Notes under the pieces: generated by a model
What the model was told of the DNA's origin: nothing
Database searches by the model: none
What the model saw: only the letters and a program-made list of their open reading frames with translations
Origin: Tubiluchus corallicola
Lineage: Eukaryota; Animalia; Priapulida
Length of the DNA stretch: 64,000 bases
Reading direction: 5' to 3'
Assembly (NCBI GenBank): GCA_030141605.1
Contig: JAQGDQ010000123.1
Span: 372,001-436,000, forward strand
Shown: piece after piece, positions 1 through 64,000 of the stretch
Layout: every line of letters begins with the position of its first letter
Position numbering within the stretch: the stretch's first letter is position 1
Program-made: the position numbers and the translations under genes

Positions 1-199
1 TTCCCTTTTAGGCTAGCCGGCTTACTGATTGGCATTACAATATCCTGGCGCGTCTATGAGGAAAGGAGGCACCTGAGATGAGCAGTGAAAGAGCTTATCA
101 GTATGCTAAGACAGGAGCGCCGGCACAGTAAATAAATGAATGGGCCCAATAAATGAAAGAGGCCAGCGATAAAGTAGTAAAAATTGCACGAACACGTAC

Positions 200-540
200 G
201 CATGTTTAACACAAAAAACATAATGCCTTATTGTTGCTTAGCAACTATTTTTGTTTTTAATGTTCTTGTTTCACACCGGTATATACTGTTTTAACACTTC
301 TTATGTAATTTCCTGCTGATAATACCGCTAGAGTGAAAGCTTCTGAAATAATATAATGCTAGAAATGAGAGGTATAAGTTTTGCAAAAAAAAAATGGCAA
401 AATGGCCATTTTTGGAGGCTTTTCGCCCCCGTTCCTCCCCTATATACCACTGAAATTATATATATGGTCATTGAGACTATAATGGGCATTATGTTTTTTA
501 TGTTAAAGATGACAAGTCCCATATTTTAAACGTATGGATA
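200..540 (+). repeat. Interspersed repeat fragment shared with 40420-40580
   Basis: tcattgagact.taa.ggg....a.gttttt.atgttaaagatgacaagtc occurs at ~468-519 and ~40504-40554. Confidence 0.6.
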
Positions 541-2021
541 CTTACCATTCGTAGTATATGGATGTAAATTATAAAAAAAAACTGTAGTAGTACAGTAGAC
601 GCTAAAAACCGTCTAAATTTCAATAGTATGTGTAAGAATAGGACGCAAAAATTTTTTGACATAGTATTCATTTTGTCAACACGTTACATCAACGCATGCC
701 TACATGCCTATAATATAACAGCAGCACATTACTTGAAGTTTTCCAAACGCTAGACGGATATGGGTAACACAAAATTAACAGACATTACGTCGTCGTCGAT
801 AATGGTAGAGACACTGAACAGTAATGAATGAATCTCTATTATTAACTCCCTACATAGGCAGATTTTGATGAAAACAAAAAAAGGAAGCAATTCCTTAGAT
901 GGATCAAAAGTGAAGCCAAAAAAAATATTAGCGAATAAAGAAAAGGCACAGTATAAATAGAAATACATGTGTGTCGAAAAAAACTTCATAAAGTAAACAA
1001 GAGCTATGAATTACAATCGTCATAATCACTGGCTATTTAATTGACACGTTTTTCCTCATGAAGTGCACAAAGGAGTTGCAGAAGACTAGTAACCAAAAAG
1101 GCTAAAAAATGGGCTAGTAATGTAAGAACAACTGACAGAGAAAAACAGCGAAAAAAAGATAATATGGGACACAAGGGGGAAGGATAGAACATATTGTCAT
1201 CATCGCTATCGTCATCGTCATGGTCACCATCATCATCATCGCATTGCCTCAACTTGTATTTTTATGATATTATACAATACATTGAATACCATCACTACTA
1301 TACAAAACTACTAATGTACAACCCCAGTACAAGTATGGTTAGATTTGCTTTTGTGAACAACTGATTTAAAGCAACAAACAATTTAAAAGCAGCAAAGTAA
1401 GAGAAGTAAGTGAGTTTACTTTATGTCAATTTACATTACATACGAATATGAGTATTAGCTTATAATGTATAAAGAAAATCTACTTAATAAGAGGTTGTTC
1501 CGTAAAGTTAAACAGATATTTCATATTACAAAAGTGAAGATACATGGGATCATTACCAACAATATCTCTTGCTTCTTCATTTGAAAATGTGAACATCTTT
1601 ACTCTCTTTATAATAATTACACAAGTCGAAGGACGGAGAAGCACTGATTAGTTTCACTGTTAAATCAATATTCATTAAATGATAAATAAACAACACATGC
1701 CATGATGCCCGTACATCTTTATTGAACTGCACAGCAATTTGTAACTGATAAATCAATTTTTTGTAAAAAAAAACCTTGCCGCTATTTAGGAAGATTTACC
1801 GCTATTCCGTCTTTCTTGATAACTGAGGAGGACAGACCAAGAAAAAGAGAAAGAGAAACGGAAAAGAGCCAGAGAATGAAAAAGACACAGAAATAGGATC
1901 GCGAGAGAGAGAAAGAGACAGATCGTCGTTTGCTCCGAGTGTGTTCGGAATCAGACCAGCCGCCAATCAATACTTAATCAAAGGCCAAAAACAACAGTGC
2001 AATGTGATTAATCAACCTTAC

Positions 2022-2084
2022 CTTGGGAGTAAAAATCAGCGTGACACGAGGTTTGCAAGATGGAGCATCATCCAGTACCCACAT
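2022..2084 (-). CDS. Possible first coding exon (MWVLDDAPSCKPRVTLIFTPK) of a gene leaving the window to the left
   Basis: ATG at 2084, open 63 nt, strong donor AAG|GTAAGG at 2021; GC-rich, CCAAT/GC-box-containing region upstream (2250-2880). Confidence 0.25.
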
Positions 2085-2970
2085 TCTCTCCCGACCACCG
2101 CTCCACAGCTTCTGGCCGTGACTTTTCACAAACCAGTATAATTTTGACGCTCTTGATGAAATTATAGTGCTAGAAATTAGTTTTCAGTCTGAATGTGTGC
2201 CATTCATGGCAAGACAAAACGCCTTTATACTGGTGTGACTGAGACAGGACTGTTATTCCGCTGCGGGCGTTTGCATTGCGCCCGGGGGGTGGAGGGGCGC
2301 AGCGCACCCACTTGCATGTAAAGGGTAATAGCACGGCCCGTAATGACGCCCACATAATGCTAGCATGTGCAACGGGCTAGTACCTGACGGCAAAGTAGGG
2401 ACACTGTGAGCATTCACATACACTAAGTGCAGGCATACAAATACAAATAACACGCAATTGCTAGAAATTATTCAACTGCAGCACCTAATTACTGGGATTC
2501 TTGCTTTGAATGCTTTTAATGTGAAACATTTCTAAGTTCCAACATGCTAGAAGCTTTAAGTCTGAAAGTCGCTTCAGCAAATTTTCTTGAATAAACTGAG
2601 CAGGTGAACGTACATCAGTATGCAAGCTTCAGGGATATTAAAAATAAAAAATCTATCTATCTAACCAATGAAAAGTCACAATAGGATCGACCAGAGAGCA
2701 GCTAGTCCAAGGTCTGTACTAAAAGGCGGCAGGCAAACTAACGTCTATCAAATACCAAAAAGAAAGAAATCTGTTAATAAAAATTAAAGACAATTTCCAT
2801 TTTCCAATCACCCGAATACTTATTAAGAATAACGACTGGGCTGCTTCAAGGAGATAGCCTGCCCCACCCCGCCTCAAGGATAATAAGCAGAACTTGTGTA
2901 ATCAGTGCTAAACTGTGCAGCGTCTATCTTCATCTAGTAAATCTGGCACTAAAGACATATTGAGAACAAC

Positions 2971-3084
2971 TCAGCAAAGTTTTTCTCCTATCAAGATGTT
3001 CCACGCCAGTAAGATGCGCTCAAGGCCGCTCTGCGCCGACAAGGCAAGCTGTGTTTCTCGACCACAGCCAGGGCACTTAATTGC
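2971..3084 (-). CDS. Candidate terminal exon of the HhH gene (AIKCPGCGRETQLALSAQSGLERILLAWNILIGEKLC*)
   Basis: Acceptor ttatacag at 3085-3086, GC-richer coding-like composition, phase 0. It can be joined via small candidate exons 7725-7688 and 7197-7176. No homology recognised. Confidence 0.3.
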   Translation of the reverse strand, partial: AIKCPGCGRETQLALSAQSGLERILLAWNILIGEKLC

Positions 3085-4859
3085 CTGTATAATATGCTGT
3101 AATACAATAAAAACTGTCATAATAACACAAAGCAGCGTTTTCGCATACAATACTCGCTTGTTTTGAGCGCCGTTTTTATGCAAAGTAAACAGTTTAATGC
3201 AGAGAACGGCCGCCTGATCAGATGTCAATCACTCACGCACGCATATGCGTGAGAAAACTCTCAGCGGACTGTGCGCTTGTGAGCATTGAGCACGCAGTAA
3301 ATGAAAATCATTCTCAGCATGCGTGCACGGTCAAATTGCAAATTGAAAAACCGTTCACACTAGTAACCAATCTTCATTAAAGCTAACATTAATCGATTTA
3401 TTAATTAATTAATTAACTGTGCGCGATAAGTTGACTAACACATCTTGCCTGCGTGGCATTAATTGAACTATATATATTACGTAATAAATATATGCATTAC
3501 TAAGTTATAATTACTGTTGTCACCATAAACTAGTACCAATAATATAAAAGTTATGTGTGACTAGTGCAAACGTGATTGAAAGCAAACAAAGACAACGACA
3601 ACAACAAACATTAGCCAGTGCATGGACATTAAGAGAGATCGTATCTTAGAGCCAACTGTTAATTTTTTAGTTTTTTAATAGGCTAGCTATTAGACATTTA
3701 TAGCTTATTATGATTAGACAAACGATTATGATTAACAATTGTTTAAAATGACATTATATTTAACAAATTCGTATAATTGAAATTATTAATTACATGCATA
3801 CAGTATCCCGAACATGTAAGAGCTGCGACTAAGTTTTTTTTCACTGCTAGTTCCAATTGTCTGATAAAACAACAATTATTTTTAATTAATAGCCTTGAGT
3901 AACAACATAAAAGTAAAATACCGATTAAAAATTAATTAGCAAATTTAGTTTATTTGAATAATGAAAATGTGATTACTTCATATTGGAAACCAAATATCTG
4001 TATGAAAAGTAGCAACTGAAAACAACAGCCTGGACAACTTCACTTAAAGATTCGCAAAATAAAATTAAACTACCGACGATAATGCTCACTCATTCAATGT
4101 CAAGTTTTCAAAAAAAAGAACAACAATAACAACGTCTTTATAAATTATTCACTTACAATGTCAATGACAGCTTGGATTGTAACCAACACTGAACATACAA
4201 AAAACATCACAACTACGCAACGCGTCGGACATTTTAGTTACATACGTAATTTTGACAAGAGGCAGCAGGTCTGCTTGCAGAAAAAGTGAAATTAGGTAAG
4301 GGGGTCATGCAACTCAACACGCCTTTATGGGTATTTGTCGATAACCGCGAACAATCAAAACGCAGGCAGTTGTCATTCACAAAATCAATTCCTATATCAA
4401 TAGGATCTGATCACAGCAAACTGTAATCTGCTAAATTTCGTGGATGAATAAAAAGTACAACGCATTAGTTAGGGCAGAATGTTCGTAACAGTTTGCAAGT
4501 TACGTGTATTGTTATTTAATGCAACAAATCAAGCACTCATTTAATCAATTAGTGAATAATCAATTCTAATCACTAACAGCTGTCATTCCTGGCTACCATA
4601 AATTTGTATATTTAAAAAACTGTATTCGCTTTCACAGATTTATAAGATTATTAGATCCACATAATTACATACATTTGAACAACAATGATACTGTATAATT
4701 AAATCAGAGCTTTAAAAAGCAAGTATGTAAGTGAGGTACTTGAGAAGTAAACATACTTGTGTAAAGCATTGTGGATATGTGAAGAAAGGAAGAAAAAGTA
4801 TGAAAAAACATTGAAAGCATAGGCAAGAAAGCAGATGAAGATAGATAGAGAGACACACA

Positions 4860-4918
4860 GAGTTAAAAACAGTACTGTGAGTTAAAAACAGTACTGTGAG
4901 TTAAAAACAGTATTGTGA
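4860..4918 (+). repeat. 19-bp minisatellite x3
   Basis: gagttaaaaacagtactgt repeated three times. Confidence 0.9.
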
Positions 4919-7900
4919 AACTCTACCTATTTACATTGTTTATGTATTTTGACATAGTATATTACTAATTCATTAGCATTTAAAAATTTATTCAATTTTT
5001 TTTTTGTATATTGTGCGAGTGTGTTATAATAAGGCTAACGTTGCATACTTTTCTGCACTAGTTCACTAACGTGACTGTATTGTTTGTGCTAAACATATAC
5101 GAATAAATGGTAAATAAAAACATGTATACACAATCAATGTGCTAACATCAGTTCAACAAAACATAAGATTCACATACAAGATCACTAGACATTAAAAAAA
5201 TTGTGATCATGCAAGATAAACAAGCAACCGAATGCTTCAAAGTTTGAAAATGGTATTTTATTATGAAAAAACTTTAGCAAATTTTGAATTAAAAAAGTAC
5301 CAAAAACTAATATATGTTAGTACATATACACATTTTAATATATCACATCCATTGCAGGGCTTATGAACTCAAGAATGGCATAGTTAAATATATATCCAAC
5401 ATGGTTTTGGAAATGTTAAAAAATGAACTCTGACATATCATAATCTAGCACAAAACATTTTAACCTCTGCATTAAGCGGGGTTAAATATTTCTAGATTTT
5501 AGCTCGAGGGCAAAACCCAATTACCTGACAAAGGCACACGTGCTTTGTGTACAACTTGTGTCACTTTCTCCTAAAGCTGAGCAAAAGTCTCATACTTATC
5601 AATTTTGTAATGTTCACGAATAAAATAATCAGAATAATTTAAATTCTTCTTAAAAATGAAATTTCTGCTATTTTTGCAAGTAGAAAAAATATTGTTGTGT
5701 CAGGTGGTGCAAAAAAGTGCGAATTTTTGATTACAATATTATCGTAAGAAAATAACATAGCACAGCATGTTTGCAGCACAACAAATGTGAAAAGCAATAC
5801 GAAACTATGTATGTCTCGCGGTAATCACAAAAACATACAAACGCACAGTTCTCATAAAGACATTTAGACTGAGGATAGCAAAGTGACCAAAGGCCACCAG
5901 TTTATTCTGCCTTGAGCACCAAACAGGCCGAAACAGCCCATGTTAAATACCAAAATTAATATACTGTGCATTCACTGCACTGTTAACATAAGCATTTTTT
6001 TAAACAAAAGCAAATTTATATAGCACATTTTAACAAAAGAGTGAAATAGTGATTATAAACACGTGATAAATATTCCGACTAAAATTATGCACCTTCAAAA
6101 ATGGGGGAGATGAAATTGGTGAACGTGAAATTCAATGTCCTTGTATGTGGCACAACTAAATACATGTGGACATATAAGACACTAACAGTAGTATAGCTAA
6201 TAGGGGAGTAAGGGGAACCACTGCTTCCCCAAGCACATATTTCAAAATTGGAGCCTTTTGAAATTTTTTAACTATTTAGTTCTCTTGTGCGATAAAAGTT
6301 GAATCTTTTTTTTTACATGTAAAATCAAAGTAATTAAATAACACACATTTTAGTATATTTTGAGATTTATGAGCTTACTATAAAACTTTTCATTGTGTTT
6401 TAATTTTAAATATAACACAATAGTTATGTACTTTAGAACTACATTTTCCTCATGTTTTGATTTTAAATACAAACCAAAAATGTATAATTAATGCGTTAAA
6501 AAATGTTTGGTAAATGTGACGGTGCCTTTTTTATGTGCTTGCTACTTCTAATTCTATGACCTGGCTACGCTCTTGAACACTAGTATGTAGTCAAAATGTT
6601 TGGAAATCATTATAAAGCTCTTTTTAGATGACTGATGTAATTTACACGGCTGCTGGGTACAAGACTTGGTGTGATCTAGGGCTGTTAAACGATAGAGTAG
6701 TGTAAAGCCCGGAAACAAAACAACTAAGTTCTGCAACAACTAAGTTCTGATAAGCTTGTTTTACTTCTCCAAAATCCAAATTTTTGACACCTTCACTGAA
6801 TATGGTGATTCCTGAGAAGTGGGTAGAACTAGTTCCTGATTTTTCATTCACAGTTTAACTATCCAGTTTCAGCGAGTCATACAATGAGCAAATACTTGCA
6901 TATGAAAAAACGAAATTAGTTAGGGTACAGACCTTTACAATTTTCATAAATACTCACAAACTTGCAGCTACAGTTAACAACTTTATGCCACTTAATGACA
7001 ATTTGCAATCTTAACACTTCTACAGTAAATGATGAACAGCATGGCCAAGCATCTTAACAACGTACCAACATAAGGCATTAAACAAATGTTTGGTCATGGT
7101 GAACATTCATGTATAATGTTGGAACAGTTGACCTCAATCACTTATGCATACCTCTGATCTCATGTATTCATTTACCTGAGCATTGTCTCGACAACGACTA
7201 GGAAAGCAACGTGGATGGAAATTGATCACATTAACTGCTACATGTGCGGCAAATAAACATATCAATTTAGTTAGGTGAATAACTTCCCTAAGTTCTAAAA
7301 TCTTTGTTTTACAAATGTATAATGAGTTGCTACTATATCTTAATTAAATACTGATAACTTGTGTATCTTTAAAGATGAGAGAAGGTGACAACACATCACA
7401 TCATTATCAGCTTGAAAAACATCCAACTACTGTTGAATGTTATGTCATTCAAATAAAGTTCAGTTGGCTAGCTTATCGTTTTTGAACAGTTATTTACTGC
7501 CTTTATAAGCATCAAAAACACAAAAGTTAAAACTTGAAAGCTAACTAAATCCGTGCATGTGCATGTCCTAGACTTCAGCACAATTTATCAAAAAATACCT
7601 GTTATGGTAAACTTCATAGACTGGGAATATGGCCTTCAATTGCCAACAGTATGTTAACTGATTCTACATGTACATTCTCATTCTTACTTATACAGTGCTT
7701 TTCTATAGTGCTCAGATATAATCATCTGTCAGTAGCCTGTGTCACACCTCGTTACCAATCCTAACCTCACAGCCCATATTTTCCATGTATTCTGCCATAC
7801 TTCACTTGGCTTTTCAACAACATTATTTCTAGGTTATCTCATTCATCGGTGGGATGTGGTTATGTCTGTGAGTTCAGTAAACAATACCACATACGATCCT

Positions 7901-8119
7901 TTCATTTTTTACACACTTCACCACACTGCAAGTCATAATCGCAAGCGCTCACTTACCAACACGTGTACTCAAGAAACAATGGTTGTGGTAGGACGAAAAC
8001 CTAGCTCATTATCACAGGTAACTCTCTAAGACAAGCCATCATCAACAGTAGGGACATCCGAGTGATGACGTACATCTTCTATGAGGTATATCCAGCCACA
8101 ACCAATAAGATGCATAAAA

Positions 8120-8182
8120 CTTACACAAGTATTGAACCCAGACAGTCAAGAAATATTCACAAGTGACCACTTGGCTATGCAG
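8120..8182 (-). mobile_element. tRNA-derived SINE head
   Basis: Minus strand A-box TAGCCAAGTGG and B-box-like GGTTCAATACT; homologous to 12870-12915. Confidence 0.55.
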
Positions 8183-8280
8183 CTTGCCCCAAAATACAGT
8201 GCATTAGTTTGAATGCACAACAAGATGTAATCATCTACATGTATTAGATCAATTTTCCATATTTTTATACGCTTATTTCA

Positions 8281-8384
8281 GTGCAGAAAGCAAACAACAA
8301 AATCTCTTACCAATTTGCGCTGCCTGATTATCTTGGTGCAGAAAGCAAACAACAAAATCACTTACCAATTTGCGCTGCCTGATT
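8281..8384. repeat. 55-bp-period tandem duplication spanning an exon/intron boundary
   Basis: gtgcagaaagcaaacaacaaaatc.cttaccaatttgcgctgcctgatt at 8281 and 8336. Confidence 0.9.
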
Positions 8385-11300
8385 TTTTCTGTATGTTCAT
8401 CGACTATAGTGTTCTGTTTAGCTGCCGCTATTTCATCAGCTTCTATGTCGCTTATGTCACTCTGCTCTCTCTCGCCAATACTATTATCATTATCATCGCC
8501 ATCATCATCATCAGTATCACTGTCTCCGTTGTCTGAGGCGCAAGTAGTAGCCATTGTGTTCTTAAGGTGTAATAAAGTCACTGCACTGGTGGTTTCCAAA
8601 AGTGGCGTTGTCTGTAAAAAACGACAATTGTATATTACAATCACACAAAGGACCAGCTATATAATGTAAAAATGCCTGTGGAGACAATGTCACAAGCAAA
8701 ATATAACTATCATATGTTTATGGTTTAATACATTTAGAGGCTTAATTGATATTTTTCTAAGCAGAGCTCAAGATGCGGACGGTACAGTTACAATTCTTAC
8801 TGACCTAATGGCCAATAAGACTTGTCTGAAAAACATAATAAAATTCCTAACAACATTTTTCTAACACATGGGTTTCTGCTGAAGCACTCGTGTGAACGAT
8901 GGCACAAAATCTTTATCACAAGAGTGCAAACCACGTCCTCAAAGAAATGATAAAAAAATTGGACAATCATGGCATGCTAACAATTTTAGCTGAATGCCCA
9001 CAACAAAAGTTGATAAGCAGGATACATTACAATTTTTTGCTGGGCAGCAAAAACTAACCAGCAGCACCGTCAGACGGCTGTGGTACTGGACTGATAGTAT
9101 TAAAAGCATCGGATTAGATCTCCAGAAGACTATTGTAGATGTTACTATTTTAAAAGATTGTTTAACTAAAGTTTGAAATTAGCTCCCACAAACTAATACT
9201 TAAAAATTCAAGGAACCCAATTATGGCATGTGCCTATGTGTGCACGAATAGGCATGAAATGCAAATCTTGGAACACTGAGCTATTACATACAGGATCAGT
9301 ATTAAGTTCATTAAACCAAGAACATCTTTAAAAGTGAACTGATTAACAAATTAATAAATCAATGCAGCATTAATTATATCATAAGCAAACCGGAGCATTC
9401 TCTTGGCATATTCTGCATGGCTATTCTAAAGCAATGACTGATTGAGAGTGCTTCAAATGAAGTATAACTTGACATAACTGCTTCATGTTTGTGACAGCAC
9501 TCATAATGAAAGATGGAGAAGCTTTCGGTGGTTAGTAATAATAACCATGGTGGATAATACTTTTTCTTCACATCACATGCAACTGCTAAATCTCAGTAAG
9601 TGCGTAAAGTTATGATCACGATAAATATCTTGTAAGCCGTTCAAGCAACAATATGGTAACGAAAAGATAAATAAGGTTCTAAGCCTAATGTGTGCCTATA
9701 AAACCAATTCTGCATTAAGGCAAGTAGAAATCAGCATTTAGCATGCTTTACGAGTTTTGCGGTTTAACTTCAGTCTCCATGGTGCTCCATCAGTGAAGAT
9801 GTTAGCTAGCTGTTAGCTGCCCGAGTGACGCTTCACTCCTTCATTTCTTTAATAAGAAAATGATTTTAAAACTAAATAAATTTTGTCACCATCTCATTAT
9901 ATTATCATCACTATCATCATCGTTATCATCAGCTAATCCTTAACAGTCACCATTGATGATGATCATTTTACTCACACATGCAGATGGTGACGGTGTGTCA
10001 GTGCATTCAGGCGGAACATCATCTTCTTCGTCAGCCACCTCTTTTAAGTGTTGATTTGGATGACTAGTAGACGGTTTCTCTTTTCCAGGACTACCATGGT
10101 CCATCTCTTTACCTGTGCGTTCTAGGGCCAACCACTGTTTAGTTCTAGCAGAACTACGAGTCTCACTGGAAAGATGAAAGCTTAGCTACTAGACATTCTA
10201 CATCAAATCATTATCACCAAACAAACCAATTTTATAACAGTAACAAACCAACCTTAGAAAGTTTTTTAGAATGTTGCCAATTAAACCGCTGACAAAAAAT
10301 CTGTTTGTTTCACAAAGCACATGCACGCACACACGCACGCATGCATACACACACACACACACACACACATGCTCATACATGCATGCGCACACACATGATA
10401 AAACAATTGTCCGCACTTCAAAAAACATAAAAAGGGCCAGAAACTGACAGGACCAGGAAAAAGTGAGAAGAAATTTTCGAGATAATACCTAGCTCAGTTT
10501 TTGATCAGTTTGTCAGTCACAGTTATTAACCTTTTGTAGCACAATGGTTGAGACAGCGAGTGTCCAACATGCTCTTGAGAGCACCAACATAGCATTATAT
10601 GATGCCATTTTAGCCAATTTCAAGGGTACTCTCAATGAAACACTTAAGAAGTGTAGGCTATCTGAGATCTCCTCTTAGTTAGTAGATTCCTCAAAAAGCT
10701 CTCTCAACCTGCAGTCGAGCTGAGACAGATTCTATCCCATTAAACAGAAAAGGCTTTTTCTTAAGAATGGTTGGGTTAAGAACTACTCACCGCCGGCATG
10801 CCTTTGCCCGGCGTGCTGCTGCAATCTGTGCAAGCTTTGAGCAGATGAGACGGTGCCGGTTGAGATTGACAATGTTCTCTCCGATGCCTGGAATATCTGA
10901 AAGATCCTTCACGCTGACGAAACCACCTCGTATCTATACAAAATAATGCAATTATTAAACATTAGTTGAAAGCCATGAAAACTGGCCACTCTGTAACACA
11001 TATTACATAATTATACATGTAGTTTGTATCGCACTGTTGTTGTGTGTGTACCTAGAAGCCACCATCCAGCGCTCAATGCAGGGGCCAGTTTTTATGTTAA
11101 TAACTGTGGTGGGAGGAGAACCTTTATATATATATATATATAGGCAAGCAACAATGAAATAAATAATCAGAAGCAGTATGGCACATGAAAATTCCCAGAA
11201 TTTATTTTCTTGACAGTTACCCATTCATTTGCTAACCAAACCTAGCACTGTTCAACTTTGGTTACTAACCACATACCATGACCACTCAACTATTCAGTTC

Positions 11301-14300
11301 ACTTTTTAACAGAACTAAGCAAAGCGAGATATACTGCAGTGAAATGTATCTCACAGCATAAATTATTTAAAAATAATAGATTGTAATCCGTTTCAAATCT
11401 CCTTTCCCACAAGGAAGAAGGAACTATATGACCTCTTCAGTGCTGAGTAATGACAGCATGTGAACTTACAAAAGAGGAAGTTACTTAGAACAGTTTCCTT
11501 ACAAAATTAACCGTAACAGCACATAATAAATAAACAACTAAATGAACACGAAGGAATGATTAGATGAGTAAGGAAATCAATAAAAACGAATGAATCAGTG
11601 AATAAATGCCTGTATGAAGAATGTATACAGGAAGAACACACAAATGAATGAAATAATGATCAAAAGTAGATTAATAAGTTAAATAAAAAGTAAATGGCAA
11701 AAGGGAAAAGTAAAAGAAGAAATCTGCAAAGAATAAGTAAAATGTATTCAACAAACAATTTGCCATTTCAAGAATAAAGGTACGTTCACACAAATAAATG
11801 ATCTCAAAAGAGACATTAAACTAATCTATTCTATGTTACGCAGCTTATGTACTGAACAACTGTAACAGCTTATGCACTGAATCAAGTTCTTTAGACTAAA
11901 CCATGTATTAAATCTCCTGGCTTTATCTCCTCTGCCATAATAAATGGTCACTGCCGAACGAATGGACAGGTGTTCCCTTAATCAAAAAATACACTAAAAT
12001 GAGCATTTAATCACTCCAGTACGAACCTGCAGCATGACTAGCGTCACACATTTCTGCCTCTAGAAATCAAAAACTCCAAATAATCACAGCCATTTTGATG
12101 AGTGAGTATCACATTTCAGGGAATCTAACATATGTATATTTATAAGAAATCTAGCTTTGCGCAACACTAGAGCTAACACCATAGACATTGTTACTGTACT
12201 TTCAGGGCTGGATTTTAAACAGTTTTCTTATAGGTCAGAGCTACTAGGGATAAAAATGAACTAATAGAAAGTACTCAGGGTACACTAGGCAACAACAAAC
12301 TTATAAAAAACTAATAAAACTTCAGAATATCAAGCACAGTACAGCCACACATCATAGAAAGTACTATAAGAATGTCTTCTGATAGTAATACTAGGTGTTC
12401 TGTGGTGCGTAACTGGTAGCACCCCGTACCTGGGGTTGTAGTGCAAGGCAGTGAAGGCACACAACGTTTCCCGGACACACACCAGCACACAAGACAGTCA
12501 GATGTGGGTCAATAGTGGTAGCACGAACGGGTGTGATCACACAAAGCGGCTCGTCAATAACAAAGTGTCAATAGAATTAAAGCACACCATCAACCGTGAA
12601 CTGTATCATTAATTAATCATGAACTCCGTTTTTATTTTCCTAGGTATATAAGCAATTTCACTTGCAAGTCAGATTTATGATGTCATGTAAGCAAATATGT
12701 CTGATTAAAATCTAATAAATTTCCTGTATTTTTGCGACAACATACCGTTCATTAGATGACCATCATTTGAAGCTTCATTCATATTTGTGTAAAAAGTGCC
12801 ACTTTACAAATCAAATGTGGAATTTTAAAAATATAGTGGAGTTCACGCTGAGGGTTTTCACGTACATGCTTCACGTGAATGGCTCTTGATTGCCTGGGTT
12901 CAATACTCACCCTGAGCTATTTTTATTTAAATTGATTCTGGCTGTTTAACTCTACTAATTTAGCCATTTATCTTATATCAGATATCCCTAATAAAGAGCC
13001 CGTGTACATTCATGCCACAAACATTGCAATGAAGAGGCCTTGCCAATCAATGCTTGATATCAACTCGCAGTGTGCCAAAGCTATTAATATACATAAAATG
13101 ACGAAATCATAGTTGGGAGGTACTGGATATGCAAATGCAGATGTACATATTATATAATGATGTTAATTTTATAAATTTTGATGCCTATGCAACTACAATT
13201 AATTTAATTGAAAAGGTTGACTATTGAGTTCACTTAGGAATTACGTTTTGTAATTTATTAAGATTTCGCCATAGCAAAATCTTACTGTTTTTCATTGAGT
13301 GCAAATTTGATATTATTTATTCTCCGCCATTTTAACGCTTAATAACTCGTAAGCCTTGCAAGCTAGGGTCGCCAAACACGCAGAGTTGGTAGCCCTGGGC
13401 AGGGGACGTACAAATGTATAGCAATCGCTGACCAGTGGTCAAGGGGGGAAGGACAGTGGCCGTTGGTCGGTTTTTCCTTTATGATTCAACTCCTCCTACG
13501 ACTTTCGTCATTTTCCAAATTTTTTTCACAAGTATTTGGGTACTGTGGGGCAGGTGTGCACCTGGGGTTTTAAAAAGCCGACAAGCTTTAAACGCCCGAG
13601 TGAGGGGCCAAAATGCAAAATTTGGGGACCGCCTAATTTGTGACCTTTTACACGCTGAGTGCTAGGGACATAAAACTCACAGGGTGCTAGGGACTCTCTG
13701 GCCAAAGTTATATATGTATACACGTGACTCAAGTTGCCGAGTCAAAGGTCATGGAGCAGTCGGGTCTTCATTTATTTTTCTTTAAGATCCATCTGCTCCC
13801 ACAGTTTGTGGGCTAGGGCGACAATATTTGGTGGTTAGGTGGGGCCAAGTTGTTGGATATGGCAAAATATGGGTGATTTGGAGGGGGACAATTTTCCGCT
13901 AGGAGGCAAAAACCAAAAAATGGGGGTCGGGAACTGACGTGCACTGAGTGTTGAGCAAAGGTACCTTGTAGCATATGAAATGAAAGGTCTCAATGAGGCA
14001 GATCGAATGGCATATGTTGCAACGAGAATAGCTAATCCGCGACCCCGCTAGGGGGCAAAAACGGAAAAATTGGGGTCGGGAACAGAAATGCATTGAGTGT
14101 TTACGAATAGTACCATGTAGCATATCAAGGTCTTGATGAGGCGAATTGAATGGTATAGGTTACAATGTGAGTCCACATAAAACAACTGAAGCTACTGAAC
14201 TGATACAGCAGACGGTTTTGCTTTATACACGCCATTTGACGGTTGTAGTACACTTAACCTTTGACCTACAGCAACTGTTCGTGCACACATCGAAACTGTA

Positions 14301-17300
14301 AAAATGCTTACTGGCACCATTCAGCTTTTATCTGCACCAAAGTTTTTAAAATAACTGCAAAATCATACAACTGTAGCTGATAGGTATATTAGAAGTCACT
14401 GGTCCATTACACTTCGTTCAAAGGGCGTGTAAAAAAGGCAAAAGCAACCATTTTCTATAGATTATTTAACACTGTTTCGTCATTTAATAAATAGCTACAA
14501 GGATACGATGTAAACTGTTAATAAGTTGCTAAAAAGCCACATGTTAAATTTGTCTCCTCTTGTGAGCCAAAGCTTATATGTCATTATATGTTCAGTATCA
14601 ATTGCAGAGTAATAAGATCATATTTACAAATGATTAGAGCAGTTAGCCAATGCAAAGACATCATTTACAGATAATATAAAAATAAGGTGAGCAGAATACA
14701 AAAGAAGGCTGCAAATTAGAAATTATACCCATTATATCAGAAAAAACAACTTTTTCTCACAGTATTAGAAATCTGTAACCATGTGCGAAAGCAAGACCAC
14801 TAAGGCTCCTGGTTTCATACGTTCACTGGCCTCATAAAAATTCTGGAAAATTTGGTTTTCTTAGCACTGACACCAAACACATGATAAACAAACAAAATTT
14901 AAGAACCATGACTAATATCTCAGGTTAATATCTCAGTAGCAATATGAGGTCAAAAATGCTAAAAAATACCAATGTTAAATTACTATAAAAATGCCTAATT
15001 AATGAGTGGTTATTTGGCATGAATGAACAGTTAGTACCGCTGCACACCCTCTTCACCAATGTATCTGCCTGGGAAAGTTTTCTGCTGTATGAATGAAAAC
15101 ACTGATTTTGAGCGGAATAACAAACTATTTAAAATATACGTTTAAAATTAAAAATCAATCGATTTTAGAACAGCTGTTGTGCAAGACAAATAATTTTGAA
15201 ACACACACTCAAATTTTAAAATATGTAAAACATGCACATGTACAAAATATAAGAAAACATTGTAGATGTCCCATGATGTCTAAATCATAAATAAATAAGT
15301 GCAGACTATCCCTCAAGTTCAGCAGACAATGAACATTATCACACAGATCAGCCTTATGCATTAATTATGTGAGCTACAGGACATCTCGAGGGGCAGCATT
15401 TGGAGCACTTCATTTCAGGAAATTTTTGGCCCTGTCATGAAGTCTTCAAACATCTTGAAGCAAAAAACTGAACAAGCCAAACGCATATGACATCGAACCT
15501 TAGACATTAGAAACCTACTAGCTGTACCTAACCCATAAAAATCAAACTATGGGATACTTATGATGAAATCAATTAGGAATAGACACTGTTATAAAAATAT
15601 TTAGCAAAGCTTAGATATATGAAGGGACTATGTTTGGATCAAGCCAAAGTTCAAAGACATGTATTTATAAGTAAGACAACATGAATTGAACAACCATCTT
15701 GCTGCAACATCACTAAATTTTAAATACTAATGCAGATAGATAAATCACATTCATTGTTATGTTTAAGTACCACCATCATAAAAACCATCCATAAATTAGA
15801 TTAGATTAGATTTACTGACTAAAAATTACAAAAATAAAAGATAAAAACTTAACAAAGAGTAAATTAGTCAAACAAGAACAACACTCAAATTGACCGTGTA
15901 ACAATTAAAATAACTTGAAATGATCAGGCACAAAATTAATGACTAGCTCAGTGTCCTGGCGAGTGAAAATACTAACTTCCTAGTTCCTCACTAAAAACAG
16001 TCTTGTTTCTAACGTTTCATACATATCATACTATATTTACATTAGTAAATATAAATAAAAATGAAAATGAAGGAATTAGTAAATAATAATAATCTGATAT
16101 AAAAAAATATACTTATGATTTAGGTCAAATTAAAACATTCCTTAATCAAAATAAAAAAATTGTACAATAAATGTTATTAAGCATTATAAAAATCAAATGC
16201 AGACTTCATTTTCATTGCGTTTACAAAATTAGCAAAAGCGTGATGAAACAGTTTTTGATGTTTGTCAAGGAGCTCAAACCTTACTTGATATCGTATATAC
16301 AATAGTTTTTAATGTATCAGCCAAATGGTGTACGAGTTTTAAATATGAATGTAACTTAATGGTAATTTAATCTTTTTTCTATTCAGCTACAAAAAAAAGT
16401 GCAAGAATACACGAATAGTTCCAGAACTTCTGGGTATTAATTTTGTCGAAACGTAGACAGTTATAGTTGCAGTAGACAAATCTTAGGTAGGCCACACAAA
16501 AGTTTATTCCTGTCTTAGCTTTATGAGGTCAAAAGACATCAGTAGGAGACTTAAAAATATTCTTAAGCTTTGTGAATATTTAAAGCTGGATCATGAAACA
16601 TTTAAAATCCGTTGAAATCAAAGTTTGTTTATTTCCCACCAGTTAGAAGTAAAGTTTTAAATTATTTTCAATGCACATTATTTCACACTTTGTTTTTTAG
16701 TTTTTTGTTTCACATTACTAAATTATCGTATAGTCTGTTTTTTGTAAGCATGAACGTATATTGATAATTATGGAATAAGCGGCAACACTACTCGGTCATT
16801 AATACACTAATTTGACAGAAAATACGGTATTTTTAGCCTCCAATATGATAATAAGCATCATACAAAACAGCAACGTTGACCAGAGTTTGTCGTCGAAAAC
16901 ATGGCTGCGTACACTCCGAAAGAGTGATGTCTTAATAATCATTGCATTTTGTTTTAAATTAAAAAATACGCTTTTATATGACTACATCCGGTAAGTATAT
17001 GAATGTACAAAATTTTTGTAATAAAATTCTGGTCAGGTGTGCAATAAACAAAATATTACCTGGGCGATTAGATAGAAAAAGATGTATTTTTGTTGTCAGT
17101 CTTAGATCCTTTTAGTTGCTTTTCATTTGTTTCTGAAGAGAAATAGAAGTGTAAGTATTTAAATAACAGTCATCTACTACTAATTACCTTTCTAGATTTG
17201 ATTATTTGCTTTGCCTTTCTGGGTCCGACCCCAGTCAGACTTTGTAACTGTGTAAGATCAGCTGTATTTATATCAAGTTTCCACTTCCTGTTTCCACGTC

Positions 17301-17313
17301 TTCCTCTTTCCAT
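8366..17313 (-). CDS. Helix-hairpin-helix (ComEA/EEPD1-like HhH pair) protein, 5' four coding exons; 3' end unresolved
   Basis: Phase-compatible GT-AG exons 17313-17188 (MERGRRGNRKWKLDINTADLTQLQSLTGVGPRKAKQIIKSRK), 10933-10791 (IRGGFVSVKDLSDIPGIGENIVNLNRHRLIC...), 10165-9976 and 8611-8366 (acidic, DSDTDDDDGDD). INTA..L..L.GVG..KA..I and GGF.SV.DL..IPGIG match the tandem HhH signature. An in-frame TGA lies upstream of ATG 17313. Confidence 0.8.
10318..10396 (+). repeat. (CA)n microsatellite
   Basis: Interrupted CA/CG dinucleotide run. Confidence 0.9.
12835..12925 (+). mobile_element. tRNA-derived SINE head (same family as 8120-8182)
   Basis: gtgaatggctcttgattgcctgggttcaatactc matches the reverse complement of 8128-8162. 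Confidence 0.5.
13262..14175. repeat. GC-richer interspersed repeat with internal ~149-bp tandem subunits (non-autonomous DNA/Helentron-like element)
   Basis: Sharp GC rise. Two diverged units start at ccgctaggaggcaaaa (13896) and ccgctagggggcaaaa (14045), sharing ggggtcgg, gtagcatat, ggtct..atgaggc and gaatgg. The class assignment is tentative. Confidence 0.55.
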
Positions 17314-17574
17314 ATCAAGCAGCCATCGTCAACCTGCAAAAACGCAACACAATAAATTTCATAACAAATACAACTTGGTAAATGCCACTGTTATCAAAAC
17401 AATGATGTAATCTGTTGCCATTCAGTAGAGCGCCACAATGCACTGCCAGAGAAGCTAAACTGAATAACCTGAATAAGAATAGTAAGAGCTTAAACCTAAT
17501 ATTCCTAATAGCGAAGTCATAATCTATCGGTTTTGCTGCAATCTAACCGAAAACAATCAATCAACCTTCTCTTA

Positions 17575-17660
17575 CCCTTTATGGTCCACCTGAGCTAAGT
17601 CAAATGGACGATACAAGTGGTTTTGGTCACCTGGTCAACCAAATGGTCGGCCTTAAAGGG
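17575..17660. mobile_element. Tiny TA-flanked inverted-repeat element
   Basis: TA|CCCTTTATGGTCCACC ... GGTCGGCCTTAAAGGG|TA. Confidence 0.45.
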
Positions 17661-20600
17661 TACTAGGACCACTTTATAAAATGAGGTTTAAATTAACGTT
17701 CTTAAAGTGAAAGTGTTCAGAGTGTAAGGTACATTTTCATTAAAATTTATAGCTTCATTATGTTGTAAGTGCTCAGCTATCCCAACTTCCAAATTTCTTA
17801 CCGTAAAACAGAGTGCATTTTGCCGCCTTAACTTTGGACTGCGCGCCACCGATTGTGAAAGCGGCATAGAATGTGGATTCGATTTACAAAGATTATGGCA
17901 GTTATGAACAAGCGAAAATTTTATCTTTATACCTGCACTGTACATGTTCTACGGCAAGTGTTAAAATGTCGTGAGCAATAGATATGGCACTAGAGTTTTG
18001 ACACCATCATACCTCAATAACAATGTTTGGTAGTATGTGCTACTCATGCAATTGAACATTTATTCTAAGAAACAAAACATCTATTGAGTAGAATGAAATC
18101 TAATTTTTGCACAATTTAAACTTATTCGTTTGAACAAACAAAGTAGGCAACTGTAATAAATTTCCAAAGGTATCATGGTGCATAGCATATAATAGCTATT
18201 CGAATCTGTTTTTAACTGCTGTAAAAGGCCACACCTCACAATTACGATTTGAGGCCGAAAATCAACCCAGTAAATCACAGTACCTTTTGATACGAACAGA
18301 ACAATCTGGCAAAGTGGCCATTAGTGACCACATACTATTGCTGAAGGGTATATACTGGTTAAAGACATCAATCAATTTCAGACCTATTATTGCTTGCAAT
18401 TAGGGTAAGGTTGGACAACATAAGCACCAATTAGTCGCAATTTTGTATAGCAAAAAACTTCCAAACTGGTATAAAAGTGATGTAATAATAATAATTATTG
18501 CAATAATAATAATAATAACATTGGACCAGAAACTGAATGTAGCACTTTGTACATCTTGAACCACATGACATGCATTCCAGGGATCTCCAGGATCATGACA
18601 TACAGACAAAATGGGATCGTAGTGAGATAGAAAACGGGAACGCACATTAGAAAAAAATGTGAGTGTTTTCCCAAGTGTCTAAAAATATAAGAAGCATTGT
18701 CTGAAAAGCATTTCTTCTGCTAGGTTTAGTATTAAATCAGGCATCTAAAAACTGTAGAACACAAAACCCACTGAGGAACTTACAGTACTTGCAAACTGTA
18801 TAGGACTGACAGTAGTCAGTGATGTATTTGAATCTCTGTATATTGGACATCTCATTATTTATTAAGCAGGAACACCTATTATAGTATGTTTGTAAATACA
18901 ACAGCCGCCGTTTATTTTGCAACGCGTTTGCTAAGCTCACTACGGATATTTAATGTCAGTGACATCATCAGGCCAGATGACAATTAAGATGGCGAAAATC
19001 AGGCTGCATAGTCGAAGAACTTAACTGTTCTTCTTGTTAAAACAACAGATAAGTGAATTTAAATTATGCAATATGAATTAATTTAAACCTGACATTACAA
19101 ATTGACATGAACTTGTCTTCAAATGATATGTTTAGTTACATTAATAATAATTGGCAACAACCAAACAAGAAACAAAATACTGAAGGCTCCTTTTCCTGTC
19201 ATCCATCAAAAATACGTTGCCGTGACATGGTACAACAGTATTGCCATTTTTGGCTGTCGTCCAGTTTTAGTTAAACCGTGCTCCACCAATCATAAATTAA
19301 TATTGTTGTGGTACCCATTAAACGTGATTTTCAATATTTTATTAAATACAAGGCCAAGCAATGTCTCCAGCATGACAACAAAAACCAATTTTATTGGAGT
19401 GGAAGCCCGAATAACTGAAATTAAAAGAGAAAAAATTTCTATTAAAAAACTCTTTTAAAAAGCATCATTTTTCTATTTTAAGAAGAAATTTTCCTTTAGA
19501 TTGTTCTTTGAGCGACGTTTTTTTAGAAAATCGGTGCAGACTTAGGAAGGTACCAAATGGGATTTGTTACCTACGTAGGGTTCTTGTACGAGGCGGCTGG
19601 TGCATTTACTGCAGGTGGATCTTCTTTCAAGTTCTTTGTAATAGTCAACATATAAGATATGTGCAAGTTTCCAAGACTTTTTTATTACACATAACACAAC
19701 ATATAACAAAATCGCTGTTACAGTATAAACTAATGTAAATGTTCAAAGTAAATTACATTAATACAATAATAAATCAATAAAAGGATTCAATAATACAATA
19801 ATAGGAGATTCAAGCCAGGTTTCACAGGAATCTTGAAAGATGGAACAGAGATAAACGTATCGTGGATCAAGTATTTCATAGGGTATTATGGTTACAGGAT
19901 AGTGAAAAAAGAAGAAAAATTAGGACACAAGGAAAGGAGAAAATATGACTGGCAACAACATAATTATGTTAAATTCCAGCAATATGTATTATCTTTATTT
20001 GCATTTTGTCACATATATGCAGTCACAAACTAAAACAAATAATTAATTAATCAGCAATATTGTAATAAATAAACTGCAACAAAAATAATATAGTTAAAAC
20101 ACTAACTACACTACAAATTATAGTATGGGGGGAAAATGCTGGACCATTTAAAAGTTTATTTGTATTTGTCTACGATCTTCTTCTTTAATTCTTTCTTAGA
20201 TTTTGCTAGAGTAGATTGATGCATGACCTATCATATCAAAAGTGTGCGCGTGATATGACCATATCAGTAAAACCATACGAGTAAAATTTTCCGAGTTTCG
20301 CATAAATTTAGATAAATTTTTCTTTCAAATGCTTGTTATACACTTCTTGATAAGGGAAATGATGATTGTATTCACTGACAAAGAGGAGAATCAACAAAAT
20401 TCTAAATGGTTTGGAGACTGAATCAGTAAATTTTATGTTAGGTCTCATTCTGAAAAAAAGATGTTAGTACTGGTAGTGATTAATTCTTATAATAATAAAT
20501 CACTTTAATTGAAATTCAATCGACTAGTTTAAGTAAGTTGTTTCAATAATTATAACTGATCGTACTTGAATTATGTAACTTAGATCCTGATTCTCTGTAT

Positions 20601-22514
20601 TCTCACAAAAGTCATTTCGAGAATCGCTTAGATACTGGCAAAATATAACGAAATTCTGGCCCTGGAAAACCATGCGAATTTCCTTTGCGGGACACCGTGC
20701 GGAAAATCACTCTACGTATAAACGTTAAATAAACTTAAAAATTAGTTAAATAAGGCCAGTATAGTAGTATAAAACTTAATAGACAACAGACGAGAAAAAA
20801 GCTGGAGTGTTTTCTATGCGGTTTTAAGCTCTATCGCATAAATTGCTTAGCACTAATAATAAAACACTGCAGTTTGTCAATCACACTCATTCGCATTTTT
20901 TAAAGTTAATTGGAGTTTCAGAAACGAAAATATTTATCAAAAATATAAAAGTGACAAACGTCAACAACACATTCCAACCTTTCAAATTTGTGACAGCCAA
21001 CATATCGTTACCTTGTCTCGTTTTCAAACACGACAGAATTTCCTAAGAGTATTTTTTTTAAACTGAAAAACGTCATTGCAATTTTTCTAATAATTATTCT
21101 TCTATTTAAGGCTTTTCTTAGCATTTGCAATAGGAACAAAATTGCTACACAACACAAACGCATTCAAGATAGCTTTTTTTCATATTCGCTCTGCGCACTC
21201 ACATTTGCGCACGTAAGTCGACCAGGCCAATAATATTTAGAGATATTGTTGAGAAAATATCGCAAGTGTTTCAGTGGAAATATAAAGTTTATTATTTGCG
21301 ATTAACGGTTTACGGCAGTTCGAGTAGGACGGCAATGTGGAAATCATGCCATTAAATAAGCCACTGCTTAGTGGACTTCAACAAATTCCAGCATATGCAA
21401 GTGAGGAGAGAATCAGATCCCTGTTTGCAAGGGAGATGCATTTGAGAGTCCGAGCCGCTAAGATGAGAGATATGCGGGCTAAGCGTTGAACTGTGCAGAC
21501 AGAGAGAGTTGAGCTGTTTTTAGCACAGTTTTGGTTAAGAACACTTTGCAGTTTGTGCTACATACATGCATAGATTTCAGCTAAGTGACGTGCGCTGTAA
21601 ATAGAGTGTCTATGCAACTTAAACACTAAATATTCAACATTTCAAGATGGTAATAAACAACTCAAGTTAGTTTATAGCTCGTATGCTGTTCTTGTATGCA
21701 CTACTCTAAGGTTAGATCATGAGGTTAGAACACTGAGAAGCTATACGTATTGACTAGGTGTAGTCAATCTATTTTTAACATGTATGTCTCCCTGTGATAG
21801 CATATTTGCATTCTTCTTCAATAAAGTTTCTCCCTGTATTTAAGCCAGCTGTTTGGTGGCACACAGTGAGATTGTCTACCCTATACATCCAATATCACCA
21901 GCTGTAAACAATTGCAATCAGCAATGAGAAATAAAGGTCATTTCATCTTTTAACAGGAATTTCTCCTTAAAAATAGAGCAGAGTTGAGGCCAACGTGCGT
22001 TAGAATACTGTGTCTGGATAGTTGAAATTTTTTGCATTAACGGATTTTGCACAAGTGATAGTGCTACAGTGCAAACTATGCATTTACTGAAAGCTTTTTA
22101 CAGTGTTTTCATCAAAAATGGATTTTAAATTTGTCTAAGGTAAGCAAACACATTTCATATAATTTTGCAAGAAAATCTATTGTGTGCAGAATAGAAGCCA
22201 ACAAACATGATCAAATATAACATAATCGCTGCTTGGTGAGAGCATTTTTTTCATGAAGCATGCAAAATGCAACACCCACTTATGGTCCTGAAGAAGCTAA
22301 AGTAGAGAATTTACGACAAAAATATTTCACAATAATTATTAAGATATGCACAAATGAAGCACAAGCAGCAAAGGTTAAACGAAGAATTGAATATTACAAT
22401 ATTTTTATGGAAAATCTGAATTGCAAAACAGTTACAATAGTTTAAAAGAAAGTTGTAGAGAATCCAAAACACAAGGATTTAAGTCCCAAACAAATGCCTC
22501 TGCCCAGATTAGGC

Positions 22515-22785
22515 TCAGAAAACGTTTCGGCTAGCTGCTGCTGCCATCATCAGTGGTGGATTTACAAACATTCAATAGGCAGAGCTTATTATGTACTAAT
22601 TAAACTGTTAACAGGAGACAAATAGATGATGAATAATAGACCAGTAAAGAAATTGATACAGCAGCTTAAAGACTAATCATGTAATTAATTACTAATAGAC
22701 ACACTAACAAACAGCTAAGTGTTTGAAAATGGAGTTAAAGGAATTGAACTGCTTTTAAATGTTAAGAAAAGGCTTATTAGGCTAC
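22515..22785 (-). mobile_element. Hammerhead-motif-bearing repeat (Penelope-like/retrozyme-like terminal repeat), copy A
   Basis: Minus strand CTGATGA-T-GGCAGC-agca-GCTAGCC-GAAACGTT at 22553-22521; flanking ~250 bp homologous to 58590-58802. Confidence 0.6.
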
Positions 22786-22807
22786 TACCTGCCTATCGAG
22801 TGTAGGA

Positions 22808-23985
22808 TAGGAGTGAGCATCGAACGTTTGAATTTGACTCGAACGAGTTTTTTTAGGTCGAATTTGATTCAAACCTTCAATCATCAATTTGAATAATTCG
22901 TGACTTCAGCTACATATGTTCTTTATCATTTAAATGTTTGAGAAAGCATGCAATTAGCACAATTTAGCTGCGTTTTCTGTGCGAAATTTTTAACAATCTA
23001 ATAGAGCGGTTTTACTGCAGAACAAAATACAGTTCTATGCACGATCTTTGTAAGACCACTTTTTACTAGTTCAAAAATCTTTTAAAGTGTATTTGAATTT
23101 AATTTGGATTTGAAATACTGAAATTTGGTTCAACTAGAATTCGAAAGTCACAAATTCGATTCGACACAAATTTGCTTTCTAGTTGAGAATGCTCTAATGT
23201 TGGGGAGAGCATCAAATGTTCAAATTCGATTCGAACGAGTTTTTTTTAATTTGAATTCGATTCAAACCTAAAATTATAGATTTGAATAATTGAGCACTTC
23301 AGCCATACACATTCTTTATCATTAAAACACTTGAAACATCATACAATTAGCACAATTTAGTAGTGATTCCTGTGCACATTTTTAATTAATTTTACATTTT
23401 TTAATTAATTATTAGCGGTTTTATTGCAGAACAAAATTGAGTAATTTGCATGATCTTTGTAAGATCGCTGTTTACTGGTGGCTCGAAAATCTTTCAAACA
23501 CAATTCGAATTTGAAATGCTAAAGTTTCGGTTCGATTCGAAAGTCACAAATTCGATTCGAATTCGCTTTCTGGTAGGGGGTGAGCATCGAACATTCGAAT
23601 CGAATTCGAACGCTCGAATTCGATTCGAACGAGTTTTTTAGTTCGAACTCGATTCGAATCCAAAACTATAGATTTTAATAATTCAGCACTTCAATCACAT
23701 TTCTTCCTGATCCTTAAAACGATTGAAACGTCATGCAATTAGCATAATTTAGCTGTGATTTCTGTGCACAACTTTAAACAAATTACTAGTCGTTTTATTG
23801 CAGAACAAAATCTAGTGATATGCATGCATAATTTTTGTAAGACTAATTTTTACTGGTGGTTCCGGAAACTTGTTCGAAAATCGTTCAATCTCAATTCGAA
23901 TTCGAAAGTCACAAATTCGGTTCGATTCGAATTCGCTTTCTGGTAGAGAATGCTCATCCCTACTTTCTGATAGAGATTGCTCACC
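22808..23985. mobile_element. Cluster of three hAT-like MITE copies (~390 bp, TTCGA-rich subterminal repeats)
   Basis: Three homologous units start ~22808, ~23200 and 23574. TIR TAGGG(G)TGAGCAT/ATGCTCATCCCTA; the youngest copy, 23574-23962, is flanked by 8-bp ctttctgg/ctttctga. Confidence 0.85.
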
Positions 23986-24510
23986 TGTTGAGTGTTGACA
24001 TGATCTTTAGTGTGGCGTGTGCACAATTCATTGTGTGTACAGATGCTTGACTAATAACAAAAACGATGCTGCAATTACATTCGCAATTATAAGTATATTG
24101 GCAACGCTACTGTTGTGCGCCCTGGTGGTGAATCTGGTGATTTAGGCATGAACGTAAACGTAACGTTTTTGAATTTTTGTTAACAGTTTATAAAAGTTAA
24201 ATTACCGTTACCGTCGAAGGATAGAGGTTAAGCATAAGCAGCTTATGGACCTCTCCACTCTTCCTTGTTTACTTTATTAAAATAAAAATTAACAAAATTT
24301 GTGGCCACACTGCGATCATGAAGTATAGCACAAGATTTCCTGAGTGTTGCCATTGTGGCAATCTGGGATCTTTATATTTTTCTGGATTGCATTTCTAGTG
24401 TCTATCAAGACGAATCTTAAACTGGGCAGGATTGGAGGCTTGAACTACAGCGTCAAGCAACATGTTCCACTCATTAATTACTCCCTTTGCAAATGTGAAC
24501 CTCCTGTTAT

Positions 24511-25415
24511 GAGTCGAGTGGAGCCAAGTAGACCAATTGGTCTACTAGGGCTGCCCAAGTAGGACACTAGAGACAGGTCGCGAATTGAGTCGTTAACTGT
24601 ACTGACACCGTCCGTTGTGCTTGTTTATGTAATAATAATAATTAAAAACGTTAGTACACGTTGAATAATTTGTTATACATCTAATAAAATAAAAGAATTT
24701 TATTCTGAGCTGGTAGAACGGACAATATTAAATTTGGTTTCGATATTAATGTTGTTGAAGTGAAAAAAACCACTTTTTTGCGAATTCAACATTTGTTTAA
24801 GGTATATCATTTTTGATTTTGTCGCACTTCACAAACAGGTGATCCGTTTCACTACCTCTTGGGCAAATAATTGTTTTCTTATAAGTAAACGTTCTAGCGA
24901 TCTATGTGTCCTGCATGGGCTAGCGAGCCATGTAGGACAGTGCCCTACATGTTACAATATTACTGATAATATTAAAACTAATTATCCTTGCTTTTCTTAA
25001 ATGTTAAAAATTACTTTTTTGTGTTGTGAAGGCTTAGCAGCATCTGTCTCATTTTTAAATTTGCAATTATTTCTGTAATAACTGTGTGCAGAATTTCTCT
25101 CTTCAAAGCATTAGATACTAGGTTTAATGTTATGATATATTAATGGAGTTAATCATAATGATGAAATTATTGTAAGAAATGCATTTGTAAATTGCCAAGG
25201 AATATCCGTTTCTAAAAGAAATTTTGTTTTATGCTTTATTATGTCATAACAATACTTATAAACAATGGTAATATAAACTGGAAACAAGATTTGCCAGAGC
25301 AAGTTTCTCGACAAAAATCGCTAGTGTCCTACTTGGGCTGCCCATGTAGGACACTACTTTTAGCGCATCGGTTTTACCGGAAGTGGTCTACTTGGCTCAG
25401 TGGTCCACTCGGCTC
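24511..25415. mobile_element. Inverted-repeat (MITE-like) element
   Basis: Ends gagtcgagtgg..gagccaagtagacca and tggtctacttggctc...ccactcggctc are reverse complements; the palindromic gtcctac..gggc..gccc..gtaggac motif recurs at ~24545, ~24905 and ~25325. Confidence 0.7.
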
Positions 25416-25769
25416 CCTACACCTCCTACTCCACCTTTGGGGAACTGTTCTCTGGATTTTGTAGGACTTGATGCCAAAAGTTTGAAAGTGCTTTTACTAG
25501 TCATGAATCAAATATGGTAGGCTATCTGGTGAGTGCTATAAATTCCCCCAGTGACGCTCAGAACAGTTCCCATTGACTGAAATGGATACGCTTCAATGAT
25601 TAGTAAGAGCATTTAGAGAAATTATGGAATTAAGAGAAAACGTGTTACAACTAAATGTAATGAGTGCGAAGGATGACACTCCTATGCGGAACTAGGAACG
25701 ACCATATAATGATAGAAGAAAATAATCTGCTCTTGCACATTTAATAGGTTGTGCTGATATTGGAAAAGG

Positions 25770-25830
25770 TGAAGAGGAGCCAGTGAACCGCCGCCGCCCA
25801 TAAATTGGCGCGTTTCCTGCATATTTATGG
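25770..25830 (+). promoter_or_regulatory. Possible PRPF3 promoter core
   Basis: Local GC-rich patch ccgccgccgccc...ttggcgcg (GC-box/E2F-like) ~1 kb upstream of the ATG exon, which itself begins with an acceptor. Confidence 0.3.
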
Positions 25831-26191
25831 ATTTTTGAAACTGCTTTCTAGCAACTAAAAATAAAATTGAGAATTTTGTTCTATGAAATATACTAATTCC
25901 TTGTTTAAAATATAGTTAATCCTTTGAAACATAATCTTTGTTTACATCCACTTACTAAAAACTGTTAGAGGGAAAGTCAACTGACTTCATTGATAGCTGT
26001 TGTTATGGTATATGGGCTACTTGATGACCTACCTAATGATTGAAAGAGATAATAATCAACTCTAAGTACAAAGGTGGGAGATCTAAAGGAGAATTAACAG
26101 ATTTTTAACCTCTGTTATTAGGAAATTATTTGAAAAAAATCTTTATGAAAAGTAACGTTGAAATATTAGAGAGTAACATTTGCAATTTACC

Positions 26192-26206
26192 GGGGGGGGG
26201 GGGGGG
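26192..26206 (+). repeat. G15 homopolymer
   Basis: 15 consecutive G upstream of the PRPF3 ATG exon. Confidence 0.9.
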
Positions 26207-26839
26207 ACATAGAAACAGAGGTACATAAGAAACGGTTTCACATTCACAGTATTAGATTATAACAGTGGGATATTAAATCTAACATTGGACTAGAGTATAA
26301 TGGAGATGAAAACTGAATTGTATAATTTATTATGAGATGTAGGAAAATGTTTTTATCGGTTATCATTAAGGGATTGTGGTAATTAAGTGTTGACTCGTGT
26401 GATTCCTTTTTAATGTACAAATTAAATAGTGAAGCCAAGACCATTATTAATAAGCTTATTGGAAGCAACACTCCCAAGTGTAATTAAGTTGTAAGAAAAC
26501 TTTTAAGAAGTTTTTGGTAGAACATTTTAAGAAGACCTTTTAATTAATGTCTTTTAATTCTGTAAGATTAAATAATTATATTCTTCTGGTTGCTTTCTGC
26601 TAGTAATTCTGACAAAATGTCTAGTGAAGTAATCACTCTTCAATTGATTTAGCCAAAATGTTTGAAGATTCTAAAATAAATTTGTGTGCATTCTTTCAGA
26701 TGTAATAAGACATGACACTCATGGATACTTATGTATAAAGTCCTGAGATTTATTGACTTATCCAGACAAAGGATTCTAGTTTCGGGAATAAAGCTTTAGT
26801 GGTAGCTCATTTTATTTTTCCTCAAATACAGCTGTCATC

Positions 26840-29800
26840 ATGTCTCTGTCTAAGAGTGAGGTGGAAGCAGCACGACCAAAGATTGAAAAAGTTGTGTACA
26901 AGTTTTTAGGTTATAGTGAACCGCATTTAGAGTCGGCTTCCGTCAATTGCTATCAAAAACAGTATGAGAAGAAGAAAATGGTACGCAAGCTGGCTCGTTA
27001 CCTGGATGAGAAGAAAGCAGAGAAATTGTCTGAAAAACTTTTGCGAGCTTTTAAGGATATTCAAGACCAAGCTTTTGATTTGGGAAAGGCAAGTAACAAT
27101 ATTTTAGTTCTTCATTTTTTTTCCAAATTGTGCTGTGTTGTTTAATATTTTAAAATTCTATGAAATTCATTTCTCTCTTGTGATTAGTTTGGAAATTAAC
27201 TCATCCAACTAATCATGTTTTGCACCACTTGTTTTAAACCACATGTAATATACAGAAACTGCTGCTCGCCTTGACAATAACTAAATGGGGCATGAATTGT
27301 GTCAATGTTGATAATGTGTTAAGCACACTGAATTACATAAAAGATGATTTATTTTGCCTAAAGTGTTTTGAATATTGTTTGCTTATTAGAAAATTACCAA
27401 CTTTTAATAATTGTATATTGATTAACAGCCATTTTCGTCAATTTTTTTCTCGAAAAAATTGTTTGATTTGTGATTGGGAAGAGTAAATTTTAGCAGGGTC
27501 TAACTCACTAATGTTAAAAATTAGTGATCTGTCAATTTTTTCTGCATGTATGGCCTGTACATGTACTGTGCATGTACTACCTGCAATTGTTTTTGAAATC
27601 TAAAACTACAACATTCGTTAACAAAGTTGTCTTCTTTTACAAAATCTTTGTGTTAAGATTCATTTTTGATTTTATCTTAATAGTGCACTGACATTTCAAA
27701 AAGCTAGTTTTCTTGCACTATAGTAAAACTAGCTAATTAGATAAGCTGATACATTAAGTAAAAATAAAGACCTTGGGTAAATAATTCAGACGTGAATGTT
27801 GGAGACAGTTCTTTTTCTGTGATGATGGCGTACTTACTGCACATATGAAGTTTTATTTGCTTATTTTCATTCAGGTGAAACAAGAGTCAACTGACGAAGA
27901 AAAAGCCAGCAAACGACGACGATTTGATGATGAGGATGATCGTAGGAAAGACAGAAAAGAAGACGGCAAACGAGATAGAGATTCAAGTAGCAGGAAGAGG
28001 TTTTTGTGAAAAATAGCTATTCATATTTGCAGACTTCGTCGTGTCTCTTAGTTTTAATAGCTGAATGGTCGCTGTTCGTGGTTAGAGCTTTAAGTTAAGC
28101 GAACCAAGCTTGGTTAGTAAGGAGATGGGTGTTTGTCCGGAGAATTGTTTACGAGTGGTCCTGCCACTACGAGCTACTTTAAGTAGACGTTGCTATTGAG
28201 CATTGAATGTTGTCTTGGAGAGTGAGTACTTTTGATAATTTCAGTAATGCTTTAAGGTCTATGTAATTTGCTTTTGCAGGTACAGTGAAGAAATTAATGG
28301 CAGCCGGGAGGAGGCAAAACGACCAAAAAGAGACGACAAGAAGGAGAAACCAAAAACTAAACCAGTGTGCAAAATTAATATTCATTATTTCAAAATTAAC
28401 AATCAATTTATGGATGCTGTCTCTTTGCTAAGTAGTCATTAAAAATAATAGCAAAATACTATTACCTGACATAGGCAGCTACTGAACAATTAACCAGATG
28501 CCTTTATAGCGCATGAATGTGCTTAGCAATATTTAATAGTTAAGTATATATTGGCATATATACTTGCCTTTTGGTAAGAAGTTCATAGATGGATGAGAAA
28601 CTTGGAGAATAATTGTTATTACGTAATTTTTAAACATGGTCGTGTTTCTTTAGTATGTTCTGAACTGTTTTTTTTCCATACACATACTATAATAGTAATT
28701 GAGACTGAGAATGTTAATATAAATAATTCTCTAAAAATTTGAAAATCATGCTTTGACCCTGCCAGTTTTGGTTGTCAGCAACTCATTCCTGGGTTCCTTT
28801 GCAATTTTAAGTAGGTATGTCGAAGAACAGAAGTGTAGTTTCAAAGCAAATTTAATTTGTATAGCAATTACTGCTATGCAATTCTTGTAATAAATTATGT
28901 CCTGAAAAAATTAGTGGCGTCAAATCGACAGTTGTCAAGGGAGCAGCATTATCTTATGCGTGGAAATCAGACACCATGGAAGCATACAGTATTAACTGAT
29001 TAAGTATATTTTTAAAATTCAAGTAAGTCTATTTCAGTCTTGCAGAACATTTGCGTAATAATAGTACAATGTATATTGTGTGGGCCTAGTTTTGCACAAC
29101 ATAGGCCCACATTTTAAAAAGTTGTGGCGTCCTTGACTCCTCTGACAGTAGCACAGAAGAACCACTGCTGAATAATCTGTAAAAACTGTCCCACTAATTT
29201 GTTTACTCAATTGATTTGTTGCTGCAAGTCTAGCCAAGCAAATTATTGATTAAAGTCCTAGATATCTTGATGTTGCTACTTTGCTCGCATTTATGTTACA
29301 GACCTGTTACTGTTAGCATTTAATGGCTCACTGGAACTGATTTGACACGTTGCAATATACCGATTTATTTCGAGATATTATTGAATGAATGGGAAACTTG
29401 TTCTGTAATCAAGTACATGTATCTTAAAAAATCTGAAAATTCATTTTCTGGGTGATACTTTATTTATTCAACAATTTCCTACATGCACATATGCACATAA
29501 TTTCCAAATGGATAATCAAATTTTCTATTGTGATTAATCGTTGAACAGAGTTAGTAATTGTCGTTTGGTTTGATTATGGTAGGAAACGCAGGAAGATGGT
29601 CCTATTCCTGGTCCAGATCCGAATAAACCGAGTCCAGGGATGCTTACAGCAATACAAATTCAGGATATGATGGCAAATGCACAGAGAATGATAGAAGAAC
29701 GAAAGAAACAGTTAAATTTAATAGTAAGTAAGCCTTTAATTCTTTAAAGTATTATATCAAATAAACTTATTTAAAGTCATGAATTATCAAATTATGAGGA

Positions 29801-32800
29801 AAAGAATTCACAAGTTTTTCTTGCACATTCGAGTTCTACTCAAAGTTAGATCACCAATAATTTCTCTGCCGTGATTTTTCTACTTTTTCCTTGAACAGTT
29901 TTTTTTTGTTATGATAAAGCTGGTTGGAACGGCTTTTGTACTTGTCTTGCTGATGTGTATCTTCTTACTTGGTTCATCTTAACCTACATATGCTGTCTTG
30001 AATAAGTTCAAGTTAATTGTTCAAATTATCTAACCTTAGCACTTTACTTTGAATTACACGACCTCGCTTGGACCAATGTTTAGTATTTTCTAGTTAGTAT
30101 TTTTGTAATAACTATGCATTACTAGCAACCCGTTACATTTAATAGGTGATACATAGTTTTTAGAAGCAAATTTTTGCATAGAGAATTTGCATACATAAAA
30201 AGTAATCCAGAAAAATGTGTAAGAAATTTATTTTCAATGTAATCTTTTTATTGTATGATATTTTACATGTGCATTTTTGTACATGCGGGTTTAAACCGTT
30301 TTCAACAGCTCTGTTATTTAACTGTTTGCAGCCAGTCCAGCCGGGAGTGCAGAACAATGCTCTTGAAGACAAGGCTAAAAGAGCTGCTGAAATACAAGCA
30401 AGGATACAGGTGTGAGCTGCTAATTAACATTCTGCATTAGTCATTCCTTTTTGTTATGTCTTAAACTAACCTGGCACATACTGGTGCAATAATAGAGCAG
30501 TTTTCAGTAAAAACAGTGTGAATGCTAGAAAGCGTGCGGTAAAGCATTTTTACTTGTCGGTGACATGTAGAACTTTTACACTATCACGTTTACAAGAGCG
30601 ACGACAAATTTATTCCCACACTTAATCTTGCTTGGAAACCTTTTTTTAAGTCTTAAATGAAATAGTGTTAAGTACTACACATGTTGTTGTCTGTTATTTT
30701 TTTTATCAAAAATTTTGCACCTCTACTGAGACTAGAACCCAAGACCTTCTCCTTTTTGGGCTATTACACCACAGAGGCACTCTCACGGCCTGACTTTTCA
30801 GACTTCAAATTTACTCTACAAGCCGCTAGAGGCGATTCACGGGAGAATCGTAGTTTATGCTCTATCAAGACTTTGTGATGTCAATCCAATAAATTCATGA
30901 GTGGTACTGAACTACATTGACATTGAAAAATCTAGCACCTCCATTGGTATTAGAATCAGAGACCTTCTGTTTTCCCAGCAGCTAACTAGAAGCTTACATG
31001 AGATATCAGAGTGATTTTCATAACCCAAAAGAGCATAACTTAGCTTACCATTTGAGATTTCTTGCAGCATGCGATTTAGTTATACAGTAGGAGCCATTTA
31101 CTAGACTCACAGTTAATAGAATCAGTCGCTTAATTGACACAAAAATGTCTAGTACGGGCCGCTTCCACTCAAATGTACATAAAAACAGTCGGCAAGTAAC
31201 TCATATAGCTCCGCTTAACTGGCTCAATATTTTTGCTTTACGTACTTAAAATAAGATACTTGCATGTGACCAAAGAGCTTTTACTACTTTTAATGCCACT
31301 TATTGTGGTATAAAAGTAGCAACTGTTCCTTATTTTTGTGTACTATGATGCACTTAGAAGTACGTGTAAAGTACGTTTATCATGTGTTGAAATGCTAGTG
31401 TAACAGTTTTGCTTTGAACCTGTCACCCATTCGTCTGCTGCATTTAACCTCCTTGTCCAAGAATTTGTGGAACGTAAACTTTTAATCACATGTCTAGTGG
31501 TTTCCCTTTGAAGTTCTTGCTGCTTTTCATGAAATCTTAATTAGTTAACTGTTGCTGTTATGTCACCGATGTATTCTTTGCGACTTTTTAAGCGTAAACG
31601 TCATAGATCAGCTAAGAGCATAGAGTTAATTTTGAAAAATGGAGCATAAAATTTAAAGCTCTCTCAGCCTTTGCAGCGCATTCTAAGCTGAGGAGTGATG
31701 GCTTGTATTTCTATACTAACAATACTATAGCTATCGGACAATAGACTCAGTCGTTTAATTGGCACAGAACTCTTCCATCCCAAAGTGAGTCTATTAAGCG
31801 GCTCTTACTGTATAAACCAATTGTGATTCTATCTAGTACAATAAAAATTGGGGCACTGTTAGGGAAATCCATTGATACTGTCAAATTAATTTGATGCTAT
31901 TTTTTACTCGTATTTTGTTAACCGTATTTTAGGCACATCTTACAGCAAAGCCAAATCTCTTAGTAACACTCTCAGGTGCCGAAGCAGCGAAAGCCGTTCT
32001 GGATCCGTCAAAAGGACCAACACCACTGATTCTTGATGATGAAGGTCGCACAGTGGATTCTTCGGGCAAAGCTATACATGTATGTTTGCATTATTTTATT
32101 CATGTTTTGTCTTAGGAAGTCAGATAAAATTGTCTCTTACAGTTTACTTGTAATGCTTGCTCCTTCTCCCTCCCTTTCTCTCACAAGATGGTCTCTCTGT
32201 CTCCTCCCTTTTGAATTTTTTTTGGCTCCCTTGCTGATTATATTTTACTTATGCAATATTGCTCATTTCAAAAAACTTGAATGGTGAATGAGCCTAAAAA
32301 TGTTAAACTTGTAAATTCAGTGTTTCTTATCTTTTTTGTATGCGGATTTCTAAACCTATATAAACATTTTTGGGTAAAATTGCGAAATTTTCAAGTTTAA
32401 CTTACCAGATGTATTATTTGTTTGCATTATATTTAATGCAGCGTCTTTTGTCCTAAAATTACAACTGTTAATAGCAGCTGCTTTAATGCAGGTACAGCAA
32501 TATTCGAGTTATTTCTCAAAAAACTATAATACAATATTTTAATATATTATAATATACGGTGTTTCAAACTTAATATCCAAATACCAAAAAAGTCTAGTGA
32601 CTGTTAACCCCGTTATAACTAACATTTTTGCGAGTACAAGATTATCAAACAATATGAAAGTGAATTGAGGTTGTAGTGACAGGTTTTTTTCCTTTTTACA
32701 GATACCTCAGTATACTCCAACCCTGAAAGCAAACATTCGCGCGAAACGAAGGGAAGAATTTAAAATGGTCCTCCAGGAGAAGCTTCCAGAAGAGCTTTCA

Positions 32801-35800
32801 GAAGCTAGTAAATTCTTTGATCCGCGCATGCCAGCGAAGATGTCGCAAAGAACTAGAAGGAAGTTCCACTTTGTCGAACACGGTCGATATGTACAGATGG
32901 AACAACGACTCAAGACAAAAGCGCAGTTGGAAAAGTTACAGAAGGAAATTGCACAGGTACAAAGTACAGTTTTACCTAGTGGATTGTACACCTGTTACTT
33001 TTCAATTTTCAATTCCTGCTAAATCTGTAGAATAACTACGAAATCTTAACTAATATAACTGGGAGTTGACAAGCTCTGAAGTTTTTTGCATTTGTTTTAC
33101 ATTTCCACTTCATTGGAAGTATATTTAAAAAGAACCAGATGTTTTGCTGCTATGAACAGATTGTAACTTAGCATTCTTTAGTTATTGACTTGGTTTTTGG
33201 AAATTTTAACCTTCCACCGCATTTGAACAAGAAATTATGGATTTTAAGGTTCATTTTTAGTTCATTATTTAGCCGAAAGAACTTAGCCGACAGAATAAAA
33301 CTTTAATAGGTAACAGGGGTCATAATTTCAAGCTTATTGATGATGGCATCATCAGTAAAAAGCCCAAGATCCTGTCATTTCAAAATACATTGTAAAGTAT
33401 TATGTACCTAGCCTAGAGAAAACATTTCTGGATGATTGATAGGGCTCCAGTTCTGACATCATAATTCTACTGAATGGCACAAAATGGCTACATTTGGAAA
33501 AAGCTAACTTAAAGATTTATCCCATTAAAATAGATATTGCAACAGGTGTTAAGTTTATGGTATACAGCCTATTTGTACTTTTTTAGCAAATTGATTTTTG
33601 TGCTATCTGCTGCACGGTGTAAAGAATAGTTCATAATGTTGCTCATAAAACTCACTGTACAGGTTGCCAAGAAGACTGGAATCCAATCTGCTACGGTCTT
33701 GACGAAGATTGCCCCGAAGAAAGAGCTGCTAGCTGATGAGATTCCAGACGTAGAATGGTGGGACGCTGTGATACTCCAGAATGAGGCTTACGAAAGCTTG
33801 GATAAGAGGCTGGAGGGTCAGGATGAATTTGAAGGCATTACGAATCTCGTTGAGCACCCAATTCAGATGAAACCTCCCACAGCTGAGGAAATGGTAATGC
33901 ATATATTTTTTTCTGTTTCTGCTTTATTAAAAATTTGTGTGATTTTTTCGCATTTATTTATTTATTGAATACAAGATAGTCGGTTAAATGTTTGATTATT
34001 TATCAGATAATCAATAAACTTTGTACCATTACGGCTACAAAACTTACAACTTGTACAGATCGTTTGCAGGTACAGTATACCCAGTACAGTACATATTTTT
34101 AGTAATTGAGTGAAATTTGTGTCTCTGTCACAAATGTAGTTATTAATTTTATACTACAAACGCTTTTTTTGTATATCCTGAAAACGTTCAGATAATACAG
34201 TCAAACCTAGTTATACTGCCGCCCGCCCCCCATTATAACACCAGCCTTGCCATAATGCCAACTACAGTAGTCGCCGCTTAATTGACTCACTTTTGGACCG
34301 ACATGTTTTGACCCAATTAACCGATTGAACCTATTTACCGATGGGTGTAGTATTACTGCTATAGAAGTATGAGTCATCAGCTATGCACTGCAAAAGCTTT
34401 TAATCAATTTTAGAAACGAAGTAACGCCTAAATTCCTTTGTGCAGTTAAAAATTAGAAAAAATATTTTAAAATATTAATTTATATAAGTGAATTAACAAT
34501 AAATTAAAAACTATACTTTTCTAAATCACACAAGTCTGAATTGGGCATGACTAAAACAGTTCCGAATCGTCTGCTCACTTGCATTGCTACATGACATAGC
34601 CAGTAAATGTACCGTACCTGCATATTTGACTATTAACTCATTAAGCCTGAAAGCGTGATTTGCAACTAGAGCATCAAAAGAAAACCGCTAAGCAAGTGAT
34701 TAAATGTTTAGCTTCCAGAAATTCTTTGGGTAACGAGGTTAATTGCAGCGGGCGAGCGGGTAACAGATTCAAAGCAAAACCACTACGCTAAGTGTATTAG
34801 AGGCATGATAAACGTACATGTTTCCAAACAAAAGGGAAGTAAAGATGACATAAAAGTAGGAAAGGCTGTTTGGGGACATACATGTGTCTTATTTTAAGTA
34901 CGTGAAGGAAAAATAGTGAGTCAATTAAGCGAAGTTATTTAAGTCAATTACCGATAGTTTTTATGCATATTTGAATAGAAGCAGCCGGTTCCAGGTATTT
35001 TTGAGTCAATTAAGCGACTGAGTCTATTAAGCGGCAACTACTGTATTGCCCTGTCCCACTTTCCATAATATATTAAATATAAGGAATACCGCCAACCTCG
35101 CCTACCGCCATATCTGCTGTGCCAAAAGTCTGTTTTACATAATAAATTTATTCTGTTATGACTCCAGCCAAGATAAAGCACAGGGATTTTACGGCTGTAA
35201 AAGCTATTTGACTCAAGGTAAAGTTATATGCGACAGCTATATATAGTATTAATTATCTAGTAATGTTACGTTGGGAGCTTGGATGGGCTGCGTGGCTGCA
35301 TATTCCTCTTATCAGGAGACAGCAGTATTTCACAAGACTCTACTCCACATTGTGTTACCTAAAAGTTTTGCATCACACGGCCCTAGGACTATTACCTGCA
35401 TTAATTTTGTTGATGCACAGTACAAATGTGTACTGAATAGCAAAAATGTACAGTATTATACATGTATTATTGTAGCGTAATAATAATTTACTATTTATGA
35501 CATATTAAAGTTAACTAGGAAACAAAATAGAGGTTACAGACTAGAACGGCTTTGATATTTAATGAACCTCAGCTTACCGCCAACACCACTATAGCGCCAT
35601 ATTTAGTGGTGTCCCAGACCTGGCGTTATAACGAGGTTTGACTGTAATTAGTAAAAGGAGAACTGCACTTGATCTAATGTTATAGTTGTTGTTATCATAA
35701 TTAGGGATATTTGTTTCGTCTTACAAGAAATTAATAAGCAAAAGGAGAGAATCATTAATATTAAATTCTATCATGAAGAGAAGTGGTAGAGATAAATCTA

Positions 35801-36916
35801 GCTTCACTGCTTAAAAATACAACATACAAGTGTCCTTACATATTTAGCTGCCAGGCTCCACAGATGCAGCTGCCATACCTGTAATGCTCACAAAGAAGGA
35901 AAGGAGGAAATTGCGGCGGATGAACCGACGAGAAACGTGGAAGGAGAAGCAAGAGAAGATCCGCCTGGGACTAGAACCTCCTCCGGAACCTAAAGTGCGC
36001 ATGTCGAATTTGATGCGTGTTCTCGGAACTGAACAGGTGCGAAATATGATGTTACGACTATTACATTAATTCGCAATTTTAGTATTTACAGTTCTGTGTG
36101 AACAGTCATGCTTGCAAGATGTTCAGTTTTAATTGGTGTTGTATTCTTTTAGTGTATTTAGATGTTTACTAGTCTATATTATGTCTAGTAAATTTCTGCA
36201 GTAGGAACCCAATCACTGACATAATAATTAGCATAGCTGTCAGGGATCTAAAAGATGAGTTTTTGGAGTGTCAAATAAGTGATTAAATATAGTAACATGA
36301 CATGAGTTTTTTGCTGGTACAGGTACAAGATCCTACAAAGATCGAAGCTCACGTGCGAGCACAAATGGCAAAACGGCAGAAAGCACATGAAGAGGCCAAT
36401 GCAGCTAGGAAGCTTACTAAAGAACAAGTGCGTGACAAAAAGATCAAGAAAATCAAAGAGGATACATCCAAAGGTGTGCACATTTCCGTTTACCGTGTGA
36501 AGGATCTCTCAAACCCCTCGAAAAAGTTCAAGGTGGAAACGAACTGCAAACAGTTGCTTATGACAGGCACTGTAGTGTTTTATCGGGACTGCAATGTCAT
36601 CGTTGTCGAAGGAGGGCCAAGGCAACAGAAAAAATACCGACGATTAATGTTGCACAGAATCAAGTGGGCAGAAGATACGAAATTAGACGAGAAGAAACGA
36701 AAAGATTCGGCATTTGATAGTAAAGAGGTTTCATCTACGAATAGTTGTGTGTTAGTCTGGGAAGGCATGGTGAAAGAAAGAAACTTTGGTGAGATGAAAT
36801 TTAAGCTGTGCCCCACTGAAGCTTTCGCTCGTGAGCATTTTCGCAAGCACAATGTTGAACACTACTGGGATTTAGCGTATACACAGTCAATTGTAGAAAA
36901 GACAGAGGTGGAGTAA
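26840..36916 (+). CDS. PRPF3: U4/U6 small nuclear ribonucleoprotein Prp3 (~697 aa)
   Basis: Exons 26840-27088, 27875-27999, 28280-28364, 29583-29723, 30332-30409, 31933-32079, 32702-32956, 33663-33893, 35848-36036, 36323-36916; 2094 nt, all phases compatible. N-terminal PWI-like region, then SPGMLT.IQ..MM...[90 protein letters not shown] and EHYWDLA, all characteristic of PRPF3. Confidence 0.97.
28055..28150 (+). mobile_element. 5S rRNA-like fragment preceded by a tRNA A-box-like head (composite SINE or 5S pseudogene)
   Basis: aagttaagc.....cttggttagta..gatggg resembles the 5S internal control region (AAGCTAAGC...CCTGGTTAGTACTTGGATGGG); TAGCTGAATGG lies upstream. Confidence 0.5.
30712..30990 (-). 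mobile_element. Two degenerate tRNA-SINE-like heads
   Basis: gcacctc...tagaa.c..agaccttct repeated at ~30717 and ~30935; the minus strand reads aggtcttgggttctagtc (B-box-like). Confidence 0.35.
31085..31810. mobile_element. pogo/Tigger-like MITE in PRPF3 intron
   Basis: TA|CAGTAGGAGCC...agactcac and gtgagtctattaagcggctcttactg|TA TIRs; same family as 34265-35043. Confidence 0.8.
34198..35644. mobile_element. pogo/Tigger-like MITE (outer) containing a nested second MITE
   Basis: TA|CAGTCAAACCTAGTTATA ... TATAACGAGGTTTGACTG|TA TIRs. Confidence 0.8.
34265..35043. mobile_element. pogo/Tigger-like MITE (inner, nested)
   Basis: TA|CAGTAGTCGCCGCTTAAT ... ATTAAGCGGCAACTACTG|TA; internal sequence matches 31085-31810 in reverse orientation. 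Confidence 0.8.
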
Positions 36917-38407
36917 AACGTGGTAGAAATGTGTCAATAGCTTAATTATATGGCAAGGCTTGTGCTGCCTAAGTGTTCTGCCTACAGTGACATGCACTTA
37001 TTATATGAGAAAAACTCCAGGAAAGGACGAAAGGTGTAGGAAAGTGGAAAAGCTCGTTAATTCAAAGTTACCTGTGTACGTATTTCTTACAAAATTGCTG
37101 ATGCAGCTTCAACTCTGAATAAATGTTTTCTAGTGTCTTTTGTGAATGGATGCGTTTCACTGGCTTCTTCCAGTGGCAATATGTAAATTGTTAAAGGACC
37201 TGATGTGCATGTATTTGCACATACTGTAAATGGAGAATGATTTTTGTGCATTCGGTTGCTTCAGTGTTTGCCAGAATTCATGCAACAAAAGGACAAACAC
37301 GTTCTGTTTTGCTTTAATTAGCCAAACAATTTAAGTGAATGATGCATGATTCAATTAGCATCTGCCGTTAGCGAACATACGTTTTACATAGTAGGGTAGG
37401 ACAACTAATGATAATTTCATACTGTTCTTGCGTCCTGTCCCATTGGGCAAAGTAATCAGATATCAGGCAATGCAAAAACCAAGTAAACTGATTTTTTGCC
37501 AGCAGCATTTCAAGCTTTGTTATTGACTGAAATTTAAATGCTAAATTATAACCGTACATGCCTTGTGACAACCTTAAATTATTTCCAAACATCTGGACAT
37601 TTCCCACTAAATTTCACAAGCAAAGTTATATTGCAAAGTTTTAAAGTAATAATAATTTGCCAATTAGATTGTCATGAGGATTTTGCAAAGAATCATATAT
37701 ACTAAGACAAAAATTTGTTGTTACAATAAAATGTCTTTTTAAAATTAATTGCTCCTAGTTCATGTTTTTCGCTGTGCTCATGTTTTCAGATAAAGTTGCT
37801 TTCCTTTTACAGCCATCACACTACTGAGTGAAATCCATTTCACATGTACATTTTTAAATGCATCGGCAACATAACGCATCAAATACTAATACTTGGTGCA
37901 CATGCTGCAAAGTTTGTCTGTAACTTGATTTACCAACTTTGTCACACACTTAGATTTTGCTTAAATGTGCTCACACTCTGTCCCACACTCATCCTGCCAT
38001 TGTGTGGGATTTTAGTACAATAGGTTGTTGCGGTGCATTTGTAAATTTTGTGTGAGACAGTTTGTTGCAGACAGACAGACTTTTTGCTATGAGCAACTAG
38101 TATAAAACCATAAGACAAATTCAAATTTACTGTTTTCAATTTTCCGCATGTCTTACTAACAAAACTTCGTCTTGGATACAGAGTTGGCTTTAAGAACTCA
38201 GAGGTGACACAGTCTCTTCACTCGTAGATTCCTTATTCTCCCTTATCTTTTTTTTAATTATTTGCTTCCCCCTGTTTCTTTTCCCTTATGCTCTCTTTCT
38301 CTGTTTCTGCTCCTTCTCCCTCCCCACTGATTCTTAATTTTGTATTTATCCCAGACATTCTAATTACAGAAGCAGAGTACCCAGATCCAGGACTTGTCAA
38401 CCAGCTT

Positions 38408-38583
38408 AAGTGACGTTTACTAGACATCCGGAATGCGGCTGCATTATGCAGAATATGCTCCGTTTATCAGACTTGCGTTATGCATTATTTTTTCTGCAGC
38501 TGTTTCCTATAAATTTTTATGTACATAACAGTTCCGCAAGTGGATAACGCATATGCATCCTGGATGTCTGATAAATGCCACTT
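38408..38583. mobile_element. Small MITE (PIF/Harbinger-like)
   Basis: ~29-bp imperfect TIRs aagtgacgtttactagacatccggaatgc / gcatcctggatgtctgataaatgccactt. Confidence 0.6.
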
Positions 38584-39239
38584 TAGTATGTTATTACGAA
38601 GCTTAGAATTTATTATTATGACAAAAGATCAATAAAATGAATTTCACCCTTCCAATAAAGATAGGAAATTTCATTAATGACAGAATTTTATCACAAGTTA
38701 TGCATCACTATTACATTCGGCCTGCGAGAAGGTAATTTTAAGATGGCTTCAACTTAGAAGCTTGTGTATGTGTATAGTTAAGTACAGTACAACAATAAGC
38801 TTACTGCTTTTTTGTTGGTGGATTTCACACTTTGCAGCAAAACTGGAATGTAACTATGCCTTACTTAGGATGCTTCTTCTGTAGAGGAATAAAGTTGCAA
38901 GGTAATGCCACATGTGAATGACATTTCATTATAAATCATTAGACGCTGGTCATGATAGTGTTATTTCATATCATATTGTACGCTTTGTGCCTCCAGAACA
39001 CTTGTATTTTCACCAAAAATGTACAACACCGGCAACACCACACTTGAGTCTCACCAAAGCATAAAGTTTTAAGCAGCTAAGCCCTTTACATTTAGAGATG
39101 AGTTGTTCACATTTGCACTTTTAAAATCCTGGAAGGAGAAATCGCACTGTTTATGTTGGCTCACTTGAGACGTTTTCTGCTGTAAGTTTAACTTGCATCG
39201 GCTTGCAAAGATAAATTGAAGGTGCAGAAGCTTGTGAAG

Positions 39240-42200
39240 TCAGTATTGATACAGTGTCTCTATCAAGCTGTGACGTTGTTTTGTGAATGCATCAAGAGTT
39301 TTTGAAGGCCTGCAAAAACCGCAACATAATTAATATAAGTGTGGTACGGTGGTAATATAACTATAGTATTAATATAAGTATGGCATTTGGTGGTATGTGC
39401 TAGCTTCACAACCCCATGCTATGCTTCAGCGAGTAAGCAACTTTGAGTTTATGCATTCAAGTTCACTACAGTTTAAGAAAAAAATGAGCCTTAATTTACT
39501 AAAAAATATACTCTATATTTTCTTACTCAATTTTGCTTATAAAGTGACATTAGTTTTTGACACAGAGCAGCTCCTTGCAAATAATTCCATTGTGCTGACG
39601 CTACTACTGGTGGACTTCTATTAGCATTCATTATGATGTTAGACTGTATCACTAAAACCAACAAGACTGCCTACCTTCCCAGAAATGTTTGAAGAATTTC
39701 TCTGCTTGTCTTTGGATAATATGGTTGCTTAACGACGTGTTGCAGAACTGTTAGTGTTCCTTGTAGATTGACAACTGGTTGAAAATTTTTATCCTCGCTC
39801 TGCAAAAAGAAATGGTACAGCTCTATCTCTTCTAATAATTACTTAAATTGGTTGACTTCACCACAAGAATTCTGAGAGCCATTACACATTCATTTGGGAT
39901 GCTGTCAACAAGTATTTACTTCTTGAGTAGACCACGGGTTATTTGCAGCTTGGCATCATGGGTATATAATAAATATGTTATTAAATTCTTTGGAAGTGCT
40001 ATGCTGTAATGATTGTTGTGGATGTATTTAATAAATAATAAATAAATGAAAAGTATAACAGTTTTGAGTTTTGACGACAATATTGTGATTTGCTGAATGA
40101 TATTGTGATACGCAAGACGTATTCATTAAATTCTCCATTTGAATCAAACTAAGAAAAACGAAAATAATGATTAGCCATGTACAAAGCTTCAGTATAAACA
40201 TAGGAATTACAAATGACAGTCGTAAATTATTAAACTAAATCAGTACCTTTATTAAACCCAGATGCACTAACAATGAGTTCGAAAATAACAAGCCATCTAG
40301 TTCCTGTTCTTGAAACGCTTTGCTAAACAGAACATCTGAAAACAGAAAAGCTGTTAATAGATTATAAACACATTGTAAAAAACTCAAGGCAGCCATTTTA
40401 AACAAAGAAAAACAGCTAACAAATAGCATAAAAAATGTAATGCCTTTATAGCCTCAATGATTTTACATTCTTATATAATATACAAAATAGAAAAAATATA
40501 TAATCATTGAGACTGTAAAGGGTACTACGTTTTTTATGTTAAAGATGACAAGTCTCAGGAGAGCTCTCATATTTTCAGTCCTAACAAATACATTGTAAAT
40601 AAGGTAATCAGTACTTCATAGACCCTGGTAACAAGAGAAGAAATTTTTGTTGGTTATGAAAAACGATTTCTTTCTAATTTAAACTCTAATAAGTAAGAAT
40701 AAATGATGAGAGAAACAAAAGGATAGAACAGTGTAGTAGATACCGTACAGGGTGCGTGGAGTCAGTAACCGAGACAAGATTGACTACCATTTACTGGACA
40801 ACAACAGTCAAACTGTCACCACCTGCAAAACTTAATTTAATCCAACGAGTAACAATAGACAGACGTATTTAAATGATCAAACAGGTTCACTGACCTGTGG
40901 TATCAATGACAGCTTGATAAACATTTGGATCTGTCCCACCAGCTGTTGAAGACAATTTCATAAAAACTGAAACAACTGTGTCGGATTCGTCAAGTTTTTC
41001 CTGAAGCAGAAAAAATTGCTGAGTTAGGTGCCGAGAGAAAACTACTGCAGACAAAGTGCAAAGACTACCTACAGCACTAATTACATAGTTGTACGAACTA
41101 TACAGTGGGTGCTTTAATTAATGAAATTAAATTTACAGAATCTATTACATTCTCCGAATTCTACTTTACAGAGCAAATTATATAGATTCTTGCGTTCTCA
41201 TCATCCCAACACTGAGGCTTGTCTTTCTTTCATTAGCCTTATCATCGTTCATTCTATTCTTATAGTTCTACAGCAACATCGAACAGATCATAACCAATTT
41301 GTCACACCCTTTCTCACACTCAGTTTTCAACAAGTTACATAACCGGCTCAGTTTTGTTGTTATCTATAGAGTAATTATTTTGTAATTGGTAATGGAATTC
41401 GTAAGTGATGAATTTACTTTCTGAAAGGCTTTAAAAGTTTTATTCTGTTAGCCAATTAGCATTTGATTAATTACCTGTATACTTGTTTAATAAATATATA
41501 AATGTACTTGTGAATGTAAGGTTTCTTTCTCACTTAAAAATATACTTTAAACTAGTTACATAGTTGCTTTACCACTAAAACGCTAATTACATTAACTCCA
41601 TAGCTCTTTCATTACTAATACTAATAACTTGAAAATTTATGCAAGATTGCAAATAAAAAGTGAGAATTACAAAGATTTATAAAAAGCCATGTATATGAGT
41701 ATATTTGAGTGTGAAGTCGATGTGAATTAACCCGACTGCAGAAAACTGATTGGTTTACAAATGATAACTAAATGAACGTAATATTTTAGTATTTTTCATT
41801 ATTTTGTAAGACATCATCACTTTTATGTGCATTATGTTAGAAGTTGACAGGTAAAACCTTTTCAGACAGTCATTTTGTGAACACTTAAAAAATTAAAAAA
41901 ATTGTATAAATAACATCAGCTTGTGCAATAACTTTGAAGGTAATAATCCACCGTTTACTACCTAATAGAAAATTAAAAGATGGCATGCATATAATAAACT
42001 ATAAGCATCAGATCAAATCTGAATTAAATTTACAAACGTCTAAGATCCAAATAAACAAATTAAACATATGCTTGCATATTTGAAGTTGTTAATATACGAC
42101 TGTGCTATATACAATTTTAAGTTTGATTCAACTTCAAAACTTTAGTGCATATAATTATAAACACATATCTTGATAGTTAATTCTAACTTGTCCACAATAC

Positions 42201-45200
42201 CCACCATTGAGAATGCTAATTACACAGAACTATTATATAGATGCTGCACATAAAGCATGCAGCAGGAAACAGATTGACAATGATTTGAATGCAAATCGAA
42301 AATTTGCAAGCAAAATTTTTACCTTTGTGATTTTTCATTAATTACACTGAAATTCAGGTTACTAATGAATTATGCAGATTCGGAATTGTTTTCAAATTGC
42401 ATTATTTGAAAGAAATAAGGATATGAAATTTTACGCAGTGATCACAGAATATATTAAAACACACAATTATCAACTAATGTCTGTTCTGTTACAGAATTTG
42501 CATATAAAATATTGCATAAAAAATTAGATAACTAAAAATTGCTAGTCATAGTGACCTGATTGTACAACTGCAAAGTACTCAGTGTTTAATAACTTACACC
42601 AATGTGATTGATGATCTTTTCCACACGATCATCTCCAAGACCCAGCAGTCGAGCAGCTGATGGTGACTTTAGGAATCTCTCCACAGTACAAGACTCGGCT
42701 TGTACCTGTAATAAACAAAATTATATAATGCATCTCACTTAATACGAAGCTGCATTCATTACTTGCACATCTATGAGAAAATAGTTTGAAATTACAACTT
42801 TTAACTCAATCAATGTGAATAACAACATTAAGGATTAGTAGCAAGTGTGAATTGCTTTAGCGTCACTCTTTACTAGTATAGTCGAGTTGCCTTAGCGTCA
42901 GTTTTTTGGTAGTATGTGTAAATTGCCTGAGCATCAACTTTACTCATTAACTGCAGCATTAAGCTTGAAATCAGAGGCTGACACACACACAAAAAACTAC
43001 TATAAAACAGATCATAAATGCTCACTACAGCTTCCCATATGCAATATACATTTTGAAGTATGAATGAACATTTTGAATGACGAGAAAATTTGTCATTTCA
43101 AAATATTTTGAAAATTTGAGTTACCACACTTATGTCTATGTAAATGTTCCCAGCAGTTTATCTTGGCTTAATCCAGTTTCGTATGTATACGTTTTCCTTT
43201 TTGCAAATTAATAGGATGTAGAATAAACAATTCCAAACGTAAAGCATTTTTTCGTATATCCAAAAACTGCTATATGTTAACATTCCGGATGGCTAAATTT
43301 TAAAACTGTTTCGAAAAGCAATCTTGTAAAAAGCATTTGTAAAACTGATACTTTTTCGCCTAAAGAAACATTGTTCAATGTGAGTATGAAGAATCAGGTT
43401 CAGAAAGCACTGGAGAAGACAGGGGGCCGGTTTCACACAGTCACTAAATTAATGTCATTACAATCACTAAACCAATTGTAAGACGTTGTTGACTTAGTAA
43501 CGGCTTTATGAAGCTGAGCCTTTGTTGCTTGAAAACAAATATAGTATAAAGGTGAAAACAGAAAAAAACAGAATCAAGCTAAATACGATAATACACGAGC
43601 ATTATGATGTAGAAGTTTATTACAACTCAACTAATATACATGAGTTCAGGGACCTTCAGTCATGTAAATAAAGTGAGACAACAAAAAATTTGTGTGCGGT
43701 AAGAGTATGTACGTACGTACGTTAATACTTTGGTGATACATTCTTAAAAATCATTAGATTTTTCTTTCTAGTATGCATATACACTTATGTATTTCATTAT
43801 TCCCAAAAGCTACTATGCAAACATTGTTCAGTTATTTACAAATGCATTTATTTAAAAAATGCATAATTAAACTTAATAAAACCAAAATATATTGTGTACT
43901 TACCTGACATTTTAAAAACAATTAAGAACATTTAAATTATTTACAGCTGGATAAACTAACTTTCTTCCATTACAGAGTAAGATGTTGGAAGTATAATAAA
44001 ATGGTTGCTTCAGTATTCGGTATTCAAAATACTGCTTATTGATATTACAGTCTAAGGCAGGGCAAAGTGTACAACAATGATGCATTGCTATCTATTAAAT
44101 AATTGCAAACTTCCAGGCAGTGTAATTACATGTACTGAAATTCGTTAGAAATTTTGATTACCCGAGTTGCATAAAATTGTTGAAAAGAAGAAAAGGGTTT
44201 TATTTCTAACGTAATCTTAGAAATCAAAAAAGGCGCAATAAGTATATATGGCACTTGGAAATTGTTTGCTCTAGTTAAAAGATTTTACGACATATACAGA
44301 CTACTCTAGCTTTATTGGTGCGCTACATCTTAGTTAAGAGCAGTATGAAAACTACTAAACATGGCAATTTCTTTCCTCTAGAAATGACTAACTTGGCAAA
44401 CATATACAAAATTTTCTGTACAGTAATCTGTTGAGCAATACCATATGTTACATAAATGTCCTAAGATTCAGAATTACTTTAGTTACTTTGATCACACAAA
44501 TAAATACATAAAATCAGTCAACCAGTGTTTATATTTGGACAGAATGATTACGCTTTAAATTAAATTCAGTCAGTTCAAGCTTCATCATATTTTCAACTTT
44601 TCCAGTGAAGCCGTAAGTGGGTCTTCGTGGCTTATTACCTGGAAAAGATGAAAATATAGCATAAGCCTGGACACTATAATTATATACATGCTTTTTAATG
44701 CTTTAAATGAAATCTGGAAGACAGTACTTATATATATAAGCCAAAAAAGGGCAGAAACTGCTAATAAAGGAGCTAACGGGTAAGGGTTAATAAAATCAAT
44801 AATTTCTCTCATCAGGTCCACTAGGACAACTTTGTGCATGCATTACGAAGAAAAAACAAAACCTGAAGGCAGTCATGGAGAGTCAATTTAATGCCAGCAT
44901 TAGTAAAACAAACAAATAAATTAAATAGGCCTTACCTCTCCACTTTGCTCTCTTTTTAATGGAGATGCATAGGATCTAACAGGAATTTCCTCAATTTCTT
45001 CCTCATCGTGATCAGAAACATTTTCGTCACTATAATTATCTTCCTGTTCCTCGTCTTCTGTATCTGGTGCACCTTCGTCATCGCTGGTGTAAAGTAATAT
45101 GCAAAAAAAATGGAGTAAAGTAAAAAAATACATTAATAATAATTAATTAAGGAAATAATTAACAAATGCAAATACTTTTAACACTGAAATGGAACTGTGA

Positions 45201-48200
45201 ATGGAAAATCCTTTGAACACCCAGAACTCTAAATTTCATATAGTTTATAGTAGTTTATTCTACCATCCCAAGCAAATTACATTAGAAAATATATTACATT
45301 ATATTTTACATTATATATACATTATTTTCTAATGTATACATATAATTAGAAAATAATGTATATATAATGTAAAATATAATGTTACATATATATAATAACA
45401 TCTTGTGTTGCAGAGTAGTCAGATGCTGAGACTTGTAAGTCTACTTGTAAGTCTGCATTATATGTGACTGCTGCAGAAAAAGTGAAAATGAACTTAACAG
45501 GTAGAAGTTAATCAGAATAAGAATTACATAATTCTTTCTTTAGTTGCGCTTTAAATTTGTCAATAGTAGTTATTATCTTGTGAGATTGATGCAACGTTGT
45601 TCTGCAGAAAGATAAATAATATTCATTGTGTCTTGTATTATAATTTGCACTGAGCCTGTCTTATAGAAGGAAGGGTATAGATTATTTTGTGAGAAGCTTG
45701 TAACAATAACAGCCAGGCAACATTCTACACATTAGTAATAATACATAACTAAGCTGTGCATTTTGTCTGCACTTACGATAAACTGGCTAATACGTCAAGC
45801 CTTTCTACAGCCTCCATGATGGCAGTTAACAAATCTATTCCTTCGTCGCCAAAACAGTTTCCTGAAAAAGGTTACATGAACTGCATTATTTCAGAAAAAG
45901 TTAAAAGAAAATGTTAGAAAAAGCTGGTAACAAACTTTTAAAATTTTATTTGAATTATGAAGCTACATTTTCCTAATGCAGATATGTTACAAAGGCAAAA
46001 ATATCGATGTCTGCAGGAATTTGCACGTTTCTTCAAAGTTGTATTACGAAAAGATGAAATTGTTAACAAAATGTAAAATCAAATCAGGAAAGACCAAAAA
46101 AGAAACAACTACAATAACCAATCAGTCATAGTTTTATATAATGTTAAACAAAATCAAAGCGATTCCAAACTTGTCAGCACAATGTTTTTTACTGCAGCTG
46201 TTTTAACAGAACTCTGCCTAGGAAGTAAGAAAAATCCACTTCTATAATGTGTTTACAAAATAATTCTCTAATGACTGCCATACATTATCTGGCCCTAAGA
46301 AACATTATCTGGCCCTAATATTGCAGGGCTGTGGAGTCAAAGCTATGACCATTAAGACTCAAATTCGGAGAACTTAAGCATAAGAAGAAGCCTAGCCCGA
46401 AGATTCACTTGGTAGTGATAAAATGCCACTGTAGCTAAATATTGAAAGTACTGCAAACTATTACTTAAAGGTAGGCGTCGGAGTTGGACCTTCCAAAATT
46501 TTAAGAGTCAGAGTTGGGATTTCAACATACCAACTCCACAGTCCTGTCCTTTTGCTTCTCTGGGCAAAAAGCTGCCAGCAAAAAAGTAACAAGAAAGTGC
46601 ATTATAGCAAACAGCTCAACTCAACTCACCATTCAGATCTAACCTCTCAATCTTATCTTTATTCACCATGGCTTCAGCAATGGCTACACCACCGGTCTGG
46701 TCAATTTCATTATAAGCCAAATTTATTTCTCGTAGATTTAAATGGCCTTCGGTTAGCGCCTCTGCAAGCACCGATGAACCGCCACCTCTCAGTAAACAAT
46801 CACCCAAGTTTAGCACTTCCAGCGCTTGCATGTAAGACAAAGCCTAACGTAAATAAATAAGTAAATAATATATAAATAATCATAAATGAACAAATAAATC
46901 ATCAAGGCAGCAGATAATATGTGCTGAGAACACTTGAACAATTAGACATGACAATGAAAATTAAGGTAAACCATTACAGCCTAAACAGTGGAACACATAA
47001 TTGAGTAGCCATTTATGATATCATTCTAAAAAATTCTATTATCACATCACCTTAGCCAGTTCTTTGGCACCTTTCTCCGTAAATGTGTTGTCGTTCATAT
47101 TGAGAATTCGTAATTTTTTATTGCAGGAAAATGCATCGCAGAGTGCAGCAATACCAACGTGGTAGATACCATTCTGTGGCATAGAGATTTCTTCCAATGT
47201 CCCAATAGCCTTTATTGTACCATAAAAAATACATGTTAATATATAGAAATCATTATTCTGCAGTCAACCAAAAGAAATTCATGATTAGAATCACAAGTTC
47301 ACTTACACAAATAATAATGAAGTTAATTACAGCCTATAACTATAGTCACCCTAACTATCTTTCAAACAAAGAAAGCAACGTCACAAAGTGTTATAGAGGA
47401 TATACAATCTAGAGTACTATAGAAGAGATACATAAATCAATATACAATCTGAGGTGACTATCTAACCTTAAAAGCTTCTGCTAGAGCCATTGATCCTTCA
47501 TTCTCTAATCGATTGCGCCCAGCGATAAAAACCTTCAGTGCTAGAGGACGTCCAGCTTCTGTGCTTTTTTCATGGCATTCTAATAATGCCTTTGATAAGA
47601 CCTAAAAACAACGAAAATGATTCCATAAAGAAAGTCGATGTATTTTATGCAAACTATTACTAAATAAAATGCATCACATACATAATGTATATTCATATAC
47701 AATAGTGACCAGACGGCTTGAATTTACAACAATTGTTAAAAGTTAGAAAATTGCACAACAGTTTAAATAGACTCATTCATTAGGAATTTTAACCTTTAAT
47801 ATCATCTACCTATTAAAATTAAGACATAAAAACAGGTCTTTGGCAGTTTCCATTGCCACTACATGTTGGTCAAAGATCTGTCATATTGCACAACGAAAAT
47901 GGCAGCAGAAGGGATATCGAAATATCTGTTTTTGTGCTAATTTTACACATTGCAAATGGCAACAGAGACTGTCACAAGATCCGTTTTGTGTCTTAATTTT
48001 AATAGGTAATGTTAAAATGCAATTTGAATGTGTGTACTTATAAATGCATCGTGGTCTAGTACCATTCACATACCTTTCCTCCACTAATGCCTAATCCATT
48101 GTTATTAAACCGTAAGATCTCTAAAGAATATCCACTCTCGCTTTTTAGTAGTTCTACAATAGCATTGACGCCGTCGGCACCAAACGCATTGTCACTAAGA

Positions 48201-50346
48201 TCTAATTCAACCAGATGGGCTCCAGAGGCTATGATAGCACTACCTAGATCCCTCTACATACAATATAAAACAGCAATGATAAGATAATACAATAGACACA
48301 GAAAAAATAATACAACTCAATGTCTTTCAAACTGTATGTTGTTTGTATGGACAAAATTACAAGTGAAATGCCAATCACTAGTTAAATTGCTAGTTACGGT
48401 CGAATCCCAGTAATATGATTCTGCTTAAAACGAAACTCTGGGGAGTACTACAAATTTATTATGTCCCTGCCAAGCTTATAATAAAACCTATGAAATCACT
48501 TATGGTTAATACGAAACTCGTTATTGCAAAAACACCATTTATACAACACTTTCCCAAATTCCCGCCAATATAATTTTAATACAAATAAATATTTTAATAT
48601 GATTTCTGCTACGTCTTGCCCGTCTAGACTCTAGACACTCTTCAGCTGTTGGAACGGTAACCACCGCCACAAGTTTTTTACAACCATTATGCATCATAAT
48701 GCAACATTTTGCCAGAGAGAGTGCAAATTTAAATGACTTCATTACAAATTTACTTGCAAAACTGTAAAGTTACTGATTTCTATAAGACAGTAATAAAATG
48801 TGAGTGAGTTAATTACAACACATTTTTCCTTTGAAGGATTTTTTCGGGTTAAAATTTTTTACAATTTAAAAATTATTAATCACTGAAATGAGTGTACAGA
48901 CAACTACCTGCAGTCAAACTGTTGGTTTCCAAAATGCCTTCCCACTGTGATAAAAATTTGCCCTTATAGTTTAAAACTAGTTCTTCTAACTGTCTGCCTT
49001 CCCTTCCCTTCGTTTGCATGTGTCCAATTGTAATACCATAGCAGCGGCTATAGTAAAGTTTTGTTGTGTAGGTGGCATTAACATTGTGATGTCCAGTATA
49101 TTATAGACTATACATTCATGGTATTAACATACCGAAGACTAACCAGAGTAACTGATTGGTAACACACTGAATCGTTGATACAATTTTGCAGTTTGTACTC
49201 ATGCAAAACATGGGGGGGTAAAGAAGCTTAAATTATGCTGCCTGACAAAAGACCGATGAACAGATGTCATGTCCGTTAACTGCTATTTTGTATTAGAAGT
49301 AAAAACACGTGTAACAGATAGCACGAAACCCGCTTAATATGAGAAAATATTTTGGTTCCGTGAAAATCGTATTAACGGGATTCGACGTACTGGCTTCTCA
49401 AATATGCACATTATTAAAGATTGGTACAAAAATAATCAAGGTTCTAAAATTTGTTGCTAATTACCTATATACAAAATGTGGCTACGAGCTGTATCTACAT
49501 GTGTGGCTGTACAACACATGTAAGTAGCTTTGCTCTGTGTGTCCTCTTACAGACTTACACATCTTTATAATAAGTGCTAATTATGTAGTGTGTTTGTAGT
49601 TGTGTTGTATTGTGTTTTTTATTATTTTATGCTTTTTATATACTAACAAATATGGCACAAACTAAACTAAACTAAACTAATAGCTGTAAAAAACGATGAC
49701 GATGACGATGATGACGACGACAACGACGACTTACACATCTTTATAATAAGTGCTGATTATGTAGTGTGTTAGTAGTTGTGTTGTATAGTGTTTTTTTATT
49801 ATTTTATGCTTTTTATATACTAACAAATATGGCACAAACTAAACTAAACTAAAATAGGTTAATGCTAATAGCTGTAAAAATAATAACGATGATGATGATG
49901 ACAACAATGAGTTTAAATATTAAAGATTACCAGTGATGGTGGTATTTCTGATCGAAGTCGGCCTGTAAACATATCGCTCCACAGCGCCCTCTGGAATGTA
50001 GAATGTGATCTCAGTGCACCCGCAATTGCTTTTGCTGCATCTACGCCAACTGTGTTGCCCTCCAGTTTTAGTGCCTTCAATGAATGGCATTCTCGAATTG
50101 CCTTAACAACTTCTTGAGCTAGAAACATCAACTATGATTCAAAATGAACTCACAAAAATAAGTCTGGTAAATTAATAACTGAATGTTACAGGCCAGAACA
50201 AGACATCACTCTTACTCACCATCTTCGGCTGTGTCTAGTTTAAGTCCTCGACCGGAAAAACTAACAATTTCTGTATCAATGTCCACTGATACTGTAGCGT
50301 GAGCCAACTGTTCTTCAAGGTCCTTCACTTCTGATTCAGCTGACAT
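39240..50346 (-). CDS. RANGAP1: Ran GTPase-activating protein 1, long isoform (~577 aa)
   Basis: Exons 50346-50220, 50118-49931, 48253-48074, 47601-47467, 47209-47051, 46843-46630, 45861-45777, 45083-44936, 42705-42598, 41000-40895, 40335-40247, 39799-39675, 39309-39240; 1734 nt. LRR motifs ([52 protein letters not shown]), an acidic linker, and a C-terminal domain with the SUMO motif GLIK|SED and RHSLIETLY. Confidence 0.97.
43423..43520. mobile_element. ~100-bp MITE, copy 1
   Basis: gccggtttcac...cactaa / ttagtaacggctttatgaagctgagc; an inverted homolog lies at 56431-56538. Confidence 0.6.
44585..44638 (-). CDS. RANGAP1: Candidate alternative terminal exon of RanGAP1 ([17 protein letters not shown]), giving a ~429 aa short isoform
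   Basis: Strong acceptor (atattttcatcttttccag) in phase 0 after the acidic exon ending 44936; NES-like L-xxx-L-xx-L-x-I followed by TGA TGA; AATAAA on the minus strand at 44316-44311. Confidence 0.6.
   Translation of the reverse strand, partial: VISHEDPLTASLEKLKI
45296..45382. repeat. Perfect 38-bp AT-rich inverted repeat with 11-nt spacer
   Basis: acattatattttacattatatatacattattttctaat (45296-45333) and its exact reverse complement (45345-45382). Confidence 0.9.
46324..46546. mobile_element. hAT-like MITE
   Basis: TIR CAGGGCTGTGGAGT / ACTCCACAGTCCTG with internal GAGTC(G/A)GAGT repeats; no clear TSD. Confidence 0.6.
49552..49910 (+). repeat. ~176-bp tandem duplication ending in (AAACT)n and (GAT/GAC)n tails
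   Basis: gacttacacatctttataataagtgct... repeated at 49552 and 49728; LINE-tail-like. Confidence 0.85.
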
Positions 50347-51989
50347 AACTGCTTACAAGTTTCCTAAAATGTGAAAGCAAAACTTAATATTGCTACTGTT
50401 TAATTTAAATAAATTTTAAGGAAGCTACCGATTTGCTCGCAAATACGGCTGTCGCGTTTATTAATTCCTAAAGTTTGTTAAACGTTTACACGATACTTGC
50501 CAAAAGAAATGATTCCTTTTACACAACAAAAAGAGTTAAATTTATGCATTTAGGGAAGGGGAGATGTAAGTAACTGTTTGAGTCATAGGAACGAATTCAC
50601 CAAATTCTACTCACAGTAACTACTCATCAAATTAGTTAAAATCGTCGAAATCGTCATTACATGTACTTTCATCTGTATCATTTAGCTTGAAAAGCACAGC
50701 ACATAGTGACTCTAGCATTTATGATTATTTATCATCACCGTGACTCGATTGATTAGTATCGGTTACAGCAACCCATGAGAAACGTTACTACACATACGGT
50801 GAAATACTTGGAACACGCTTTGAGTTTGTTTTGTTTTTCTGATATGTTAAATCTAACATTGATCCATCCGTAGTCACTCCTTATTAAACTGCGGTTTTGG
50901 CACATAATGTGAAACTCATGAATCAATTTATACAAGAATTTTCTTCACATTGCACTGTCCAGGTTGGAAATTATAAGTGCGAGAACCTTGGAGTAGCTGC
51001 ACATGGCTTAGCTTATCAGTTTGATTTAGAAGCAAGTTGAAGAAACAAGAGTAGGCGGGCAGCAGCAAGTATACTTAATACAGTCACCACATTATTGGTA
51101 GCATGTGACATCATTTCAGAAGTAAGCTAAAGTGAAACTGTTTATTGTTTACAAAAATCAGAAAATGTTTAGAGGGACTAAACTAAATGCTCCATTTTAT
51201 ACATGTAAACGTGACCTGGCTGAAGTTTTCATAGACAAATGGACACAGTCTGCGGGGCAGTTCTTCTGGTAGTGTTTTTTTTTTACTTAAAATGTTTATT
51301 CTCAAAATTTTAATGAGAAAAAAGTTTAAATGTTTTCCTCTCATTAGTACTAAAAAAACAACAAAACGCTCCACATCCTAATACTCAAAGTTACAATACA
51401 ATTATCTGAGAGCACTATGGCTTCAACTGTGCGAACACTCCCCTCTGTCACATTGGTTACATCTTCCTTGTGATGTAGGCATTACCATTTACCGTGCTTC
51501 CCTGTTGTAGTCAGCTATAATGTTACCTCATTAAGCTGATGAGTTTGTTGCTGTGAAACTTTTTTACTGTTTTCAATAAAATAGTTTATTTTAGCTAAAT
51601 CCGTGCAGTTCTAGTGTTTCTTGTTAATGACTCTACAATTATTACTTGAGCCTTGAGGTAATATTTTTTCCGTGCGCCTGTACATGCTGCAATTTGTCAT
51701 TACGTACTGCGTCGTATACGAAAAAGTGGCAGCAGCAGAACGTCAAGCTATAATTGTAGATATCTCTATATACTTTACTGTACGCTATCTACTGTAACTA
51801 CTTTATGAACTTTGTATTGGAGATGAATACCCTTTTTGAACTGAAGTGAAAAAATGGAGGTCTCCAGTACAGTGACAACTAACAAAACTTGTTCAACCCA
51901 CTCGTATCAAAAATAAATTACAGCAATCACATTATATAAAAACAATAAACCACGTTTTATGAATAGTCGGGTGTGTCTACAATATGTAA

Positions 51990-52254
51990 TTAGAAATTAC
52001 CACATAAAGTCAGTGAAAAGAGCAAAAAAGTGTAAATTAATTTTCAGAACTCCGCTTTGCTTTTCGCGGTCACGTGCTAATGTTGTGCGTAGCCTGCTGC
52101 CACCTAACGATTGTATTAAGACTAATTTTTGTACATGTTACCTCCTAGTAGGTGGCCGTACTGACCTTTCGAGCTTTCTGAGCCTTTCTTATACAAACGA
52201 CGTGGAAATGAAAAACAAGGGGAAATGATGTTCGTGAATGCTTTTTTCTAGCAA
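51990..52254. promoter_or_regulatory. Putative bidirectional promoter RanGAP1/DNTTIP1
   Basis: The RanGAP1 ATG exon has an acceptor at ~50364, so it needs an upstream exon; a candidate minus-strand donor lies near 51988. The DNTTIP1 first exon ends at donor 52293. The CpG-enriched core contains the E-box GGTCACGTG at ~52068-52076. Confidence 0.5.
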
Positions 52255-55200
52255 ATGTCAATTTTTGCGAAACTGACAGGGGAGAGACGGTCGTAAGTAT
52301 TAATCTTTGGTTTATAGTTTATAAAAAGAAAAATTGCTTTTGCAAAATACTGTACTGGTCTATACCGTCTTCGGAGAAGAGAACTTTGAAGATCACGTTT
52401 TGTTCATGAATTTAATGTACTCAGGCATTTTTTGATGTAACATCACGCGTCTTCATCTTTGCATTAACTGAGTGGAGCTTTGTGCATGTCTATGCTGACA
52501 ATGATGGACAAAGACTTATGTCTGTATATTATTAATGTGTGAAGAGTGATGTAATTTGACGGGTCTGTGTGGAGAACAGATTCGATGCAGTTTAGTTGAA
52601 AAATCCGTTAAATAGTTTTAATTACTGCATATGGGCACTCATTTACAATATTTAACAAATGTTCATTCAAGTGTTAGGCAAAACATGCTGTCTTTGCTGG
52701 GTATTATTGGCATTACCAGTATGACTTATTTATATTAACTAGAAATAATAAATTACATTATAGTTTTTAATTCTTTAGGGAACTTCTACGGAATTTGCAA
52801 GAATTATCACATTATACAGGTCAACGTCGTTTTCAAGAAGACATGCCAGTTGTGCAACCAGAGTTTTCAGGTCTAGGAATTCCTGGAGCTCCTGTGGGAC
52901 CGGGAGCACCCAGGGGACAGGCTCCACCTGGAGGGTATAGTGGTCTGGCTGCTAGGTCATTACCTGACACAGAAAGGTATTTTAAATTATGCGATCAACA
53001 AATAATGCAATCAATATGCGATCAACAAATAAACTGTTGATCCACATTCACATCTTGCATCAAAGTCTGATCCACAAAATGTTCACGCATATGCTTCAAA
53101 CAACACGAGAAGAGTTGTTTGTCACATTGGAAAATTTTCTCACAAAAACTGAAAAGGAGTTAACAGCGATGTGACTCTAACATTAACCAAACTTGGGCAC
53201 TGTAATGGTGCCTGTTTGTTTAAATGTTCAGTGTTATCCTTAAAAGAACAAAGGTCTTTAATTATCGCACCAAAATCAAAATATTTTTGGTCAGCATCTT
53301 CACACGACAATATATCTACTAACTTGAAATTAGATAAGCCAGTATGCTAGACAATGTTGCATAACAACAAGTCTCTTTGATTATAATAACGTACACACTC
53401 ACATAGAAAAACTAAAAAACGTCAACGATATTGTAAAAAAGAGAGTGTAGTAGTCACAGTTTAAGAGTTCATTGTACTTCATGGTACATTCGATATATTA
53501 TGCTCTTGCTTATTCTCTAATTACAGATAATCAATAAACGTAACAGTACTTGTGTCACTTACTGGTAACTAGATACATCGTGATAATCCTAAACCACAGA
53601 TGCTATAACCCGTTATGTTCTTGATTTGGTAAACACACCAGTATTGAAAGTTTTCACTTGCATGTTTGAGATGTAATAGTAACAGACTTACTTTATTACC
53701 TCAGAAAATGTCGCTGGAAAATGAAAAATATAACCACTTGTTGAAGAACACACAAGTACAAACATAACAGCAACTACCACAATGTAATTAGTGTGTTAAT
53801 TAAGTTCTGATTAGTTTTGCATTTTGCTTGTGGTATAGGCCTATATCACGGGAGCTGCAAGCACGTTTCTAAAGCACTTGTGGTGTGTTAGTATAAATTT
53901 TATTGTGTCTTTGAAAAATAAATGTATTTCTATGTCATTCTTAATAACAATAAGTTTTGTCTCCTCGTGCTTTTGTTAAAAATCATTTTTTCAGCTTTTT
54001 TGATCTAATATATGAGGACTGTGTAATCAAGACATTTAAAATGTGTTCAGAGAAATGCATCTATTTTTGCCTACGTTTGTTTATGATTCTTTTTAGGTCT
54101 TACATTAGGTTTTAAGTTACAAACTTGTTTTTATTTCTGGCACTGTAGGCAATAATTATCATATGTTTCAACACTGCTGAAACACTGTTGGTTTTACACA
54201 ACAAAAATGGTCCTTGATTCGTTAGTTAGTTCTTACTTTTTCACTATTGCAAAATTTTTCATTTTCCTGTTGCAGGGGAAAGAAATTTCGAAAGTGTATA
54301 CGTGTGTTTGTACAGTTTTATGTTTATGCATCATTTCGCAGTATCATGTATATGCATCATTTCGTTAAATTTTCTTAATACAATTACAACAAGAACAAAC
54401 AAATCTATAATTAAATTACATTAATTATAAAGTTTAATAAAGTGATTTGAATACATATTAAATTAGTGTTTTTTCTAACTGCTTATAATTTAAAATCAAT
54501 CATTTATACAGCGTTCAGGAAGATTGTCAATATCCTAGAGTCGGGCCTGATGACATGTTACCTGGGCTTGTTTCTGGAAATATCGCACCTGGTGGGAATG
54601 AAGATGAGGAACCTGAGGATGTTGCCATGGTAACAGTTAATATTTTAAATTCTTTAAAAAGATTATTTGTGGTAATTATGCTGAAACTTTATTATGGCTT
54701 TAATGTGAAAATGTAGCTGGTTGAGTTCGGCCACTAAACTATTAACTAATAACAAAAGTGGCATTTTCGTTCACAGGCAATAAGCTTTTGCGGTGGCTGA
54801 GAACACTGCTGAGGTGTTGCATAATGCACCGGGGTGACTATTAGGTGCGCAGTAGACAATAACGCAGAGTACTTTCACGTTACTAATTAAGTTTGTTTGT
54901 TTTTTCCTTCATATATCAGTGCGTCATGTTTTTCCGTTTCGTGCAACAGTGTTATCACGTCTTTTCAATAACACTCTCTTAACCGGCCAGCCCCTTTAAC
55001 AAACAGTTTTTGATTCCTTTGTCTTCTACTGTCTAAAACGTTAATTATGTCCAGATCTTGCAAAATGTCCAAAAATGTTTACTTGCATGTTTTCCCACTG
55101 CTGACCTGTTTGAGCATCTATGGTGATTTAACGTGTTTTGGCAGTTTTGTAGCATTTTAAGTAATGCAAATCTTAGTGCTTATCTACCCTAATGAATATT

Positions 55201-58200
55201 CCTGTTGCCTAACATAGCGTGATACTAACCTGTTTAACACCTGAATGTGGCAAGGATGTTCTGAAGTCGAGGAGCCGTGATCGTTGCTAATTAGGTGTTA
55301 CATATTTTCGCACAATAGCGAACACTTGGACTTAGATATGGATACGTTTTCATGTAAAACCCATGTTTGATTTGCTTTGACATCCAGTTTGTGTAGTGAT
55401 GTTATCTAAATTGCTCTTAGACAGTTAAAAACATATTCAAACATTTCTTTCTTAGCTTATTTGTATTTTTAGTTTTTATGTGTTTACATAATTTGATTAT
55501 TTTAACAGATTATTCCAGTGAGTATGAGGTTGCAAAACTTACATAATTTTCCTGCATCAGCTATGGCAAACAAGACAAACAGCAGGTCACAACTGATGGC
55601 TATGCATAGAGCAAAGTAAGATTCTCTTCTTGCCTGGAAATATGATCATTAAAAAGTAACACCTTGCACCTTGAATCCATATTGTATACCAAAACTAAAT
55701 ATTTTCTAAAAATATTTTTTTAATAACGTGGTAGAGCTAACCACCAATTATGTCCATTAATATTATTATAATTATTTTGTTGTTGTTGTTATTATTATTA
55801 TACATGAAAGTAATGTACCATGTCAGACTGTACACCTTTGTGTTATATTGATTACCATAGATTTTTGTACTTTGTGTGCTCACAGCGAGATTGCTAGATT
55901 AGTAAAAATTAGCCAACAATGATGTGCCACATCTGATTGCAAATTCTGTGTTCTGTTGTATGGCAAATAGTAGGTGCCATGTTGTACAATAGAAAAACTC
56001 TTTCGATTGAATACCAAAAACATGCCTTGAGCGACTCGCTTCTGAAGTACTGTTCGACGTGCAGGCTAGCAATTAGGAATGTTCGGGATTGGGGTCACTA
56101 TGGTCACTCGGATTTTTCTTAAACCCCAAATTACTCGTCCTGTCTTGATCCCTATTCCTTATCTCGTTCTATCCCTGTTACTTTTGTGATTAAAAATGAT
56201 AATATTTTTTTCAATTGAATAAATGTTTTTAAATTTAGCTAAAATTTAGTGTAGTGAAGGAAGCGTGTGACAGTTATAACAATGCAAAAGAAAAGTTGTA
56301 AAAGAAAATGGTGATACTGTTTTAATTTCAGTATGATAAACACACAGACCTATCAACTTCAGGAGACAGTATATCTGGAGATTTTTCAAAAAAAGTAAAA
56401 AAAAACTAGAGATTCCTTAAAAAGCTTAAAAGCTCAGCTTCCTGAAGCCATCACTAAGTTAACAACATTATTTATTATCAGTTTAGTGATTGTACTAACA
56501 ATGGCGTTAACTTAGTGACGGCTTTGTGAAACCGGCTCGTGGTTCGCTAATTTGGAACAGCAGAATATAATTGTTTTCCATGCAAAATAGGCTTACTAAA
56601 GAGGCAGTTGGGATGTGGCAGCGCTCTTTTTTAGTTTTATTCACTAAAGTCGAAATTTACCGATCTTTTTGTTTACCTTGAGAAAGCCAAGGTGTACTAT
56701 GAAGCCCATAAGAAATGAGTTAAAATCGTGAAACTCACAGTAAAACTGTGAGAGCTGAGATGTTGGAGCATATGACGGCAGTTTCTTCTTTGTAATGTTA
56801 TACACTATTATGTGAATGGCACTGCTTCTTATCACTTAACTCATTCATTTACAGATTTGGCTGCGTCACAAGTACAGCAAAGTCGCTTGATTTACTACGA
56901 CAGAATTTGCAGAAGAAAATAAATAAAGACATTGATGAGTTGATACAATCGTACTTAGATGTAAGTTTTATGAACAATCTTTTAATTAGATGATAGTGAT
57001 CTTTTGGAAACTCTCAGAATATGCAAATGTTGTTCTTTGGTGATAGAATAAATTGAAATTCATCTCTTAAGGTCGCCAATAACCTGTTCAAAATGGAAGT
57101 TTGTAAAAATGGCAAAATTTATTATCTTTTTATGTTCATTACATACTCACAAAACTAATGTCGGCAAGTGAAAAACCATGACTATGAAACATGTAAATAT
57201 TAAGAAATTGTTTTAACTCAAGTGATAACTTCAAATTTATAGGCTCATTTATAGGAGGAAAATATACACTGTTATGCACTTTTTGTTTCTTCTGTAATTT
57301 TTGACTATTTGTAATGCATTAAAACCAAACATCATTACAGCACCAAATGAAATTAGATAGCTCTATTCTTCACATCATTCTATGATTACCATTTTGAAGA
57401 TACTGTGAATCTTAACTGCATCTCTCAGTCAGCATTCACTTTTACGCAAAGATGTCTTCAATTTATTTACGCACACCAGTAGATGCTACCATGATAACTA
57501 CAAAACACTTACTTTGTATTTGTAATGAGCTGCGAATTGTTTGCGCTTTAATCTGTGCTATTAGCTTCATTTATCCTTAGCACGCTTTGTTGGTAAATAA
57601 CGTAGTCTAAGATTCAGTTTATACCAATCTGTGGCTTTGGATGGGTTTACCTTTTGGTGGCGATATTTTTTTTAAATTTTGTAATTGGCCACTTATGCCG
57701 GGTTGTACATAACATTTTGCTAGGGGTACAAAAACAACAATTATTGCACAGAACAGTTTATTACATCAGAGCATTGTTCAAACAATTGCTGGTGTGGAAT
57801 CCTCATACGTCTTGCAATGCCTGCAATCTTGAAAGTTATGATAGAAGCAGTGACATAAATTCTCTGGAATTAGTTTTTTCGATTGAATTGAATGGCTTGG
57901 AAATTCACCGAACCTCTGCCCTGCCAAACACACCAAATGCAGAGGGGTGCTAAGATGATGGAAAGCATGCCTTTGGTCAGTATTCAACAGATAAGCTTGT
58001 GAACCATCTGCAAGATGTGTTGGAAGATCTTGACTTCTTTGAGTCACTGCTCTGATCATACCCTCAAGCTTGCGTTTTGTGCGAGTCTTGTATAAGGCAT
58101 CCACTTCAAGTTTTGATGGCAAGATAGACTAGCCATCATTTTGTTCTACTACTCATTATTGGTGTACTCCCCTAGCCGAAGGTCGTGCACCACCCTTTAT

Positions 58201-61200
58201 GAAGGGTAGCACAATATGTAATTCTCACTTCAATTTTCATTTCAGAAATATTTTAATCCATGTATAGAGAATATTAAGAAAAACAATGGTGATGAATCAG
58301 TTTCAGAAGAACACGTGCACACAGTATGCAGACAGATACTCGAGGAGGTATAGATTCCTTTATTCATTGCATTTGGTAGAAGTTGTCATTAATGGTGTTC
58401 TGTTGGAATGTAATTACTATCTACTCGTAGTTTGCTTAATTACATTTTGGAGTACTTTTTGTTAATATTGCAATGCTTGCTGTGATAGTTTTGAGATTAT
58501 GCATTTTCTGTACATTATGAAGTAGGCCCATATTTGTAGATGAAAAACAACACAATTTATTAAAACTTTTACTATACATAGTTAAAATCATGCCAACGTT
58601 TCGACAAACTACAGCTGTCATCATTAGTGGCAAATTTTACAAACATACAACCAGTTTATATAGGTAGAGCCTATTATGCACTAATTAAGTAGTTAACAGT
58701 AGTTACCTGGCAAATAGGTAATGATTAAGCAGACCTGAAGCAAAGAAATCGATATAGTAACAAATAGCTAAGTATTTGTGCATTAAGAGAAGGCTTATAA
58801 GGGTACACAGATAAACTTCCTTTTATTAATAAGTCCTAGCTATTTGTACTTCTGGTCGCAGTGCTGAAATTATTAAAATCAGCTTTGTGGCCAGAGGCAC
58901 AAATATGGTCATAAGTGCTGGACTGAGGAGAATTTTTTAATTTTTTGCCAGTGCTAGACGAAATGCCGAGATACAACAATGTGAAGTAAAAAAGCTTTAG
59001 TAAAGTTATGTTGTTTTTAACTATAAATGTTTTTAAGTGCCCGTTTATTGGCCTTTATAATTGGCCTTTATTTATTTGTAGACATTTTATAAGCTATAAT
59101 AGAAAATTTAAAGAGATAAAACTATGAATTATTTTGTTTGTTGGATGTGTTGTTAGAAAAATCATTAAAATGCATTTCCACCATATATAGGCTAAACGTC
59201 TGTATTCGTCTCCCACACGAGGTAGTACACCATATCCAGATGTATCTGATTCAGAAAGTACTACTGAACTAAGAATGAGTCGAATTATAAATAAGGTAAG
59301 TGTATGGAATATTTTGTACAAAATATAGCATATTAACACTTGCTTTCATGAAGCGTCTCTTGAAAAGCCCTTGTAGAATGTTTGTAATATATTAACTTGT
59401 GCAACACTGTGAAAATGATAGTCTGAAAACATTTTAATTTATAGCGAAGACCTTCGAGCAACGTGTATCAAATATATCAGTTGTCTAAAAATTTCATTAG
59501 TTTTCAGTCCGCAGATGAATTTTTTTTGGAAATTTAAGATTATAAAGCTGAAAGTCACTAACAGTGTTAGATTATTCCCTTTTATCACATATAACTTTTC
59601 CAAGCCCCCAAAATGTCCTTCCTTTGACCTCTGTGGCAAGGGATGTCTAATAATAATATGCTTGCGCACTGGCTTTTACGATCGTAGTTTGATGAGATGC
59701 TAAAGCGATATGTTGTTGGTCGCTTTCTGTTGAGTCGTCTAAGACAATTTTGTAAAACTTCTCATTCCTTAGTGGTGACCAAGCAAATAGTTCACTAATT
59801 ATTATGAACCTGACCAGCTTGAATGTGACTGATATTGATGCTGACAAGCTCAGTTCAATATTAACTGTAGTATATTTTACTGTTTTTATGCTTTTAATGA
59901 CCATTCTCATTGGGTTAGATGTATGCGTTGTAGCACTGATTATGGTAAAAAATTTTCTCAGAACAGCGGCCAATCTTTTCCTGGCAAATTTTGCAATTTC
60001 GAGTGCCTTACTTTCTTTGTACAACATTCATATGTTGATAGTGCGGCATTATGTTACCGACTTTAGTGCTCTGCATTGTGCAGTGAATGGTATTGTTGTG
60101 TGTGGACTGCTCACAGAATGCTTGATCATGGAAGTTCTGATGACAATTGATAGATACATCGCTATCATCTATCCTCTACATTATCACCATCTCAGTACTA
60201 ACTTGAATAGCACTATCACTATCTTTGTGTCTTGGATATACTCTTTTTGCATAGGAATAGCATCTTCATCGTGGTTTACCTTTTTGAATAATACGGAGGT
60301 TAAGGATGTTACAAAATGTGTCATAGCCCGTCAGGTTCACCCCGAATTTTGTCTTTATTTTGCTGCACAATATGCCATAGCATCTTCAGTCATCTTCTTC
60401 ATTTATGCAAGTGTATTTAAAGTTGTTCTACAGCATAAAATCCAGTTAGCTAATGCAGTGCCTGATAGTCATCAAAACTATCTGAATTTAATAGAGCGGA
60501 TCAAAGCTGCAATATCTGTGTTTGCAACTGTTGGAACATCATTGCTGTGTTTTGCAGCTTTTTTTGCACACTTGGGTATTACCTGTGCTACTGAGTTGGA
60601 ACTTAAATCATTGAAGCAGAGTGCTGACATATTAATAAACATCAGCGCATTGACAAATATTATCCTCTATTTCTGGAAAATAAAGCAGCTGCGGGAGTTT
60701 TTCCTGAAACTATGTGGAAAGCGTCACAACAGCATAGTTGCTACTTCTAGTCAAAATCCGTGCTGATAACAAACTAAGTGATTGACCGTGAAACAGTGCG
60801 TAGCATTGAAAGTGTTCATTTTAACAGTTTAATTATGAAATTTATTAAGTAAAACTTGCAAGCTACTTAAACAAAAATATTTTGTTTCCCTCTCCCAAAT
60901 GTATATATGTATATATATATATATTTACATATATGCTTACATATATATTTACAAATATTACATATATGTCTACTGTATAGTAAGTCCTTGTTTTAATGAC
61001 TCTTTGTTTATTAATGATTCATTTAACAATAATGACTATTTGCCATCTTTTTCTCCTTCAATGCCGACTTTGCTTACTTTAAGTACTAAATTAGCACTAG
61101 ATTTAAATGAACGTTAATTGTATATGTTTATATTTGCGCACGTGCGCGCATGGGTACTTAACAATGTTGTAATGGATATAGTCCACCTGACTCACTGATA

Positions 61201-63529
61201 ATTATGATGTAATAAATTTCAATGCATTGAAATAGCTGTTTTGCAAGTTTTGCACTTTTATAATAATTTGGAGACATTTGTAATGCATTTACATTTCACA
61301 CTTGCGTTGTAAAACGGAAAGCTACTCGGGTACAGTGAATCCTCGCTTAATGATGATGCCCAAAAAAAGTGTTGTTAAGCAAAACATTGCTAGATGAAAC
61401 CATGATTTCCCCAAGAAAGAATGTAAAAGCATTGTGTTGGATTCCAGTAGCAAAAATCTCTAGTGCTATGCAAAAGGGTTCAATTCCTGGCAGGGGAATA
61501 ACAATCACTGAAAGGATGGGTATATAAAACCATTCAGTTATGTTGCAGGGGAAAACCGATAACACTTGGCTTATAAATTAAACACTTTGTAGGGTTTATT
61601 GCTTACAGCTACACTATAAGTATTTGTTTAATTAAAAAGCTAATCAGTAACTAAGGTGTGAAAACTAAAATGTAACTAAAGTGCAAAAAACTAAAAAAAT
61701 TTATAGACATTTATTTTTTAACAGAATCATCTATAAAGCAGTTAGGTTGTTTAATCAAAGATTTTTCTGAATATATTACAAAAGTATACCAGTTGTACAC
61801 CCAGCTATTAATAATCTACATAAGCAATCGGTGGACACATTAAGTAAGGTATACTGTTATTGTTTGGGCTAGCTAAGGCAGTGGTGATTATAATGACTAG
61901 CAAGAGAAAATATTAATGTGTATATATTTACGGAAATATATAATAATAGTAATGAAATCTTTATTTTTAATCAACAGTATTTGCCTTTTTGTCTTTGTAA
62001 TGTACATTTGTGTTTCGTAGAGCTTGATTAATTGAATTTGGAAACAGATTGCATCCAGCAACTAAAAGTTTAGCTTTATCGACCGTCAAAAGGTCATTAA
62101 AATTAACATACGGGGCTATTAAGACAGTTACTTTACTCGAGTAAGGTAATCTTATAGCATTGTAAATTGGACATATTAGTAAATAATGCAACACATCTTC
62201 AGTTTGCAAATTACATTTGTTATAAATAGTAGCATGTGATAAAGCTGAATTTGTACAAAAGAGTAATTTAAAGCATTTGTGCCCAACCTTAATGTAGGTT
62301 AACTCAGAAGCAAAACGTGCACCTGTAAAATAATAAAATTTCAGGGGAATACAGTAAATTTTAATTAGAACTTTCTTAAAACTTACTGGCTAAAAATTTA
62401 TTTTAATTTTCTAATATCAGTAGAAAGCTTATTCCATTTTTCTGTACCAGAAGGGAAAAACCTTGATTGAAAGTAGTTAGAAATACAAATAATTAACGAT
62501 AAATTTTCACTATTACGTAAATTATAGTAGGTTCTATCATAAACAGGTTCTGTAAGTATGGAAGTAAGGTAAGATGATGAAGCTCCTTTAGCAATTTTAT
62601 AAAATAAAGACATTTTATGAATGTATCTTCTGTGGTGACGTGGAGTCACAAGAAAGATCTCTCAGCAATTTCTCTCCGCTTGTACCAAACACAGCTCCAA
62701 ACACTACCAATGAAACATGGTACTGAATTTGTTCAACAGCTAGAGCAGTCGCTTCTGTGCAATTGTCCCAAATGCATTCACAATATTCAAGCAATGGTCT
62801 AATATACGATTTGTATAACTTGTCTAAGGACCACCTATCTAAAAGAAGTTAATTTTTTGCAATGGGTCTAAACGTTTAGAAGCTCTAACTAAAATAATAG
62901 CATATGAACGTTGCAAGTTAAATTACTGGTTAAAATTAAACCCAAGTGTTTATGCTTAATATAATTTCCGATTTTTGTCCCCTGAAGAAGCAGATCGGGA
63001 TGAAATGGTGGATGAGTTTTGTGAGAAAAGATAACTAATTCTGTTTTGTCTGCATTAAAGGTAACCAACCATCTCCTAGCCCATTGAGTAATACAGATCT
63101 TAGATCTTGCTGTAATGTGTTACCAGTAGCACTTGGACACTCATCTACATGTTTTATGCATGTATCGTCAGTAAGTAATCGCATATCGGACTGAATACCA
63201 TCAGCTATGTGTCTTTAATGAATATCAAAAAGAGGAGAGGACCTATACACGCACTTTAGATCAGATGCAAAACCATTGATAATTACGGATTGTTTCCTTT
63301 CTGACAGATATGAACATAACCAAGAAAGTAGTTTTTCAGTGTCTCGTTAGCAGCAACTTTTACAGAGCATCGTTAAGCAAGGGCTTACTGTACTTTGCAA
63401 TGTGGAAATTTTCACCAGTGCAGCTACAATTAAATTTTCTTTTGTTAGAACATTCCCAGTTATTTAAAAAGAAGCCACACTTCTGACACTGACTCTGATG
63501 TCAGCATCTCCATCAGCAGGCACAAAAAG
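52255..63529 (+). CDS. DNTTIP1: Deoxynucleotidyltransferase terminal-interacting protein 1 (MiDAC subunit), 3' end beyond window
   Basis: Exons 52255-52292, 52779-52976, 54512-54629, 55509-55615, 56855-56960, 58246-58347, 59191-59295, 63449-63529, all phase-compatible. TSTAKSLDLLRQNLQKKINKDIDELIQSYLDKYFNPCIENIKKNNGDESVSEEHVHTVCRQILEEAK matches the DNTTIP1 dimerisation domain (human ...SMDLLRAVLQPSINEEIQ...CRSCLEQAK). Confidence 0.88.
56431..56538. mobile_element. ~100-bp MITE, copy 2
   Basis: gctcagcttcctgaagccatcactaagttaac / gttaacttagtgacggctttgtgaaaccggc; reverse-orientation homolog of 43423-43520. Confidence 0.6.
58588..58802 (-). mobile_element. Hammerhead-motif-bearing repeat, copy B
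   Basis: Minus strand TGCCA-CTAATGA-T-GACAG-ctgtagt-TTGTC-GAAACGT-TGGCA at 58632-58591; shares atagg.agagc.tattatg.actaattaa, taacaaa.agctaagt and aag..aaggcttat.agg with copy A. Confidence 0.6.
59804..60766 (+). CDS. Intronless divergent class A (rhodopsin-like) GPCR, 320 aa, nested in a DNTTIP1 intron
   Basis: Seven hydrophobic segments; N-terminal NxT sites; NLFLANFA (TM2); Cys at top of TM3; IDRYIAIIYPLHY; TM4 Trp; ECL2 Cys; NIILY plus helix-8-like KQLREFF. Confidence 0.9.
   Translation: MNLTSLNVTDIDADKLSSILTVVYFTVFMLLMTILIGLDVCVVALIMVKNFLRTAANLFLANFAISSALLSLYNIHMLIVRHYVTDFSALHCAVNGIVVCGLLTECLIMEVLMTIDRYIAIIYPLHYHHLSTNLNSTITIFVSWIYSFCIGIASSSWFTFLNNTEVKDVTKCVIARQVHPEFCLYFAAQYAIASSVIFFIYASVFKVVLQHKIQLANAVPDSHQNYLNLIERIKAAISVFATVGTSLLCFAAFFAHLGITCATELELKSLKQSADILINISALTNIILYFWKIKQLREFFLKLCGKRHNSIVATSSQNPC
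60899..60968 (+). repeat. (TA)n-rich microsatellite
   Basis: Interrupted TA run just after the GPCR stop. Confidence 0.85.
60978..63390. mobile_element. pogo/Tigger-like non-autonomous element interrupted by the LINE
   Basis: TA-flanked imperfect TIR pair tagtaagtccttgttttaatg / cgttaagcaagggcttactg; another Tigger-like end (tacagtgaatcctcgcttaat) at ~61331. Confidence 0.45.
61940..63340 (-). mobile_element. 5'-truncated, decayed non-LTR retrotransposon (CR1/L2-like RT and C-terminal region)
   Basis: Frameshifted fragments IGPLLFLIFIKD..IADGIQSDMRLLTDDTCI (degenerate RT ADD motif), RRYIHKMSLFYKI...YNLRNS...FFPSGTEKWNKL, and EDVLHYLLICPIY (C-terminal Cys/His motif). Confidence 0.85.
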
Positions 63530-64000
63530 GTGAGTTACATTGCTCTTGTGTTTTTGTCGTCTTTACTTTTATTTGTTTCATTTTTTTGTTTTTACATGTG
63601 GTGTGCACATTCTCAAAAGAGTTAGTTTAATTTGGATTAGTTGTCTGAGTTGTTGGATCATGCACCATGTTATAACACATGGCAGCGATGGGCGGTTAAT
63701 GGATTAATTGAATTAACCCCAAATACAACCATGTATAAATCATATAATTTGTAACTGAACAGTAATTCACTTAATCAACATTAATCGACAGCAAACTATA
63801 CGTGTTACACACCGACTAAAAGCCAGTGTGTTAGTACAAATAAACTCAATTTTTGTGTTTTTTTCTAATTTTTCCCACCTTACACAACGTCTACACCTTG
63901 TGCTAACCACTATGTTGGAAACTTCGTTGGCACGTGATGCATATAGTGACCTATAGAGTAGTTAACAAATGTACATGTCTATGAAATAGGTTACGAGTAC

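What the first reader, a model, noticed from the sequence alone, without database searches (positions are those of the whole stretch)
44585..44638. RanGAP1 alternative last exon would swap the SUMO/pore-targeting domain for a C-terminal NES
Seen: between the acidic-linker exon and the first C-domain exon lies an extra in-frame exon with a strong acceptor. It encodes [17 protein letters not shown] followed by two stops, with AATAAA ~270 nt downstream. Its only internal GT gives a stop when joined to exon 42705, so it cannot be an in-frame cassette exon. Known: [10 protein letters not shown] fits the class 1a CRM1 NES spacing; metazoan RanGAP1 reaches RanBP2 via the SUMOylated C-domain (here IKSE); fungal Rna1p stops shortly after the acidic region; a C-truncated RanGAP is the Drosophila Segregation Distorter driver. 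Inference: one gene may encode both a pore-anchored ~577 aa form and a soluble, yeast-like ~429 aa form with its own export signal, chosen by intronic polyadenylation.
Basis: partly seen in the sequence, partly recalled or inferred. Interest (0 to 1): 0.8.

Follow-up and report, generated by a model that had tools for sequence, protein, structure and literature searches.

The report
Ancient alternative ending of animal RanGAP1
This animal's RanGAP1 gene holds a small extra last exon, also present in sponges, molluscs, an annelid and an acorn worm, that likely yields a short yeast-like enzyme ending in a predicted nuclear export signal, beside the familiar long form that is anchored at the nuclear pore.

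Summary
The 17-codon exon at 44638-44588 (minus strand) is in phase and has the best acceptor of 456 intronic AG sites in the gene. It would give a 429-aa protein against the 577-aa SUMO-domain form. No RNA run for this species was available. However, seven other animals (a sponge, an annelid, three named molluscs, a hemichordate, one unnamed) have long/short RanGAP1 pairs that branch at the same point. Their short tails end in the same acidic Phi-x3-Phi-x2-Phi-x-Phi-stop motif. Three unrelated genomic contigs show the same intron-exon-stop layout. A profile of those tails ranks the window peptide first of 2919 stop-ended peptides. Intronless Rna1-like genes end in a looser version (14 of 15), and sharks have a paralogue seen only in the short form. 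Best reading: a deeply conserved alternative last exon, probably the ancestral C-terminus, likely giving a soluble CRM1-exported RanGAP. Export activity is untested. Both forms already carry an N-terminal NES-like helix, so the tail would be a second signal. The AATAAA is no better than chance. The isoforms sit in database annotations; nine literature searches found no description.

The parts
50220..50346 (-). RanGAP1 coding exon 1; N-terminal NES-like helix (V7, L10, L14, A17, V19), shared by both forms
   Evidence: spacing as in the human NES of PMC11703149 section 10
45777..50118 (-). Exons 2-7, leucine-rich-repeat GAP domain (50118-49931, 48253-48074, 47601-47467, 47209-47051, 46843-46630, 45861-45777)
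   Evidence: best PDB match human RanGAP1 9b62_G; three of these introns seen as joints in contigs of related run X2
44936..45083 (-). Exon 8, acidic tract and linker; phase-0 donor GAG|GTAAGG, the branch point of the two forms
44639..44663 (-). Polypyrimidine tract and CAG acceptor of the alternative last exon
   Evidence: rank 1 of 456 intronic AG sites
44582..44638 (-). Alternative last exon, coding part: 17 codons plus TGA TGA; predicted class 1a NES (L8, L12, L15, I17 of the peptide)
44311..44316 (-). Candidate AATAAA for the short mRNA (others at 44204, 43852, 43621); unproven
   Evidence: 4 seen, 2.6 expected
39240..42705 (-). Exons 9-13, C-terminal SUMO-attachment domain of the 577-aa form (42705-42598, 41000-40895, 40335-40247, 39799-39675, 39309-39240); IKSE spans exons 11/12
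   Evidence: PF07834 RanGAP1_C on exon 12 above cut-off and on exon 11 below it

Best explanation
The stretch is an in-phase exon with a strong acceptor and a stop, matching the short RanGAP1 endings of sponges, molluscs, an annelid and a hemichordate, and it is likely spliced to exon 8 here to give a 429-aa soluble RanGAP whose last helix is predicted to be a CRM1 export signal. Mechanism: the exon 8 donor chooses between this near acceptor (with cleavage and polyadenylation in the intron; inferred) and the exon 9 acceptor. The long product keeps the SUMO site and docks on RanBP2/Ubc9 (established for human RanGAP1). The short product has the full GAP domain, no SUMO site and no C-domain NLS region. 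At about 47 kDa it could leak into the nucleus, where an active RanGAP erodes the RanGTP gradient. The acidic, exposed, terminal motif would return it to the cytoplasm, backing up the N-terminal helix (inferred). The exon is probably the pre-animal C-terminus, kept when the SUMO-domain exons were added downstream (inferred). Shown: sequence, phase, acceptor strength, conservation. Inferred: use in this species, poly(A) site, CRM1 binding, ancestry.
For: Long/short pairs that leave the shared sequence just before the C-domain's first conserved motif: Sinanodonta and Elysia crispata (each pair under one locus tag), Halichondria X1/X2, Mytilus coruscus, Owenia, Saccoglossus and an unnamed JGI organism, identical for 410 aa on 1.5-2.3 kb contigs, too short to hold the introns. 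Of 120 listed RanGAPs up to 492 aa, 45 pass the acidic tract without a C-domain and 19 of these end in the strict motif (17 acidic tails, 2 spurious), against 2 of 44 with C-domain traces, 2 of 31 fragments and 1 of 156 long forms. Profile from 17 such tails: window peptide rank 1 of 2919. L067, L062, L066: phase-0 donor, 60-85 nt intron, 13-14 codon exon, stop; in L067 and L062 the phase-0 C-domain exon follows. 14 of 15 intronless Rna1-like loci end in a relaxed motif, 3 of 156 long forms do. AlphaFold puts a short helix then an extended end after a disordered linker (low confidence), the shape and setting typical of true NESs (PMC3442415). A heterologous NES abolishes drive by truncated Sd-RanGAP (PMC7214746 passages).
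Against: No RNA shows the junction in this species. CRM1 binding was not tested. 8 of 11 animal genomic loci covering the region show no such exon. Among complete animal transcript-like contigs from the metagenome scan, 19 were long, 2 short without the motif, none short with it. No listed bony vertebrate, arthropod, tunicate, nematode or cnidarian protein has the tail, though only 120 of 1034 hits were listed. The profile was built from tails picked by eye. The choanoflagellate tail scores -2.6 on it, and only 4 of 15 Rna1-like tails meet the strict motif; Thr at Phi3 is typical of false-positive NESs (PMC3442415), although the human N-terminal NES has it (PMC11703149).
Confidence: 0.72

Rival explanations
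1. The exon is real and used, but the tail's job is not to keep RanGAP out of the nucleus. It would instead dock the soluble enzyme on CRM1 export complexes or another partner, or fold back on the GAP domain.
For: Both forms already have an N-terminal NES-like helix (143 of 156 long forms), so a second exporter looks redundant. In the human complex the NES helix tethers the GAP domain to CRM1 (PMC11703149). Hydrozoan short RanGAPs have neither helix.
Against: Halichondria lacks the N-terminal helix, so there the tail is the only recognisable signal; the same holds for S. pombe and S. cerevisiae N-termini (PMC11703149). The conserved positions are exactly the CRM1-groove spacing. The model shows no confident packing of the tail (pLDDT 52-64).
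Confidence: 0.15
2. The exon is functional in other animals but a silent relic here; its AG|GT start may act only as a recursive splice point on the way to exon 9.
For: No RNA evidence here. Joining exon 8 to it rebuilds a donor-like GAG|GTAATA. A second profile hit elsewhere in the window scores 12.3 against 15.3.
Against: The acceptor is the strongest in the gene, the frame is intact and the score lies within the leave-one-out range of true tails (4.8-38.1). The GT start is not conserved: other exons begin GCC, GCT, GAT.
Confidence: 0.09
3. The short animal tails are real but arose separately from the fungal C-terminus (convergence on an NES), so nothing ancestral is retained. This rival touches only the history, not the isoform.
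For: The motif is about 10 residues and low in information. Choanoflagellate P0086 and unnamed P0091 score -2.6 and -0.1 on the animal profile. Fungal-type genes are intronless, so intron position cannot be compared.
Against: Same place (after the acidic tract, at the very end), same spacing and acidic lead-in; 12 of 15 Rna1-like tails score above every one of 156 long-form ends. Presence in sponge, protostomes and deuterostomes at one branch point dates the exon to early animals at least.
Confidence: 0.25
4. Chance intronic sequence.
For: About 4% of AG-to-stop intronic peptides end in the bare pattern; AATAAA is at chance level.
Against: Rank 1 of 456 for the acceptor and rank 1 of 2919 for the peptide coincide, in the one intron and phase where other animals have this exon.
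Confidence: 0.02

Closest known systems
Human RanGAP1 in the SUMO1-RanGAP1/Ubc9/RanBP2/CRM1 complex (PDB 9b62; PMC11703149)
   Same: Long form has the same order: N-terminal NES-like helix, LRR GAP domain, acidic linker, PF07834 domain with a SUMO consensus site.
   Different: No short NES-ended isoform was seen among listed bony-vertebrate proteins, and none is mentioned in the passages read ('isoform' occurs 0 times in PMC11703149 and PMC4624696).
Fungal Rna1p (S. pombe PDB 1yrg/1k5d; S. cerevisiae)
   Same: Short form has the same architecture (LRR, acidic tract, brief tail) and a similar terminal motif.
   Different: Rna1 is the only product of an intronless gene and lacks the N-terminal helix; its published NESs are placed in the LRR domain (PMC4624696 discussion, citing Feng 1999, which I did not read). 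Here the short form is an alternative product.
Drosophila Sd-RanGAP (Segregation Distorter)
   Same: C-terminally shortened, catalytically complete RanGAP without the SUMO site.
   Different: Sd is a truncated duplicate that lost an export signal and partly enters the nucleus; adding an NES stops drive (PMC7214746). The short isoform here ends in a conserved NES-like motif, so it is the predicted safe counterpart, not a driver.
Annotated short isoforms, e.g. Halichondria XP_064404921.1 (X2), Saccoglossus XP_077864731.1, Owenia CAH1777387.1, Mytilus CAC5408097.1
   Same: Same branch point and same tail motif; the window exon is their counterpart.
   Different: These are automatic annotations; no paper describing them as a conserved isoform was found.

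Membership tests
Animal RanGAP1 | RI-type LRR GAP domain homologous to RanGAP1/Rna1 | tested here: met
   (45-51% identity over full length to named animal RanGAP1)
Animal RanGAP1 | Acidic tract after the LRRs | tested here: met
   exon 8
Animal RanGAP1 | C-terminal PF07834 domain with SUMO consensus lysine | tested here: met
   (long form only)
Animal RanGAP1 | GAP activity, SUMOylation, RanBP2 binding | not testable with these tools
   needs biochemistry
Alternative last exon with intronic polyadenylation | Own acceptor, in phase, stop codon, no usable donor | tested here: met
Alternative last exon with intronic polyadenylation | Spliced, polyadenylated transcript in this species | tested here: inconclusive
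   no RNA holder listed; related run X2 has no contig past 44972
Alternative last exon with intronic polyadenylation | Conserved at the orthologous position in other species | tested here: met
   7 protein pairs; 3 of 11 genomic loci
CRM1 class 1a NES | Phi1-x3-Phi2-x2-Phi3-x-Phi4 spacing | tested here: met
CRM1 class 1a NES | Acidic context, exposed, flanked by disorder, helix then extended end | tested here: inconclusive
   sequence fits; AlphaFold model of the Mactra form agrees but at pLDDT 52-64
CRM1 class 1a NES | RanGTP-dependent CRM1 binding and leptomycin-sensitive export | not testable with these tools
Sd-RanGAP-type meiotic driver | Truncated duplicate gene | tested here: not met
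   the exon lies inside the single intact gene
Sd-RanGAP-type meiotic driver | Loss of export signal, nuclear mislocalisation | tested here: not met
   by sequence only: two NES-like motifs retained; localisation not testable

The most novel reading that the evidence does not exclude
Animals never gave up the single-celled RanGAP. The SUMO/pore-anchoring domain was added as new exons behind the old gene, and the old last exon, a C-terminal CRM1 export signal still visible in fungal Rna1, survives as a regulated splice choice from sponges to hemichordates. It sets the ratio of pore-bound to soluble RanGAP. After the jawed-vertebrate duplication, sharks fixed the short form as its own gene, while bony vertebrates appear to have lost it.
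Probability: 0.45. Interest if true: 0.85.

Novelty: new variant of a known kind. Interest (0 to 1): 0.76.

Why it matters
Papers contrast yeast Rna1 (short, soluble) with animal RanGAP1 (long, SUMO-anchored at the pore). If one animal gene makes both, the contrast is incomplete for much of the animal tree. It offers a visible intermediate for how the SUMO domain was gained, and a splicing switch on where RanGTP is hydrolysed. It predicts an overlooked C-terminal export signal in yeast Rna1, testable at once. It also suggests why natural short RanGAPs are harmless while Drosophila Sd-RanGAP drives.

Tried and rejected
No whole genome is held for the window. Run search: no RNA holder listed; this blank is no evidence. 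X2 (a guessed RNA run, about 90% alike) shows three upstream introns but its contig stops at 44972 and nothing covers the alternative exon or exon 9: uninformative. X1 (DNA-like, other alleles) covers 44462-45200 with 3 substitutions and 3 gaps, none in the exon; with so few changes this is not evidence of constraint, though one-base indels at 44669 and 44742 argue that the open frame upstream of the acceptor is not coding. In-frame cassette exon: rejected. AATAAA as evidence: rejected. The single-exon searches were poor: 4 hits and mostly unrelated LRR proteins. Cluster look-ups for Branchiostoma, Biomphalaria, Mizuhopecten, Mytilus trossulus, Limulus, oyster, Schistocerca, Timema, Dermacentor, lamprey, ruminants, Haliotis, Nematostella and Clytia showed no NES-ended member among those listed (at most 15 listed per cluster). 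The Babylonia pair was a fragment. PDB alignments stop before the S. pombe Rna1 C-terminus, so its tail was not seen. The tree does not place the window's species beyond 'invertebrate animal'. No CRM1-peptide complex was predicted. Earlier scan notes held nothing on this exon.

Full report
Observation. The window holds an animal RanGAP1 gene on the minus strand. Thirteen exons with GT/AG ends give a 577-aa protein with one stop at the end and IKSE at 512-515. Its best solved relative is human RanGAP1 and exon 12 matches PF07834. The finding translates as stated. Exon 8 ends in phase 0, and joining it to 44638 gives 429 aa. The acceptor is the best of 456 intronic AG sites and beats all 12 constitutive acceptors (the matrix rests on only 12 sites). 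The internal GT gives a frameshift and stop if joined to exon 9. AATAAA is 266 nt downstream but at chance frequency (4 seen, 2.6 expected). The bare NES pattern ends 59 of 1372 intronic peptides, so neither would convince alone.

RNA. No RNA run holding the stretch was listed. Contigs of a related, guessed RNA run join three upstream introns but do not reach the exon 8 donor. Use of the exon in this species is therefore not shown.

Conservation. A profile search limited to proteins up to 492 aa returned 1034 hits, 120 listed. By a rough rule, 45 of the 120 pass the acidic tract without a C-domain; 19 of these end in Phi-x3-Phi-x2-Phi-x-Phi within four residues of the stop. Seventeen are acidic-led tails: five molluscs, Owenia, Saccoglossus, the crinoid Anneissia, the sponge Halichondria, four sharks and four unnamed Logan proteins; two are spurious. 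Controls: 2 of 44, 2 of 31 and 1 of 156. Cluster look-ups gave long partners for six named species. In each the two forms part at the end of the linker: the short one takes a 14-25 residue tail, the long one runs into the first C-domain motif, as in the window. The Owenia long record starts differently and the Saccoglossus pair comes from two annotation releases. An unnamed JGI organism gives a seventh pair, identical for 410 aa, on transcript-sized contigs. A matrix from 17 tails, chosen by eye and excluding the window, ranks the window peptide first of 2919 six-frame stop-ended peptides (15.3 bits; next 12.3 and 9.2).

Gene layout elsewhere. A metagenome scan kept 80 of 143 loci. In L067, L062 and L066 the acidic exon ends at a phase-0 GT, a 60-85 nt intron follows, then a 13-14 codon exon with the motif and a stop; in L067 and L062 the phase-0 C-domain exon comes 111 and 333 nt later. 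L067 closely resembles Halichondria. No canonical AATAAA lies between the exons in these. Eight other animal genomic loci covering the region show no such exon (L020, L035, L039, L050, L074, L077, L079, L080; some may be the same species). Of the complete transcript-like animal contigs, 19 were long, 2 short without the motif, none short with it. The exon is thus widespread but patchy, and probably the minor form.

Depth in time. I picked 15 intronless, Rna1-like loci from the 80 (probably fungi and protists, a label inferred from sequence and, for three, from the tree; L041 and L049 end identically; L032 and L051-L053 have other extensions and were left out). Fourteen end in a relaxed motif that allows T, A or E at Phi3, four in the strict one; 12 score above all 156 long-form ends. 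The choanoflagellate Acanthoeca protein also stops after the acidic tract with a similar helix, but scores poorly. Ancestry is therefore plausible, not proven. In a 48-row tree of GAP domains, four shark 'RanGAP1-like' proteins form a clade (100/100) sister to canonical jawed-vertebrate RanGAP1 (99/92; joint 97/89). All their complete records seen are short and NES-ended, which fits partition of the two isoforms between paralogues; their genomic loci were not examined.

Mechanism. Human RanGAP1 is exported by CRM1, has an NLS in the SUMO domain, and reaches RanBP2 through SUMO (PMC4624696, passages). Its NES is the N-terminal helix, conserved in vertebrates and invertebrates but not in yeasts (PMC11703149, section 10 and passages). 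The window protein has that helix, as do 143 of 156 long forms; Halichondria and Clytia do not. The short form would thus have two signals here and one in the sponge. A truncated active RanGAP that enters the nucleus causes meiotic drive, and an added NES stops it (review PMC7214746, passages; the primary papers were not read). The most economical reading is that the tail keeps an unanchored GAP out of the nucleus. AlphaFold on 18 short forms models the Mactra tail as helix 413-418 and an extended end behind a disordered linker, at low confidence. True NESs favour this spacing, acidic residues and disordered flanks, while Thr at Phi3 marks false positives (PMC3442415, passages). A simulation preprint proposes that the C-domain autoinhibits unsumoylated RanGAP1 (PMC13317620, abstract and passages); if so the short form would be constitutively active, which is speculation.

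Novelty. Alternative last exons, NESs and short RanGAPs are each known, and several short isoforms stand in automatic annotations. Nine full-text searches found no paper on a conserved short NES-ended animal isoform or a C-terminal NES in Rna1. The library lacks most subscription journals, Feng 1999 and Kusano 2001 were not read, figures are not held and no supplements were opened. PMC12946277 (passages) and PMC4735346 (passages) did not describe it. Verdict: a real, conserved feature, new variant of a known kind; about 0.9 that the exon is genuine, 0.72 for the whole mechanism.

Noticed in passing
P0141 (also P0365, P0376, by eye): RanGAP LRRs fused to FG repeats and a RanBP1 domain in one protein (Pfam): another way of joining RanGAP to a nucleoporin-like module. 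Source unnamed.
   Followed up: partly
P0458, L013, L015 versus L016, L017: Hydrozoan-type short RanGAPs (P0458 clusters with Clytia) have no C-domain and neither NES-like helix; long forms of the same clade exist (100/100).
   Followed up: partly
L079:8500-8580, L020:2030-2095; L074, L077: In Nematostella-like loci, reading through the linker exon's donor gives V-x3-L-x2-V-x-F then stop in L079/L020, but not in L074/L077. Possibly a read-through version of the short form, possibly chance.
   Followed up: partly
L035:7400-7500: An NES-like helix lies inside the shared linker exon, just before the donor.
   Followed up: no
window 44638-44630: The exon starts AG|GT; splicing to exon 8 rebuilds a donor-like GAG|GTAATA, a possible recursive splice site. 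Not conserved in the three other loci.
   Followed up: partly
window 26792-36916 (+): PRPF3 (PRP3 and Prp3_C domains) converges on RanGAP1; their stop codons are about 2.3 kb apart.
   Followed up: partly
window 59756-60766 (+): Intronless rhodopsin-family GPCR frame of 336 codons (7tm_1).
   Followed up: partly
P0315-P0317, P0326, P0331 and others: A linker motif (DP-x-L-x-V/I-x-G-x-A/S-I/L-T/S-P) just before the branch point is conserved from sponge to the shark short paralogue but is not recognisable in the window protein.
   Followed up: no
P0155-P0171: Nematode and a few arthropod records of 680-980 aa score far higher than single-domain RanGAPs, suggesting doubled GAP domains.
   Followed up: no
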